Assembly (NCBI GenBank): GCA_965209085.1
Contig: OZ242376.1
Span: 992,001 to 1,056,000 of the forward strand
Reading direction: 5' to 3'
Length of the DNA stretch: 64,000 nucleotides
Origin: Nitrosopumilaceae archaeon
Lineage (GTDB): Archaea; Thermoproteota; Nitrososphaeria; Nitrososphaerales; Nitrosopumilaceae
The notes under the pieces: generated by a model
Told to the model about the DNA's origin: nothing
Database searches by the model: none
What the model saw: the letters and a program-made list of their open reading frames with translations, nothing else
Part shown: piece by piece, positions 1 through 64,000 of the stretch
Position numbering within the stretch: position 1 is the stretch's first letter
Layout of the letters: each line of letters starts with the position of its first letter
Program-made: the position numbers and the translations under genes

Positions 1-1041
1 TCGCTTAAACCAATCTATGATGAAAAACATCTGCATTCTGCCATAAAGGGGGCAAAATCGCTCATTATTGCAGCAGATGAGAGTGTATCAAAACTTGGAT
101 TTGATGCAAACCATACAAGAGATGAGATTGAAAAACGGCATGATGCAGATATAGAGCTTGGAAAATACAGCATAGAGTATGCAAAACAAGTTGATGCGCT
201 GCAAGCGGATACGGATTTGCGCGAGAGAAAAGCTGATGCGCTCTTTGAGCAGATTAACTCTGATACCATATTGGTAAATCTTGCAATAGATGAGCGCTCC
301 TCTCAAATTTACGCCAAAATTATAAAGCTGCGCTCCAAAGTTGCCGGATTCAACGAGGATGAATTCCAGGGCATATTGCGTAAGATAGAGGATGCAAACC
401 AGAAAATGCTGTCCATACAAAAAGACCTTGGAGCTGACAGCGAGGCGCTAAAACAGGCCAAAGGGAATGCAGAGGTAAAATCAAAACTGTTAGCTGAGCT
501 GCACGCTGCATCCGGATTCATCCAAGAGCTTGAAAAAATACGCAGCATAGTGTATGGGAGGGACGGGCACGTGGCAACCAGTCTGCGCTCCTGGGCGCTT
601 GGAAGCATATCAAAAAAAACAGCATCGTATTTGGACATGTTTGATACAAAGGTACAGCGCATAGAGATGGAGGATAAAAAAAAGGATTTTACCATAAAAT
701 GTTATTCAGGAACCACAGAGCTTGACATAAAATCCCTCAGCGGTGGGGAGCGCGTCTGCGTAGCCCTAGCATTGAGGCTTTCAATGGCTGCAGTTTTTGG
801 CGCATCTAGAATGAATTTTGTCATACTTGATGAGCCAACAGCATACCTGGATGCTGAAAAAAAATCAGCTCTGGTAAATGCAATAACGCAAAGGCCAAAA
901 TCGCAAAACAATTCCCAGATACAGCTTGTAATTATAAGCCACGACAGGGAGATATTTGAGAATACTGCAGTAGAAAACGTCTATTCATTTGAGCCTGACG
1001 GCTCGCTTCCGGATTCGCCGACGATTGTAAAATCAAAATAA
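1..1041 (+). CDS. rad50: Rad50/SbcC-like SMC-family ATPase, C-terminal part (5' end outside window)
   Basis: Frame open from base 1; coiled-coil then ABC signature LSGGE, Walker B/D-loop VILDEPTAYLD and H-loop IISHD. Confidence 0.8.
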   Translation, partial: SLKPIYDEKHLHSAIKGAKSLIIAADESVSKLGFDANHTRDEIEKRHDADIELGKYSIEYAKQVDALQADTDLRERKADALFEQINSDTILVNLAIDERSSQIYAKIIKLRSKVAGFNEDEFQGILRKIEDANQKMLSIQKDLGADSEALKQAKGNAEVKSKLLAELHAASGFIQELEKIRSIVYGRDGHVATSLRSWALGSISKKTASYLDMFDTKVQRIEMEDKKKDFTIKCYSGTTELDIKSLSGGERVCVALALRLSMAAVFGASRMNFVILDEPTAYLDAEKKSALVNAITQRPKSQNNSQIQLVIISHDREIFENTAVENVYSFEPDGSLPDSPTIVKSK

Positions 1042-1554
1042 CTAGCCGCCGGTAAGCTTTGCAAATTTCTCATTTGTCCCCATTGTCTCCATAAACTCAA
1101 TGTTTGATAGTGCAACAACTGCAGAGTCGGCCACCGGTTTGTCTTTATCCTGCAGTGCGTTTTTTAGCGCATCTTTGGCCTCATTTGATCCGATTACTCC
1201 AAGAGCGATTGCTGCCTCATGACGGACAAACATACTCTCATCAGAGAGCGTGGATTTTACCAGTGTCGCTATTCCTGAGGCATGACCCATCTGTCCAAGT
1301 GAGAATGCAGCTTCGTGGCGGACAAGCTCGTTTGGGTCATCCTCTAGTACCTTTGCTATATACTGTATCTTATCATCCCCCCCAAAGTCCACTAGTATGC
1401 ACGTGGCGCGCGTCCGAATTACGTAATCTTTGTGCGTGAGTAGATGGACAAAGTATTCAGCGTTGCGTTTTTCATACATTGCCTCCATCTCTGAGAATAG
1501 TTCCATTCGCTCTTTTGGTATGATCATGTAAAATATCCATTTATTCTGATACAT
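1042..1554 (-). CDS. HEAT-repeat (PBS lyase HEAT-like) protein
   Basis: Repeated VRHEAAFSLG / VRHEAAIALG motifs; true start may be the downstream Met (MIIPKERM). Confidence 0.85.
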   Translation of the reverse strand: MYQNKWIFYMIIPKERMELFSEMEAMYEKRNAEYFVHLLTHKDYVIRTRATCILVDFGGDDKIQYIAKVLEDDPNELVRHEAAFSLGQMGHASGIATLVKSTLSDESMFVRHEAAIALGVIGSNEAKDALKNALQDKDKPVADSAVVALSNIEFMETMGTNEKFAKLTGG

Positions 1555-1620
1555 ATTGTTTTACGCCCCATATTCAAAATCATATACCAAGAGTTTTTTA
1601 ATGCAGAAAATCCCGCATGC

Positions 1621-2280
1621 ATGATGCAGGCTGTTATAGGGGAAAAAGCTCCAAATCTTCACCTTTCTGAATGGGTTCAGGGTATGCCGACAAACTTTGA
1701 TCAGGAAAAAGATCATATTGTGGTAGTAGAGGTATTCCAGGTAAACTGTCCGGGCTGTTTCATGTATGGTATACCTGAGGCAATATCAGTATATGAGAAA
1801 TATTCATCAAAAGGCGTGCGTGTAATAGGGGTTGCCACAGCATTTGAAGATTTTGATAAAAATACACTTGAGAATCTCAAAATGCTGGCAAAGACTGGCG
1901 AGGTAATCGGCGATACAAAACAGGGTCTTGGAGATTATGGAAAATTAAACGGGGACAAACTTGGCTATAAAATACCATTCCCTTTGGCGATGGACGAGGT
2001 TGTAAAGAGAAATGCTCCAGTAAATGAGGGGGATGTTTTGGGATTTATACGCACGCAGATACCTGACTTTGATGTACAGTCAGAGGATTATAAAACCCAG
2101 GTTATGCAGCGTGCAAAAGAGCACCTTGAATCAAATGAATATTCTGCGCATACGTTTGAGAACTATAGTCTGCGCGGAACACCCTCAGCTATACTAGTGG
2201 ATGGACAGGGAATACTGCGAGATGTTACCTTTGGACAAGGAGGTTTGGAATCAGCAGTCAGCGCAATCCTTGCAGAGTAA
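1621..2280 (+). CDS. Thioredoxin-fold redoxin (TlpA/AhpC-TSA-like)
   Basis: VVVEVFQVNCPGC CxxC motif and GTPSAILVD cis-Pro loop. Confidence 0.85.
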   Translation: MMQAVIGEKAPNLHLSEWVQGMPTNFDQEKDHIVVVEVFQVNCPGCFMYGIPEAISVYEKYSSKGVRVIGVATAFEDFDKNTLENLKMLAKTGEVIGDTKQGLGDYGKLNGDKLGYKIPFPLAMDEVVKRNAPVNEGDVLGFIRTQIPDFDVQSEDYKTQVMQRAKEHLESNEYSAHTFENYSLRGTPSAILVDGQGILRDVTFGQGGLESAVSAILAE

Positions 2281-2752
2281 TTTTTCCTGCCCCGTATCTA
2301 GTGTATATTGCCACAGCAGCAAACGCTGCTGCAAAAACATACAGCGTAGAGGAAAATTCTGGCAAATATGTGGTTCCCACAATGTCCAATTTGTAACCTC
2401 CCTTGCCTGAAAACTCTAATACTGCAAACGCTTTTTCTGCCCCCTGGTGCAGTATCTTTGGCATAATTTGTACATTATTTAGATAAAACGAGAGGTTGCC
2501 TCCGATGAGGTTTTCAGGTATGGTAATCTCCATTACGTTTTCAGTGACGCTTGTGTTAAAAGATGTGCTAAGACGCTTTGAATCACGCTCAAATTCGTAA
2601 GATTTTACATCAAATGTGGATACAGTCGTTACTGTAAAATCATATCCGCCAGTCTCAACCACGAATTGATTGTACAATCCTGGACTCTCCAACATGCCAT
2701 AGGATGCAGTAGGAAGAAACAAGAGTGAGATTACAAGCAGTCGTGCATTCAA
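2258..2752 (-). CDS. Secreted surface protein with PEF(G)-CTERM-like sorting signal
   Basis: N-terminal signal peptide; C-terminal PEF motif, hydrophobic helix and basic tail (PEFSSTLYVFAAAFAAVAIYTRYGAGK). Confidence 0.7.
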   Translation of the reverse strand: MNARLLVISLLFLPTASYGMLESPGLYNQFVVETGGYDFTVTTVSTFDVKSYEFERDSKRLSTSFNTSVTENVMEITIPENLIGGNLSFYLNNVQIMPKILHQGAEKAFAVLEFSGKGGYKLDIVGTTYLPEFSSTLYVFAAAFAAVAIYTRYGAGKITLQGLR

Positions 2753-2753
2753 T

Positions 2754-3206
2754 TTATGCTACCGAAAGGACGCGCGCTCGGAGTTCTTTATCTTTTGAGA
2801 CTCGCGGATGTGCCGGATCTGCTAGAATAATTTCAAACCAATAGTGCATTCCGTCCTTGTAGATAAAATACGAACCAAACAGTTTCATGTTTGGATATCT
2901 TTCCAAAACCCGGTTTTCTGCCACCTCTTTCATGCTAACGTCTGCCTTTATTCGTGTCACGCCAAGATGCTTTGGTCTGCGGCCTCCCCTAGGACGCTGC
3001 TTGCGCATGCCTCCTGTACCAACTCTGGCACGCACCACGATGATTCCCTGTTTTGCCTTGTATCCAAGTCGGTGTGCACGGGCGATACGGCTAGGATGAT
3101 CTAGTTTTACAATTGCTTCCTGACGTCTCCAGGCTATAACGCGGTCGCGTATATCGTGAGTGTTTTCCCGCCAAAGCTTTACCCATTGCGTGTCCTCACC
3201 ATGCAT
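2754..3206 (-). CDS. rpl15e: 50S ribosomal protein L15e
   Basis: LGYKAKQGIIVVRARV, RRPKHLG, AENRVLERYPNM and WFEIILADPAHP motifs. Confidence 0.95.
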   Translation of the reverse strand: MHGEDTQWVKLWRENTHDIRDRVIAWRRQEAIVKLDHPSRIARAHRLGYKAKQGIIVVRARVGTGGMRKQRPRGGRRPKHLGVTRIKADVSMKEVAENRVLERYPNMKLFGSYFIYKDGMHYWFEIILADPAHPRVSKDKELRARVLSVA

Positions 3207-3622
3207 GTATTTTGCTGATCATAGCTCCTTAATATCTCAAACGGGTCATATGAGATGTCCATGAATGAGCATTTTTTATAAAAATCCGATCAAATTCATT
3301 CAAAATCATGCAACATGTCCACCAATTCACCGGGGTCAAAGCTGGTTTGTCATAACGGACTTGGTTTCCATGGCCTTACCACTTGATTTTTTGCTTTCAT
3401 TATAATCGAGGTTAACATTTGGTGTGATTGGCAAGATTTTTTCATCGTTTGTGCTTTGTTGATTTCATTAAATTGGCGCTGATCTGATCCAAAGCTTTTT
3501 CGGTCATTTACGTTCATGATCTAAAAGCTTTATGGTATGTTTTTGATTTTATTCATGGTCAAAACCCTCATAGGTAAAGGTTCATTATATTCAGCATTTC
3601 CAATTCTGTGCTTAATTATATT

Positions 3623-3654
<32 letters not shown>

Positions 3655-3659
3655 TTTTT

Positions 3660-6600
3660 ATGGTAACAAAGGTCAATATTCTAAAATTACAGCATGGAAA
3701 CATTGTTTTAATATTTGCACTTGTATTGCTTTCGCCGTTGCCGTTTGTGTCTCCGTTTTCATACAATCATCAACCAGCACAAGCTATGATTTTTGACAAC
3801 CCGCAGATTCCAAAAAATTTCATGGTGATTCCCACTGCATCATCCATAAAATTAATCGATGTGGAGCTTATCCATGATGTATCATCCGGGGGTGAAGTGA
3901 GTGGAAATATCTTTAATTTACGAATAGCAACGCGTGTTGATGCAATTGATATAAAAGAATCCGTCTTTGTTATGGCCGCATCCAATTCAGAGGGTTTTCA
4001 GTTTCTAAATGTAACAGACCCAAATAACGAGAGCATTGCCAGTAATTCAATTTCTACTTTTTATCGTGTTAGCCGCAATAATATTATTGCTAATGATTTC
4101 TCCGCTGGTGCTGTAGACATATCGCCAGTTAAAATTGGTGATTTTACCTATGCCTTGTTGGTTGTTAATTCTGGTACACAAGGTGGTTCGACGGGTTATG
4201 CCATACCTAGTGGCGATATTATTCAGATAAGAAATATAACTGATTTATCCCCCATTATTGGTCCAGCATATGTATCTGAGTTTAGACCAGCTAAAAATGT
4301 ATCATTTGTTACCACAGTCAAAATTGACGGTTCAGTTTATGCGCTGTCAACATCCGTTATTAATCATAGCGTACACATGACAAACATTACAAACGTTTCA
4401 GACCCAAGCGTGTTGTTTAATGTAGATAATAATACTGCAGGGTATGAGACACTTTACGGTGCGTTAGGCATTGCCACTGTACAAATAAACGGCGCGTATT
4501 ATGCACTTGTTACATCTTTTTATGACAGCGGCGTAACAATCATCAATATTACAGATCCTACAAACGCCTCCAGAGTGTCATCCATAGTGGATGAGACAAA
4601 ACTGGACAAGTCGTATGATATAACGACAGTTAAAATAAACAATTCATACTATGCGTTGGTGACATCTAGTAATACCAATAGTTTAACAATCATCAATATT
4701 ACAAATCCAGCATCCCCAAATTTTATCAACACCATAACCCTCAGCACCGAATATCAAATATTAGAGGGTGCAAGGGGCGTTTCCGCCGTCCAGATAAATG
4801 ACACGTATTATGCAATGGTTACAGCAAATATGGGTGTTCAAATTATAAACATCACCACTCCATCATCCCCAACTCCTGTCAGCGGCATAAAAAACGATGT
4901 TGTCGAGTATACGGCACTAAGTCATTCAACTGACATTGTCACAATACAGATAGGAGAATTAAATTATACGTTTGTAACCAGCTTTCTAGATAATGCCATC
5001 CAGGTAATAAAACACGGGTTCATCCTCGATCCTGATACTTATCCCATTGTGGTTACAAGTAATAACACCGACCCATGGTATGCCAAAGCAGGGGATAACA
5101 TTACCGTTCAAGTAAAAGTAAACAACACATTTACCACGCATAATGCGAGTATTCTAAATGCAACGCTGCAGACACACGTTGAAAATTCCAGCTATATGCT
5201 TAACGCCAGCGTGTTGGTTCCAAATTATGCAATCGGGGAATATGCCGCGTTTAACATTACAGTTGCAAACGGCATACACACGTTAACTATTACCGAAGAT
5301 GATCTAAGATATGTGAGAAATGTATTCGTAGATACTGTACGCCCAGGCATAACCTTAATAGATGATGCAAATTATATAGTGTACACTAATACAAATCCTA
5401 CAATTCCAGGAGCTAGTGCAACTGACAATGATCCAGGTTATTCTAATGGATACAGTGTATCTAGTAGCGGCCAACTAAATACAAGTATGGTGGGATCTGT
5501 TGTCACATATACGTACACGGCAAATTCAGATACGGCCGGCAATCGGGGTGAAAGTGTTACAAGAAATGTCACCGTAGCGTCCGGACCGCCAATTGATTTA
5601 GTTAATTTGTCGATATATTCAGAAGTGAACTACGACGGATCCAACGTTGTTTATGTTAATGAAAGTAAGAGGGTCTCTATTTTTGAAAACACGGATTCAG
5701 TCATTATAGATGGTGCAATGATTTGGGGTGTTGGAGGAAATAATACGAATAATGATAATAATCTTAATTTTACTTTAAGGCCAAATCAACAAACTATCAT
5801 TTTTTATTTTTATATGCCTCCCAATACTAATGGAAACATTACATTTTCCACGAGTGTTACAAGCAATTTTGGAAGCACGCTTGTTGTAACACAGGATAAT
5901 ATTACAGATGGGAGGTTCGTTATAGCAGATACTATATCTCCCGTCATAACACTCATCGGCAATTCAACTGTTACGATAAATGCCGGAGAAAATTATACTG
6001 ATATGGGTGCCAGCATTAACGATACGAATCTAATCCCGAACCCGATCATATCATCTAATGCTAGCGATGTGAATACAACCATTCCTGGAACGTACATTAT
6101 AGAATACTCTGCATCAGCAGATCTGGCAGGAAATAAACCCAGCAATGTCACAAGAGAGCTCACAGTCAATGCAAATCCAATAGAGATAACTTTGTTGAAA
6201 ATTGCAAGCTCATCCAACAACAATTTTGCGCGTGCCGGTCAGAATGTAACCGTTGTACTGGAAACTGACGGCTCTGATCTTGTAAATGCTGTTGGAACCG
6301 TATTGGGAAGTGCTTTTACAAACGTTACTGCAGGAGGATCGGGCAACTTTACAGTTACTGTCCTGTCCGGTGATACGAATGGAAACGCCACATTTTCAAT
6401 AACTGTTGAAAACTCTAGTCTAAATATAATTCTCATAACAGAAGAAAACATTACCGACGGTTCGTTTGTCACAATAGATACGATAAAACCCATAATTGTT
6501 TTGACTGGCGGTGCAGGTTCTGTACTCCAGGATGAGACATATCAGGATCCTGGCACCACAATATCAGATAGTAACAATGCATCATATGCAGGTTCCGTAT

Positions 6601-9600
6601 CTAACACATCATTAAACACCGCGATACTTGGCCCACAAAACATTACCTATACTGGCACTGCGGATGCGGCAGGTAACGTACCGGATTCAATAAACAGAAC
6701 TATCACAGTGCTGGCAAAACCGCTTGGTCTGAATTCGCTGACAATTGAATCAAACAACAATGTAAACACCTCTTTTGCCAAAGACGGGGATGTGATTACA
6801 GTAACGCTTGCTACAAACGGCACGATTGGTAATGTTACAGGAGTAATTGCAGGCAATTCTGCCACATATACTGCCACCGGTGATAGTGCATCAGTTATGG
6901 TAACAGTTGATGGAACCTTTACTGATACTGCCAGCGTCACATTTTCGATTAACGCATCCAACGCGGATAATCTTGCATATAAAATATTTACAGATACAAA
7001 TCTGACTGGATCAAATATTGCCATAGATACAATTCCACCTAGTATAACATTAAACGGTGCAAACAACACCATTGTTATCATGAATCAACCATATGAGGAT
7101 CCAAACGCCACAGCATCTGATGCATCATATGCAACAGGTAGCGTACAGGTATCCGGAGCCGGCAATGTAGATATTACAACAAATGCCATCTATACACTCA
7201 CTTATACTGCACCTAATGATCCTGCAGGTAATATTGGATCGGTCATAACACGGACTGTTACAGTGCAGGATGCACCGCCAATAAATGTTAACTCGCTGAG
7301 TATTGCAAGCAATTCTGGAAATAATTATGCAAATGCGGGCAAAACCGTAACCGTCACTCTTGTAACTGATGGTTCCGATTTGGGCAATATTACTGGAACC
7401 TTGCTTGGAAGGGCGTTGATAAATGATACAAACGGCGGCTCTTCTGTATTTACTGCCACAGTCGTATCCGGCGATAATGGAAATGCTACATTTTCAATTA
7501 CCATGACAAACTCTAGTGGTAACCGAATCTCAGTAACAAATGCTAACATCACAGACAGCTCATCTGTCACAATAGATACAGCAGATCCGCAGCTGCAAAA
7601 CCTGACCATATCCAGTGACAATTCAAACTCTACTATTGCAACCATAAACGATGCTTTAACCATAACAATTACCGCCGATGAGGCACTCAAAGGGGCAAAC
7701 GTTACGGTTCTAGGTACAACCTATACAATGAACATAAACAATGACACTGCAAGTGCAAACGTAACGGTAAACTCGACAAATCCTGAAGGAAACGTCACAT
7801 TTAACATCACAGCCTTTGATCTTGCAGGAAACACTCTGAGTGCAAATCACACAAATCTAAACTCTTCAAACGTCACAATAGACCGCACAAACCCACAGCT
7901 GATGAATCTGACCATATACAGCGACAACCATGTCCCATCCTTTGCAACCTTGAACGATAATCTGACCATAACAATTACCGCCAATGAGGCACTCAAAGCG
8001 GCAGACATTGCGGTTCTAGGTACAACCTATACAATGAACATATCTGGCACAACTGCAACTGCGACTGTAACAGTAACTGCACTATCTTCAGAGGGGAATG
8101 TCACCTTTGATATCACAGCAGCTGATCTTGCAGGAAACACTCTGAGTGCAAATCAGATAAATCTAACATCTTCAAACGTCACAATAGACCGCACCGCACC
8201 AAGTGGTGTAAATCTCATAGTTCACAGCGACAATGCGGACCCGACGCTTGCAAAGGCAGGCGATGTGATAAACATCACCCTAATGGCAGCAGAACCAATC
8301 ATGAATGCAACTTTACAAATATTTGATAATGACAATATAACCATGACTGTAACAAATGATACTGCGTCTGCAAACATTCCCGTCCCGCAAAATGCTTCAA
8401 ACGGACAGATAATGTTCAACATTACAGCAGAAGATATCTCTGGCAATACATTTTCTGTAACACAGGCAAACATCACATCCGGCGAAGTCCGAGTTGATAC
8501 AATAGATCCGAAACTGACAAACCTGAGCATATCCAGTGACAATTCAAACTCTACTATTGCAACCATAAACGATACTTTAACCATAACAATTACCGCCGAT
8601 GAGGCACTCAAAGGGGCAAACGTTACGGTTCTAGGTGAATTATATACAATGGCCATATCTGGCACAACTGCAACTGCTACTGTAACAGTAACTGCACTAT
8701 CTTCAGAGGGGAATGTCACCTTTGATATCACAGCCTTTGATCTTGCAGGAAACACTCTGAGTGCAAATCAGATAAATCTAACATCTTCAAACGTCACAAT
8801 AGACCGCACAAACCCACAGCTGATGAATCTGACCATATACAGCGACAACCATGTCCCATCCTTTGCAACCTTGAACGATAATCTGACCATAACAATTACC
8901 GCCAATGAGGCACTCAAAGCGGCAGACATTGCGGTTCTAGGTACAACCTATACAATGAACATATCTGGCACAACTGCAACTGCGACTGTAACAGTAACTG
9001 CACTATCTTCAGAGGGGAATGTCACCTTTGATATCACAGCAGCTGATCTTGCAGGAAACACTCTGAGTGCAAATCAGATAAATCTAACATCTTCAAACGT
9101 CACAATAGACCGCACCGCACCAAGTGGTGTAAATCTCATAGTTCACAGCGACAATGCGGACCCGACGCTTGCAAAGGCAGGCGATGTGATAAACATCACC
9201 CTAATGGCAGCAGAACCGATCATGATGGCAACTTTGCAAATATTTGATAATGACAATATAACCATGACTGTAACAAATGATACTGCGTCTGCAAACATTC
9301 CCGTCCCGCAAAATGCTTCAAACGGACAGATAATGTTCAACATTACAGCAGAAGATATCTCTGGCAATACATTTTCTGTAACACAGGCAAACATCACATC
9401 CGGCGAAGTCCGAGTTGATACAATAGATCCGAAACTGACAAACCTGAGCATATCCAGTGACAATTCAAACTCTACTATTGCAACCATAAACGATACTTTA
9501 ACCATAACAATTACCGCCGATGAGGCACTCAAAGGGGCAAACGTTACGGTTCTAGGTGAATTATATACAATGGCCATATCTGGCACAACTGCAACTGCAA

Positions 9601-12600
9601 CTGCGACTGTAACAGTAACTGCACTATCTTCAGAGGGGAATGTCACCTTTGATATCACAGCCTTTGATCTTGCAGGAAACACTCTGAGTGCAAATCAGAT
9701 AAATCTAACATCTTCAAACGTCACAATAGACCGCACAAACCCACAGCTGATGAATCTGACCATATACAGCGACAACCATGTCCCATCCTTTGCAACCTTG
9801 AACGATAATCTGACCATAACAATTACCGCCAATGAGGCACTCAAAGCGGCAGACATTGCGGTTCTAGGTACAACCTATACAATGAACATAAACAATGACA
9901 CTGCAAGTGCAAACGTAACGGTAAACTCGACAAATCCTGAAGGAAACGTCACATTTAACATCACAGCCTTTGATCTTGCAGGAAACATTCTGAGTGCAAA
10001 TCACACAAATCTAAACTCTTCAAACGTCACAATAGACCGCACAAACCCACAGCTGATGAATCTGACCATATACAGCGACAACCCTGTCCCATCCTTTGCA
10101 ACCTTGAACGATAATCTGACCATAACAATTACCGCCGATGAGGCACTCAAAGGGGCAAACGTTACGGTTCTAGGTACAACCTATACAATGAACATAAACA
10201 ATGACACTGCAAGTGCAAACGTAACGGTAAACTCGACAAATCCTGAAGGAAACGTCACATTTAACATCACAGCCTTTGATCTTGCAGGAAACACTCTGAG
10301 TGCAAATCAGATAAATCTAACATCTTCAAACGTCACAATAGACCGCACCGCACCAAGTGGTGTAAATCTCATAGTTCACAGCGACAATGCGGACCCGACG
10401 CTTGCAAAGGCAGGCGATGTGATAAACATCACCCTAATGGCAGCAGAACCAATCATGAATGCAGCTTTACAAATATTTGATAATGACAATATAACCATGA
10501 CTGTAACAATTGATACTGCGTCTGCAAACATTCCCGTCCCGCAAAATGCTTCAAACGGACAGATAGTGTTCAACATTACAGCAGAAGATATCTCTGGCAA
10601 TACATTTTCTGTAACACAGGCAAACATCACATCCGGCGAAGTCCGAGTTGATACAATAGATTCGAAACTGACAAACCTGAGCATATCCAGTGACAATTCA
10701 AACTCTACTATTGCAACCATAAACGATACTTTAACCATAACAATTACCGCCGATGAGGCACTCAAAGGGGCAAACGTTACGGTTCTAGGTACAACCTATA
10801 CAATGAACATAAACAATGACACTGCAAGTGCAAACGTAACGGTAAACTCGACAAATCCTGAAGGAAACGTCACATTTAACATCACAGCCTTTGATCTTGC
10901 AGGAAACACTCTGAGTGCAAATCAGATAAATCTAACATCTTCAAACGTCACAATAGACCGCACAAACCCACAGCTGATGAATCTGACCATATACAGCGAC
11001 AACCATGTCCCATCCTTTGCAACCTTGAACGATAATCTGACCATAACAATTACCGCCAATGAGGCACTCAAAGCGGCAGACATTGCGGTTCTAGGTACAA
11101 CCTATACAATGAACATATCTGGCACAACTGCAACTGCGACTGTAACAGTAACTGCACTATCTTCAGAGGGGAATGTCACCTTTGATATCACAGCAGCTGA
11201 TCTTGCAGGAAACACTCTGAGTGCAAATCAGATAAATCTAACATCTTCAAACGTCACAATAGACCGCACAAACCCACAGCTGATGAATCTGACCATATAC
11301 AGCGACAACCATGTCCCATCCTTTGCAACCTTGAACGATAATCTGACCATAACAATTACCGCCAATGAGGCACTCAAAGCGGCAGACATTGCGGTTCTAG
11401 GTACAACCTATACAATGAACATATCTGGCACAACTGCAACTGCGACTGTAACAGTAACTGCACTATCTTCAGAGGGGAATGTCACCTTTGATATCACAGC
11501 AGCTGATCTTGCAGGAAACACTCTGAGTGCAAATCAGATAAATCTAACATCTTCAAACATCACAATAGACCGCACAAACCCACAGCTGATGAATCTGACC
11601 ATATACAGCGACAACCATGTCCCATCCTTTGCAACCTTGAACGATAATCTGACCATAACAATTACCGCCAATGAGGCACTCAAAGCGGCAGACATTGCGG
11701 TTCTAGGTACAACCTATACAATGAACATATCTGGCACAACTGCAACTGCGACTGTAACAGTAACTGCACTATCTTCAGAGGGGAATGTCACCTTTGATAT
11801 CACAGCAGCTGATCTTGCAGGAAACACTCTGAGTGCAAATCAGATAAATCTAACATCTTCAAACGTCACAATAGACCGCACCGCACCAAGTGGTGTAAAT
11901 CTCATAGTTCACAGCGACAATGCGGACCCGACGCTTGCAAAGGCAGGCGATGTGATAAACATCACCCTAATGGCAGCAGAACCAATCATGAATGCAACTT
12001 TACAAATATTTGATAATGACAATATAACCATGACTGTAACAAATGATACTGCGTCTGCAAACATTCCCGTCCCGCAAAATGCTTCAAACGGACAGATAAT
12101 GTTCAACATTACAGCAGAAGATATCTCTGGCAATACATTTTCTGTAACACAGGCAAACATCACATCCGGCGAAGTCCGAGTTGATACAATAGATCCGAAA
12201 CTGACAAACCTGAGCATATCCAGTGACAATTCAAACTCTACTATTGCAACCATAAACGATACTTTAACCATAACAATTACCGCCGATGAGGCACTCAAAG
12301 GGGCAAACGTTACGGTTCTAGGTACAACCTATACAATGAACATAAACAATGACACTGCAAGTGCAAACGTAACGGTAAACTCGACAAATCCTGAAGGAAA
12401 CGTCACATTTAACATCACAGCCTTTGATCTTGCAGGAAACACTCTGAGTGCAAATCAGATAAATCTAACATCTTCAAACGTCACAATAGACCGCACCGCA
12501 CCAAGTGGTGTAAATCTCATAGTTCACAGCGACAATGCGGACCCGACGCTTGCAAAGGCAGGCGATGTGATAAACATCACCCTAATGGCAGCAGAACCAA

Positions 12601-15600
12601 TCATGAATGCAGCTTTACAAATATTTGATAATGACAATATAACCATGACTGTAACAAATGATACTGCGTCTGCAAACATTCCCGTCCCGCAAAATGCTTC
12701 AAACGGACAGATAGTGTTCAACATTACAGCAGAAGATATCTCTGGCAATACATTTTCTGTAACACAGGCAAACATCACATCCGGCGAAGTCCGAGTTGAT
12801 ACAATAGATCCGAAACTGACAAACCTGAGCATATCCAGTGACAATTCAAACTCTACTATTGCAACCATAAACGATACTTTAACCATAACAATTACCGCCG
12901 ATGAGGCACTCAAAGGGGCAAACGTTACGGTTCTAGGTACAACCTATACAATGAACATAAACAATGACACTGCAAGTGCAAACGTAACGGTAAACTCGAC
13001 AAATCCTGAAGGAAACGTCACATTTAACATCACAGCCTTTGATCTTGCAGGAAACACTCTGAGTGCAAATCAGATAAATCTAACATCTTCAAACGTCACA
13101 ATAGACCGCACAAACCCACAGCTGATGAATCTGACCATATACAGCGACAACCATGTCCCATCCTTTGCAACCTTGAACGATAATCTGACCATAACAATTA
13201 CCGCCAATGAGGCACTCAAAGCGGCAGACATTGCGGTTCTAGGTACAACCTATACAATGAACATATCTGGCACAACTGCAACTGCGACTGTAACAGTAAC
13301 TGCACTATCTTCAGAGGGGAATGTCACCTTTGATATCACAGCAGCTGATCTTGCAGGAAACACTCTGAGTGCAAATCAGATAAATCTAACATCTTCAAAC
13401 GTCACAATAGACCGCACCGCACCAAGTGGTGTAAATCTCATAGTTCACAGCGACAATGCGGACCCGACGCTTGCAAAGGCAGGCGATGTGATAAACATCA
13501 CCCTAATGGCAGCAGAACCGATCATGATGGCAACTTTGCAAATATTCGGCAACAACAATACGATCATGAGTGTAACACCTGATACTGCATCATCAAACAT
13601 CCAAGTTCCGCAAAATGCTTCAAACGGACAGATAATGTTCAACATTACAGCAGAAGATAGCTCTGGCAATACATTTTCTGTAACACAGGTAAACATCACA
13701 TCCGGCGAAGTCCGAGTTGATACAATAGATCCGAAACTGACAAACCTGAGCATATCCAGTGACAATTCAAACTCTACTATTGCAACCATAAACGATACTT
13801 TAACCATAACAATTACCGCCGATGAGGCACTCAAAGGGGCAAACGTTACGGTTCTAGGTACAACCTATACAATGAACATAAACAATGACACTGCAAGTGC
13901 AAACGTAACGGTAAACTCGACAAATCCTGAAGGAAACGTCACATTTAACATCACAGCCTTTGATCTTGCAGGAAACACTCTGAGTGCAAATCAGATAAAT
14001 CTAACATCTTCAAACGTCACAATAGACCGCACAAACCCACAGCTGATGAATCTGACCATATACAGCGACAACCATGTCCCATCCTTTGCAACCTTGAACG
14101 ATAATCTGACCATAACAATTACCGCCAATGAGGCACTCAAAGCGGCAGACATTGCGGTTCTAGGTACAACCTATACAATGAACATATCTGGCACAACTGC
14201 AACTGCGACTGTAACAGTAACTGCACTATCTTCAGAGGGGAATGTCACCTTTGATATCACAGCAGCTGATCTTGCAGGAAACACTCTGAGTGCAAATCAG
14301 ATAAATCTAACATCTTCAAACGTCACAATAGACCGCACCGCACCAAGTGGTGTAAATCTCATAGTTCACAGCGACAATGCGGACCCGACGCTTGCAAAGG
14401 CAGGCGATGTGATAAACATCACCCTAATGGCAGCAGAACCGATCATGATGGCAACTTTGCAAATATTCGGCAACAACAATACGATCATGAGTGTAACACC
14501 TGATACTGCATCATCAAACATCCAAGTTCCGCAAAATGCTTCAAACGGACAGATAATGTTCAACATTACAGCAGAAGATAGCTCTGGCAATACATTTTCT
14601 GTAACACAGGTAAACATCACATCCGGCGAAGTCCGAGTTGATACAATAGATCCGAAACTGACAAACCTGAGCATATCCAGTGACAATTCAAACTCTACTA
14701 TTGCAACCATAAACGATACTTTAACCATAACAATTACCGCCGATGAGGCACTCAAAGGGGCAAACGTTACGGTTCTAGGTGAATTATATACAATGGCCAT
14801 ATCTGGCACAACTGCAACTGCGACTGTAACAGTAACTGCACAATCTTTGCAAGTGAATGTCACCTTTGATATCACAGCAGCTGATCTTGCAGGAAACACT
14901 CTGAGTGCAAATCAGATAAATCTAACATCTTCAAACGTCACAATAGACCGCACAAACCCACAGCTGATGAATCTGACCATATACAGCGACAACCCTGTCC
15001 CATCCTTTGCAACCTTGAACGATAATCTGACCATAACAATTACCGCCAATGAGGCACTCAAAGGGGCAAACGTTACGGTTCTAGGTACAACCTATACAAT
15101 GAACATAAACAATGACACTGCAAGTGCAAACGTAACGGTAAACTCGACAAATCCTGAAGGAAACGTCACATTTAACATCACAGCCTTTGATCTTGCAGGA
15201 AACACTCTGAGTGCAAATCAGATAAATCTAACATCTTCAAACGTCACAATAGACCGCACCGCACCAAGTGGTGTAAATCTCATAGTTCACAGCGACAATG
15301 CGGACCCGACGCTTGCAAAGGCAGGCGATGTGATAAACATCACCCTAATGGCAGCAGAACCGATCATGATGGCAACTTTGCAAATATTCGGCAACAACAA
15401 TACGATCATGAGTGTAACACCTGATACTGCATCATCAAACATCCAAGTTCCGCAAAATGCTTCAAACGGACAGATAATGTTCAACATTACAGCAGAAGAT
15501 AGCTCTGGCAATACATTTTCTGTAACACAGGTAAACATCACATCCGGCGAAGTCCGAGTTGATACAATAGATCCGAAACTGACAAACCTGAGCATATCCA

Positions 15601-18600
15601 GTGACAATTCAAACTCTACTATTGCAACCATAAACGATACTTTAACCATAACAATTACCGCCGATGAGGCACTCAAAGGGGCAAACGTTACGGTTCTAGG
15701 TGAATTATATACAATGGCCATATCTGGCACAACTGCAACTGCGACTGTAACAGTAACTGCACAATCTTTGCAAGTGAATGTCACCTTTGATATCACAGCA
15801 GCTGATCTTGCAGGAAACACTCTGAGTGCAAATCAGATAAATCTAACATCTTCAAACGTCACAATAGACCGCACAAACCCACAGCTGATGAATCTGACCA
15901 TATACAGCGACAACCCTGTCCCATCCTTTGCAACCTTGAACGATAATCTGACCATAACAATTACCGCCAATGAGGCACTCAAAGCGGCAGACATTGCGGT
16001 TCTAGGTACAACCTATACAATGAACATATCTGGCACAACTGCAACTGCGACTGTAACAGTAACTGCACTATCTTCAGAGGGGAATGTCACCTTTGATATC
16101 ACAGCAGCTGATCTTGCAGGAAACACTCTGAGTGCAAATCAGATAAATCTAACATCTTCAAACGTCACAATAGACCGCACCGCACCAAGTGGTGTAAATC
16201 TCATAGTTCACAGCGACAATGCGGACCCGACGCTTGCAAAGGCAGGCGATGTGATAAACATCACCCTAATGGCAGCAGAACCGATCATGATGGCAACTTT
16301 GCAAATATTCGGCAACAACAATACGATCATGAGTGTAACACCTGATACTGCATCATCAAACATCCAAGTTCCGCAAAATGCTTCAAACGGACAGATAATG
16401 TTCAACATTACAGCAGAAGATAGCTCTGGCAATACATTTTCTGTAACACAGGTAAACATCACATCCGGCGAAGTCCGAGTTGATACAATAGATCCGAAAC
16501 TGACAAACCTGAGCATATCCAGTGACAATTCAAACTCTACTATTGCAACCATAAACGATACTTTAACCATAACAATTACCGCCGATGAGGCACTCAAAGG
16601 GGCAAACGTTACGGTTCTAGGTGAATTATATACAATGGCCATATCTGGCACAACTGCAACTGCGACTGTAACAGTAACTGCACAATCTTTGCAAGGGAAT
16701 GTCACCTTTGATATCACAGCAGCTGATCTTGCAGGAAACACTCTGAGTGCAAATCAGATAAATCTAACATCTTCAAACGTCACAATAGACCGCACAAACC
16801 CACAGCTGATGAATCTGACCATATACAGCGACAACCCTGTCCCATCCTTTGCAACCTTGAACGATAATCTGACCATAACAATTACCGCCAATGAGGCACT
16901 CAAAGCGGCAGACATTGCGGTTCTAGGTGAATTATATACAATGGCCATATCTGGCACAACTGCAACTGCGACTGTAACAGTAACTGCACTATCTTCAGAG
17001 GGGAATGTCACCTTTGATATCACAGCAGCTGATCTTGCAGGAAACACTCTGAGTGCAAATCAGATAAATCTAACATCTTCAAACGTCACAATAGACCGCA
17101 CAAACCCACAGCTGATGAATCTGACCATATCCAGCGACAATTCAAACTCTACTCTTGCAACCATAAACGATATTCTAACCATAACAATTACCGCCGATGA
17201 GACACTCAAAGGGGCAAACGTTACGGTTCTAGGTGAAACTTATACAATGAACGTATCGGGTACAACTGCAAGTGCAAACGTAACGGTAAACGGTCAAGAC
17301 CTAGAAGGACAGGTCAACTTTACCATCACCGCCTTTGATCTTGCAGGAAACAGCCTGATGACAAACCAGACACAGCTAAACTCTTCAAACGTCACAGTGC
17401 TGTCAAAATCGCTGGGTCAGAATTCGCTGACAATCGCATCCAACAATTCAAACTCCTCTTTTGCCAAAGACGGGGATGTGATTACCGTATCGCTTGTTGC
17501 AAACAACACGATTGGTTATATTGTAGGAACAATTGCAGGCAATTCTGCTGCATATACTGTCACCGGCAATAATGCATCAGCTACAGTAACAGTTGATGGA
17601 ACCTTTGCCGATACTGCCAGCGTCATATTTTCGATTAACGCGTCCAACGTGGATAATTCCACATTTAGAATATTTACAAATGCAAATCTGACTGGATCAA
17701 ATATTGCCATAGATACAACTGCACCTAGTATAACATTAAACGGTATAAACAACACTCGCGTTGCAACAAATTCCTCCTATACGGATCCAGGTGCCACAGC
17801 ATCTGATACATCATATGCAACAGGTAGCGTACAAGTATCCGGAGCCGGCACTGTAACTATTACAACAGCTGGCAACTATACCCTCACTTATACTGCTCCA
17901 AATGATCCTGCAAGTAATATTGGACCTTCCATAACACGGACTGTTACAGTACAGGATGCACCGCCAATTAATATTAACACATTAACCCTTACATCTTCCA
18001 ACCAAAACACCCAATACGCAAAAGCTGGCGATACGCTGACTCTAATGTTGGTGATAAACGATACCATTACAAGCAATACTGTACAAATTCAAAACGGTCC
18101 ACCCACTACTAATTCTTCGTCAGGTAGTACCCTCACAGCAACTCGTATAATTCCAAATAGTACAATCGAATCAAACGCTACATTTACCATTACTGTTACA
18201 AACATCAACGGAACAACCCTGACTGTTACAGAAGATGATCTAACCGGTTCCAACGTATTTGTCGATACCATACCTCCAAACATAATCCTGATAGGATCTG
18301 CAAACAGTGGCATAGTTTTAGACAGCACATATACAGATCAAGGTGCCAATGCAAGAGACGGTGATCCAAACTATTCGGGCAATTACACCGCCCAAGTAAA
18401 CCCCCCACTTAATACCAGCATACTTGGCGCTGTTTTTGTTTACACGTATACAGCAAATGCAGATAATGCAGGAAATCCCGGTTTTAGTGTAAATAGAACT
18501 GTCACAGTGTCAAATACTAGATCTAGTTCTAGTGAGTCAAATGCGGCACCGACATTGGGTAAGACAAGCTCTGGGGCACAGCTTGTCACAAACGGTTTTG

Positions 18601-19517
18601 AATACAACGGTTTAGCAATAAACGTGAGCAGATATCATACAGAATTCCCGCTGATTGGAACAAACGTGGGCGATATGAACACGATAAAAATGAAAATATA
18701 CGACAGTGCCGGACCTGCAGGCATTAAACGCGTAGAGCTTGCACTGGGAGTACCTGATGTTGGATTATATCATGAGGCTGAAGCATTTGTAGAAGTATGG
18801 ATGCAAAAGGACAGTATTGCAGTAAAAGAGATCGTTATAGTGGATAAACTAAATCTGCTTGAAGACTCTGCTGTATCATCTACTGTATCACAAATCTCAT
18901 GCACAGGTGATGTACAACAGTGCCTGCTAGTAGAGATGAAATATTCATACAGAGAGCCTCCCATATACAATACAGTATCGGTAAAACCAGTAGACTGGGA
19001 TAATAATGCACACCAGTTTTACTTTAACGATGGAATACACGTTGATGGTGATTCCATAAACTTGCCAAAGGAGATTGATATTAGCACATCCCATGCTACA
19101 GGCATATCTAATACGGATGAAACACTGCATTTGGTGCAAATCAACAGGGCAGAGCACCTCTGGGTAGACCAATACGGCTACCAATGGATAATCATCGGAA
19201 ATACTGTTCGTCAAATTACGATACCGGAATATTTGGTACCTGATGATAACACATACGGAACACTGCACGGTCCTGACCGCAACCATCCAGACTTTGCATC
19301 AATCATATATGCTGAGCAGAAAAGAGCCCAGGAAACACTTGCGGGAATATTGGGGCATGCCACAATTATAAAACCACTGCCCGAGAATGGCGGAACGATA
19401 TACTTTGATGCAACAGAGCCAAGTTCCAGGGACAGTGATTCATTCAAACTCTTGTTAGAGCTGGAAGCTGAACGCATGTATCAAATTTCAAATCTCCTAT
19501 ACCCAGATGATACGTAA
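3660..19517 (+). CDS. Giant secreted surface protein/adhesin 1 (5285 aa): signal peptide, LVIVD-like beta-propeller head, DUF5011-like and other Ig-like stalk modules, conserved C-terminal domain
   Basis: Uninterrupted ORF; ~40-aa YALVTS..DxGVxIINITDP repeats; PxITLxG..YxDPGAxAxD..Y..YxAxDxAGN modules; very dense N-x-S/T sequons. Confidence 0.9.
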   Translation: MVTKVNILKLQHGNIVLIFALVLLSPLPFVSPFSYNHQPAQAMIFDNPQIPKNFMVIPTASSIKLIDVELIHDVSSGGEVSGNIFNLRIATRVDAIDIKESVFVMAASNSEGFQFLNVTDPNNESIASNSISTFYRVSRNNIIANDFSAGAVDISPVKIGDFTYALLVVNSGTQGGSTGYAIPSGDIIQIRNITDLSPIIGPAYVSEFRPAKNVSFVTTVKIDGSVYALSTSVINHSVHMTNITNVSDPSVLFNVDNNTAGYETLYGALGIATVQINGAYYALVTSFYDSGVTIINITDPTNASRVSSIVDETKLDKSYDITTVKINNSYYALVTSSNTNSLTIINITNPASPNFINTITLSTEYQILEGARGVSAVQINDTYYAMVTANMGVQIINITTPSSPTPVSGIKNDVVEYTALSHSTDIVTIQIGELNYTFVTSFLDNAIQVIKHGFILDPDTYPIVVTSNNTDPWYAKAGDNITVQVKVNNTFTTHNASILNATLQTHVENSSYMLNASVLVPNYAIGEYAAFNITVANGIHTLTITEDDLRYVRNVFVDTVRPGITLIDDANYIVYTNTNPTIPGASATDNDPGYSNGYSVSSSGQLNTSMVGSVVTYTYTANSDTAGNRGESVTRNVTVASGPPIDLVNLSIYSEVNYDGSNVVYVNESKRVSIFENTDSVIIDGAMIWGVGGNNTNNDNNLNFTLRPNQQTIIFYFYMPPNTNGNITFSTSVTSNFGSTLVVTQDNITDGRFVIADTISPVITLIGNSTVTINAGENYTDMGASINDTNLIPNPIISSNASDVNTTIPGTYIIEYSASADLAGNKPSNVTRELTVNANPIEITLLKIASSSNNNFARAGQNVTVVLETDGSDLVNAVGTVLGSAFTNVTAGGSGNFTVTVLSGDTNGNATFSITVENSSLNIILITEENITDGSFVTIDTIKPIIVLTGGAGSVLQDETYQDPGTTISDSNNASYAGSVSNTSLNTAILGPQNITYTGTADAAGNVPDSINRTITVLAKPLGLNSLTIESNNNVNTSFAKDGDVITVTLATNGTIGNVTGVIAGNSATYTATGDSASVMVTVDGTFTDTASVTFSINASNADNLAYKIFTDTNLTGSNIAIDTIPPSITLNGANNTIVIMNQPYEDPNATASDASYATGSVQVSGAGNVDITTNAIYTLTYTAPNDPAGNIGSVITRTVTVQDAPPINVNSLSIASNSGNNYANAGKTVTVTLVTDGSDLGNITGTLLGRALINDTNGGSSVFTATVVSGDNGNATFSITMTNSSGNRISVTNANITDSSSVTIDTADPQLQNLTISSDNSNSTIATINDALTITITADEALKGANVTVLGTTYTMNINNDTASANVTVNSTNPEGNVTFNITAFDLAGNTLSANHTNLNSSNVTIDRTNPQLMNLTIYSDNHVPSFATLNDNLTITITANEALKAADIAVLGTTYTMNISGTTATATVTVTALSSEGNVTFDITAADLAGNTLSANQINLTSSNVTIDRTAPSGVNLIVHSDNADPTLAKAGDVINITLMAAEPIMNATLQIFDNDNITMTVTNDTASANIPVPQNASNGQIMFNITAEDISGNTFSVTQANITSGEVRVDTIDPKLTNLSISSDNSNSTIATINDTLTITITADEALKGANVTVLGELYTMAISGTTATATVTVTALSSEGNVTFDITAFDLAGNTLSANQINLTSSNVTIDRTNPQLMNLTIYSDNHVPSFATLNDNLTITITANEALKAADIAVLGTTYTMNISGTTATATVTVTALSSEGNVTFDITAADLAGNTLSANQINLTSSNVTIDRTAPSGVNLIVHSDNADPTLAKAGDVINITLMAAEPIMMATLQIFDNDNITMTVTNDTASANIPVPQNASNGQIMFNITAEDISGNTFSVTQANITSGEVRVDTIDPKLTNLSISSDNSNSTIATINDTLTITITADEALKGANVTVLGELYTMAISGTTATATATVTVTALSSEGNVTFDITAFDLAGNTLSANQINLTSSNVTIDRTNPQLMNLTIYSDNHVPSFATLNDNLTITITANEALKAADIAVLGTTYTMNINNDTASANVTVNSTNPEGNVTFNITAFDLAGNILSANHTNLNSSNVTIDRTNPQLMNLTIYSDNPVPSFATLNDNLTITITADEALKGANVTVLGTTYTMNINNDTASANVTVNSTNPEGNVTFNITAFDLAGNTLSANQINLTSSNVTIDRTAPSGVNLIVHSDNADPTLAKAGDVINITLMAAEPIMNAALQIFDNDNITMTVTIDTASANIPVPQNASNGQIVFNITAEDISGNTFSVTQANITSGEVRVDTIDSKLTNLSISSDNSNSTIATINDTLTITITADEALKGANVTVLGTTYTMNINNDTASANVTVNSTNPEGNVTFNITAFDLAGNTLSANQINLTSSNVTIDRTNPQLMNLTIYSDNHVPSFATLNDNLTITITANEALKAADIAVLGTTYTMNISGTTATATVTVTALSSEGNVTFDITAADLAGNTLSANQINLTSSNVTIDRTNPQLMNLTIYSDNHVPSFATLNDNLTITITANEALKAADIAVLGTTYTMNISGTTATATVTVTALSSEGNVTFDITAADLAGNTLSANQINLTSSNITIDRTNPQLMNLTIYSDNHVPSFATLNDNLTITITANEALKAADIAVLGTTYTMNISGTTATATVTVTALSSEGNVTFDITAADLAGNTLSANQINLTSSNVTIDRTAPSGVNLIVHSDNADPTLAKAGDVINITLMAAEPIMNATLQIFDNDNITMTVTNDTASANIPVPQNASNGQIMFNITAEDISGNTFSVTQANITSGEVRVDTIDPKLTNLSISSDNSNSTIATINDTLTITITADEALKGANVTVLGTTYTMNINNDTASANVTVNSTNPEGNVTFNITAFDLAGNTLSANQINLTSSNVTIDRTAPSGVNLIVHSDNADPTLAKAGDVINITLMAAEPIMNAALQIFDNDNITMTVTNDTASANIPVPQNASNGQIVFNITAEDISGNTFSVTQANITSGEVRVDTIDPKLTNLSISSDNSNSTIATINDTLTITITADEALKGANVTVLGTTYTMNINNDTASANVTVNSTNPEGNVTFNITAFDLAGNTLSANQINLTSSNVTIDRTNPQLMNLTIYSDNHVPSFATLNDNLTITITANEALKAADIAVLGTTYTMNISGTTATATVTVTALSSEGNVTFDITAADLAGNTLSANQINLTSSNVTIDRTAPSGVNLIVHSDNADPTLAKAGDVINITLMAAEPIMMATLQIFGNNNTIMSVTPDTASSNIQVPQNASNGQIMFNITAEDSSGNTFSVTQVNITSGEVRVDTIDPKLTNLSISSDNSNSTIATINDTLTITITADEALKGANVTVLGTTYTMNINNDTASANVTVNSTNPEGNVTFNITAFDLAGNTLSANQINLTSSNVTIDRTNPQLMNLTIYSDNHVPSFATLNDNLTITITANEALKAADIAVLGTTYTMNISGTTATATVTVTALSSEGNVTFDITAADLAGNTLSANQINLTSSNVTIDRTAPSGVNLIVHSDNADPTLAKAGDVINITLMAAEPIMMATLQIFGNNNTIMSVTPDTASSNIQVPQNASNGQIMFNITAEDSSGNTFSVTQVNITSGEVRVDTIDPKLTNLSISSDNSNSTIATINDTLTITITADEALKGANVTVLGELYTMAISGTTATATVTVTAQSLQVNVTFDITAADLAGNTLSANQINLTSSNVTIDRTNPQLMNLTIYSDNPVPSFATLNDNLTITITANEALKGANVTVLGTTYTMNINNDTASANVTVNSTNPEGNVTFNITAFDLAGNTLSANQINLTSSNVTIDRTAPSGVNLIVHSDNADPTLAKAGDVINITLMAAEPIMMATLQIFGNNNTIMSVTPDTASSNIQVPQNASNGQIMFNITAEDSSGNTFSVTQVNITSGEVRVDTIDPKLTNLSISSDNSNSTIATINDTLTITITADEALKGANVTVLGELYTMAISGTTATATVTVTAQSLQVNVTFDITAADLAGNTLSANQINLTSSNVTIDRTNPQLMNLTIYSDNPVPSFATLNDNLTITITANEALKAADIAVLGTTYTMNISGTTATATVTVTALSSEGNVTFDITAADLAGNTLSANQINLTSSNVTIDRTAPSGVNLIVHSDNADPTLAKAGDVINITLMAAEPIMMATLQIFGNNNTIMSVTPDTASSNIQVPQNASNGQIMFNITAEDSSGNTFSVTQVNITSGEVRVDTIDPKLTNLSISSDNSNSTIATINDTLTITITADEALKGANVTVLGELYTMAISGTTATATVTVTAQSLQGNVTFDITAADLAGNTLSANQINLTSSNVTIDRTNPQLMNLTIYSDNPVPSFATLNDNLTITITANEALKAADIAVLGELYTMAISGTTATATVTVTALSSEGNVTFDITAADLAGNTLSANQINLTSSNVTIDRTNPQLMNLTISSDNSNSTLATINDILTITITADETLKGANVTVLGETYTMNVSGTTASANVTVNGQDLEGQVNFTITAFDLAGNSLMTNQTQLNSSNVTVLSKSLGQNSLTIASNNSNSSFAKDGDVITVSLVANNTIGYIVGTIAGNSAAYTVTGNNASATVTVDGTFADTASVIFSINASNVDNSTFRIFTNANLTGSNIAIDTTAPSITLNGINNTRVATNSSYTDPGATASDTSYATGSVQVSGAGTVTITTAGNYTLTYTAPNDPASNIGPSITRTVTVQDAPPININTLTLTSSNQNTQYAKAGDTLTLMLVINDTITSNTVQIQNGPPTTNSSSGSTLTATRIIPNSTIESNATFTITVTNINGTTLTVTEDDLTGSNVFVDTIPPNIILIGSANSGIVLDSTYTDQGANARDGDPNYSGNYTAQVNPPLNTSILGAVFVYTYTANADNAGNPGFSVNRTVTVSNTRSSSSESNAAPTLGKTSSGAQLVTNGFEYNGLAINVSRYHTEFPLIGTNVGDMNTIKMKIYDSAGPAGIKRVELALGVPDVGLYHEAEAFVEVWMQKDSIAVKEIVIVDKLNLLEDSAVSSTVSQISCTGDVQQCLLVEMKYSYREPPIYNTVSVKPVDWDNNAHQFYFNDGIHVDGDSINLPKEIDISTSHATGISNTDETLHLVQINRAEHLWVDQYGYQWIIIGNTVRQITIPEYLVPDDNTYGTLHGPDRNHPDFASIIYAEQKRAQETLAGILGHATIIKPLPENGGTIYFDATEPSSRDSDSFKLLLELEAERMYQISNLLYPDDT
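7575..17400 (+). repeat. Intragenic array of 32 near-identical 306/309-bp Ig-like modules of three types (A, B, C); basic 921-bp ABC trimer
   Basis: C modules recur at spacings of 921, 1233, 1533, 615, 921, 921, 921 and 921 bp; order ABC ABC ABBC ABBBC AC ABC ABC ABC ABC AB A. Confidence 0.9.
18546..19500 (+). repeat. ~950-bp 3' segment of giant gene 1; inverted copy at ~28070-29025 in giant gene 2
   Basis: Both proteins end APTLGKTSSGAQLVTNGFEYNG...SFKL.LELE..RM.Q.SNLLY with only scattered substitutions. Confidence 0.9.
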
Positions 19518-19621
19518 GAGAATATCGTGCCTCTAAAATGTATCCCAGTAATTACAGAATGTAAAATTTACCAATTTACATATATGATGTGTAAAATATG
19601 CGTTAAAACCAGTCTAATTTC

Positions 19622-19689
19622 GTATGAAGTCAGCACTTCGTGCTATTTTATGCATACATCTTCATTTATTGCATAAATTCTAGGCATGA
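19622..19689 (+). repeat. 68-bp inverted repeat, left arm
   Basis: Matches the reverse complement of 21997-22064 with 4 mismatches. Confidence 0.9.
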
Positions 19690-19869
19690 CATAACATCAT
19701 ACCTAATTTCTATCATACATGCCAATTTAGAAATTAATTCTCAAGTTTGTATTATATTTGTAATTTACACTAGAAACTAAGATCTAGATACAAAATAAGA
19801 CCATGTAGAGGGGTTTATGCGGCAAATTTCCAGTAAGGATTAAATCAATACTATTTGTGGCATAATTGC

Positions 19870-19943
19870 GCCGTCCTAGCTCAGCGTGGTAGAGCGTCGG
19901 ACTGTTAATCCGTTGGTCGCCAGTTCAAGTCTGGTGGACGGCG
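19870..19943 (+). tRNA. tRNA-Asn (GTT), intronless, CCA not encoded
   Basis: Acceptor stem GCCGTCC/GGACGGC, D-arm TAGCTCAGCGTGGTAGAGC, anticodon loop CT-GTT-AA, T-loop TTCAAGT. Confidence 0.95.
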
Positions 19944-19973
19944 CCTTTTATAATTCGCGACATTTTAATCAGC

Positions 19974-21887
19974 GTGTATGTTATTTTGCATATGAGAAAA
20001 CCCAATAAAATACCCTCTCAAATGAGAGCGGGATTTTCCCTGAAAAAAGAGGTTTTTTTTGTAATGTTTGCATCTGTAATTGGAGCTGTATTCATGCATG
20101 TGCCAAGAGTAATTGCGGGGTCGGATTTTATACAATACAAGATCACCCTTCTCATAATAGCTAAAATCATAGGTTCTGAATCATTTGCGTTGGGATTTAT
20201 AATTCACATGGGTGTTGCAATAATGATCGGCATCATAGTGGGCATTTTATTGTATAAAGTTTTAAAGTTCAACATTGTATCCTTTGTGCATGCCATAATT
20301 TACGGATTGCTTTCAGGTATTGCAGTATTTACTATATTTGCAATTCCAGTTGCAACATTGATTCTGATGCCAAACGGCATGTCAGTTTTACAGATGATAA
20401 ATGAAACCGGCATGTTTGGCTCAAATAGTACTGAATTAGTTTCTTTAATTTCCGGAATTGCAGACATGTTTGTAATGCATGTAATCTGGGGCCTTGTACT
20501 TGGAATTGTCACGATGTATCTTACCCGTATATGGGGAACAAACTATCGCTGCCACATATGTGATATTGAATTTTCCAGAGAATCCATATGCAGAAAGCAC
20601 ATACTGCACATACATGAGAGTCCACGGCCCCATTTGAAAAAAATACTCATACTTGGATGCGGATACGGGGGCATAGGCGTGCTGCAAAGAGTTCAGAAAG
20701 CGTTTGATGTTGACGTTGATGTGAGCATAACTTTGGTGGGAAATGAAAATTTCTTTTTACATACGCCCCTGCTTCCGGAGATGGCCACAGGAATGATTGC
20801 CACAAGGCACATTGCCACCCCGGTGCGCGCGTTTTGTAAAAGAGCAAGATACTATCATGCAAATGTGGACTGGGTCGATTTGGAAACTTTACGCGTGGGC
20901 ATAACGCGAAATCTTGACGGCAAGGGCGCTGAGCTTGAATACGATTATCTGGTTGTTGCAATGGGTGGTAAGACAAATTTCTTTGGCAATAAGAATATTG
21001 AAAAATACGCACATACTATAAAAACAATGAGTGATGCTGTCCGTCTGCGAAACCGCATGATAATGACGATGGAGCGCGCAGACCAGGAAAACGATCAAAC
21101 AGTTGTGGCCAAAATGATGTGTTTTGTTGTAGCAGGCGGCGGATTTTCAGGGGTTGAAACGGTAGGTGAGATTAACGATTTTGTCCGCGAATCAGTCAAC
21201 GAGTATTATAGAAATATAGATCCTGAAACTATCCGCATAATACTGATATCGCCCGGTCCCCTGCTGCCAGAGATTGGCGGACTTGGAGAGTATGTTGCAA
21301 AATCGCTTAAAAAAAGCGGTGTAGAGATAATACAAAGTCGCATTTTGGATGCAAGCGATGATACTATCACGCTGGAGAACGGACAGGTAATGCCGTGTGC
21401 AATTTTAGTTTGGGCAGGCGGTCTTGCCGTAAGTTCTGTTATATCAGATATGAAGACAGAGCATGCGCCAAACGGCAGAATTCTAGTTGATGAGTATTTG
21501 CATATTAAAGGTACGAAAAACGCCTATGCCCTAGGCGATTGTGCCGTAATACTTGATCAAAAAACAGGCAGGCCATACCCCCCTACGGCCCAGCATGCAG
21601 TCAGGGAGGCAAAAGTGGTTGCCGAAAACATTGTCGGAGATTTAAAAAACCGTCCAAAAAAGAAATTTTGTTATAAAAGCATGGGGTCTATGGCAAAAAT
21701 TGGCAAGCGCAACGGCGTGGCCCTCTTAATGGGGATACGGCTGCACGGATTTCTAGCATGGGTCATATGGAGACAGTATTACCTGTCCACTTTGCCAAGT
21801 TTTGAGAAAAAGTTCCGGGTTGCCGTTGATTGGACAGCAGACTTGCTATTCCCAAGGGATATTACCATACTTGGCGGCGCAAAATAA
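19974..21887 (+). CDS. ndh: Type II NADH dehydrogenase-like FAD oxidoreductase with N-terminal membrane domain and C2H2 zinc finger
   Basis: ILGCGYGG and AGGGFSGVE Rossmann motifs, YALGDCA, PPTAQHA; ~4 N-terminal TM helices; CHIC-x12-HILHIH; start uncertain. Confidence 0.8.
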   Translation: MYVILHMRKPNKIPSQMRAGFSLKKEVFFVMFASVIGAVFMHVPRVIAGSDFIQYKITLLIIAKIIGSESFALGFIIHMGVAIMIGIIVGILLYKVLKFNIVSFVHAIIYGLLSGIAVFTIFAIPVATLILMPNGMSVLQMINETGMFGSNSTELVSLISGIADMFVMHVIWGLVLGIVTMYLTRIWGTNYRCHICDIEFSRESICRKHILHIHESPRPHLKKILILGCGYGGIGVLQRVQKAFDVDVDVSITLVGNENFFLHTPLLPEMATGMIATRHIATPVRAFCKRARYYHANVDWVDLETLRVGITRNLDGKGAELEYDYLVVAMGGKTNFFGNKNIEKYAHTIKTMSDAVRLRNRMIMTMERADQENDQTVVAKMMCFVVAGGGFSGVETVGEINDFVRESVNEYYRNIDPETIRIILISPGPLLPEIGGLGEYVAKSLKKSGVEIIQSRILDASDDTITLENGQVMPCAILVWAGGLAVSSVISDMKTEHAPNGRILVDEYLHIKGTKNAYALGDCAVILDQKTGRPYPPTAQHAVREAKVVAENIVGDLKNRPKKKFCYKSMGSMAKIGKRNGVALLMGIRLHGFLAWVIWRQYYLSTLPSFEKKFRVAVDWTADLLFPRDITILGGAK

Positions 21888-21996
21888 TACAATACTATAC
21901 GATACTGCATCATATAATGCGCCAACTCTAATCTGTAGCATGAGATATACGGTACAATATTTGAGCATTTAATATCCCAAAGGGTGCGAGGTCACA

Positions 21997-22064
21997 TCAT
22001 GCCTAGAATTTATGCAATAAATGAAGATGTATGCACAAAATAGCACGAGGTGCTGACCCCATAC
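21997..22064 (-). repeat. 68-bp inverted repeat, right arm
   Basis: Reverse complement of 19622-19689 with 4 mismatches. Confidence 0.9.
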
Positions 22065-22257
22065 CCCAACGGTACTATAACTATAATTGTTGTAATATAT
22101 TCAAGATATTAGATTTATAATAAAATTAATGATAATATTACGATAAAAATGATAATAGCTCAAATAGATCGATAATAGATCACAATTTGGTATATTTTCT
22201 TAAACGATATAGATCTAATAATAGATCATATATACACAGTAATGCAGGAGATTTACA

Positions 22258-22521
22258 TTGGTCAGAACACGTAGGGCTAACAGATATTGTGTGGATTGTG
22301 GCGGCAGACTCGTATACTATCCTAGGCTCTCAAACCCAAAGGCACCAAATGAATACAGGGTTCTAGTATACGCGTGTCCGGACTGTACAGATGATTTTGA
22401 GCGGCCAAAAATGTTCTCAATACGCCGCAATAAATCAGAGGACCCACTTGATACTATCGAGATTGAAATAACACAGATTCATAAAAAAGTGGCAAACATT
22501 AGAAACGGTGCTCATACATGA
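22258..22521 (+). CDS. Small zinc-ribbon protein
   Basis: CVDC...CPDC cysteine pairs; TTG start; ATGA overlap with the next gene. Confidence 0.7.
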   Translation: MVRTRRANRYCVDCGGRLVYYPRLSNPKAPNEYRVLVYACPDCTDDFERPKMFSIRRNKSEDPLDTIEIEITQIHKKVANIRNGAHT

Positions 22522-22742
22522 GTGTTGAAAAACGCCGGAGCGCGCTGTGGTTTTTAATGCCAATAATGTTTGGACTGATTGGTTCAGTCATTGCATATTT
22601 TGTACTCCGCGAAGATGATCCAAAGCTGGCCAAAAACTGCCTATACCTTGGGATAGCATTATTTGTACTAGGTTTTATCATGATGCTAGCCTTAAATTCA
22701 GCATTCACAGGTGCGATAAACGAGTATGGGATAAATGCATAA
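22518..22742 (+). CDS. Small two-TM membrane protein
   Basis: Two hydrophobic segments around LREDDPKLAKNCL; translationally coupled to the upstream gene. Confidence 0.7.
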   Translation: MSVEKRRSALWFLMPIMFGLIGSVIAYFVLREDDPKLAKNCLYLGIALFVLGFIMMLALNSAFTGAINEYGINA

Positions 22743-22842
22743 TGTTTCAAAATTCGAGTTTAGAAACTAACCACATCAGGTATGGCAAACATTCGTATGC
22801 GCCCAACCTAAATACAATGCATGAGATTAGTGATTAGATATC

Positions 22843-23289
22843 ATGAATGAGAGCATGCAAAATGCTGTCGAGAGATGGCTTACCCACGGATCATACAAAT
22901 TCAGGCAGATAAGCATGGATGGGGCTTTATTTTGCAGTGTTATACGGCATTTGGGAGGATTTGGCAATCCGGTGCACATTTTTGAGCCAAAAGATCAGCC
23001 AGGAGTGCTCATAATTGGCTCAAAAGTGCCGTTAAAAAACATGCAAAATTTCAGATATTTGAAATATACAGAACACGAGCAGGAAAAATTTCGTGACAAA
23101 ATAAAGTATTTTTCCCAAAGCATGCGTGCAGTGCATAAAATTCATACAGAAGATGGCAAGATGATCATAGGCGCATACGTTGTTTTGGATAAAAAAGATC
23201 AGACAAACGGGGACAGTTTTTTGGCCGCAGTAAATGATGCAGCAGAGATGGGCGATAAAGTGTCACAATTTTTGATAAAGAGCATCTAG
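22843..23289 (+). CDS. Hypothetical protein (possibly DUF2299-like)
   Basis: 148-aa ORF with normal composition; family call is a weak resemblance. Confidence 0.6.
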   Translation: MNESMQNAVERWLTHGSYKFRQISMDGALFCSVIRHLGGFGNPVHIFEPKDQPGVLIIGSKVPLKNMQNFRYLKYTEHEQEKFRDKIKYFSQSMRAVHKIHTEDGKMIIGAYVVLDKKDQTNGDSFLAAVNDAAEMGDKVSQFLIKSI

Positions 23290-23501
23290 GCACAGGTGTT
23301 AAACCCCCTGTATGGTTTTGTACAATCAGGCACAAGGTGGTTTTATCAAGATACCCGGTTTTGAGGGGGGGTTTAGCTTTTGTTCGCATATATGGCAATC
23401 AAAGGTAAAAACAGCCCCATCTCTCAGTATGGGATGCGGATGTATTTGCAGTTGTGCGTAAAAGCTAAACCCCATATATAGGGGATATTTTTTACACACA
23501 T

Positions 23502-23993
23502 ATGGCAGTCCGTATGGGTATTTTTCTGGTAATAGGGGGCATTTTAGTCTCAATTATGATCGGAATATACGCCTTTGATCAGACAAAAATCATTCCAACG
23601 TATGCACTAGCTGGTGAATCCATACAGGTGGGTCCGGTATTGTACGTTATAGAATATGATGCAATGCACAAAGGTAACGAGATTACAAGTCCAGATAATA
23701 TCTATTATCAGATAAAAATTTACGCCAAAAATACTGGTATAGAGCCAACTCGCATCTCAAACAGTCAATTTTCCATTACAGGTATAGATTTGCCAAAAAC
23801 TGTTCCCATTTATTCAAATTTTACTAGTATTGATTTATCAGGCGTTGAATTGGAACCAGGTCAGGAGATTGTACGTACAACCCAGTTTGACATACCATAT
23901 GATTCATCTGAGAAATACACCATACAGATAAGACCCACAAAGGAGCAATCATCTGCCCAGTTGGGTCTTGTGTGCATCTCAAACTGTATCTAG
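23502..23993 (+). CDS. Membrane-anchored DUF4352-like Ig-fold protein
   Basis: N-terminal TM; IKIYAKNTG...FSI...ELEPGQ...FDIP pattern. Confidence 0.7.
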   Translation: MAVRMGIFLVIGGILVSIMIGIYAFDQTKIIPTYALAGESIQVGPVLYVIEYDAMHKGNEITSPDNIYYQIKIYAKNTGIEPTRISNSQFSITGIDLPKTVPIYSNFTSIDLSGVELEPGQEIVRTTQFDIPYDSSEKYTIQIRPTKEQSSAQLGLVCISNCI

Positions 23994-24034
23994 CTAGATG
24001 TATAATATTTCAAAATACGAGTTTTGAAATATTT

Positions 24035-24439
24035 TCATTCATCAGAGTGTGGCCTTTGCATTACAAATACGTGATCTGCACGTATACGTAACACGGTACG
24101 ACGCTCATTACGGCGTCTGTACGGATATTTATCAGCATTTGTGTATTTTTTAGTCATTTTATCAGCATGTATGTACGAATAATCCGCATCCATTTTCAGC
24201 ACAATGCCACGCACCGATGCCATATCAAGTGGATTATCGCATGAGACTATTGATATGGCAACACGTGCGTCTTTTATGAGGTTTTTGTGCTTTATTCTGC
24301 CCTCGGCTGTATTTACTGTTATAAGACCGTCTTCAAAATCGGCCCAAACTGCAGTTACCTGCGGTGAGCCATCAGGCATAATCGTGGCCATGTGGGCAAT
24401 GTTGGGTTCTAAGAAAAGCTTTACCGCTTTTGGGTGCAT
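24035..24439 (-). CDS. PPOX-class (pyridoxamine 5'-phosphate oxidase-like, putatively F420-dependent) oxidoreductase
   Basis: AHMATIMPDGSPQVTAVW, RIKHKNLIKDARVAIS. Confidence 0.9.
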   Translation of the reverse strand: MHPKAVKLFLEPNIAHMATIMPDGSPQVTAVWADFEDGLITVNTAEGRIKHKNLIKDARVAISIVSCDNPLDMASVRGIVLKMDADYSYIHADKMTKKYTNADKYPYRRRNERRTVLRIRADHVFVMQRPHSDE

Positions 24440-24440
24440 T

Positions 24441-24963
24441 TTATGCCTTTTTTTTCCTATGCAGTCGTGAGAGGTCAGCTCTCTCCAACGTTTGTGCTAG
24501 AGCCTGGTTGAGTATCTCAACTTGGATGAATTGCTCGTATGCAAGATCGTTTTTGTGGGTTGTAGCCTTTGGGGCAACGGATGCGAGTATCTCCTCTAGC
24601 CTTTTGGAGGCTGTTTTGATTACAGAGGAATATTTTTTTTCAAAATCCTCCGGGGTATTGTACCCAAGCAGTTTTGTCGAGGTCCCATAATATTTGGTAA
24701 CCGCACCTCTAGATTCTTCCATTCGTACCACTTCAATAAGACCTGCCGTTTTGAGAATGTCTATGTGGTGGCGTATTGTTGTCAAAGCTTTTTTAAATCC
24801 TGCACGTTTTAACGCCGTTCCAATCTGCTCTGCACGCATCGATTTCATGTAGAGTATTTGGACGATTTTTGAGCGTGACGGATCTTCTATAGCTTTGGCC
24901 TGTTTTAGGTTTGTTGTGATTACGTGTTTTACACGAATCTGTCTGTCTAGTATCGCTTGCATG
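24441..24963 (-). CDS. ArsR-like winged-helix transcriptional regulator
   Basis: KAIEDPSRSKIVQIL...TIRHHIDILKTAGLI...KYY; start taken at MQAILDR (ORF extends to 24995). Confidence 0.85.
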
Positions 24964-25097
24964 AATATTATTGTGTATAGAATGTAAAATACCATTACGT
25001 CATATTTTCTTGTCCCATGTGTTGATTTTAACTATTAATATTGGATTAACCTCAATTATATTAAAATGGTGTTATTATTATGATTATAATATGATAG

Positions 25098-25213
25098 ATA
25101 TTGTTATGGTATGAAATATATGATAATATACCATAAATATAGTATCATTATGATGTATATTGTTATGGTATGAAATATATGATAATATACCATAAATATA
25201 GTACCATTATGAT
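25098..25213. repeat. Two tandem 57-bp AT-rich units (period 59), each with a TTATGGTAT-N15-ATACCATAA palindrome
   Basis: Units start at 25098 and 25157 and differ by one base. Confidence 0.85.
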
Positions 25214-25396
25214 AATTATGCCAACATGTGTCAAATTTATGCCAAATTAGAGTTGACATGCACAGGTGGCATCCAAGATGAAGCAAAGTACACATTCGGC
25301 ACTATGATCAGGCATATGCAGTGAATGCAAGATACTGGTGCGGACCCCGGTACAATGAGAACGATTTTTGCATTAAAAATGATAGGATCCGAGGGC

Positions 25397-26172
25397 TCAT
25401 TTTATCATTGCCTTCCGTGCGGTGCCAAATTCTGATGGCATCGCGTATCCTATTGCAGAGTGTACCCGGTTCGGATTATAGTCCTCAAAGGCGTATGATA
25501 TTGCATTCTCTGCGTCCTGGAACATCTCAAAGTTGCGCGGCCAGAGATATTCTTTTTTGAGGCTCTTACGATAGGATTCCACATGACCGTTTTGCTCTGG
25601 CGTATGGTAGTGGATGAATTCCGGCCTCACATCGTATGCTTTTACAGCTTGTCAAACTGTAATGAAACATACTGGGAACCGTTATCTGTTCTTAGAGTAA
25701 GATTTGAGCAATCCGGTTTCTTGGAGGCTAAGGCTTCAGTTAATGTTGCAATTGCACCGTCGGTAATAGCTCTTGGCTCAAACGCATATCCTACCCATTC
25801 ACGGGTAAATGCAAAGGATGTTGAATAGGTAACACCATCTGTCTGGTCTTGTGGGCTTTGGGCGCTTCCTTGAGCGAATGATCTCTTTTTTGGGTTTTGC
25901 AGGCGTATTCCAGCTTAAATAATTGCATATTTTCTTCACTTTTTTGCAGTTTACAGGTTTACATGTAATGCGAGACATGGTGGCTGCCATTCTTCGTGTT
26001 CCATACGTGGGTCTGCTCGAAGCAACCTGTTGTATCATTTTTGAGATTTCTTTGTCGATTTGGATGTGCGTGGTTTTTTTGATGCGTACAGCATATTGTT
26101 GGATACTCCTACATAACGTATGGATTTACGGACACTGAAATCTTGTTTTTGCATGAGGGTCAATGCTTTCAT
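25397..26172 (-). pseudogene. IS3-family transposase OrfB, frameshifted
   Basis: Integrase-core motifs spread over several frames; the segment carrying the first catalytic Asp appears deleted. Confidence 0.85.
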
Positions 26173-26460
26173 TTTGTGCTCTCCTCTAACGTTTTTTTTA
26201 AAACATCATTGACTATGATCAGCTCTCCAATGAGTTTTTTGAGGAATTCATTTTCATTTGTAAGCGTCTTGACTGCATTGTCCCTAGGCTTTCCAGAAAG
26301 AGCAGCTTTGCCAGATTCAATGAATGACTCCCTCCAACGATTGAACGTCATCGGACTGATATTGTGTCTGCGGCACAGCTCAGCTGAGGTAATGCGTGTA
26401 TTTAATGACTCCAAGATGATACGCACCTTTTCATCTGGAGCACGATGTGGTTTTTTCATT
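26169..26460 (-). CDS. IS3-family transposase OrfA (HTH)
   Basis: KVRIILESL...AELCRRHNISPMTFNRWRESFIESG...ENEFLKKLIGEL; A-run near the 3' end; ATGA overlap with the orfB start. Confidence 0.85.
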
Positions 26461-26748
26461 GGCAAATCCACTCGAGGGGGTAAAATTTGTAACACTTGGA
26501 GTGTTCTCATTTTATTGGGTCCATTCCAATGCCCTGTATGAGGATTATCCAACTTATCATAGTGCATTATCCCCGCTTCAGGCTTTAAATTTCTCTTTTC
26601 AGGTTTTTAATTCTTCTTTTTCAGAGTGGGGATTATTTCTGCCTATTTGAATGCCATACTCTTTCATAGAGCGTACATATTGTATTATGTGATCTTTTCA
26701 TAAATCTGACTCGTCAAGAGTGTTTTTTTGGCCAATTATGCATAAACG

Positions 26749-27858
26749 CTATTGTCTGTAGTTTATTTTTACTAGCAAATCATCGTTAGTTCCTGCAAAC
26801 CCCATATTGTCTGTATTTGAAGTTAGAACATATAATGAACCATTTGAATCGTATGTTACATCGCGTATACGTCCAAGACCACCCAATAATGCACGAGGGT
26901 TTTTTCCTGGATCGGATAAATCAACTAAATATAGGTTTGATGTCTGCAACGATGCCACCAATATCCCAGATGATATTTCATTTTGTGCAATTGTAATGCC
27001 AGCAATTCCCAATGATGGATCATAACATGCCAAAGAATCCACATATTTTGCATCACCGGTACATTGTTGATACGGCCAACCATAGTTCCCTTTTGCATGT
27101 ATGATGTTTATTTCATCATTTTTTCCAGGTCCCCTATCTGTTGCATACATTGTTCCATTAGAATCCCATCCCAAACCTTGTGGATTTCGCATACCTGACG
27201 CATATACGTAAGAATTAGGATCAGGGTTATCATTAGGGATACTGCCATTTGGATTGATTCGCAGTATTTTGCCCGCAAGAGAATTATTATCCTGTGCAAG
27301 TATTTCACCATCAGAAATTGATCCGGTTCCAACATACAACATTTTATCAGGTCCGAATTTTATTACCCCGCCGTTTGAAAAATGTGATCCCGGAATACCA
27401 TCTAGTATTGTTTCAACCTCAACTAGATGATTGTTTTCAATAGTTATCATGGATATACGATTCTGGATATGTTCATCATGCTTGTATGTATGAAATGCGT
27501 ATAAAATTTCACCCCGTGTAGGATCCGGATGTAATGCAATTCCAAGTAGGCCCGCATCATATACATCAACTACGGAAAATGTAATTAGGGGTTTTTCCAA
27601 CAAATTATTATCAATGATGCGAATTTTGCCAGATTTTTCTGATACAAATATTATTCCATTTTTTGCAATAACCACAGAACGGGGTTCGTCAAGATGTGAT
27701 GCAATTATCTCAACTCCAAGATCGGTTAATGATAACGGATCCGGTAATGGTGGACGGGTATCATCTGAAAATAAAAAAATAAATGCAGATATGGCAAGAG
27801 CTGCAGATATTCCCAATATTCTTAATTTAATATCCATGCATTGAAAAATTATTAACAT
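26749..27858 (-). CDS. PQQ-dependent glucose/sorbosone (aldose sugar) dehydrogenase family, membrane-anchored
   Basis: GLLGIALHP, NGGVIKFGPDKMLYVGTG, LAGKILRINPNGSIPNDNP, GMRNPQGL, DEINII..GNYGWP, GRIRDV. Confidence 0.9.
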   Translation of the reverse strand: MLIIFQCMDIKLRILGISAALAISAFIFLFSDDTRPPLPDPLSLTDLGVEIIASHLDEPRSVVIAKNGIIFVSEKSGKIRIIDNNLLEKPLITFSVVDVYDAGLLGIALHPDPTRGEILYAFHTYKHDEHIQNRISMITIENNHLVEVETILDGIPGSHFSNGGVIKFGPDKMLYVGTGSISDGEILAQDNNSLAGKILRINPNGSIPNDNPDPNSYVYASGMRNPQGLGWDSNGTMYATDRGPGKNDEINIIHAKGNYGWPYQQCTGDAKYVDSLACYDPSLGIAGITIAQNEISSGILVASLQTSNLYLVDLSDPGKNPRALLGGLGRIRDVTYDSNGSLYVLTSNTDNMGFAGTNDDLLVKINYRQ

Positions 27859-28053
27859 GTATTAATAATTCAAGCGGATAGCTTGGATGATCTCATTTAC
27901 GGTTGGATTGGCAACGTATGAATGTCGATCATGGCAAAACTTCATCTCAGAGGTTGGGTATATCATCATCAAGGAATTTAAACTAGAGGGAAACTAGAAT
28001 AATTTTACAGACGTGTATTTAGGTTCAAATTGTACAATGGTATACGTACACGT

Positions 28054-31000
28054 TTAACTTGAATCATCATACAAGAGATTTGAGAGCTGTTGCATGCGTG
28101 CAGTTTCCAGCTCTAAGACAAGTTTGAATGAATCTCCTTTTCTAGAGTCCGTGCCGGTTGCATCAAAGTATATAGTTCCGCCATTCTCTGGCAGTGGTTT
28201 TATAATTGTAGCATGCCCCAATATTTCCGCAAGTGTTTCCTGGGCTCTTTTCTGCTCAGCGTATACAGTTGATGCAAAGTCCGGATGGTTGCGGTCAGGA
28301 CCGTGCAGTGTTCCGTATGTGTTATCATCAGGTACTACATATTCGGGGGTGGTAATTTGACGAACCGTATTTCCGATTATCATCCATTGGTAGCCGTATT
28401 GGTCCACCCAGAGGTGCTCTGCTCTGTCGATTTGCACCAAATGCAGTGTTTCAACCGTATTAGATATGCCTGTAGCATGGGATGTGCTAATATCAATCTC
28501 CTTTGGCAAGTTTATGGAATCACCATCAACGTGTATTCCATCGTTAAAGTAAAACTGGTGTGCATTATTATCCCAGTCTACTGGTTTTATCGATACTGTA
28601 TTGTATATGGGAGGCTCTCTGTATGAATATTTCAGCTCTACTAGCAGGCACTGTTGTACATCACCTGTGCATGATATTTGTGATACAGTAGATGATACAT
28701 CAGAGTCTTCAAGCAAGTTTAGTTTATCCACTATAACGATCTCTTTTACTGCAATACTGTCCTTTTGCATCCATACCTCTACAAATGCTTCAGCCTCATG
28801 ATATAATCCAACATCAGGTACTCCCAGTGCAACCTCTACGCGTTTAATGCCTTCAGGTCCAGCACTGTCGTATATTTTCATTTTTATCGTGTTTATATCG
28901 CCCACGTTTGTTCCAATCAGTGGGAATTCTGTATGATATCTGCCCACGTTTACTGTCAAACCGTTGTATTCAAAACCGTTTGTGACTAGCTGTGCCCCAG
29001 AGCTTGTCTTGCCCAATGTTGGTGCGTTACTATCACTATCACTATCACTGCCACCAGAGCTTGTGGTGTTTACTTTAAAGTCAGAGAGGTGTGATGTCCA
29101 TATCGTAACGGTGCGTTCTGTGGAATCGTACGTGTACAAGACGCCACTAAAACTAGCATTTCCATTTATAACAGTCAGGGCAGAAGAAGCGTCATCAATA
29201 GTACCATTGTGACGATTTATTAGAACATATGAATCAAAAGTACCGTTTCTAACAAATGCGTCAAATGATGATCTTGTTACTGAAAAAGTTAATTCCAGTG
29301 CATTGCCTGTGAGCGCATATGAGGTGTTTTCAAATCCAAGTCTTACTGCATCATCATTATGGTTGTCTATAATTTCACGAATGATAAAGTTGCCAGGGTT
29401 TGAATTATTAGTATTAAATGTCATTGTGGTGTTACGTTCTATTTTTACCGTTATTTTTGAATTTACCATTAGATCAAGTGGGTGAGGATATGTTGTAGTG
29501 TGCGTAACTGTAGAACCAGATGTAGTGTTAGATGTAACAGCGAATGTGTTCAATTCCAGTGTTGATGCGTGTAATTTAAGCTGGTTATCAGGATTGATGA
29601 GGCTATCATTATGTATTAGAGCCATTATCACACCATTAGGGTTTTGAACTATTGGAGCGTTGCTATCAATGTGACTTGAGTTTAGAATTGTGGTGCCGTT
29701 TACATTCCTTACGTCGATGTATGTTGTAGCACTAGAGCCCGGATTGCCGGCAGGGTCATTATTTGCAGTACATGTAACAGGGTATACGTTGGCGATCTCA
29801 TGGTTAACATGTGTTGTGTCACATGTTAGAGTTATAGAATTATAATTTAGATCACCATCATCTGTATCACCTCTAATTACCGGAAGTGTATCGTTTACCG
29901 TGATGATTTGAGGCAGGTCTGGTGTAATAGTTGGAGGTATGGTATCGACAAATACGTTGGAACCGATTAGATCATCTTGTGTAACAGTCAGGGTTGCTCC
30001 GTTGGCATTTGTAACCGTAATGGTAAAAGTGGCGTCTGATTCGATTGCACTAGTTGGAATTATACGAGTTGCTGTGAGGGTACTACCTGACGAAGAATTA
30101 GTAGTGGGTGGACCGTTTTGAATTATTACCGTATCGCTTGTAATGGTATCGTTTATCACCAACATTAGAGTCAGCGTATCGTCAGCTTTTGCGTATTGGG
30201 CGTTTTGGTTGTTAGATGTAAGGGTTAATGTGTTAATATTAATTGGCGGTGTATCCTGTACGATAACATTCCGTGTTATGGTAGATCCTGTATTGCCTGC
30301 AGGATCAACAGGTGCTGTATAAGTGAGGGTATAATTACCAACTATTGTAGTATTTACATTGCCGGCTCCGGATACTTGTACGCTACTTGTTGCATATGAT
30401 GCATCAGTTGCTGTGGCACCTGGATCCGTATAGGGGGAATTTGTTGCAATGCGAGTGTTGTTTGCACCCTTTAATGTTATACTAGGTGCAGTCGTATCTA
30501 TAGTGACATATGAGCCGTCTGTGATGTCAGCATTTGTTACTGATATTTGGCCACCAGTAGAGTTTGTCACGGTAATTGAAAACGTGGCATCTCCATCATC
30601 GCCGGACTGGACTGTACCGGTAAACGTAGCAGAGCCGCCGGTTGTAGTATTTGTAAATGATCTGCCAAGCAAGGTTCCATTGATATTGTCCAAATCAGAA
30701 CTATCTGTGGCAAGTGTGACGGTTATGTTTTTGCCTGCATTTGCATAATTGTTGCCTGATGAGCTTGCAATAGTCAGCGAGTTGATTGTAATTGGTTCAA
30801 AGTCAACCACTGTAACTGTTCGTGTTACACTAGAACCGGCATTTCCTGCCCCATCAGCTGCAGCAGTATACGTGTATAATACAACAGAGCCTAGCACGCT
30901 CGTATCCAAAGTGGCGTTTGTGGCAATGCTAAAAGTGCCAGCATAATTTGGATCCCCATCAGTTACAGTAACGTTTGGAATAGACGATACATTGTTGTTT

Positions 31001-34000
31001 TGCAATATGTTGTGGTTTTCAGAGCCAATCAGGGATATTCTAGGTGCGATTGTATCGATGAATATGCGACTGTTCTGCGGTATGGCACTCTCTGTTACAA
31101 ACAGGGTTGTACCCTCAGCGTTTGCAACCTGTATTGCAAAGGTTGCATATGATTCTGTTTGTATGGATGGTACGGTTAATGTGGCATTATAATTGGCACC
31201 ATTTAGGGTTACACTAGGGGTTAATCCCAGTATTTGGCTTGTATGAGATGAGATTATATTATTTACGGTAAATTGTACGGTGAGTGTATCGCCTGTTTTG
31301 GCATATGTTAGATTTGCATTGTTGCTAGTTATGTTAACCGTTGATTGTAATGATTCCAGTTTTATGATTTGGAGACCATCATTATTTGAGGCTATAAATG
31401 CATATATTTTGCCATTTATGGTTGCAGTAATAATATCTCTTGGGTTATCCAGATTTACATAACCGCCAGTATTATCCGTGAGAGAATATGTAGGTTGGGG
31501 GTTGTATGGGTCTGTAATGTCTATGATTTGGACGCCATCATCAATAATGGATACTGTCAAAGCATAAACTGATGATCCTACAGTTACGGTGGTGATCCTA
31601 TATGGACCATCTAGTTCATCATAGCCATCTATTCCATCTGTTACGCTTGATGCATTTGATGGGTTGTATGGGTCTGTAATGTTTATGATTTGGATGCTAT
31701 CATCATTAAAGGATGCCACCAAGGCATAAACTGATGATCCTACAGTTACGGTGGTGATGCCATATGCACCATCTAGTTCATCATAGCCATCTATTCCATC
31801 TGTTACACTTGATGCATTTGATGGGTTGTATGGGTCTGTAATGTTTATGATTTGGACGCCATCATCATTATTGGATGCCACCAAGGCATAAACTGATGCA
31901 CCGATTGTTACAGTGGTAATGTCAAATGCGCCTCCTAGTTCCAAATAACCATCCGTATCATCGGTAAGGTAGGATACATTTGAGGGGCTGAGGGGGTTTG
32001 TAACGTCTATGATTTGGACGCCGTTTGTAGGAGAGGCCGATGCAAACAGTGCAAAAGTTGAGGCACCTATTGTTACGGTTGTAACGCTTTGTGCATTGTA
32101 TAGTCGCGGATACTCTGTGCCGTTTACAAGTGTTGCAATAACAGAGGGGGATGCAGGTGAGCTGATGTCGAGTATACTAGTATTACCGATACCACCTGCA
32201 GCTATGGCATATTGGGTATTATCTATTGTAAAGATGGATGTTTTGTATGCAGGTATGAAACCGGTATTATTAAATACTATACTAGGTAATGCAGGATTTG
32301 TAACGTCTGCAATAATCCATGCTGCGCTGGATCCTTCCGTTAACAAGGCATATGTTTTACCACTTGTTTCAAACAGATTGATGGTAGTAGGAGGTATATT
32401 GGTTGAAAAATCAGTACCTTTTGTTAGTATTCCACTCGGAGAGTGGATAAGTTTAGTTTCAAGTGCCAATTGCGCTACATTCAAAACATTCACAGTACGG
32501 GATATGGTGTTACCTGGATTTCCTGCAACATCTGCAGGAGCTGCATAGGTTAGCGTGTACGTACCTATTGTATTTGTATTTACTGTATCACTGCTGTATA
32601 CTATAATGTTCTCATACGAGGCATCTGATGCAATAGCACCCGGATCCGTAAAAATAGCCCCCTTTGCAACGTTTACATTGTCTGTACCGCGCAGCGATAT
32701 GGCAGGTCTTATTGTATCAATTGTAACGTATGAATTGTCAGTTATTTCAGAGTTTGTCACGTATAAGATATTCCCTCTAGCATTTTCCAATAAAATGGTA
32801 AACATTGCATCACCGTTTGGACTTTGATCAGATATTGTAGCAGAAAGGGTCACAGTATTGCCAGATATAACAGGTGTAGCATTTGTGCCAAACAGCGTAC
32901 CGCTTACACTGGTCGGATCAAAGCTGTCCAAAACAAGTGTGAGTGATACTGTCTGCCCGGCGCGTGCAAAATTATCACTGCCAGTGCCTGATATGCCCAA
33001 AGATGTAACAAGTGTTTGCAAGCTATTCGATACGGTAACTGTTCGTGTTATACTAGGACCGGCATTTCCTGCCCCATCAGCTGCAGCAGTATACGTGTAC
33101 GTTACTGTAGAGTTTATCACGCTAGTATCCAAAGTGCCGATGATTACAGTAGTAAATGTATAAGGATAGTTTGGGTCCCCATCAGTTATGATTACACCAG
33201 GGATGGACGGATCAATTGAATTCAAAGGTACCATAAAAGATGAGTTGCCAATGAGGGATATTTCAGGTGCGATTGTATCGATGAATATGCGACTGTTCTG
33301 CGGTATGGCACTCTCTGTTACAAACAGGGTTGTACCCTCAGCGTTTACAACCTGTATTGCAAAGGTGATATTTGATTCAACAGGGGTGGCAGGTACTGTT
33401 ACTGTAGCGTTATAATTGGTACCAGTTATGGTTGCATTGGGGGTTAATTCGAGTATTTGGCCTGCATGCGATGAGATTGTATCATTTACGGTAAATGCAA
33501 TTCCCAATGTATCACCTGCTTTGGCATATGATTGGTCAGGATTACTGGTAGTTGAGATTACAGCAGAGGATCTCACACTTATGATTTGCAGACCATCATA
33601 TAATGATGTCACAAGGACATATGTTAAATCATTTATGCGTGCAAGAGCAATATCAGATGTACCATTCAGATTTGTATATCCACTAGTATCATCTGCAATA
33701 TTGTATGCCGGTAACGGGTTTTGTGGGTCTGTAATGTCTATAACTTGGATGCCATTATCACCATTTGATGCCACAAAGGCATACGTGGATAATCCTATTT
33801 GTTTTGCGACTATAGATAATGGGGCATTTAGTGTGTCATATCCGTCTATTCCGTCAGTAACTGAAGATACAGGGGAGGGGTTGTATGGGTCTGTAATGTT
33901 TATAATTTGGACGCCATTATCAGTTTTGGCTGCCACTAGGGCATACGTTGAGCCATCTATTGCTATCGTAGTGACATCCCATGCACCATCTAGTTCCGGA

Positions 34001-37000
34001 TATAATGTACCATCTGTAACCGAAGATGCAGGGGAGGGGTTGTATGGGTCTGTAATGTTTATGATTTGTACACCATTATCAACACTGGCTGCCACTAGGG
34101 CATACTGTGAGGATCCAATTGTTACGGTGGTAATGCCTTGTGCGCCATCTAGTACAGGGTATGTTGTACCATCTACTATATTTGATACATGTTTTAGACT
34201 GTCGGGGAATGTAGCGTTTACGATTTGGACGCCTTTATCAGTATTTTGGGAGGATATCAGGATATACGGTGTGGATCCTATTTTTATAGTGGTAACGCCA
34301 GTTGGAGAATTTACTGTCGGATATAAAGATCCACCGTCTATAGAACGGAGTACGGATGGTGATGCAGGATTGCTGAGATTGTAAATATTAACGCGGCTAG
34401 TAAAAGTTGACATGATGCCATACGGCAGACCGTCTACTGTAAGGATGGCCGAATCATGCGTAATAAAGCTGCCAATATTTTGTTCAGATATAACACTAGG
34501 TAATGCAGGATTTGTTATATCTAGAATAAAGAAATCATTGTTTGTATTAAATCCGTTGGTTACAAGAGCATATGTTTTGTCATTTATTTTAAACGGGTCT
34601 ATAGAGTTAAAGGTATAATCGCTGCTAAAATCAACGCCTCTGGTTAATTTTCCAGATGGAGATATAGATTGAAATTCAAGATCTAATGGCGGCACATCAA
34701 GGACATTCACAGTACGGGATATAGTGTTACCTAAATTTCCTGCACCATCTGCAGGAGCTGTATAGTTTAGCGTGTACGTACCTATTGTATTTGTATTTAC
34801 TGTATCATTGCTGTATACTATAATGTTCTCATACGAGGCATCTGATGCAATAGCACCTAAATCTATGAAATTGGCCCCGCGTGCCAGGGTTATATTTTCA
34901 GTACCGAGCAGAGATATCTCAGGTTTGATGGTATCAATGGTAACATACGAGCCATCCTTTATATCGATATTGGATATGCTAATTTGATTTCCGCTAGAGT
35001 TTGTCACGGTAATTGAAAATGTAGCATTTCCATCATCGCCAGATACGACAGTGGCAGTAAATTCAGCAGAACCGCCGGTTGTATCATTTACCAACTCTCT
35101 TCCAAGCAATGTTCCAGTGATATTGCCCAAATCGGAACCATCTGTGACAAGAGTGAGGGTTATGATTTTGCCTGCATTTGCATAATTGGTGCCTGATGAG
35201 CTTGCAATACTCAGCGAGTTGATTGTAATTGGTTCAGTCTCAACCACTGTAACTGTACGGGATATGCTATCTCCGAGATTTCCTGCATTATCAGCATCTG
35301 CCGTATACGTGTAAACAAAAACAGCGCCAAGTATGCTGGTATCAAGTGGAGGGTTTACTGTGGCGGTGTAAGTTCCCGAATAGTTTGGATCACCGTCTTT
35401 TGCAGTGGCACCGGGATCTGCATATGTGCTGCCTAAAACTATGGTTCCGTTTGCAGATCCTATCAGGGTTATGTTTGGAGGTATGGTATCGACAAATACG
35501 TTGGGACCGGTTAGATTATCTTCTGTAACAGTCAGGGTTGTTCCGTTGATGTTTGTAACAGTAAAGGTAAATGTAGCGTTTGATTCGGTTGCATTATTTG
35601 GAGTATTTAAATCTGCAAAGAGTTGACGGTCATTGCCACTAGTAATAAATTGAGTATCGGGGTCAGTGTTTAGAATTTGACCCGTATAGGTTATAATTGT
35701 ATAATTTACCGTCAACTCTAGATCCAGTCTATCGCCTGCTTTGGCGTATGATTTGTTGGTATTGAAAGATGTTATGGTAAACTCTGTGATACCAATTGGC
35801 AGTGTATCCTGTACGATAACATTCCGTGTTATGGTAGATCCTGTATTGCCTGCAGGATCATCTGGTGCAGTATAAGTGAGGGTATAATTACCAACTATTG
35901 CAGTATTTACATTGCCGGCTCCGGATACTTGTACGCTACTTGTTGCATATGATGCATCAGTTGCTGTGGCACCTGGATCCGTATAGGGGGAATTTGTTGC
36001 AACGCGAGTGTTGTTTTCACCGTTTAATGTTATGCTAGGTGCAGTTGTATCTATGGCAATATTTGATCCAGTCAGGTCTCTATTTGTAAATGTTGTAAAT
36101 GTGGAATTATCCTCGTTGTATGCGGTAATCAAAAATGTGACGCTGGCAGTATCGACAAAGGTTCCAGCAACTGTTACCGTGGCGGATGCATTATTGCCAG
36201 TGACAGTATATGCAACAGGATTGTTGGCAATTGTTCCTACAATATAATCAATCGTGCCGTTTGTAGCAAGCGTTACTATAATCACATCCCCGTCTTTGGC
36301 AAAAGAGGTGTTTACATTGTTGGATTCAATTGTCAGCGAATTCAGACCCAGAGGTTTTGCAAATACTGTAACTGTTCTAGTTTGTTGATCCGGCTCGTTA
36401 CCTGCAACATCCGCAGTGCCAGTATAGGTAATGTTTTGTGGGCCAAGTATCGCGGTGTTTAATGATGTGTTAGATACGGAACCTGCATATGATGCATTGT
36501 TACTATCTGATATTGTGGTGCCCGGATCCTGATATGTCTCACCCTGGAATACAGAACCTGCACCGCCAGTCAAAACAATTACGGGTTTTATCGTATCTAT
36601 TGTGACAAACGAGCCGTCTGTGGTGTCAGTAGTTATTATTGAAATTTGGTTGCCGCTAGAGTTTGTCACGGTAATTGAAAATGTAGCGTTTTCATTTGTA
36701 TCACCTAGCTGGACGGTAACAGTAAAGGTGGCATTGCCGCCGTTTGTAGTATTTGTAGATGATCTACCAAGCAGTGTTCCAGTAAAGTTGCCAAGATCCG
36801 AACCATCAGTGGCAAGTGTGAGGGTTATGATTTTGCCTGCATTTGCATAATTGGTGCCTGATGAGCTTTTAATAGTCAGCAAGGTAACATTTATTGGGTC
36901 AACATCCACTATCCGAACGATTCGGGTTGTGTTATCTCCGGGATTTCCTGCATTATCATCATGTGCTGTATACGTGTATTCGTAGATTGCACCAGGTATT

Positions 37001-40000
37001 GCAGTACTAAATGTGCCGTTTATGGTGGTGTTGTAAGTGCCCGAATAGTTTGGATCACCGTCTTTTGCAGTGGCACCCGGATCAGTATATTCGCTGTCTA
37101 AAACTATTCCACTGTCTGCAGGTCCTATCAGGGTTATGTTTGGAGGTATTGTATCGACAAATACGTTGGAACCAGTTAGATCGTTTTCTGTTACAGTCAA
37201 GGTTACTCCGTTGGCATTTGTAACCGTAATGGTAAAAGTGGCGTTTGATTCGATTGTACTAGTTGGAATTACACGACTTGCTGCGAGGGTACTACTTGAC
37301 GAAGAATTAGTAGTGAGTGAACCGTTTTGAATTTGTACCGTATCGCTTGTAATGGTATCGTTTATCACCAACGTTAGAGTCAGCACATCGCCAGCTTTTG
37401 CGTATTGGGTGTTTTGGTTGGAAGATGTAAATGTTAATATGTTAATTTTAATTGGCGGTGCATCCTGTACTGTAACAGTCCGTGTTATGACAGGTCCAAT
37501 ATTACCTGCAGGATCATCAGGTGCAGTATAAGTGAGAGTATAGATGGCATTTGTTGTAATATCTAAATTGCCGGTTCCGGATACCTGTACGCTATCTGTT
37601 GCATATGATGCATCAGATGCTGTGGCGTTTGGATCCTCATATGGTTGATTCCTGATAACAATGGTGTTGTTTGCACCGTTTAATGTTATACTTGGTGCAG
37701 TCGTATCTATAGTGACATATGATCTGTCTGTGATGTTAGCATTTGTTACTGATATTTGGTTGCCACTAGAGTTTGTCATGGTAATTGAAAATGTAGCGTT
37801 TTCATTTGTATCACCGGACTGGACGGTAACAGTAAAGGTGGCAACGCCGCCGTTTGTAGTATTTGTAAATGATCTATCAAGCAGTGATCCAGTAAAGTTG
37901 CCAAGATCCGAACCATCAGTGTCAAGTGTGAGGGTTATGATTTTGCCTGCATTTGCAAAATTGTTTCCAGAAGAGCTTGCAATACTCAGCGAGGTAACAT
38001 TTATTGGTTTAACGTCAACCACTGTAACTGTACGGGATATGCTATCTCCGAGATTTCCTGCATTATCAGCATCTGCCGTATACGTGTAAACAAAAACAGC
38101 GCCAAGTATGCTGGTATCAAGTGGAGGGTTTACTGTGGCGGTGTAAGTTCCCGAATAGTTTGGATCACCGTCTTTTGCAGTGGCACCGGGATCTGCATAT
38201 GTGCTGCCTAAAACTATGGTTCCGTTTGCAGATCCTATCAGGGTTATGTTTGGAGGTATGGTATCGACAAATACGTTGGGACCGGTTAGATTATCTTCTG
38301 TAACAGTCAGGGTTGTTCCGTTGATGTTTGTAACAGTAAAGGTAAATGTAGCGTTTGATTCGGTTGCATTATTTGGAGTATTTAAAAATGCAAGGAGTGT
38401 AATGTAGGTTTCAGCAAATAAAGTATCTGGGTTAGTGTTTAGAATTTGACCCGTATAGGTTGTAATTGTATCATTTACCGTCAACTCTAGAGTCAGTCTA
38501 TCGCCTGCTTTGGCGTATGATTTGTTGGTATTGGCAGTTGTAATGGTAAACGCTGTGATATCAATTGGCAGTGTATCCTGTACGATAACATTCCGTGTTA
38601 TGGTAGATCCTGTATTGCCTGCAGGATCAACAGGTGCAGTATAAGTGAGGGTATAGTTGTCAGCTGTTGCAATATCTACAGTGCCGGTTCCGGATACTTG
38701 TACGCTACTTGTTGCATATGATGCATCAGTTGCTGTGGCACCTGGATCCGTATAGGGGGAATTTGTTGCAACGATAGTGTTGTTTTCACCGTTTAATGTT
38801 ATACTAGGTGCAGTTGTATCTATAGTGACATGTGAGCTGTCTGTGATGTCAGCATTTGTTACTGATATTTGGTTGCCACTAGAGTTTGTCACGGTAATTG
38901 AAAATGTAGCGTTTTCATTTGTATCACCGGACTGGACGGTAACAGTAAAGGTGGCAACGCCGCCGTTTGTAGTATTTGTAAATGATCTGCCAAGCAAGGT
39001 TCCGGCGATATTGCCCAAATCAGAACCATCAGTGGTAAGAGTGAGGGTTATGATTTTGCCTGCATTTGCATAATTGGTGCCTGATGAGCTTGTAATACTC
39101 AGCGAGGTAACATTTATTGGGTCAGCATTAACAATCGTAACGCTTCTTGTCTGGTTTTCAGGTATATTACCAGCTGAATCCGCTTGTGCTGAATACGTGA
39201 CCAAATAACTAGCACCCAATACCGCACTGTTTATATTTTCAGATACGGTTGCGGATGTTTGTACATAGTTTGGATCATTGTCAGTTACTAGGGATCCATC
39301 ATCAATGTAAGTTGCATCTAGTGTCAAACTTTTATCGCTAGAACCTATCAGGGTTATTACCGGAGATTGTGTGTCTATATTGACATTGCTTGCAGTAATG
39401 TCCAATTCAGTTACAGTTTTTGTATTACCTGCACCATCAGAGATTGTAATGGCAAATACAGACGGGCCATTTGACGTATTCTCATCAATGTTCACACTGG
39501 CAGTGATGGTATTGCCAGGTACATTGGTTTGCGGTGTTTTTCCTAGTATGTGTCCATTTAGAAAAGATACAGGTTCATTTGCAACCAATGTGAGTGTTAT
39601 AGTATCAGATGATTTTGCAAATGCAGAATTGATATTGTCTGATGTGATAGAAAGTGAATTTAATGATGGCGCGATGGCATCTGTTGCAGTTACAGATCCA
39701 GAGTTTGCAATATTGCCTACAATATCAGATACACTCCCAATCAGTGTTATAACAGGTGTTGCATCTGCAGTAATGGGATCAGTTTCTATTCTCACCACAT
39801 TGTTTAAAACTGTTGCAGCAATTGCACTGATGCTGCCACTATCTATAGAAAAGTCGTTAGCGTTCAGGTTAGTGGAAGAAATGTCTTCATTGAATGTTAT
39901 TTCAATCGACGTTGTATCTAGTGTTCTAGCAGAAGACATGAAAGGTGGGGTTGTATCAGATATAGTAATTTGTTCTTTAAGCATTGCCAACCCCGTAATA

Positions 40001-43000
40001 TCACGCATTAATCCACTCATTTGTAACGTAGAGTTTGGCTGTAGTTTTCTATCAAATGTAAGACTGGTTGAGAGATTATCATTAGAAGTTGTAATACTGG
40101 TGATTACTCTTTGTGTCACATCTTTACTACCTACACCCTGAACCAAATCTATGAACGTTATCTCAAAGTCTTCTTCACTTATCAGGTCTTTACGTATTGG
40201 TTCGCTGTACGAGATATTCAAGTTGTAATAGTTGTCATATTCAGCTGATGTAATCGTTGGACGTATTCCGTCAGACACAGTTATGGTTGTTCCAATTGTG
40301 ATATTACTAGGTTGATACCTCGGAATACCAATATTAGTATCGGATATGTTGCCAGATATTGTTATAATAGGTGTGCTATCAGATGGCAGTTGATCTGTCG
40401 TAACCAAAATTATCTTGTTACGTTCAACTGATGCGCTTTGTAAAGACAATGAATCAGATAGTGTAAAGTCGGTCGTCTCAACATCTGCCATGTTTTTACT
40501 TAGTGTCAGAATGATCTTATTTCCATCGCCAGTTTCTGCCCTCAGTATTCTCGCAGGCAACAGAGTTTGATCCACTTTAATCGTAAAGTTTTTCAAAGCA
40601 ATGTTTTGCAGGTTATCAACAAAATTTTCTCTAGGGGCAAGTATTAGGTCTAGATTTGACTGGTTGAAAACAAATGGTAGGGGATCGGCGGGATTACCAT
40701 TAAATTGTATACCCAGATAACCATATACAGGGGTGATATGTGCTGGTTTCTTGTCATTTATTGTATAACCAGACACATCAAAAGTGACTATGTTATCATC
40801 AGACAACAATATCATAGTAAGAAAAATATTGGTGGATCCTCCATCATAACCCCAAAATGCGTTTATAGGGTATGGTCCCACTGTATCTGGTACGGTATGT
40901 GCAGTATACTCTATAGAGTTGCCACTACCATCTTTTATTACAGAATCAAGTATCTCAATGAGGGGAGTATCAACACTTGACAAAACGGTTGTGTTTAACA
41001 GTACAGTATTGCCAGATATTGCCGCATTTTTTACAACAGCGATAGCACTCGTGTTAGATATGCGAAAACTGTCAACTTTAAACTCAGTATCAGCTATAAT
41101 AGTTTCTGAAAATTCAATACTTAACGAGGTGTTTGATGCATGTGTAATGCTAGTTATTCTAGGAGCAACGCCGTCCTCTGCTGTGGTAGATACGTTAGTT
41201 GGAACTAGTTGTAATTGTATGTCTCCAGATACCGCATCTATAACAACGTTTGATGTTTTGGCAGTGTCTGTAGTATTGGTTTTTATTATAACATGAGGTA
41301 TGTTGTCATTATATCCTGCAAAAGAGAGTACATGCAGACCGCCTCGAGCGTTGAGATAATTGGCGCCGAGTACAATGTTTGGTGCACCGTTGGAATTTAA
41401 ATCTCCTAGTACAGCTATAGAACGTGCGATTTGAGAATTGCGTTGGAATTCAGTGTTGCGAGGTTCTAGAATTAAATCATCTATCGTTGCACTTGAAATT
41501 TCATAATACCCGTTTACAGATGTTCCGTTTGCTCCAAGGGATAATACATAAAATGCACCTGCAGTTTGAAAATTCGGAGTTTCGGGGGCAGATATTATCA
41601 TGTCGGTGTAGCCATCACCATTTATATCATTTAGTTTTGCTATGGATGACCCAAAAGCAACTGCTGGGCCAAAATCAGGTGGAAAATTTGAACCATGTAT
41701 ATTCATTCTACTAATATCTAGTATAGTTTCTCCGCGTTCACCTAGATGTATTGTGTATATAAAACTGTCCTTAGTTGCAGAATCGATGCTAGTTATCATG
41801 ACATCCGTATATCCATCATGGTTTAGATCACCCATGTTTTCAACAGCTACTCCAATAAGGGTCTCAGGGTGGTTTGGAAATGATGGAACTTGACTCTGTA
41901 TTACAGATAAATTATATTCAATTGTCTTTATCGGGAGACCATCACTGCCAAGATGCATGATGAAAAAAGAACCAACAACTATGGATGTATTTATACCGTT
42001 TTCAATGATAAAAGCAGGTGTGTTTATAGCTGAAACTAGAATGTCTTGTATTCCATCAGTATTTAGATCACCCATGTTTGTAATAGCAGTACCAAAGCCT
42101 AGACCGTTGTGTATTGTACTGTTAATATCGGCATATCCTAACACGCTAGAACCGTTTGGTCCAAGAAACAGCACGTACACAGAACCAAAAGCATCACCAT
42201 CAACCCGTACAGCACTGGCACCTACGGCGATATCCGTAAAGCCGTCACCGTTTATGTCGCCCAAATTTTCTAGAGATAAACCAAATCTTGAACCCAAGGT
42301 AGTATTATCGATTTTTGATAGTTCTGGCATATTTTCAGAGTCGCCGTCAAATAAAAATACGTCCAAAATAGACTCGGCATTTTCTCCCAAATGTACTATT
42401 GCTACGGCCCCACCCGCAGATGACTCACTTGCGTGTTTTGGTATTCCTACCATGATATCCTCGTATCCATCATCATTGATGTCACCCAAAGGAGATACAG
42501 CATATCCAAAATCATCATAGTATTTTATAAATTCTAAACCTGGCGTCGTACTGTCAAAAGTTGTTATTGATTTTATTTGTCCAGATATAGCCGCAGATTT
42601 CACACTTGCGCCATCCACTGTTATAGCAGAAGTCAAGGTGTTGTTTCCACTAAAAAAAGCATGCTGGTTGGTATTAAATCTCAACAAAATTGTTTCATTG
42701 TCGACATGTTTTGCACTAGCGGTTAACGAAGGGTCTTGTACGAACACCGTTCTAGTTTTACTAAAGGGTACATTTCCTGCGCCATCATTAGGTGCGGTAT
42801 ATTCCACAATAAACGTACCTATTGTACCAGTTGTTATAGATGAAGAATTGTCAGTTATTGTACCAGAATAAAGCGGATCACCATCAATTGCACTAGCTCC
42901 AAATTCCGTATAAGATTCACCCTGTGTAACGAATACGCCAAATGGACCGTTTAATGTTATGACAGGTATGCGTTTATCCACAAATACTGGCGTCGTACCT

Positions 43001-43440
43001 TGTGAAAGATTTTCTTCAGATAATGATATGTCTCCAGAGTTACTGGATACGTTTATTTCGAAATTTGCATAACCGTCAGGATCAGTTTCCAATATGGTTA
43101 TTGTGGCATTGAGTTCATTACCCAAAACTGATACGGTGGCATATTTACCATGTATTGTCGCCGTGGCATTATAATGCAACGTTTCATTCGCTTTAAAGTT
43201 TACAGTGATAGTATCGCCAGCATTGGCATATGCTGGATTTGTATTATTACTACTAGTTGTAATATTACCCGTTACCGGTTCGGTTAATGTTATAATGGGT
43301 AATGATAATGGTTGGTTTTCTTGATCACCAGCACCAAAAGTTAATTCTGCTGCTGCAACATCCTGGACATCATATGCAAAAGGGGAAATAAATGGTAAAG
43401 GCGACAACAACACTAGTGCAAATATTGCAACTGCATACAT
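28054..43440 (-). CDS. Giant secreted surface protein/adhesin 2 (5128 aa): FG-GAP/integrin-alpha propeller, Ig-like stalk, two LVIVD-like propellers, conserved C-terminal domain
   Basis: FG.....LGDINGDG..D..VGA repeats; 40-aa YALVAS..DDGVQIINITDPYNPS repeats; DUF5011-like modules; signal peptide and C-terminus shared with gene 1. Confidence 0.9.
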   Translation of the reverse strand: MYAVAIFALVLLSPLPFISPFAYDVQDVAAAELTFGAGDQENQPLSLPIITLTEPVTGNITTSSNNTNPAYANAGDTITVNFKANETLHYNATATIHGKYATVSVLGNELNATITILETDPDGYANFEINVSSNSGDISLSEENLSQGTTPVFVDKRIPVITLNGPFGVFVTQGESYTEFGASAIDGDPLYSGTITDNSSSITTGTIGTFIVEYTAPNDGAGNVPFSKTRTVFVQDPSLTASAKHVDNETILLRFNTNQHAFFSGNNTLTSAITVDGASVKSAAISGQIKSITTFDSTTPGLEFIKYYDDFGYAVSPLGDINDDGYEDIMVGIPKHASESSAGGAVAIVHLGENAESILDVFLFDGDSENMPELSKIDNTTLGSRFGLSLENLGDINGDGFTDIAVGASAVRVDGDAFGSVYVLFLGPNGSSVLGYADINSTIHNGLGFGTAITNMGDLNTDGIQDILVSAINTPAFIIENGINTSIVVGSFFIMHLGSDGLPIKTIEYNLSVIQSQVPSFPNHPETLIGVAVENMGDLNHDGYTDVMITSIDSATKDSFIYTIHLGERGETILDISRMNIHGSNFPPDFGPAVAFGSSIAKLNDINGDGYTDMIISAPETPNFQTAGAFYVLSLGANGTSVNGYYEISSATIDDLILEPRNTEFQRNSQIARSIAVLGDLNSNGAPNIVLGANYLNARGGLHVLSFAGYNDNIPHVIIKTNTTDTAKTSNVVIDAVSGDIQLQLVPTNVSTTAEDGVAPRITSITHASNTSLSIEFSETIIADTEFKVDSFRISNTSAIAVVKNAAISGNTVLLNTTVLSSVDTPLIEILDSVIKDGSGNSIEYTAHTVPDTVGPYPINAFWGYDGGSTNIFLTMILLSDDNIVTFDVSGYTINDKKPAHITPVYGYLGIQFNGNPADPLPFVFNQSNLDLILAPRENFVDNLQNIALKNFTIKVDQTLLPARILRAETGDGNKIILTLSKNMADVETTDFTLSDSLSLQSASVERNKIILVTTDQLPSDSTPIITISGNISDTNIGIPRYQPSNITIGTTITVSDGIRPTITSAEYDNYYNLNISYSEPIRKDLISEEDFEITFIDLVQGVGSKDVTQRVITSITTSNDNLSTSLTFDRKLQPNSTLQMSGLMRDITGLAMLKEQITISDTTPPFMSSARTLDTTSIEITFNEDISSTNLNANDFSIDSGSISAIAATVLNNVVRIETDPITADATPVITLIGSVSDIVGNIANSGSVTATDAIAPSLNSLSITSDNINSAFAKSSDTITLTLVANEPVSFLNGHILGKTPQTNVPGNTITASVNIDENTSNGPSVFAITISDGAGNTKTVTELDITASNVNIDTQSPVITLIGSSDKSLTLDATYIDDGSLVTDNDPNYVQTSATVSENINSAVLGASYLVTYSAQADSAGNIPENQTRSVTIVNADPINVTSLSITSSSGTNYANAGKIITLTLTTDGSDLGNIAGTLLGRSFTNTTNGGVATFTVTVQSGDTNENATFSITVTNSSGNQISVTNADITDSSHVTIDTTAPSITLNGENNTIVATNSPYTDPGATATDASYATSSVQVSGTGTVDIATADNYTLTYTAPVDPAGNTGSTITRNVIVQDTLPIDITAFTITTANTNKSYAKAGDRLTLELTVNDTITTYTGQILNTNPDTLFAETYITLLAFLNTPNNATESNATFTFTVTNINGTTLTVTEDNLTGPNVFVDTIPPNITLIGSANGTIVLGSTYADPGATAKDGDPNYSGTYTATVNPPLDTSILGAVFVYTYTADADNAGNLGDSISRTVTVVDVKPINVTSLSIASSSGNNFANAGKIITLTLDTDGSDLGNFTGSLLDRSFTNTTNGGVATFTVTVQSGDTNENATFSITMTNSSGNQISVTNANITDRSYVTIDTTAPSITLNGANNTIVIRNQPYEDPNATASDASYATDSVQVSGTGNLDITTNAIYTLTYTAPDDPAGNIGPVITRTVTVQDAPPIKINILTFTSSNQNTQYAKAGDVLTLTLVINDTITSDTVQIQNGSLTTNSSSSSTLAASRVIPTSTIESNATFTITVTNANGVTLTVTENDLTGSNVFVDTIPPNITLIGPADSGIVLDSEYTDPGATAKDGDPNYSGTYNTTINGTFSTAIPGAIYEYTYTAHDDNAGNPGDNTTRIVRIVDVDPINVTLLTIKSSSGTNYANAGKIITLTLATDGSDLGNFTGTLLGRSSTNTTNGGNATFTVTVQLGDTNENATFSITVTNSSGNQISIITTDTTDGSFVTIDTIKPVIVLTGGAGSVFQGETYQDPGTTISDSNNASYAGSVSNTSLNTAILGPQNITYTGTADVAGNEPDQQTRTVTVFAKPLGLNSLTIESNNVNTSFAKDGDVIIVTLATNGTIDYIVGTIANNPVAYTVTGNNASATVTVAGTFVDTASVTFLITAYNEDNSTFTTFTNRDLTGSNIAIDTTAPSITLNGENNTRVATNSPYTDPGATATDASYATSSVQVSGAGNVNTAIVGNYTLTYTAPDDPAGNTGSTITRNVIVQDTLPIGITEFTITSFNTNKSYAKAGDRLDLELTVNYTIITYTGQILNTDPDTQFITSGNDRQLFADLNTPNNATESNATFTFTVTNINGTTLTVTEDNLTGPNVFVDTIPPNITLIGSANGTIVLGSTYADPGATAKDGDPNYSGTYTATVNPPLDTSILGAVFVYTYTADADNAGNLGDSISRTVTVVETEPITINSLSIASSSGTNYANAGKIITLTLVTDGSDLGNITGTLLGRELVNDTTGGSAEFTATVVSGDDGNATFSITVTNSSGNQISISNIDIKDGSYVTIDTIKPEISLLGTENITLARGANFIDLGAIASDASYENIIVYSNDTVNTNTIGTYTLNYTAPADGAGNLGNTISRTVNVLDVPPLDLEFQSISPSGKLTRGVDFSSDYTFNSIDPFKINDKTYALVTNGFNTNNDFFILDITNPALPSVISEQNIGSFITHDSAILTVDGLPYGIMSTFTSRVNIYNLSNPASPSVLRSIDGGSLYPTVNSPTGVTTIKIGSTPYILISSQNTDKGVQIVNATFPDSLKHVSNIVDGTTYPVLDGAQGITTVTIGSSQYALVAASVDNGVQIINITDPYNPSPASSVTDGTLYPELDGAWDVTTIAIDGSTYALVAAKTDNGVQIINITDPYNPSPVSSVTDGIDGYDTLNAPLSIVAKQIGLSTYAFVASNGDNGIQVIDITDPQNPLPAYNIADDTSGYTNLNGTSDIALARINDLTYVLVTSLYDGLQIISVRSSAVISTTSNPDQSYAKAGDTLGIAFTVNDTISSHAGQILELTPNATITGTNYNATVTVPATPVESNITFAIQVVNAEGTTLFVTESAIPQNSRIFIDTIAPEISLIGNSSFMVPLNSIDPSIPGVIITDGDPNYPYTFTTVIIGTLDTSVINSTVTYTYTAAADGAGNAGPSITRTVTVSNSLQTLVTSLGISGTGSDNFARAGQTVSLTLVLDSFDPTSVSGTLFGTNATPVISGNTVTLSATISDQSPNGDAMFTILLENARGNILYVTNSEITDNSYVTIDTIRPAISLRGTDNVNVAKGAIFTDPGAIASDASYENIIVYSSDTVNTNTIGTYTLTYAAPADVAGNPGNTISRTVNVLNVAQLALETKLIHSPSGILTKGTDFSTNIPPTTINLFETSGKTYALLTEGSSAAWIIADVTNPALPSIVFNNTGFIPAYKTSIFTIDNTQYAIAAGGIGNTSILDISSPASPSVIATLVNGTEYPRLYNAQSVTTVTIGASTFALFASASPTNGVQIIDVTNPLSPSNVSYLTDDTDGYLELGGAFDITTVTIGASVYALVASNNDDGVQIINITDPYNPSNASSVTDGIDGYDELDGAYGITTVTVGSSVYALVASFNDDSIQIINITDPYNPSNASSVTDGIDGYDELDGPYRITTVTVGSSVYALTVSIIDDGVQIIDITDPYNPQPTYSLTDNTGGYVNLDNPRDIITATINGKIYAFIASNNDGLQIIKLESLQSTVNITSNNANLTYAKTGDTLTVQFTVNNIISSHTSQILGLTPSVTLNGANYNATLTVPSIQTESYATFAIQVANAEGTTLFVTESAIPQNSRIFIDTIAPRISLIGSENHNILQNNNVSSIPNVTVTDGDPNYAGTFSIATNATLDTSVLGSVVLYTYTAAADGAGNAGSSVTRTVTVVDFEPITINSLTIASSSGNNYANAGKNITVTLATDSSDLDNINGTLLGRSFTNTTTGGSATFTGTVQSGDDGDATFSITVTNSTGGQISVTNADITDGSYVTIDTTAPSITLKGANNTRIATNSPYTDPGATATDASYATSSVQVSGAGNVNTTIVGNYTLTYTAPVDPAGNTGSTITRNVIVQDTPPININTLTLTSNNQNAQYAKADDTLTLMLVINDTITSDTVIIQNGPPTTNSSSGSTLTATRIIPTSAIESDATFTITVTNANGATLTVTQDDLIGSNVFVDTIPPTITPDLPQIITVNDTLPVIRGDTDDGDLNYNSITLTCDTTHVNHEIANVYPVTCTANNDPAGNPGSSATTYIDVRNVNGTTILNSSHIDSNAPIVQNPNGVIMALIHNDSLINPDNQLKLHASTLELNTFAVTSNTTSGSTVTHTTTYPHPLDLMVNSKITVKIERNTTMTFNTNNSNPGNFIIREIIDNHNDDAVRLGFENTSYALTGNALELTFSVTRSSFDAFVRNGTFDSYVLINRHNGTIDDASSALTVINGNASFSGVLYTYDSTERTVTIWTSHLSDFKVNTTSSGGSDSDSDSNAPTLGKTSSGAQLVTNGFEYNGLTVNVGRYHTEFPLIGTNVGDINTIKMKIYDSAGPEGIKRVEVALGVPDVGLYHEAEAFVEVWMQKDSIAVKEIVIVDKLNLLEDSDVSSTVSQISCTGDVQQCLLVELKYSYREPPIYNTVSIKPVDWDNNAHQFYFNDGIHVDGDSINLPKEIDISTSHATGISNTVETLHLVQIDRAEHLWVDQYGYQWMIIGNTVRQITTPEYVVPDDNTYGTLHGPDRNHPDFASTVYAEQKRAQETLAEILGHATIIKPLPENGGTIYFDATGTDSRKGDSFKLVLELETARMQQLSNLLYDDSS

Positions 43441-43632
43441 ATTGAATTATCACGATAATGTGTATATAAACATACGTGATTGATCAGGAGTCCCAATTGT
43501 GATCCATTTTCCAAAGTTTTCCTTAAACCCATGATAAATTCAAACAGATCAATATGGACGTATTTTGATGATTTATTGGAGTGAAAACATGTAAGCAAGT
43601 CTGATGCACTTGAAGTGTTGGCAAACCCATAT

Positions 43633-44145
43633 CAGGACAGATGGTGTTATCTGTTTAACGTCCTTGATGCATTCACACGCGAATGGGTCAGATATGCGTT
43701 TGAGTCAAGAGCTATTACCGACGGTGCAATTGCAGCATTAACTGTAACCTTGGCATCCAAGAAACCGGACTGCTCAAAGCTTGTTTTAAGAACCGACAAC
43801 GGTTCCCAGTATATTTTAGCGCAATTTGTCAAGGCTGTAAAGCATACGGTGTGAGGTAAGAATTCATCCACTATCATACGCTAGAGCAAAATGCTCATGT
43901 GGAATCCTTTCACAAGAGTTTCAAGATAGAGTATGTCCGGCCGCGCGACTTGAGACGTTCCAGGATGCCAAAGCTGCAACATTATACGCCTTTGAGGATT
44001 ACAATCAGAACCGGGTACACTCTGCAATAGGATACGCAACGCCATCAGAATTTGGCACCGCACGGAGGGCAATGATAAAAATGAGCCATCAGATCCTATC
44101 ATTTTTAATGCAAAAATTGTTCTCATTGTACGGGGGTCCGCACCA
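43633..44145 (+). mobile_element. IS3-family remnant (3' half and right IR), opposite orientation to the 25336-26528 copy
   Basis: DRWCYLFNVLDAFTREW...TDNGSQY; ends GTTCTCATTGTACGGGGGTCCGCACCA, near-identical to the IR at 25336. Confidence 0.85.
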
Positions 44146-44427
44146 TTATACAATCAAACAAAAACCATTCAAAATACAGTATGCTCCAAAACAAGATGGA
44201 CGTATTTGCATATTCTTTTACAGTACGCAGTTGCATAACTTTTGATCGGACATCTTAGAATACGTGTTTTATACATGCAAAATGTAGTATAAACACACGC
44301 AAAAGTTCGTGAGCTAAAAATCACCTTCATACAATAATATGGTGATGATAAAACCCGCACGAGTTTTTAATCGTCGTCATGTTTGATAGAATTCCCACAT
44401 CAGATTCAATCAAAGCTTGTGCAGACG

Positions 44428-44735
44428 CTAAGCGATATTGCAAAATGTGTTGTATGCTGATACTTTTATTCGAATCTCCTGGACAATATTATCCCATTTC
44501 TTAGAGTATACAGATTCGCCAAAGATTTTCTTAAACGTTGAAAAGACTATCTCTGTTATCCATCTCTGTCAATAATGCACACGTTTTTTCCACTTGGTTC
44601 TATTGTGCATCATCTCATCTTTGCATATGTGCATTATGTGTAGTCGATCTTTTCATCCATCGAGCTGATCCCGTACTGTTGAATTGCGTGCAAATCCTCC
44701 AGCCCTTAACCCAGAGTTTATGCAAACTTGTTCTT
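44428..44735 (-). pseudogene. IS5-family (IS903-like) transposase C-terminal remnant
   Basis: Manual translation: ...AGGFARNSTVRDQLDG*...KWKKRVHY*QRWITEIVFSTFKKIFGESVYSKKWDNIVQEIRIKVSAYN; Y-x2-R-x3-E-x6-K signature with two in-frame stops. Confidence 0.75.
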
Positions 44736-45066
44736 GCATCCACTCTCAGGTATGCAAACGTGTGGAATACATGCCTGAAATCAACTAGCAAAAATCCAAA
44801 CGTTCGGACATTTTATTTTTCATATTCACTAGCAGCGCATAATGCACAAGTTTACTGGAGTTATCTGATTGGATGTAAATCTCATAATTGGAGCAGCAGG
44901 CCGAGAATAAATCAAATGGTATTCAAAGTCATACGTTTGTACACCTTTATGTCATAAGAGCAGACTGCCGCCGGAACCAGAGTTGCCTTTGGTGCAATTG
45001 AGACTATTGGTCAAGATTACCATAGTTCATAACGCTTAAGACGCTCTAGCCGTGTTTTGTTTATGT

Positions 45067-45963
45067 ATGGATTGGGGAATGGAGAATCGTCTAGCGCGCA
45101 TAATAAAACCCATAGATGGTAAGGCAGTCATGCTTGCAGTGGATCACGGATATTTCCTTGGACCCACCGAGAAATTGGAGAATCCCAGAAAAACCGTAGA
45201 ACCTCTTGTAAAATATTGCGATTCACTCATGCTTACGCGTGGCGTGCAACGTTCGTGTATAGATGCAAGACATCCGGTTCCAATAGTTTTGCGCGTATCA
45301 GGCGGCAGCAGTATAATAGGCGATGATCTTTCAAACGAAGATATTGTAACGAGTGTTAAAGAGGCCGTACGGCTCAATGCCAGTGCGCTTGCCATGTCCA
45401 TATTTGTGGGCTCAAAATACGAACACAGGACAATTGTAAATCTAGGCAAACTAGTCAACGAGGCTGAAGAGTACAACATTCCAGTACTAGCCGTAACTGC
45501 AGTTGGAAAAGAGATGGCAAGGGATGCACGGTATCTTTCACTTGCGTGCAGAATTGCAGCAGAACAGGGGGCACGCATAGTCAAGACATATCACTGTGAA
45601 GATTTTTCCAAAGTTGTAAATTCGTGTCCGGTACCGGTCATAATTGCCGGAGGAAAAAAGATACCGGAAAAAGACGCCCTTACTCTCACACATAATGCCA
45701 TAAAGTCTGGCGCCGTGGGAGTTGACATGGGTCGCAACATATGGCAATCGGAAAATCCAGTACCGATGATCCGCGCCGTGCGTGCCATAGTGCATTCAAA
45801 CCATACCGCAGAGCAGGCATACAAAATGTATGTAGAGTTGTGTAAAAATACAAACAAACCCAATGAAAATAAAGAAAGAAAACAGTTCAAGGGGAAAGAT
45901 CAGTATAAAAACAGACAAAATAACAAATCACATGCGTCAAATAAAAAACACAATCCGCGATAA
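45067..45963 (+). CDS. lsrF: LsrF-like class I aldolase/thiolase (DhnA family)
   Basis: MDWGMENRLARI, MLAVDHGYFLGP, IVKTY, IAGGKK, GVDMGRNIWQS. Confidence 0.85.
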   Translation: MDWGMENRLARIIKPIDGKAVMLAVDHGYFLGPTEKLENPRKTVEPLVKYCDSLMLTRGVQRSCIDARHPVPIVLRVSGGSSIIGDDLSNEDIVTSVKEAVRLNASALAMSIFVGSKYEHRTIVNLGKLVNEAEEYNIPVLAVTAVGKEMARDARYLSLACRIAAEQGARIVKTYHCEDFSKVVNSCPVPVIIAGGKKIPEKDALTLTHNAIKSGAVGVDMGRNIWQSENPVPMIRAVRAIVHSNHTAEQAYKMYVELCKNTNKPNENKERKQFKGKDQYKNRQNNKSHASNKKHNPR

Positions 45964-45987
45964 CTGAACAATCATCACGGTTTTTTC

Positions 45988-46497
45988 CTACAGGGCATCT
46001 TTTATCCCATATTGATCAAGAAGTATGAAAAGAGCATCCTTTGAATCAAGTTTTGTATAATCATCCAACAGCGAGGCGTTTAATTCAAAAAAAGTGTGTC
46101 CCCATTTCTGTCCTCCCAGTATAAGATGCGCCTGTTTGTGAAAACCCAGTATATACAAAGCTCCAGATATTGCTTCAGCTGTGGTCAGCTTGTTTAATTT
46201 TGAATAATTTACAGGATTGCCTGCAAAAAGTGGCGGCAGCCGTCTGTGCAATCCCGCCTTTTGCCGCTCAAATACGCCATCTGAGAGACGCCAAGAGCAA
46301 TCCACCGCGGTAATGGAGCGGGCACGTTTTTTATCTGCGGCAAGTAAGAACGCATCTGCAAACGGATTCAAAAGAAGTGTTGTATCTGCTGCATTTTTAA
46401 TTCGCTTTGCATTCCCGTCTCTTATCATTTTTGCAGCAGTACACTTGCGCGGATCATCCTGCTCGTACATTATTAGCCGAATATACACCAGTGCCAC
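45988..46497 (-). CDS. tsr3: 16S rRNA aminocarboxypropyltransferase (DUF367)
   Basis: QDDPRKCTA, DCSW, RRLPPLFAGNPVNY, KLTTAEA, KWGHTFFELN. Confidence 0.9.
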   Translation of the reverse strand: MALVYIRLIMYEQDDPRKCTAAKMIRDGNAKRIKNAADTTLLLNPFADAFLLAADKKRARSITAVDCSWRLSDGVFERQKAGLHRRLPPLFAGNPVNYSKLNKLTTAEAISGALYILGFHKQAHLILGGQKWGHTFFELNASLLDDYTKLDSKDALFILLDQYGIKDAL

Positions 46498-46506
46498 CTA
46501 TACCGT

Positions 46507-47601
46507 TTATTCCAATAGTGGTTTCCGTCCAACCAGTATCTTCATTGCCCCATCCCCGCTTCGCGCATGATCAAATGCTTTTTGTGAAACATCCAACAGG
46601 TATTTGTGGGTTATCAAAAGACTTGCGGGAATTTTCCCCGATGCTATAAGATTCAGTGATTCGGCAGTATCATTATCTGATGCTGCATAGCTGCTCAGTA
46701 TTTCAAGTTCCTTTGAATATACATATTCCATGTCAAGGTTTATGGCAGAGTTTTTTGATGGAACGCCAAACATCATTACTGTTCCGCCCTTTCTTGTCGA
46801 TTTTATCGCATCATGTAGCGCATCCATACTTCCGGTGGCCACTATGGATATATCAGAGCCGCGCCCGTCAGTGGAAGAGAAAATTTCATCATGTGCCAAA
46901 TCCATCTTTGAGAATCCTTTTGCAATACCGTGTTTTTGTGCAAAATCCGTCCGAAATTTGTTGGGATCAATGCATACAATCCCCCCCATACGGCGGTGTT
47001 TTGCAAGCATTGCGTGCAGTAATCCGGCAGGTCCTGCCCCATATATGGTGATAAAATCCCCATCATTTGCATTTATGCGCCCCCATGCGCGCACACAGCA
47101 TGCCAGCGGTTCTATCATCGCAGCATCATCAAATCCTACAGATTCTGGGAGTTGAAGTACCCCACCTCCCCGAACGTTCCATTCTGGAACCGCGTATTCT
47201 TCGGCCAGTCCGCACGGTTGCAGGTTTGATTTAGAGTAATGCTCACACAAAGTTTCAGATCCGCTCTTGCATAGGTGACATATCCGGCATGCAACATGAT
47301 GGTGCGTGAAAACCCTATCCCCCACGGATATATTCAAAACATCAGGGCCCACTTTCAGTACGGTTCCGGCCGGCTCATGGCCCAGTTTTGTAGACGGTTT
47401 TGAATAACTTCCAAAGACTTTTTCAACATCAGAACCGCATATGCCGCATGATTCCATACGTACCAGTATCCCCCCACTGCCAATTTCAGGGGCGGGCAAA
47501 TCTTTTACGGATACAAACCCGTCGTTTGCGACTGCCGCCATCATGCCCGTATTGTGTGTTTTAGGTATAAGTAGATTCAGTCCCCTATGGGGTAGGGACA
47601 T
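46507..47601 (-). CDS. Zn-dependent (MDR) dehydrogenase, sorbitol/threonine dehydrogenase-like
   Basis: CGICGSD, LGHE, CxxCxxC-x7-C, EPLAC, GAGPAG; likely start is MMAAVAND near 47544. Confidence 0.9.
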   Translation of the reverse strand: MSLPHRGLNLLIPKTHNTGMMAAVANDGFVSVKDLPAPEIGSGGILVRMESCGICGSDVEKVFGSYSKPSTKLGHEPAGTVLKVGPDVLNISVGDRVFTHHHVACRICHLCKSGSETLCEHYSKSNLQPCGLAEEYAVPEWNVRGGGVLQLPESVGFDDAAMIEPLACCVRAWGRINANDGDFITIYGAGPAGLLHAMLAKHRRMGGIVCIDPNKFRTDFAQKHGIAKGFSKMDLAHDEIFSSTDGRGSDISIVATGSMDALHDAIKSTRKGGTVMMFGVPSKNSAINLDMEYVYSKELEILSSYAASDNDTAESLNLIASGKIPASLLITHKYLLDVSQKAFDHARSGDGAMKILVGRKPLLE

Positions 47602-48712
47602 TTTCAGGTGTTATTGCAGATGAGAGGTTTTCCTGCGGGCTGATTAGTTTGAGAATTTCATTGTTTAAGAGTGTTAATTTTAGCGAGTTTGTATCCAGTA
47701 TATCAGGGGGTATGTTTTGCAGTGGATTTTTCCAGTATGGATCGTTTAATTCTTTTATCGATAAAAGCAGCAGCGGGTTTGCATGTATGATTGATTCAGG
47801 ATAACAGTTTAACATGTGGCCGTTTTGTATTTTAATAAATTCCCAGTTTTGGCATGCGCCATCCTGTGCCAGATCAGTGTTGTCAAATTCCCAGTCAAAT
47901 CCGTTTCCTGCTGCTGCGTCAGGATATCCGTTGCCGCGCACCAGTAAAAGCTGCTCTGCTACATAATCAGCAGTGGTTTTTATCGACAGCGCTCCGGGGT
48001 ACAGATATACGACGTTTGGGTGCGAGGTTATCGCATCAAACATATTTTGTGTCGCATATTCATTGTGCAGCAATATTACCCGGCCATATTTTGATAGTAT
48101 TCCCGGATTTTTATCAATCTCAACATCTGTTATAAAGTCATAACCGAGTATTTTCAACACCTGATATGCTGTATTACCTTCAGCATACGCGCCATCATCA
48201 TCGTATATGATTTTAGATGAGATACAGTTTTCACATCCGCCCATGTAATGGTACGCCAATCCGCCGGGGGCGTACGCTGTGCGCGTAAAGGACGGATATA
48301 CTGCAATTGTGGAATTTTCAGTATTGCGAAGATACGAATAGATTGTATCAACATCATCGCGGGGTTTTATGGTTATCCTCGAATACGTATTGTTTGCGAT
48401 TTTTTCAGAAGTCTTACCGTACAGTTTGAATATTATTTGCGGTGCAGACAGGTCCACCAAATCATCTCCTGTAGGATGCGGCACATTTAGCGTATCGGAT
48501 TCAGGCAAACCGGATGACATTTGAAAAACCAATACTGCCACTACAATTACAACAGCTATTACACCCCCTGCAACTGCAATCATGCGTTTTTTATCAAAAG
48601 TCTGTTTTACGGGTGCAATCTCAGATGCCGGCACTTTTTGTACCGTATAGTGTTGTTGCTCTTTGGCGGATTTTTTTGCCTCGTATCGAAAACGTTTTGT
48701 CTTTTTTACCAT
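47585..48712 (-). CDS. Membrane-anchored hypothetical protein
   Basis: Basic N-terminus, single TM, globular domain with ILLHNEY...HPNVVYLYP. Confidence 0.7.
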   Translation of the reverse strand: MVKKTKRFRYEAKKSAKEQQHYTVQKVPASEIAPVKQTFDKKRMIAVAGGVIAVVIVVAVLVFQMSSGLPESDTLNVPHPTGDDLVDLSAPQIIFKLYGKTSEKIANNTYSRITIKPRDDVDTIYSYLRNTENSTIAVYPSFTRTAYAPGGLAYHYMGGCENCISSKIIYDDDGAYAEGNTAYQVLKILGYDFITDVEIDKNPGILSKYGRVILLHNEYATQNMFDAITSHPNVVYLYPGALSIKTTADYVAEQLLLVRGNGYPDAAAGNGFDWEFDNTDLAQDGACQNWEFIKIQNGHMLNCYPESIIHANPLLLLSIKELNDPYWKNPLQNIPPDILDTNSLKLTLLNNEILKLISPQENLSSAITPENVPTP

Positions 48713-48715
48713 TGC

Positions 48716-49009
48716 CTAAACGCCCAGTATCTTTTTTAGCATTGCCCGATAGTCCACCGTGGATTTTGTGCTGCCAACGGCAGGCAGTGAGAAAACAATG
48801 GTGGATTTTGCCGCCCGAAGTTTTGTCAGTTTGTCCGATATGGGATTTGAGACATCATCGCTTACCAGTACAAGGCCCACGTTTGAGTCCTCAGTTAAGG
48901 CGTTTATTTCACGGAATGCATCATCTGGCGTTTCTGAAATTATGCCAGAGACACCGGCGAGCTGAAAGCTTGTAACAAACGATCTGCTCCCCACGGTAAC
49001 GATTTTCAC
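48716..49009 (-). CDS. atpF: A/V-type ATP synthase subunit F
   Basis: KIVTVGSRSFVTSFQLAGV...VGLVLV...LKKILGV; GTG start at 49009. Confidence 0.9.
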   Translation of the reverse strand: MKIVTVGSRSFVTSFQLAGVSGIISETPDDAFREINALTEDSNVGLVLVSDDVSNPISDKLTKLRAAKSTIVFSLPAVGSTKSTVDYRAMLKKILGV

Positions 49010-49045
49010 ACATAGACTTGGCTTGTGTTGTAATTTAACCTTTTT

Positions 49046-49381
49046 TTGCAAACGTTGATTATACAGTCCCATTCATACACATACATGGAGATTGACGCAT
49101 CAAAGGACGTATACCTTTTTGTCCACGGCAGAAATGAGCTTGTGGATAAAGCCACAAAGGCGCTTGTTGCAAAAGGTTTCCAAGCTGAAAAAATTACAGA
49201 GGCGGATTCGCAGAAAACAGGCAATGTTGGCGATTATATGGCAATGTTATGGATGCCTCCAAATCCGGATCACATCAAAGTACAGCAGATAACTGGCGTG
49301 GATTCAAGCGTAGAGCCAAAGGGTATGACAGGCGCATGGACCGGTGTCTCAAAAAATGATCTTTTTACCGTCCAGCTGTAA
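49046..49381 (+). CDS. Hypothetical protein
   Basis: Protein-like ORF divergent from atpF; likely start MEIDAS. Confidence 0.6.
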   Translation: MQTLIIQSHSYTYMEIDASKDVYLFVHGRNELVDKATKALVAKGFQAEKITEADSQKTGNVGDYMAMLWMPPNPDHIKVQQITGVDSSVEPKGMTGAWTGVSKNDLFTVQL

Positions 49382-49666
49382 CTGGGATAAAAGTTGGGCA
49401 AGAAACGCACCATATTGGGAATCGGGAAATTTTACAGCGCGTACATTTTTTTTGGCCATACGAACTGATTCTACATGGTAGCATCCTTTTCCATCCCGCA
49501 TCCTGTCAAAAAAATACGCGCTGCATGAGCAAAATCCCTCCTCTTTTTCAACCCAGTGCTCTCCGGTTTTTCCCACAACGGTCCAGACCTGGCGGCCGCT
49601 TGGCTCAAATACATGCAGCTTTACCCGGCCTTCCTGCGCGGCAATTCTAGCTTTATCAGAGCTCAC
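49349..49666 (-). CDS. SWIM zinc-finger protein
   Basis: CSC-x13-CYH motif. Confidence 0.8.
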   Translation of the reverse strand: MSSDKARIAAQEGRVKLHVFEPSGRQVWTVVGKTGEHWVEKEEGFCSCSAYFFDRMRDGKGCYHVESVRMAKKNVRAVKFPDSQYGAFLAQLLSQLQLDGKKIIF

Positions 49667-49697
49667 AAGGAATTAATCATACCTGCATTCTATATCT

Positions 49698-50447
49698 GTG
49701 ATGGTACAGATACGCATGCTGCCCTCAGAGCCGGCACTGTCAATAGTTGGCAGTGGACGGCACCTTGTAATTGCAGACGTGCACATTGGATTTGAATCAA
49801 GGCTTGCATCAGCTGGCATATGTCTTGGCAAGGAATCTGCGGCGCGCAAATCCGCAAAGAGGGTTTTAGAGATGATGAGAAAATCAAAATCAGATTCGCT
49901 GGTACTGCTTGGGGATGTAAAATCAGGAACGGATAAAATTACAGACTATGAATGGCGCAACGTGCCGCAATTTTTTGACGAGCTTGGAGATATTGACATC
50001 ATTTTGGTTCCAGGAAATCATGACGGAGGCATATCAAAACTGGTTCCAGAGCACGTGTCAATATCTGGTCAGTCAGGTGTTATAATTGACAGAGTATTAC
50101 TGACGCACGGGCATGCCATGCCTTCAGATAAATTCAGTGCTGTAGACAATATTGTAATGGGTCATGTCCACCCCACATACTCTAGAGGGGATTCGGTTCT
50201 AAACGGCAGACCGGTCTGGGCATACTTGAAGGCAAACCGTGAGTGTATCTTCCCATCAGGTACCGGCAGCATCGGCGTTACCGTAATGCCCTCATTTAAC
50301 GAGCACATGCACGGGAGAGGACGAAAATTGCACAAGAGAACATCGCCCATACTCAGACGCGCCCTGCAAGGACTCTTGGCTGCAAAAATTGTATCCATGG
50401 ACGGGGCAATACTTTGCAACGAATCAGAGATAACGGCAGCATTGTAG
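49698..50447 (+). CDS. Calcineurin-like metallophosphoesterase
   Basis: ADVHIG, LLGD, GNHD, THGH and GHVHP motifs. Confidence 0.9.
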   Translation: MMVQIRMLPSEPALSIVGSGRHLVIADVHIGFESRLASAGICLGKESAARKSAKRVLEMMRKSKSDSLVLLGDVKSGTDKITDYEWRNVPQFFDELGDIDIILVPGNHDGGISKLVPEHVSISGQSGVIIDRVLLTHGHAMPSDKFSAVDNIVMGHVHPTYSRGDSVLNGRPVWAYLKANRECIFPSGTGSIGVTVMPSFNEHMHGRGRKLHKRTSPILRRALQGLLAAKIVSMDGAILCNESEITAAL

Positions 50448-50462
50448 GGAAGATTGAATTTT

Positions 50463-53400
50463 CTAGTAGTCTTCGCGGTAGGGTTCAAGCGGCATGATGG
50501 TTGTTTTATTTTTTATCGACCATTCAATGGTCTTTACAAAAGATTCGGCAAGCTCAGGCGTGGTGAGGACTGGAATTCCCATCTCTAGTGCCTTGCGACG
50601 TATGAGATATTCATCAGAAAGCATTCCCACGTATTTTTCAAGGGTCGATGTTCCAGGTATGTTTATTATAAAATCAATTTTATGCTCGTATAACAAATCC
50701 GATATGTTTGGTTTTCTGTCCGGTTCGCTTATTTTATGGACTGTTTTGGCACCTGGCAGGGTTTTTGCAAAAAATTCCACAGTGTGCTCTGTTGCACAAA
50801 TTTCAAATCCCATCTGGTGCAGCGAGGCAATGATCGGCAAAAGACGTTCTTTGTTTTCAGTCCCACCTATGGTGACAAGCGCCATTCCCGAATGCGGTAT
50901 GTGATACCCCACGGAGGTGAGCGCCTTGGATAATGCATCATAAAAGCTGCTCCCAAAACACGCAGCCTCTCCTGTTGATTGCATCTCCACTCCCAGCACA
51001 ATGTCTGCCCCTTCAAGCTGCATGAATGAAAATTGGGGTACCTTTATCCCGTACACCTCTGTTTTTTTCCAGTGATCATGGCGTATCTCCGGCAGTCCCT
51101 CCCCCAATATTGCACCAGAAGCTAAAGAGATGAGGTTTGTTCTGACAAGTTTTGAGACAAACGGCATGGAGCGGGACGCGCGTATGTTGAGCTCTATTAC
51201 GTATACGGTTCCCCCGTTTATTAGAAACTGCAAGTTGAATGGACCGCGTATGTTAAAGGCAATTGCAATCTTTTCGGTATAATCTGTAATGGTTTCTATC
51301 ACCTTGTTGTTTAGTCGCCATGGTGGTATGCACATCATCGCATCCCCAGAATGCACTCCCGCGCTGTCAATGTGCTCAACTACTGCCCCTATTATCACGC
51401 GTTTTCCATCGCAGACTCCGTCAACATCCACTTCAAGCGAGTTTAACATGAATTTTGAGACAACCACGGGATGATCATTTGATATGTCTACAGCTTCGCC
51501 AATGTATTTTTTCAGCTCATTTTGCGACCATATGACGTTCATTGCCGCGCCGCTCAATACGTAAGAGGGCCGTACCAGTACAGGATACCCGACCCTTTGT
51601 GCAAATTCTTTTGCACTAGTTATGTCCGTAAACGTCTGCCAAAGCGGCTGCCTAATGTGCATTCCATCAAGCACAGAGCTGAATGTGGAGCGGTTTTCGG
51701 CCCGGTCCACATCATATGATGATGTGCCAAGTATTGGAATTTTATTCTCGGCCAGCTCGGGGGTGAGATTGTTTGCAGTCTGCCCTCCAACGCACGTTAT
51801 TACACCATGTGGTGATTCAAATTCGGCAATGTCCAGTATGCGCTCCACTGTAAGCTCTTCAAAGTACAGCCTGTCACTTGTGTCATAATCAGTTGAGACA
51901 GTCTCAGGATTACAGTTTACCACGATAACATCCCCCTTGCGGCGTTTTTTCAGCCCCAAAACCATGTTTACCGTTCCCCAGTCAAATTCCACGCTGCTTC
52001 CAATGCGGTAGGGTCCGGCCCCCAAAACGATGATGCTCTTTAATTTATCCTGTATTTTGATGTCATCAGAGTCCCCGCCGTACGTCATGTACAGGTAGTT
52101 TGTCTTTGCTGGCCACTCTGCTGCAAGTGTATCTATCTGTTTTACGCACGGTTTTATTCCAAGACGCAGTCTCATCTCCCGGATATGGTTATGGGTGGTT
52201 TTTTGCGCGCGTGCAATCTGCATGTCAGAAAAACCCAGCCGTTTGGCATCGCGCATGCGCACCCCATCTGTTGCATCGGGCAATTTTTTCCCCATCAAAA
52301 CTATGTTCCGTATTTTTTCAACAAACCACGGATCTATTGCAGAGAGTGAGGATATTTTCCCAGTGTCCATCCCAAGGGCAATTGCGTGTGCCACATTGTA
52401 CAGTATGTTATCGTCAGGGTGTAAAAGGGCATACTCTACTTCCTCCTCTGTGGGCAGATTCCCGTCCCTCTCTGATAAGATCAGCCCGTCACGTCCGGTG
52501 TCAAGCATACGGATGGCTTTTTGCAGCGACTCCTCAAAGCTGCGCCCGATTGCCATAACCTCTCCGACTGATTTCATTGTAGGACCAAGGTTTCGTTTCG
52601 CCATCTCGAATTTGTCAAAATCCCACCTTGGATGTTTGCATACGATGTAGTCAAGTGCCGGCTCAAAGCATGCAGTTGTTTTCTTTGTAATGCTGTTTAC
52701 AAGCTCTGGCAGCGTATACCCGAGTGCAATTTTTGCAGACATGTACGCCAAAGGATATCCTGTGGCCTTGCTTGCAAGAGCTGATGAGCGTGAGAGTCTT
52801 GGGTTTACCTCTATTGCTGCAAAACGCGATGATTTTGTATCCAGGGCATACTGAATGTTGCACTCTCCTACTATCCCCACGTGCCGTATGGCCTGCAGTG
52901 CCGCAAGGCGCATTTCATGGTATTCCTGGTTGTTTATTGTCTGCGACGGAGCTACTACCACGTTGTCTCCTGTATGCACACGCATTGATAGGACATTTTC
53001 CATATTACACACTATGACGCTATTGTCTGCAGCATCACGCATGACCTCGTATTCTATCTGCTTCCAGTCCCCGACATATTCCTCGATGAGCACCTGTCCC
53101 ACCATGCTTGCAGATATTCCCCTTTGAACTATCTCGTGCAATTCAATTTCATTGTGCGCCACTCCCCCGCCTTTTCCTCCAAGCGTGTACGCTACGCGCA
53201 CTATGACAGGATATCCAAGATCCGCTGCAGCATCCTTTGCACCATCAAAGCTTGTAACAGTTTTACCGCGTAAAACCGGTATCTTGCATTGTTCCATGGC
53301 ATCCTTGAAGAGCTGCCTATCCTCAGTATTGCGTATTCCATCAATCTGTGTTCCAAGCACCTTTATGCCGTATTTTGATAAAATACCCGCATCATCCAAA

Positions 53401-53723
53401 CCCACACCGCAGTTTAATGCAGTCTGGCCTCCAAACGATAAGATGAGCGCATCGGGGCGTTCCTTTTCTATGACAGACTCTACATATTGGGAATTTACCG
53501 GTAAAAGGTACACCTTGTCAGCTGAGCGCGTATCAGTCTGTATTGTGGCCACGTTTGGATTTACAAGAATGCTGGAAATTCCCTCCTCGCGCAAGGCTTT
53601 GAGGCATTGGCTTCCAGAGTAGTCGAATTGGCGGCTGTTTTAACAGCTTTCGCCGGCTTCTCCGATCTTTATTGCCCCGCTTCCTAGCACGAGTATTTTC
53701 TTTAGAGTCTCATTTTTTGGCAT
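50463..53723 (-). CDS. carB: Carbamoyl-phosphate synthase large subunit; two exons (53723-53649 and 53627-50463), 1079 aa if spliced
   Basis: Conserved N-terminus MPKNETLKKILVLGSGAIKIGEAGE|FDYSGSQCLKALREEG lies upstream of the ORF-track start; two ATP-grasp halves and an MGS domain. Confidence 0.95.
53628..53648 (-). other. Putative 21-nt bulge-helix-bulge/loop intron in carB
   Basis: AGCTGTTAAAACAGCCGCCAA with in-frame TAA; GGCG/CGCC central helix, AAA bulge, GCTGT/ACAGC hairpin; removal restores GGC GAA TTC GAC. Confidence 0.85.
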
Positions 53724-54867
53724 GTGCACCTCCATTCATCAGGCTCTGCAGCTCTTTGAATACAAACTTGCAGTCAAACGGTCCAGGAGACGCCTCTGGG
53801 TGAAACTGCACTGCTATGCATTTTTGTTTTTTATGACGTATTCCTTCCACGGTTCCATCATCGGCATTTTTAAACCACATCTCAAATTCGGAATTTTCAA
53901 GTGATTCAGGACTGATGCAGTATCCGTGGTTTTGACTCGTCACGTATACCCTGCCATCCTGCAAATTTATGCACGGTTTGTTTTGTCCACGGTGTCCGTA
54001 CTTTAGCTTGTACGTTTTTGCCCCTCCTGCAAGTCCGATTATCTGCGCTCCAAGACATATTCCAAGTGTGGGGATGTTTTTGGATACAAGGTTTTTAACA
54101 GTCTGCACCGTTTGGTGGCATTTTTCAGGATCTCCAGGTCCGTTACTCACAACCACCCCGCTTGGTTTGTAGGAGAGTATTTTCTCAGCTGTTGAATCCC
54201 ATGGAACCGTAATGACCCTATACCCAAGATCACGCACGCATCTTATTATGGCGTTTTTTACACCCACGTCAATTATGACGACCGATTCTTTTCCATTACC
54301 GTATATGTGATCCGTTGTTGTTGAAACTTGCCCCACCAGGTTTTCTGAAGAATACGCATCTGATGCGCGCATCCGCTCAAGTATTTTGTGCTCATCAATC
54401 TCATCATCGGATACGGCAACAGCTGCCATGCCCACTCCCTCCTCGCGCAGTTTTTTTGTCAAAGATCTTGTATCAATTCCAGATATTGCAGGTATTTTTT
54501 GTCCGTGCAGCCATTCATCAAGCGTCATGGACATGTTCCAGTGGCTAGCAACAGTGGAGAGCTCGTGCACCACAAGCGCCCGTGGCTGTATGCGTCCGGA
54601 TTCAGAGTTTACATGTATGCCATCCTCATCTTGAACAGACATGTCAGGTACGCCGTAATTTCCCACAAGCGGATATGTGAGGGTTAGGATTTGCCCGCAA
54701 TACGAGGGATCCGTCAAAGTTTCCACATACCCGACCATCCCTGTATTAAAGACAATCTCGCCAACAGCTGTCCCAGAATATCCAAACCCCGTGCCGTTAA
54801 ATACAGAGCCATCACTTAGAATCAGTTTCCCATTTTTATTGGCGTATTGCGCCTCTTTGATAGCTAT
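53710..54867 (-). CDS. carA: Carbamoyl-phosphate synthase small subunit; start codon unclear (non-canonical)
   Basis: GKLILSDG..GEIVFNTGMVGY..TDPSY.GQ, SNGPGDP, GICLG, SQNHGY, QFHPEASPGP; conserved N-terminus lies upstream of the first ATG (54738). Confidence 0.92.
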   Translation of the reverse strand: MAIKEAQYANKNGKLILSDGSVFNGTGFGYSGTAVGEIVFNTGMVGYVETLTDPSYCGQILTLTYPLVGNYGVPDMSVQDEDGIHVNSESGRIQPRALVVHELSTVASHWNMSMTLDEWLHGQKIPAISGIDTRSLTKKLREEGVGMAAVAVSDDEIDEHKILERMRASDAYSSENLVGQVSTTTDHIYGNGKESVVIIDVGVKNAIIRCVRDLGYRVITVPWDSTAEKILSYKPSGVVVSNGPGDPEKCHQTVQTVKNLVSKNIPTLGICLGAQIIGLAGGAKTYKLKYGHRGQNKPCINLQDGRVYVTSQNHGYCISPESLENSEFEMWFKNADDGTVEGIRHKKQKCIAVQFHPEASPGPFDCKFVFKELQSLMNGGAHAKK

Positions 54868-54938
54868 AGTTAACCCGATCTTTAGTGCTATTTGTAGTGA
54901 TTTTTATATTTTTGGAAATAAAATTTGATCGCATGCGA

Positions 54939-56132
54939 TCAGAGTGCGCCAAACTGGTCTGTCCACTTTGAAAAAGCCCTCAGCATCTCCACTGAGACGC
55001 TGGGTTTTCGGCGGGTCAGAATGATTCTAAAATCCGCAAGCGTCAGGGTCCGTGGCGACTGGGACTCTTCGTTTTCCGTAGGCTCGCAGTATTCAGGCGA
55101 ATTGAACATTTCAGTTACTGCACTTAGCTGTGCTGACTGGCAGACATCGCGTATATCACTGGCGCTATACCCTTCAAACATCTTTGCTAAAATTTGATTT
55201 TTCAATTTTGGATCGTGGTTTAGCTTGCACGTATACGTGTCAAACAGGTTTTTTCTAGACTCCAACGTAGGCAGCGGCACGTGGATGCGTTTTTGGAAGC
55301 GGCGCAGAAACGGCGAATCAAGGCTCCAAGGTTTGTTGGTTGCCCCAATAACGTACAGTTTTGTTTCCTTTGCCTTGTCTTTTATTCCATCCATCTCTAC
55401 TAGAAATTGGTTTCTAGTTCGAACCTCGCCGCCAATCTCGCTGTTGCGTTCCCCTAAAAGCGAGTCAACCTCGTCAATGAACAGTATGACAGGCTTGCCC
55501 TCTTGTCCTGAATATTTTCTTGCCATATCAAACAGCTTTGAGACATTTTTTTCCGCCTCTCCGAGCCATTTTGACATCATTGATGCAGCATCCACGTTTA
55601 TGAAATAACCGTCAATCTCATTTGCCGTAGCAGCTCCCAGTATTGTTTTGCCGCATCCTGGAGGTCCGTACAAGAGTATTCCGTGCGGCCATCCAAGCGG
55701 AAGCAAGTCTGGTCTTTTTGCAGGATATACAATTGATTCACGCAGTGCGTTTTTTGCATCATTCAAACCTATCACCTGATCCCACATGATGTCCGGTTTT
55801 TCTTTCATTACAAGATCGTCAAAATCATTTCGTGATTTTTGATTTTCAAGATTATCTTTTTGCTCTGAGGATGACGCGTTTGGATCCACTGCCGGCTCCA
55901 CACTGCACGAATCCTGCAGTGCCTTTATGCGTCGCTGGTAGGAATTGGTGCGTTCCGTATACAGTGAGTTTAGCTTGTTATTTGGATATAGTGTCATAAG
56001 TTTCACTAGCGAATCTATGGCCTTTTGATAGTTGGATACTGCCATACCTCTAGCGCCATGGGAGTCATGCCTTATTGCATCGGTGGCATATCTACTAGCG
56101 CTGTCTTCTAATTCTTGGGGTGCCATGCTCAT
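54939..56132 (-). CDS. cdvC: Vps4/CdvC AAA+ ATPase (MIT + AAA)
   Basis: N-terminal MIT-like helices, GPPGCGKT, FIDEVD, GATNKPW, RRFQKRI; start taken at MSMAPQELE. Confidence 0.9.
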   Translation of the reverse strand: MSMAPQELEDSASRYATDAIRHDSHGARGMAVSNYQKAIDSLVKLMTLYPNNKLNSLYTERTNSYQRRIKALQDSCSVEPAVDPNASSSEQKDNLENQKSRNDFDDLVMKEKPDIMWDQVIGLNDAKNALRESIVYPAKRPDLLPLGWPHGILLYGPPGCGKTILGAATANEIDGYFINVDAASMMSKWLGEAEKNVSKLFDMARKYSGQEGKPVILFIDEVDSLLGERNSEIGGEVRTRNQFLVEMDGIKDKAKETKLYVIGATNKPWSLDSPFLRRFQKRIHVPLPTLESRKNLFDTYTCKLNHDPKLKNQILAKMFEGYSASDIRDVCQSAQLSAVTEMFNSPEYCEPTENEESQSPRTLTLADFRIILTRRKPSVSVEMLRAFSKWTDQFGAL

Positions 56133-56175
56133 ATATGCTCTAATATGGTTATGACAGTCAGCCTTGCCATTATGC

Positions 56176-56559
56176 CTAGTAAACAGCACTTGAAGAGTTT
56201 GTTAAATTAATTCCACTAGGGTTTGCCCCCTTTAGACCAAGTCTGGCCTTTGCCTGCATTATCTCAGATATTGCATCACCGGCACTCAGAGTCAGCTCAT
56301 CCGTCTCTGCCTCTATGCGCCCTATCAGGTCAGCTGATGCATACATGGAATCGACAAACTCTGCAAGAAGATCCCGAATCTGTTTTTTATGCTCGTGTTT
56401 TGTGAACAGATAGTCTGCCATCTGGGCCACTTTGTGAACGTCCATCAGCTCCTCAAGGTCAAGTTTTAAGAGCAGGTCAGCATCGGATTTTTTTACGTGT
56501 TTTAGACGCTCCCGTACGGCATTTGACAATTCCCTGGCCCGGTGTGCATGCTTTTCCAT
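56176..56559 (-). CDS. Hypothetical alpha-helical protein
   Basis: 127-aa ORF co-oriented upstream of cdvC. Confidence 0.65.
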   Translation of the reverse strand: MEKHAHRARELSNAVRERLKHVKKSDADLLLKLDLEELMDVHKVAQMADYLFTKHEHKKQIRDLLAEFVDSMYASADLIGRIEAETDELTLSAGDAISEIMQAKARLGLKGANPSGINLTNSSSAVY

Positions 56560-56643
56560 GTGGAATCTTGCATACTAGGTTTTTAACCCCCTAAACATGT
56601 GCGGCACGTATTATCCAATATTAAAGTAAAAATACAAAATGTT

Positions 56644-56985
56644 TTATTCAGAGTGGCTGCAAGAGCAGGATTTTGTGGCGTTTGGATTGTTTATTTTAAA
56701 TCCAGATCCCATCAGGCTATCAATATAGTCGACGTTTGCTCCACTCAGATGATCCTGACTGTAGCTGTCTACTAGAATTTTTACCCCGTTTTCTTCCAAC
56801 ACTAGATCGTCCTCTTCTGCAGCTTTTTCAAATCCCATGCCGTATGTAAGACCAGAGCATCCGCCGCCTTGGACGTAAACTCTTAGGAATTGTGGTTTTT
56901 CCGATTCTTGTTGGATGAACTCTTTTATTTTTTCAGCCGCTTTTGAAGTCACTGTAATCAGTTTTTGTGTTTGTTCTGTTGCCAT
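56644..56985 (-). CDS. iscA: HesB/IscA/ErpA iron-sulfur cluster assembly accessory protein
   Basis: LRVYVQGGGCSGLTY, GFKINNPNATKSCSC. Confidence 0.9.
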   Translation of the reverse strand: MATEQTQKLITVTSKAAEKIKEFIQQESEKPQFLRVYVQGGGCSGLTYGMGFEKAAEEDDLVLEENGVKILVDSYSQDHLSGANVDYIDSLMGSGFKINNPNATKSCSCSHSE

Positions 56986-57210
56986 ACTACTAGCATTATA
57001 ACTTGCATATATAATATTTTTGTTTAAATTTGGGTACGAATTCACGTCGTGCCTGTAATTTACATGAAAAATTAAGATCTAGGCACAAAATAAGGCTAGG
57101 TGCTGAACTCGTACAAATTTTGTTGGTATTTGTAGTTAGTGCTTGAGCATGCATGTGTTAGTCACAATATGTGCAGATGTGTTTTTAACCACCCATATGG
57201 TGCCAAATGT

Positions 57211-57315
57211 GTGAACCGCCGTTTCATAATTGTCATATGCGTGCTTGGGGTAGCCGTGGCCAGTGCGTTCTTTATGGGATCGCCGATGTTCGGCGGTTTT
57301 GACGGATCTAAATAA
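57211..57315 (+). CDS. Putative 34-aa single-TM small protein (not in ORF track)
   Basis: GTG-started MNRRFIIVICVLGVAVASAFFMGSPMFGGFDGSK; TTTTTAA box ~25 bp upstream. Confidence 0.55.
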   Translation: MNRRFIIVICVLGVAVASAFFMGSPMFGGFDGSK

Positions 57316-58444
57316 TTTTAAAAAAACGCCCTGCAGATTCTACAGCATCAGATATGGCGCGTATTTGCGCCAAACTCATGCTAGCTGTTACCGAAAGCCG
57401 TATTCTGGCATGTGCTTTCTCCACGGTTGGATACCTGACAGCCTGTGCGTATATGCCGTTTTTTAGCAGTTTTTTTGAAAATGCAACTGTTGTTTTTTCA
57501 TCCCCAATGTGTACTGGTATGATATGAGAGCAGTTGTTTGTATCATATCCGGCCTTTTGCAAATATTTGTGCAGCAAGACGGTGTTTTTTCCAAGTATTT
57601 TTTGTCTTGCCTGTCGCAATGGATATTGGATTCTTATCATAGCATGTGATGCAATATGCGCCGGCAGTGCAGAAGTGTATATCATGGTCCTGGCAGTGTT
57701 TATGCACAAATCTGCAATACGCCGGCTTGATGCAACATATCCTCCAAAAGAACCAAGAGCCTTGCTTAAACTGCTTACGTATACGTCGGGTTTTCTTTTA
57801 AAATGCTCCCAGCTTCCCATCCCCGTATCCCCTAGTGCAAAATCCCCGTGTGCATCATCAAGTATGGTTACAGCTCCGTATTTGTCCGCTATTTCACATA
57901 TGCGCCGCGCATCGGAGAGATCACCGTCCATGCTAAACGTTCCTTCCGTTACGATAAACACCCGTCCTTTGGGTTTTTTGCATTTTTTTTCCAAATCATT
58001 CATGTCGTTGTGTCCGTATACTGTGATCTTTGCCCCGGAGAGTCTGCATGCGTCGATTATACTAGCATGGTTTAGCGAATCTGACAGTATGCAATCACCC
58101 TTGCCTGCCAAAGCCGTCATTGCCCCGATATTTGCCATGTACCCGGTTGGAAATACAAGCGATGCTGTAAACGGTTTTGCCTTTACAATGACGGATTCAA
58201 GTTTGTGTATTGCCTCATCGCTTCCGGAAAGCAGTCTAGAGCTTGACTGCATTTTTCCCGTGCGCTGCATTCCAACTGACGGTGAAATTCCAAGATAGTC
58301 ATTAGAGCATGCGTTTATCAGGCATCGCCTGCCAATGAGTATCTCCGAGTTCCTAGTCAGAGAAGGGGTCATTTTGCGGTACAGTCCATGTCTGCGGATT
58401 GCCAAGATTCTCGAGTTTACAAACGCGAGTTTATCTTTCATCAT
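57308..58444 (-). CDS. bioF: 8-amino-7-oxononanoate synthase
   Basis: CSNDYLG, TGYMAN, SDSLNHASIIDA, EGTFSMDGD, DDAH, SLSKALG; directly downstream of bioB. Confidence 0.92.
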   Translation of the reverse strand: MMKDKLAFVNSRILAIRRHGLYRKMTPSLTRNSEILIGRRCLINACSNDYLGISPSVGMQRTGKMQSSSRLLSGSDEAIHKLESVIVKAKPFTASLVFPTGYMANIGAMTALAGKGDCILSDSLNHASIIDACRLSGAKITVYGHNDMNDLEKKCKKPKGRVFIVTEGTFSMDGDLSDARRICEIADKYGAVTILDDAHGDFALGDTGMGSWEHFKRKPDVYVSSLSKALGSFGGYVASSRRIADLCINTARTMIYTSALPAHIASHAMIRIQYPLRQARQKILGKNTVLLHKYLQKAGYDTNNCSHIIPVHIGDEKTTVAFSKKLLKNGIYAQAVRYPTVEKAHARIRLSVTASMSLAQIRAISDAVESAGRFFKII

Positions 58445-59415
58445 CCAAGGCCAGCCTTTTTTATCATCTCGAAATCTTTTTTCGGAGTATTTCCCCCGGT
58501 TGTAAGATATCCTGCAGTTATGATACCGTTTGCACCTCCTCGCAACAAAGATGCCCCATCATCATCAAACGCTTTTTCCCTTCCGCCTGAGATCTTTATT
58601 ATTGAATGCGGCAGTAAAAATCGCAGTACTGCAAACATGCGTGCGGATTCTGTAGCACCAAGTGGCGTTTGAAACTGCAACGGGGTTCCTGGCATTGGAA
58701 CAAGTATGTTTACTGTTATCTCTTCGGGGCGGATTTTTGCAAGATCCAACGCAAGCTCGAGCCGCTGTTTGCGGCTCTCGCCCATTCCGATTATCCCGCC
58801 GGTGCACAATTCCAATCCGGCATTGCGCGCTATGTGCAAAGTTTCCAACCTGTCATCATATGTGTGCGTTGTACATATTTTTGGAAACATGGATCTGCTA
58901 GTTTCCAAATTGTGGTTGTAGCGGCGCACCCCCAGACTGTGCAGCATTTTGGCCTGATCTTTTTTTAAAAATCCAAGGCTGCATTCAACGGATATTCCAA
59001 CTTCACGTACGATGCGGCGTATTATGCTGCAGACTTGTTTAAAATCATCAGCTGAAGGCTCCCTCCACGCTGCCACAAGACAGTATGATTCAGAACCTTG
59101 TTCCTTTGCATCATGTGCCCTGCGCATAATCTCGTCTGCCGGCGGCAAATCATATGTGTCAATTCCCGTGTTGTAAAATGCAGATTGGCCGCAAAACGTA
59201 CAGTCTTCACTGCACATATTTTTTTTAATGTTGTGCAGCTGTTCAACATCAACGCCGGTTCCGTTTATCTCCCTGGTAATCTCATCTGCAGTTGAGGCCA
59301 AAAGTGAAATATATTCATCATCAACATCCATTAAAAATTGCGCCTGTTGGGCACTCAGACCTTTGTCCGATATGGCATCGGATTTGCATTGCTGCACCAT
59401 ATTTTGTACGCTCAA
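58441..59415 (-). CDS. bioB: Biotin synthase (radical SAM)
   Basis: CSEDCTFCGQS, YNHNLETS, CTGGIIGMGE, GYLTT. Confidence 0.95.
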   Translation of the reverse strand: MSVQNMVQQCKSDAISDKGLSAQQAQFLMDVDDEYISLLASTADEITREINGTGVDVEQLHNIKKNMCSEDCTFCGQSAFYNTGIDTYDLPPADEIMRRAHDAKEQGSESYCLVAAWREPSADDFKQVCSIIRRIVREVGISVECSLGFLKKDQAKMLHSLGVRRYNHNLETSRSMFPKICTTHTYDDRLETLHIARNAGLELCTGGIIGMGESRKQRLELALDLAKIRPEEITVNILVPMPGTPLQFQTPLGATESARMFAVLRFLLPHSIIKISGGREKAFDDDGASLLRGGANGIITAGYLTTGGNTPKKDFEMIKKAGLG

Positions 59416-60048
59416 CGCTTCAATTCGAATGTATGCTCTAAATAAAAATAACTGTGAATGGCTCTGTAAACTTGTGTGATCATATTTTGATTACATAACG
59501 ATCTCTGAACTATATAGGTAATGAGATTATTTATTATATATGTGGTGATGGAGGAGGTCCATAATTGTTGGGGCTTTATTGATTAGACCGCATGCATAAT
59601 CATTAAAATCAGTCATTTTTATTCGTAAAAATTGTGAATTTGGCCTATTATGCATGAAGTCTATTGTGATAAAGTGTAAAGTTTAGGGGCTTTTTTCAGA
59701 TATTTGCCTACAATCTAAAAATACAATCAAATTATATTTTATGTCTTCATATGACGTCATCTTTATTTGATGATGCCCTGTATGATCTTTTCCCATATTA
59801 AGAGCATGAAAGTTTGAAGAATTGCCGAATGGTAATTTTTCACAATTAGCAGTTTTCATAAAATCCTCTATGCTATCATGTCTAATAATATTATTAATGT
59901 AAGTATCAACTTTCCATCTATAAAATTGATCTAATTTATGACGACTGGTAAGAAAATTAGGATACTATACCGCAGATCATAAATTCGTTTAAATTCTGAA
60001 TGATGTTCATAAATGATTCATGTTTTTTACATCTATAACTTCGTCATA

Positions 60049-60246
60049 TTATGATATTATTGATGGTTTTTTTAAACGAATTAATGCTTTGGGGTATAGA
60101 CTATGTTCTTTGTCATAATTGTATGCCTCATACATATACTCACCAATATCTGTATAAAATTCCAATTTTGATTGATGTTCCAACCACTCGTTAAATTTGC
60201 CAGCAGCTAACGTATCTTCTTGATCCCATGTTGGTTCCGTACTCAT
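60049..60246 (-). pseudogene. Short AT-rich ORF, probably the 5' part of a decayed gene extending toward ~59600
   Basis: Protein-like 65 aa followed by AT-rich sequence with broken frames; no recognisable family. Confidence 0.3.
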
Positions 60247-60399
60247 ACATGTATTATTCCATTTGTTAATTTAAGGATTGCATCTTGCACTCAAACCTGC
60301 AGTATCCCAAGTTCCCCCGCTTTACATCATATTTATCCCCTACCTACGCGTCAATAACATTTTCGTCCGGTTCGGGCATCTTTCATGCAAATGCATGTA

Positions 60400-60466
60400 T
60401 TGGTAAGGCGGACATGCCGTATGTTTGATACGGTCAGCAGATGGTGTTATCTATTCAGCATTCTCA
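60400..60466 (+). mobile_element. Tiny IS3-family integrase-core relic
   Basis: Reads ADMPYV*YGQ / RWCYLFSIL; AGATGGTGTTATCT is shared with the IS3 copies at ~43640 and ~25835. Confidence 0.6.
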
Positions 60467-60492
60467 GAGGTTTGTGCCATCATCTTGCATGT

Positions 60493-62616
60493 TTAAGGCA
60501 CGATAAACTGGATACCGTTTTTGGACAACTCTGTCATTACAAGATATGTTCCAGGTTTTAGAACTCCAAGTGATTTTTCCCAAATTGTCGTAAATTTACC
60601 CGATTGCACCGTTGCATTAAACTCATCACCAAGGGGTTCGCCATCTATTGTAGATATGACAAAGTGTATGATATCAAGATTGGGTATGTTTTTTCCGCGT
60701 ATCTCAAGTGTGTTATTATCTCGTACTGTAACTGTAATTTGTGCGCCAGATTCCATCGCTTCGATGACTTTGAATTCGGCAACGCCCACATTTGTAGCGC
60801 CGCTCTGAGCCTTTAGAGTCCATGTTCCAAACGTCGCATCGGTTGGAATTCTAAATGTGTCATCGGATATTTTTCCATTTATAGAGCTGTCCCCGCTAAA
60901 CACCTGCTTGGTTTTTATCACTGTTCCGTCAGGATCCAAAAGAGACAGATCCAAGAGAACCGGCGTGTTTGTTTCAATGTTACCTAGTACGAGTATGTCA
61001 GAACCGGGAATATATTCGGATTTTGTTGTTTTTACCGTAACAAGTCCTGTCCCGTATCCAATGTTGACTCCAAATATAGCCTCTTTTTCGATGTTTCCTT
61101 TTGTCACTATCATCGTGTATACTCCCGTGGTATAATCACCCAAATCTAGCAGATGGTTTAATCTGCCATTGGATCCAATTGTTCTCGATTCTTCAGGTTT
61201 GTTCCTATTGTCACTATCTAACACTATGATGGTGACTTTACCCGGATTGCCTTCTATTATCACGTTTACGGATTCAGATGATCTATAGTTTATTTTGTCA
61301 AGATGCAGCTCTATGCCTTTTGTTGGAAGCTCCCCCAACCCTCCAAATACGATTGCCCTCTCAGAGTTTTGAGAAATGTGCAGTGTGTACGTACCTTCCA
61401 AATCAGAGTGCTTTGTAGGAAATTCTATGCGCACGTTTCCTTCCAAATCAGGCTCTATTATCTCAGAGTATACCTCACTGCCCCTTGGATCAGTTATCGT
61501 CACATCTATTGCATGTCCGGGAAGAACTTTTCCAGTGAACGTCATGACATCGCCTGGTTCAAATTGTAGCAGTGTAGAAGAAATGTCAATTATCCGCGTA
61601 TCATCAACTGTAAACAATCGCGATTCTGTCGTACGGCCGTTTGTAGCCTGTATCGTATAAGAGCCGGCAGTCATGACAGATGGTACAAGAACATTGTGCT
61701 TCCAGTTTCCAGAGACGCTTGTTTCAATTATCTTTGATTCCAACGTAACTAGGTCAGGTCCAAATACGGTTATGACAATGTACGAGTTTTGCAGTGCGGT
61801 TCCATGAAACTCTGCAATTTCAGAAGTCTTAACATCCACAGGTCCTAAGATCATGATGCTCTCTATGGCATTTGGTGTAATCTTTGTCTTTGCGGTACCA
61901 AGCCGTATGCTAAGATCCTTGCGGTTGTCCTGCGAATCCAACAGGACAAAGTTGGTTCTATCAGCACCAATGTTTTCAGGTATGCGTGCAGTCTCCAATA
62001 TTTTGCCATTCTCTGATGCAGTATACGTACCCACAAGCTGCGATTCAATGTAAAAATCAACACTCTCGCCTGGAGATATTCCATCAGCTACTATTCTAAT
62101 GCTGGCCCCCACATTTGGCCTCTCTGGCACTATGCGAAATGACGTGGAATCTGCAATTGCGCCCCTTTGCGGTATGGGGTTATCAGGAGTGGGGGGTGTT
62201 GGCTCGGCAGGTTTATCGGCAATTATGATGCCAGAGCCTACGACATTGCCGTTTGTGTCAAATGCGTTCCAGTTTATCTGAAAATCATCAGAATCTACAG
62301 TCATGCCAAACTGTGCAGACGCTCCAGATTCCAGCGGAACCGGTGCTACAAACGTAAGAATTCCAGCAGGGTTTAATGACGCAGTCCAGTCGTTGCCAGT
62401 TTTGTATGATCTAAAATCGCCAGGATCCAACCAAACAGAGAACGTCTGTATAGTTGTACCAGGGGAATTTTTTACAGTCAGTATGGCACTTTTTCCCACC
62501 AAATCGCCTGTAACCTGCACCTGTGCAAACGATTCTACAAAGACGGACGGGGCTGCAAATAAAATGATTGTAATTACCAGTGCCAATCCGAACGTCTGTT
62601 TTGACATATAGATCAC
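60493..62616 (-). CDS. Secreted multi-Ig-like-domain surface protein
   Basis: Signal peptide, Pro-rich linker PAEPTPPTPDNP, repeated DPxG...GTYT beta-sandwich modules. Confidence 0.75.
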   Translation of the reverse strand: MIYMSKQTFGLALVITIILFAAPSVFVESFAQVQVTGDLVGKSAILTVKNSPGTTIQTFSVWLDPGDFRSYKTGNDWTASLNPAGILTFVAPVPLESGASAQFGMTVDSDDFQINWNAFDTNGNVVGSGIIIADKPAEPTPPTPDNPIPQRGAIADSTSFRIVPERPNVGASIRIVADGISPGESVDFYIESQLVGTYTASENGKILETARIPENIGADRTNFVLLDSQDNRKDLSIRLGTAKTKITPNAIESIMILGPVDVKTSEIAEFHGTALQNSYIVITVFGPDLVTLESKIIETSVSGNWKHNVLVPSVMTAGSYTIQATNGRTTESRLFTVDDTRIIDISSTLLQFEPGDVMTFTGKVLPGHAIDVTITDPRGSEVYSEIIEPDLEGNVRIEFPTKHSDLEGTYTLHISQNSERAIVFGGLGELPTKGIELHLDKINYRSSESVNVIIEGNPGKVTIIVLDSDNRNKPEESRTIGSNGRLNHLLDLGDYTTGVYTMIVTKGNIEKEAIFGVNIGYGTGLVTVKTTKSEYIPGSDILVLGNIETNTPVLLDLSLLDPDGTVIKTKQVFSGDSSINGKISDDTFRIPTDATFGTWTLKAQSGATNVGVAEFKVIEAMESGAQITVTVRDNNTLEIRGKNIPNLDIIHFVISTIDGEPLGDEFNATVQSGKFTTIWEKSLGVLKPGTYLVMTELSKNGIQFIVP

Positions 62617-64000
62617 ATTTTTGCCTTTTGTATCCTATCTATATCAGACTTTGCAGTTATATTTTGATACTGCCGGATTCTCTCTGCAATAAGCCTGTAC
62701 AGTGAACGCAGATTATCTTTTGTACGGTCTGTAAGAAATCCGGCCTCATCTAGTGCTATTTTGCCACAGATATACCGTGTAATTTCTTCGTTGTCAAATA
62801 ATCCCCAGTTATCCTCGCGCTTGTCCTCCCACATGCCCCGCAGACTGTCCAAAATTCCAACCTCGGATCTTGCCTGCACCTCACCTGCTTGTATGTCCAC
62901 GTATCCTTCACGGCGCAGTTTTATCTCGTATGTCTGATTTACTGCATGAAGGTAATCGTCGGGAATCAGGTAATCCTCAATTGATTGGACAGGTTTGCCG
63001 TCTCTTTCATAAAATATAATCTGAGAGCTGTTAAAGCCGTTTGCTGTAAGTTGTGCGGATATCTGTTTTGATTCCTCGCTGTTATCAAGCAGTACAAACG
63101 TCCTATAATCATGCTTTTTGTAAAATATCGCCAAAGGTAGCACCGAGTTTTTCGTGTATGCTGGAATCACGTTCAAAGGATTCATGGAAATGTTTGGATC
63201 CTGAAGATATCTGTCAAACGCGTTCAGATACAAACTATCCGACATTGTCTCAACTATGATTACAGGTCTGGAGTTTATGCCGTTTTCACGATCAACTATG
63301 GAGCTTACTATGCCGCGCGCGAGACCGTAGAGTATCGGCGTCAGTGTTGCATCATCAGCATTCCAATAGTCGTAAAATATGTGGCTTAGGTGTTTTTTCT
63401 TGTCAAGTTCCACCACTAGCAGATTGCCGGGGGTATAATCAAATATCATGAATGGTGAATGCGTTGCATACAAAACCTGATTAGAGCCGGCAAGTGATTT
63501 TAAAAGATCAGATATTCCCATCTGTTGTGTCGGGTGCAGGTTGCGCGCCGGCTCATCAAGTAGCAGTATGGCCTCTTTTAGTTCGGCCCTTTGTGTCTCG
63601 GCTGCAAAGTTTACTATGAATGAAAACGTCCACTTGAACCCTTCAGCGCGCCTGTTTAAGAGACCCGTGTTTGTAACGGTTCCATCATGGTGAACATCAG
63701 ATATTACCACGCTCATTATGTTACCTGGCTGGTAGGTGAGGCTCACGTGTATCGGGTCCCCTTTCCATGCCGGATTTAAGCGCGATGTGAGTCTGTTGCT
63801 TGCAGTGTTTAGGAATTTTATGAGTCGGGACGGACTATCGTGTAAACTTTCCATTTTTTCCACGTCCAATTCTGCAAGATAAAACAAATTACGGACAGTT
63901 TCAGCTTTGTCAAATTCCTCCACATATTCAAGTTCGTTATACACCTTGCCTTTGGAGTTTTTTACGTATTCGTTTAGATTTATGTTTCCATAGATTTTTT
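62613..64000 (-). CDS. OLD-family ATP-dependent endonuclease-like protein (ABC ATPase + TOPRIM), 5' end outside window
   Basis: LLLDEPARNLHP, YATHSPF, then TOPRIM-like IIVETMSD...FVLLDN...SIED; frame open to the window edge. Confidence 0.75.
   Translation of the reverse strand, partial: KIYGNINLNEYVKNSKGKVYNELEYVEEFDKAETVRNLFYLAELDVEKMESLHDSPSRLIKFLNTASNRLTSRLNPAWKGDPIHVSLTYQPGNIMSVVISDVHHDGTVTNTGLLNRRAEGFKWTFSFIVNFAAETQRAELKEAILLLDEPARNLHPTQQMGISDLLKSLAGSNQVLYATHSPFMIFDYTPGNLLVVELDKKKHLSHIFYDYWNADDATLTPILYGLARGIVSSIVDRENGINSRPVIIVETMSDSLYLNAFDRYLQDPNISMNPLNVIPAYTKNSVLPLAIFYKKHDYRTFVLLDNSEESKQISAQLTANGFNSSQIIFYERDGKPVQSIEDYLIPDDYLHAVNQTYEIKLRREGYVDIQAGEVQARSEVGILDSLRGMWEDKREDNWGLFDNEEITRYICGKIALDEAGFLTDRTKDNLRSLYRLIAERIRQYQNITAKSDIDRIQKAKM

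Follow-up and report, generated by a model that had tools for sequence, protein, structure and literature searches.

A putative bulge-helix-bulge intron in the carB mRNA of ammonia-oxidising archaea

How can a gene for a core metabolic enzyme carry a stop codon near its 5' end and still encode a full-length product? The question is raised by carB on the minus strand of the window, the 64,000-nt stretch of Nitrosopumilaceae DNA analysed here. The gene runs from an ATG at 53723..53721, behind a Shine-Dalgarno-like GGAGGTG at 53733..53727, to a stop at 50465..50463, and its sole frame defect is a run of 21 nt at 53648..53628. Around that run the minus strand reads GGA GAA GCC GGC GAA, then the insert AGC TGT TAA AAC AGC CGC CAA, then TTC GAC TAC TCT GGA; translation of 53735..50463 gives a single frame with one internal stop, the TAA at 53642..53640 within the insert. 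The insert lies after 25 codons, between ...IGEAGE and FDYSGSQCLK..., and divides the gene into an upstream segment of 25 codons (53649..53723, hereafter exon 1) and a downstream segment of 1054 codons plus the stop (50463..53627, exon 2, starting FDYSGSQCLK), which together make 1079 amino acids. Pfam confirms the CarB assignment, with CPSase_L_D2, CPSase_L_D1, CPSase_L_D3 and MGS matches in exon 2, and assigns CarA (GATase and CPSase_sm_chain) to the gene directly upstream, at 53710..54825 on the same strand, whose stop overlaps the carB start region. The host gene is thus carB and not cbf5, and the site does not belong to the cbf5 family.

A preliminary description, made from the letters of the window, had proposed that the 21 nt are an intron of the bulge-helix-bulge (BHB) type, and the sequence reads exactly as it was quoted there. 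In the RNA, the exonic GGCG at 53651..53654, made of the Gly codon GGC and the G of the Glu codon, would pair with an intronic CGCC at 53630..53633 as a central 4-bp helix. Between its strands come a 3-nt bulge AAA (53648..53650, predicted cut after 53649) and a hairpin GCUGU/ACAGC with a UAAA loop (53634..53647); on the other side lie the 3' splice-site bases AAU (53627..53629, predicted cut after 53628), within a 5-nt loop AAUUC opposite one base. The putative intron (53628..53648) is therefore composed of A, the hairpin GCUGU-UAAA-ACAGC, CGCC and AA. An outer exon-exon helix joins UCGGAG followed by AGC in exon 1 (53656..53665) to G.CU followed by CUCUGG in exon 2 (53614..53624). The minimum free energy fold of 53672..53605 agrees with the structure as first drawn, with GGCG/CGCC, the AAA bulge, GCUGU-UAAA-ACAGC and outer CGGAG/CUCUG pairing between the exons. 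By itself this fold is within chance (z = -1.71, with 10 of 200 shuffles folding equally well), and we judge it to be more than chance because homologous inserts are found in 32 other assemblies.

These homologs came from a scan of species-representative genomes with the 300 residues after the insert as query. The scan returned at least 600 matching stretches, 588 of them confirmed, and 80 loci were kept, so that any statement of prevalence refers to a sample. Together with the window they make 81 sequences, of which two (L042 and L076) are cut at a contig edge, leaving 79 informative. Among the matches listed, an insert at the identical codon boundary is present in 33 of the 79: the window itself, 31 loci in which the insert is complete, and L031, where the contig begins inside it. 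The remaining 46 read uninterrupted through ...E/FDYSG. All 33 insert-bearers are Nitrososphaeria by record title and tree position, and they span two orders and include relatives of Nitrososphaera, Nitrosocosmicus, Nitrosarchaeum, Nitrosotenuis and Nitrosotalea; none of the Bathyarchaeia, Thermoplasmata, Asgard, DPANN or bacterial loci among the matches listed has the insert. The preliminary description had suggested looking in relatives for same-position inserts with covarying stems, and the outcome is positive and far wider than expected. An assembly or sequencing artefact, for which the sole argument is that the case began with a single window, is scarcely credible when homologous inserts occur in 32 independent assemblies made with various assemblers, the chromosome-level L009 and L021 included.

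The 32 complete inserts vary in length: 20 nt in four, 21 nt in 13, 22 nt in six, 26 nt in three, 28 nt in two, and 29, 31, 38 and 52 nt in one each. Modulo three, these lengths divide 13/10/9; with 19 of the 32 out of step with the triplet frame, the insert is under no coding constraint, as expected for non-coding sequence. The same plan recurs in all 32: exonic GGCG is followed by a 3-nt bulge, then by a hairpin and a 4-nt complement of GGCG, and the 3' splice site comes two bases further on. The 5' bulge is AAA in 20, AGA in 10 and AAU in two; the hairpin always closes at the base right after the bulge, with three to nine unbroken pairs; GGCG faces CGYN, with four pairs formed in 27 of 32 and three in the other five; and the 3' bulge is AAU in 23, AUU in seven and AGU in two.

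The canonical archaeal splicing endonuclease, EndA, cuts after the second base of each bulge. Applied to the 32 complete inserts, this rule excises exactly the insert and restores GEAGE/FDYSG every time; in the window it gives the 1079-residue CarB predicted in the preliminary description, which the codon counts of the two exons match. Seven sequences, those whose 3' bulge is AUU, are informative here, as a one-base shift of register would swap out the conserved Glu, and only the predicted register gives Glu-Phe. Because of the complete restoration and these seven cases, we consider that the BHB cut rule and the coding requirement agree independently.

A MAFFT alignment of 31 of the sequences, omitting L035 (too little of exon 1) and L031, bears on whether the structure itself is maintained. 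The proposed structure gives standard pairs in 96.2% of 496 cells, compared with 20 to 53% after the 3' partners have been displaced by one to three columns; in the outer helix 100% of cells are paired. The observed covariation score was reached in none of 500 shuffles, and cells changed on both sides number 39 as against 12.7 +/- 4.4 in shuffles; the shuffles ignore relatedness, hence these figures are not probabilities. In the intron hairpin, compensatory double changes occur in four of the five pairs across the 31 sequences (U-A/C-G, C-G/U-A and A-U/G-C, the last at 14 versus 14). In the central helix the sole variation is from G-C to G-U, which is expected because one of its strands is fixed by codons.

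RNAalifold, given no structure, finds the same fold: an outer helix in columns 8-13/85-90 and 15-17/80-83, and inside it the central helix with its 3-nt bulge and hairpin. In the consensus a 5-nt loop (AAUUY) facing a single base holds the 3' splice site, and is followed by a C:G pair and the outer helix. The motif is therefore a relaxed one and not a strict hBHBh', a class that we rejected, as the 3' site lacks a clean 3-nt bulge closed at once by an exon-exon helix. What is found instead corresponds to the relaxed HBh' form, with a central 4-bp helix, a 3-nt 5' bulge followed by h', an exon junction that is restored, and a non-coding insert. This departure from the textbook 3-nt bulge at the 3' site is a feature that might favour removal of the insert from the RNA by some machinery other than EndA and the ligase RtcB, such as another nuclease and ligase or self-cleavage. 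We think this unlikely: the BHB rule geometry fits all 32 inserts, lengths of 20 to 52 nt are too short for group I or group II self-splicing introns, which are far larger, and Rfam at gathering thresholds has no match at the carB site, its one hit in the window being a tRNA.

The outer helix is made of coding sequence, and we therefore compared synonymous sites between intron-bearers, intronless ammonia-oxidisers and other intronless sequences. The Gly codon within GGCG is GGC in all 31 intron-bearers, in two of seven intronless ammonia-oxidisers and in nine of 37 others; the Gly at -5 is GGA in 29/31, 0/7 and 2/37, and the Tyr at +3 is TAC in 31/31, 1/7 and 26/37, respectively. All five core pairs of CGGAG/CUCYG form in every one of the 31 intron-bearers, and do so in one of the seven and two of the 37. 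Fixed synonymous sites in the exons of intron-bearers thus preserve the exon-exon helix, and intronless relatives do not keep them. The relaxed exon side that the preliminary description had sketched is borne out for UCGGAG/CUCYGG, the helix whose synonymous sites are conserved and which RNAalifold found independently. The intronless Nitrosopumilus carB genes, which are nested among intron-bearers in the tree, have drifted to AT-rich synonymous codons. Such drift would be expected once a constraint on RNA structure had been lifted, with the compositional bias of the Nitrosopumilus clade as an alternative contributor.

The possibility that carB is a pseudogene broken by a small palindromic insertion has in its favour the in-frame stop in the window and further stops in three relatives. 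Exon 2 is unbroken, at about 1055 codons, in 28 of the 32 insert-bearers; the exceptions are L027, which ends at a contig edge, and three sequences with premature stops, at codon 438 in L013, 411 in L015 and 955 in L022, which may stem from draft error or from decay; the title of L015 marks it as a low-coverage contig. In all 32 the exon-1 peptide, ...KKILVLGSGAIKIGEAGE, is conserved when read in its own frame, even in the 19 whose exon 2 lies in a different frame. Loss of frame constraint is thus not what we see, and a pseudogene is also hard to reconcile with a same-site insert in 33 sequences from two orders and with substitutions that preserve the structure. Nor was a second carB found, either in the window or, from the insert-bearing chromosome-scale assemblies L009 and L021, among the 80 loci kept. 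We regard this explanation as very improbable, if not quite so far-fetched as an artefact.

Without splicing, a stop would be met no more than 24 codons past the end of exon 1 in all 32 sequences, and in 27 of them it lies inside the insert; the unspliced carB mRNA of the window would yield a peptide of only about 27 residues. Translational recoding, by readthrough of the TAA or by a ribosome hop over the insert, would nevertheless require no splicing. The stop in the window lies in a hairpin straight after a conserved codon, and bypassing, for which phage T4 gene 60 is the precedent, copes with gaps that are not multiples of three. Readthrough is ruled out for the 19 inserts whose lengths are not multiples of three, since it could not restore their frame. 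A programmed bypass like that of T4 gene 60 was rejected as well, because the take-off codon (GAR) and the landing codon match in none of the 32 sequences. The conserved features are, moreover, those of an EndA substrate, namely the 4-bp helix, the 3-nt bulge and cuts two bases into each bulge. Recoding seems to us a slim prospect, marginally better than a pseudogene. Each of these alternatives, whether pseudogene, assembly artefact, readthrough or ribosomal bypass, is either excluded or very unlikely.

As a separate observation, the in-frame 21-nt inserts (the window and 12 loci) contain a stop codon in 13 of 13 cases, mostly UAA or UAG in the hairpin loop. The stops may simply have been inherited, or they may be kept by selection against a full-length protein enlarged by seven residues.

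On these comparisons, the insert is a real, conserved RNA-structure element with all of the sequence-level hallmarks of an endonuclease-type intron. The reading that we favour, and hold to be very probably correct, is that the 21 nt are a BHB intron in the carA-carB mRNA that is cut by EndA, the exons then being ligated to encode the 1079-residue CarB. In the carA-carB transcript, exonic GGCG would pair with intronic CGCC, flanked on the 5' side by the 3-nt bulge and intron hairpin, and the 3' splice site would lie in a small loop closed by the UCGGAG...CUCYGG exon-exon helix. The splicing endonuclease would cleave both bulges after the second base, and an RNA ligase would join the exons. In archaea the exon-joining RNA ligase is RtcB. 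The product, with GGC GAA joined to TTC GAC, would encode CarB with the GEAGEFDYSG motif intact, and would yield a predicted junction-spanning tryptic peptide, IGEAGEFDYSGSQCLK. An (alpha-beta)2 EndA that accepts relaxed motifs is reported for Thaumarchaeota in the excerpted text of PMC5829648, which describes it as heterotetrameric, in keeping with the suggestion in the preliminary description that heterotetrameric EndA is relevant here. EndA cleavage, ligation and CarB's need for splicing are all steps that we infer from sequence. In most sampled ammonia-oxidising archaea, the core enzyme CarB most likely depends on mRNA splicing.

A more elaborate proposal is that the intron, far from a relic that is merely tolerated, is an obligatory tRNA-type splice, kept across the ammonia-oxidiser radiation, which serves as a kinetic switch for CarB output. 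On the exon-1 side the exon-exon helix would cover codons 20 to 23 with the first base of codon 24, and on the exon-2 side codons +2 to +5; ribosomes leaving carA, which overlaps carB, would unwind this helix and then terminate within the intron. If this were true, EndA/RtcB capacity relative to translation would set the CarB level, and pyrimidine and arginine synthesis would be tied to RNA-processing status. We consider the proposal as a whole doubtful, and the regulatory role of the intron that the preliminary description had raised, as a "control point", is unsupported.

The history of the intron was considered with a quick IQ-TREE phylogeny (LG+G4, 400 columns, 62 rows, omitting L042 and the more distant L063-L080). 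The ammonia-oxidisers form a clade of 39 rows (SH-aLRT 98), and among the matches listed the intron is present in 32 of these, including all 16 rows on the Nitrososphaeraceae side. The window, at 41.9% G+C, is sister to a Cenarchaeum sp. genome (L009, SH-aLRT 94), and the two are 78% identical across the 300 residues used as query. All seven intronless rows fall within a derived Nitrosopumilus group, and an ancestral intron with later loss is therefore the simplest reading: the intron would be old, already carried by the shared ancestor of the two main ammonia-oxidiser lineages, and would have disappeared from a Nitrosopumilus subclade. One sequence complicates this picture. L053, a metagenome-assembled genome titled Nitrososphaerales, has a 21-nt intron at the same site (L053:277-341) and groups with two intronless sequences outside the clade, and the AU test rejects a tree that forces it into the ammonia-oxidiser clade (p-AU 2.5e-5). 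The data therefore do not establish that the intron arose once; the position of L053 may reflect an origin further back with additional losses, a second, independent gain at this site, or a compositional artefact. With its retention and loss the carB intron offers a datable case, and its many natural variants could be used in studying how EndA recognises substrates other than tRNA.

The insert has also left its mark on the databases. Of 8000 candidate CarB protein matches that were scored, we took the best 120, in which the N-terminus is normal in 111 and, because of the insert, wrong in nine. The nine (P0040, P0041, P0044, P0045, P0066, P0069, P0072, P0075 and P0118, with ordinary large-subunit names where named) begin with a stretch resembling MGQ[LS]KSEKQAKV...RQ followed by FDYSG, which corresponds to an out-of-frame exon 1 plus the intron read in the frame of exon 2. 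One of these wrong N-termini represents a cluster of 174 member sequences under NCBI's plain large-subunit name. The preliminary description had expected gene callers to miss carB, by truncating it or calling a pseudogene; the gene is indeed mis-modelled, in nine of the best 120 matches, but as a frameshifted exon 1 with the insert read through, and not as a truncation or pseudogene. Since such N-termini lack the conserved glycine-rich segment, pathway reconstructions could score carB as broken.

Initiation of both genes of the pair deserves a comment of its own. At the carB start position most loci have ATG or TTG, usually preceded by a GGAGG motif. The position holds CTG in ten Nitrosopumilaceae (L001-L004, L006, L009, L012, L013, L015 and L022) and ATT in L028 and L029, of the Nitrososphaeraceae clade; mostly behind GGAGG, these starts suggest routine non-canonical initiation at the carA-carB overlap. 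For carA of the window, no in-frame ATG, GTG or TTG is found upstream of the conserved N-terminus ...GKLILSDGSVF..., and starting at the first in-frame ATG, at 54738, would drop about 30 conserved residues; Pfam matches the profile only from position 30. At 54820..54833 on the minus strand of the window, and in many Nitrosopumilaceae, an ATG, TTG or GTG occurs at a fixed position one base out of the carA frame. The in-frame amino acids at that position vary among the carA upstream regions compared (L001-L040), and the Nitrososphaeraceae carA has an in-frame ATG at the spot where the Nitrosopumilaceae codon is out of frame. A CTG or ATT at 54825..54820 is a possible start for carA in the window.

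No endA or rtcB gene is among the 33 ORFs scanned with Pfam within the 64-kb window, and ARAGORN finds in it one tRNA, an intron-less tRNA-Asn. The window also holds two convergent giant ORFs, at 3660..19517 on the plus strand (5285 aa) and 28054..43440 on the minus strand (5128 aa), which carry Ig-like surface and FG-GAP repeats and share 85% identity over roughly their final 350 residues. ORFs that recur on the antisense strand suggest tandem units. Between the two giant genes, at 26169..26567 on the minus strand, lies a small ORF with transposase-type helix-turn-helix domains by Pfam.

Further introns of this type were sought in two ways. A generic scan of the window for BHB motifs combined with ORFs gave 4743 and 4575 raw matches on the two strands and 146 after the ORF filter, which is too unspecific to be of use. 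A covariance model built from the carB alignment scores intron-bearers at 62 to 88 bits, the cut L031 at 23.9 and intronless genes at no more than 40, and in 575,296 bases it finds the carB site and no second one; the model includes the exon flanks, and is therefore unable to find introns in other genes.

A BHB intron in the cbf5 pre-mRNA of Crenarchaeota was reportedly described by Watanabe in 2002 and by Yoshinari in 2006. The preliminary description had noted that no intron was known in carB, and likewise no paper connecting a BHB intron with carB or carbamoyl-phosphate synthase came up in our full-text literature search, although older papers or supplements might hold an earlier mention. 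In the excerpts that the search returned, cbf5 is the only archaeal coding sequence with a BHB intron inside it, and archaeal mRNA BHB introns are not mentioned in the excerpted text of a 2026 review of non-canonical splicing (PMC13149111). Yokobori 2009 states, in the portion available (PMC2738675), that splicing has been confirmed for no gene other than cbf5, that the motif of the cbf5 mRNA intron is frequently relaxed, and that the cbf5 genes of Cenarchaeum symbiosum and Nitrosopumilus maritimus lack introns. If a second gene family were to join cbf5, splicing of mRNAs by the tRNA machinery would cease to be a one-gene curiosity.

The likeness between the two cases is considerable. From the same excerpts (PMC2738675), the cbf5 intron is, like that of carB, a small endonuclease-type intron in a protein-coding frame with an often relaxed cleavage motif; it occurs in lineages with hetero-oligomeric EndA, in a patchy distribution with gain and loss, and it has been mistaken for a frameshift by gene prediction. 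The differences are that cbf5 encodes an RNA-modification enzyme in Crenarchaeota, whereas carB encodes a core metabolic enzyme in Nitrososphaeria; that a conserved distal exon-exon helix is documented for the carB intron; and that splicing of cbf5 has been shown experimentally, whereas that of carB is deduced from sequence.

In the HAC1 and XBP1 mRNAs, a short intron defined by structure is cut by a protein endonuclease and the exons are joined by tRNA ligase or RtcB, with a change of the downstream frame. These eukaryotic systems work in the way that we propose for carB, with the difference that their nuclease is IRE1 and not EndA, and that they are stress-regulated whereas regulation of carB is conjecture. 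The EndA of Haloferax volcanii is of the homodimer type. In that organism HVO_1309 (Schwarz 2020, PMC7714728) is, like carB, an mRNA with a BHB motif, and it is cut by EndA in vivo and in vitro; unlike carB, it is a single euryarchaeal case and, in the excerpted text, is not described as having an intron that interrupts the frame. Closest in form are the archaeal pre-tRNA introns (hBHBh' and the relaxed HBh'/hBH; Hirata 2019, PMC6379350, in excerpt), which share with carB the 4-bp helix, the flanking 3-nt bulges and the symmetric cuts, and the length of the carB insert is within the range of 11 to 175 nt given for tRNA introns in the available portion of PMC2738675. The carB intron differs from these in having no tRNA body, in lying in a polycistronic mRNA with a codon-constrained exon strand, and in placing its 3' site in a 5 x 1 internal loop; the enzymes acting on both are presumed to be the same.

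Follow-up and report, generated by a model that had tools for sequence, protein, structure and literature searches.

A short relaxed bulge-helix-bulge insert in carB of Nitrososphaerales, very probably a spliced mRNA intron

Introduction

The closest described counterpart of the insert reported here is the intron in the cbf5 pre-mRNA of Crenarchaeota (Desulfurococcales and Sulfolobales), which measures 16-44 bp (Yokobori 2009, PMC2738675). In the accessible text of that paper, most cbf5 introns are described as having an unconventional bulge-helix-bulge (BHB) motif, their origin is called unclear, they are considered too short to encode a nuclease, and the Nitrososphaerales are listed without a cbf5 intron. 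The same text places the archaeal splicing cut after the second bulge base, i.e. between the second and third residue (PMC2738675). As of 2020, cbf5 was the only other archaeal mRNA with a BHB intron according to the accessible part of PMC7714728, and a 2025 paper, in its accessible sections, cites the cbf5 papers alone for mRNA introns (PMC12397907). An mRNA intron goes unmentioned in the accessible sections of PMC3082918 and of bioRxiv 10.64898/2026.10.13.758758. Archaeal tRNA introns of a non-canonical kind, having HBh' splice sites, were reported by Marck and Grosjean 2003, as related in the accessible text of PMC4090602. Collaborative homing, in which a free-standing endonuclease is paired with a neighbouring intron, is described for T3/T7-like phages and for cyanophage psbA (PMC10448857, accessible text).

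The stretch of 64,000 nucleotides analysed here, referred to as the window, belongs to a Nitrosopumilaceae archaeon genome (G000) that consists of one contig and is 98% complete. A preliminary description of the window had proposed that its carB gene, encoding carbamoyl-phosphate synthase, is interrupted by an mRNA intron of the tRNA-splicing type. No published carB intron was found in our literature searches, and subscription papers and supplements could hold one; the carB intron is apparently unpublished.

Results

On the minus strand of the window, sequence reading placed a 21-nt insert (53648-53628) between the G-E and F-D-Y-S-G codons of carB. The ATG at 53723, which overlaps the end of carA, opens exon 1 (53649..53723), whose 25 codons (CarB residues 1-25) lead into the insert, and an in-frame TAA at 53642-53640 is codon 28 of the unspliced gene. 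When the insert is removed, translation continues into exon 2 (50463..53627; 1054 codons plus stop, with Pfam CPSase_L_D1/D2/D3 and MGS) as a single 1079-aa CarB frame, which reproduces on the sequence the reading given in the preliminary description. Among 13 registers tried, the GEFDYSG motif was regained in three only, all of them giving one spliced product (a 2-nt AA ambiguity, or direct repeat), with IGEAGEFDYSGSQCLK as the predicted junction peptide. Plain ORF calling on the unspliced gene gave a 1043-aa protein from TTG at 53594 that misses the first 36 residues. Exon 1 matched residues 1-24 of a carbamoyl-phosphate synthase of known structure (PDB 1bxr_A, E = 0.0046). Over 12 of its codons, the differences counted among 131 distinct sequences were synonymous in 796 codons and non-synonymous in 226; three of the 131 stretches contain a stop, probably from overlap with a second insert. 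Judged by these comparisons, selection acts on exon 1 at the protein level, and the exon matches the CarB N-terminus.

The gene immediately upstream is carA (53710..54867, minus strand; Pfam CPSase_sm_chain and GATase), whose end overlaps the beginning of carB. The first ATG of carA is at 54738, and homology continues for about 43 codons 5' of it, as far as 54867, where an ATA is the probable start codon, with no ATG, GTG or TTG between (window 54867-54738, minus strand). An ATA or ATT codon following a Shine-Dalgarno-like stretch at the carA 5' end was seen in the window and in loci L002, L003, L008, L011 and L023, which suggests a conserved non-AUG start for carA. Elsewhere in the window, a 707-aa probable surface protein is encoded at 60493-62616 (minus strand), and an open frame of more than 5000 codons begins near window position 3700 (G000:C1 near 995.7 kb). 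A promoter and terminator scan stayed at chance level; its models are bacterial-type and thus uninformative for this host. A search against Rfam gave no meaningful match in window positions 53400-55000, with one chance match (E = 1) elsewhere. Together with the length of the insert, 21 nt vs a catalytic core of hundreds of bases, this eliminates a group I or group II self-splicing intron.

RNAfold predicted a 4-bp central helix, a 3-nt bulge and a 5-bp intron hairpin for 6/6 sizes of the folded segment, as outlined in the preliminary description, and an exon-exon helix once the flank reached at least 20 nt. On the minus strand, the exonic 5' strand of the central helix (GGCG, 53651..53654) pairs with intron positions 53633-53630, and the intron hairpin (53634..53647) has a 4-nt loop. 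By geometry, the 5' bulge (53648..53650) would be cut between 53649 and 53648 and the 3' bulge or loop (53627..53629) between 53628 and 53627. The outer exon-exon helix (53614..53665), formed by 53665-53657 with 53622-53614, encloses the splice motif and starts beyond an internal loop. Across 159 inserts compared (see below), the exon side next to the 3' bulge had no pair in 62 and one pair in 97, leaving no canonical second helix. The strict hBHBh' motif was therefore rejected and, since the exon-side helix is absent, the predicted motif is classed as the relaxed HBh' type; the relaxed exon side noted earlier thus holds for the whole set.

A loose whole-genome scan of G000 for frame-restoring BHB-like inserts, of the kind suggested in the preliminary description, returned 101 candidates, with the carB insert ranking first in motif stability (-10.3 kcal/mol; next best -6.2). 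In this comparison of folding energies no other candidate came close; the others are at most candidate introns. Near-identical dispersed repeats recurred among its hits (G000:C1, e.g. 795233, 958824, 727871, 1185663 and 474055; 705581, 707831 and 1157927) and are probably insertion-sequence copies.

The spread of the insert in the Nitrososphaerales was surveyed in an even draw of 401 genomes (388 with completeness of 90% or more and contamination of 5% or less; seven flagged as unpublished included). The same-site insert pattern was found in 267/401 genomes and a clean junction in 108/401, which by subtraction leaves 26/401 matching neither pattern, provided that the two never coincide in one genome. 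A control search with the reversed pattern had no match in any of the 401 genomes. The distribution is patchy even within one genus (g14), with the insert in 21 and no insert in 57 of 78 genomes. Among carB loci chosen by protein search, the insert lay at the exact codon boundary in 26/30 (the window's own included) and in 13/27 further loci, i.e. in 39/57, and the remaining 18/57 had a clean junction. A scan of GTDB genomes for the insert pattern gave at least 120 matches; among the matches listed, titles were nearly all Nitrososphaerales, with Nitrosopumilus salarius BD31, Nitrosotenuis chungbukensis MY2, Nitrosotalea bavarica, Nitrosocosmicus, Nitrososphaera and Nitrosopelagicus among them. 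One locus titled Heimdallarchaeota (L092) has the intron and exons of the type found in ammonia oxidisers (AOA); misbinning or transfer is possible there. A quick tree built from 90 CarB rows shows intron-less AOA carB alleles nested among carriers.

For structural comparison, 177 loci were assembled, some genomes being represented twice and one locus (L058) coming from an unpublished genome; they hold 100 distinct inserts. An insert of 17-38 nt was present in 159/177 loci, and every one of the 159 breaks the frame, 77 by a frameshift (both phases occur) and 82 by an in-frame stop. All four pairs of the central helix could form in 137 of the 159 inserts and three of four in the other 22, and an intron stem of 3-10 bp was present in all 159. 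Covariation was measured on 50 distinct 21-nt examples, which align without gaps. Here 95.6% of cells were paired, and 47 compensatory cells were counted vs 12.6 +/- 2.7 in shuffles (0/500 shuffles reached this number); controls with slid partners gave 24-56% paired. The central helix was paired in 96.5% of cells, and two-sided compensatory change occurred in 4/5 pairs of the intron hairpin. The alignment of carB 5' ends proposed earlier thus yielded both same-position inserts and a covarying stem. The outer exon-exon helix was paired in 99.3% of cells, without two-sided change. Among the 57 protein-selected loci, in which kin are not independent, the Gly codon that pairs in the central helix is GGC in 37/39 intron-bearing vs 1/18 intron-less loci, and codons of the outer helix follow the same division (GGA in 38/39 vs 3/18; TCY in 38/39 vs 8/18). 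Synonymous sites of the pairing exon codons thus appear constrained where the intron is present.

These data bear on the simplest alternative, that the in-frame stop in the assembled sequence marks a pseudogene or an assembly artefact. Both are refuted by the occurrence of the insert in 267/401 genomes, by the frame break in 159/159 inserts and by the covariation. The single carB of G000 (a genome-wide search for a second copy found none, just two weak ATP-grasp matches), exon 2 remaining open for 1054 codons and the intact carA speak against them too. The chance that either is correct is negligible.

RNA evidence concerns the locus of a cultured relative, Nitrosotenuis chungbukensis MY2. Runs were searched with its locus L100, and 4/23 listed runs were compared in detail, of which X1, X2 and X3 are RNA-Seq runs of one study, available as Logan assembled contigs. 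In each of the three, a single contig of about 4.7 kb (depth 94, 98 and 173) spans the L100 stretch without a substitution. Missing from it are 21 bases at position 315, exactly the predicted intron L100:315-335, which is homologous to the window's insert. No unspliced branch occurred among the assembled contigs of X1-X3, bearing in mind that contigs, unlike reads, drop rare variants. The fourth run (X17, run type not on record) contained the unspliced form over 103-353, reaching just 18 bases past the intron on one side. These contigs, from RNA runs of one study with no DNA run of the same culture beside them, indicate that the carB intron is spliced in a relative, and the spliced junction that the preliminary description had called for is present in 3/3 RNA runs compared with this locus. 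The contigs also differ from the L100 reference (NZ_CP130341.1) by four single-base indels at 415, 438, 474 and 508, upstream of the intron. We read these as errors in the public assembly, since they break the carA frame of the reference and since, for each of them, a like gap occurs in four congeners at the position or beside it.

An alternative without splicing would have ribosomes hop or read through the insert or restart at TTG 53594, the deletion in RNA being a reverse-transcriptase skip across the hairpin or the mark of an intron-less subculture. The 1043-aa ORF from 53594 does exist, a 2-nt direct repeat flanks the junction, and the RNA contigs have no DNA counterpart from the same culture, all of which would fit. 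However, with 77/159 inserts shifting the frame in both phases, no single hop or readthrough fits; exon 1 shows protein-level selection and matches the CarB N-terminus; the deletion is carried by the sole contig in three runs at depth 94-173 and falls exactly on EndA geometry; and X17, short as its overhang is and of unrecorded type, holds the unspliced form. We consider this alternative highly improbable.

The preliminary description had also raised the idea that splicing acts as a control point. As a regulatory switch, CarB synthesis would be gated either by how the 5' mRNA folds or by the activity of EndA/RtcB, which would tie pyrimidine and arginine supply to tRNA maturation. The position of the intron at codon 25-26 of an essential gene, where every copy blocks translation until spliced, its retention in 267/401 genomes, and the apparently non-AUG start of carA, another possible expression limit in the operon, speak for such a switch. 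Against it, the spliced form alone was assembled in 3/3 RNA runs, 108/401 genomes do without the intron and are interleaved with carriers inside genera (57/78 in one genus), and loop sequence and length are free to vary (17-38 nt). The constant frame break is also expected from selection against a seven-residue insertion in an invariant motif. The control-point idea thus found no support and a regulatory switch seems unlikely; carB splicing is probably constitutive.

The enzymes expected for tRNA-type splicing are encoded in G000, which has two tRNA_int_endo (EndA) genes (G000:C1 near 479.4 kb and 369.0 kb) and one rtcB. The alpha EndA ORF has Tyr, His and Lys at the positions that we take to be the catalytic motifs, and the second EndA ORF is without them. 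This pair would fit the alpha2beta2 type given for EndA of Thaumarchaeota (PMC4090602, accessible text).

A candidate natural substrate of the same shape lies outside the window, in the tRNA-Trp gene at G000:C1:320282-320427 (minus strand). Excision of a 21-nt insert at G000:C1:320378-320398 (minus strand) turns a mis-called tRNA into tRNA-Trp(CCA), so that the gene has two introns, the 21-nt one at 28/29 and a 50-nt anticodon intron, which seems to hold what we take to be box C/D-like motifs; ARAGORN mis-calls this two-intron gene as tRNA-Ser. The 21-nt intron has a GGCG/CGCA helix and a bulge layout as in many carB introns, and a strict pattern found a same-site tRNA-Trp intron in 20/61 genomes (loci L265-L284). 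Since ARAGORN calls no other tRNA-Trp in G000, the host endonuclease very probably has to process a relaxed motif of the carB type in pre-tRNA-Trp, as far as the gene sequences tell.

The likeness raises the possibility that the carB intron originated as a copy of the pre-tRNA-Trp 28/29 intron, which likewise lies in a GGCGA exon context; an endonuclease may or may not have helped later. The two share a helix (GGCG/CGCH), an AGT start (19/20 tRNA and 28/39 carB introns) and similar last eight bases; the tRNA intron occurs in the 20/61 genomes given above; and transposition of introns between tRNA genes is on record (Fujishima 2010, as cited in the accessible text of PMC4090602). Yet most of the common bases are dictated by exon pairing and the purine bulge, loop and stem are unlike within one genome, carB introns outside the AOA have a different stem, and genomes G004 and G015 keep the tRNA intron without a carB intron. 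A copy from tRNA-Trp is a minority possibility, and it and an origin as partner of an endonuclease are not mutually exclusive.

The GTDB scan matches listed also include records titled Woesearchaeota, Methanosarcinales and unclassified archaeon. Inserts in those records occupy the same carB site, measure 17-18 nt and have a different stem, and in 3/4 of these non-order genomes a LAGLIDADG_3 ORF lies directly upstream of carB. Two loci titled Methanosarcinales (L112 and L142) have a CarB that groups with relatives of genome G064, and here too misbinning or transfer is possible. The non-AOA loci were extended by 15 from a metagenome scan for inserts of non-AOA type and by 30 from 101 genomes around G064 (44 genomes with a match). 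Duplicates were merged (L194/200/204/205; L182/206), and L199, whose contig shows no ORF before carB, and G065, an AOA-type insert in a frameshifted assembly, were left out, as were the unparsed L215, L224 and L234. An endonuclease-like ORF lay directly upstream in 10/17 distinct intron-bearing loci vs 0/24 intron-less ones. Six of the ten ORFs are LAGLIDADG_3 and four have homing-endonuclease-associated HNH repeats. At the other seven intron-bearing loci the upstream gene is carA in five and NUDIX in two; at the 24 intron-less loci it is carA in 17 and another gene in seven. The unbiased G064 set by itself gives 3/3 vs 0/24 (Fisher p = 0.0003, or 0.003 when the centre is excluded; kin are not independent).

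The LAGLIDADG ORFs upstream of carB, among them those of L182, L184, L191, L202 and L213, have two motifs with acidic residues at the catalytic positions. The four HNH-repeat ORFs (L192:477-1805, L197:96-1448, L203:1658-2983 and L232:1-1422; 3-4 repeats of PF18780, PHROG 22655) match just the HNH-associated repeat and no nuclease domain; a second ORF of L232 gave a weak match to the restriction-endonuclease fold. PHROGs supplied no nuclease name for 11 upstream ORFs. In one carB with an intron and an upstream LAGLIDADG ORF (L184, G062:C31), three internal stops (TAG, TGA and TAA) reflect decay, further inserts or assembly error.

Nine non-AOA loci (L181, L182, L183, L192, L194, L197, L199, L203 and L213) have another HBh' insert, 23-32 nt long, at a G-S-G-A/L-K boundary some 20 nt upstream of the first, which leaves a tiny middle exon; removing both inserts restores the conserved motif. 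The quick CarB tree, from which L192, L194 and L197 (short), L204 and L205 (duplicates) and three unparsed loci were omitted, places intron-bearing non-AOA alleles among intron-less sisters: L191 groups with L231 (support 99) and L182 falls inside a clade of four intron-less alleles (support 99).

No endonuclease ORF precedes carB in the AOA loci checked, where carA directly precedes carB, and no LAGLIDADG_3 gene was found in G000. The carA C-terminal motif was within 420 nt in 147/159 insert loci. The other 12 comprise three non-AOA endonuclease loci, two loci that were too short, L077 and L101, and five that were fetched at greater length, of which four show carA and one ends at a contig edge.

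Discussion

Taken together, conservation and covariation of the insert, the two-subunit EndA and RtcB genes, the lack of a second carB in G000 and the loss of the exact 21 nt from RNA contigs compared with the N. chungbukensis MY2 locus bear out the central proposal of the preliminary description, and we hold it very likely that the carB insert is an mRNA intron cut by EndA and joined by RtcB. In the proposed mechanism, the carB pre-mRNA would fold into a relaxed BHB (HBh') motif within the exon-exon helix, the host (alpha-beta)2 EndA would cleave each 3-nt bulge 3' of its second base, and the exons would be joined by RtcB to give the mRNA for the 1079-aa CarB, in the window's own organism presumably as in its relative.

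Compared with cbf5, the carB intron is likewise short (17-38 nt), has an unconventional BHB with the cut predicted between the second and third bulge residue, lies near the 5' end of a conserved gene, has been gained and lost patchily and occurs in hosts with a hetero-oligomeric EndA. It has every tested feature of a cbf5-type archaeal mRNA intron, the spliced RNA being that for the relative's locus, while lacking the strict hBHBh' form. It differs in that carB encodes a core metabolic enzyme and cbf5 an RNA-modifying one, and in that other archaeal groups, too, have inserts at the carB site, with a second intron at nine loci and an endonuclease-like neighbour at many. The HBh' tRNA introns share the motif, and the G000 pre-tRNA-Trp 28/29 intron equals the carB intron in helix and length; unlike them, the carB intron sits in a coding frame, where an exon-exon helix of synonymous sites replaces the tRNA body. 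The known archaeal mRNA with an EndA site in its leader is alike in that EndA acts on an mRNA, but there the site is in the untranslated leader and here in the frame of carB.

Collaborative homing offers a model for the origin. The phage introns involved are self-splicing group I introns. The likeness lies in an endonuclease gene placed beside, not inside, the intron of a conserved essential gene. In contrast to the phage systems, the carB intron is 17-38 nt, very probably host-spliced and located in cellular chromosomes, its putative nucleases are known from genes alone, and the window's lineage has no endonuclease gene at the carB locus. The 10/17 vs 0/24 split outside the order nevertheless suggests collaborative homing. 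The intron would then be a relic of nearly neutral effect, lying within what was the target site of a free-standing homing endonuclease; the two would have spread together, as they may still do beside carB in other archaea, and in the ammonia oxidisers the endonuclease gene would be gone, the intron being inherited and now and then precisely lost. By this analogy, an origin of the carB intron as immunity partner of a free-standing homing endonuclease is moderately probable. A wider proposition, to which we give slightly better than even odds, is that tiny host-spliced BHB introns are a class of mobile elements in archaeal protein-coding genes, immunity patches for free-standing homing endonucleases that travel with the nuclease and outlast it. 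In that view at least two unrelated endonuclease-associated families converge on the first 25 carB codons, some alleles having gathered two introns, and the carB intron of most AOA would be a fixed relic possibly seeded from tRNA-Trp.

Within the searchable literature, carB would be the second archaeal gene with a coding-sequence intron beside cbf5 (PMC7714728, accessible text). Since the gene is an essential metabolic one and roughly two thirds of the genomes sampled carry the intron, mRNA splicing would be a routine step in the order to which the ammonia oxidisers belong, and in hundreds of genomes plain ORF calling gives a CarB without its first 36 residues. The endonuclease neighbours in other archaea make the spread of very short archaeal introns directly testable. 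If the carB intron is indeed derived from a mobile element, such an element would have tied the mRNA of a core metabolic enzyme to tRNA splicing throughout a microbial group that ranks among the most abundant.
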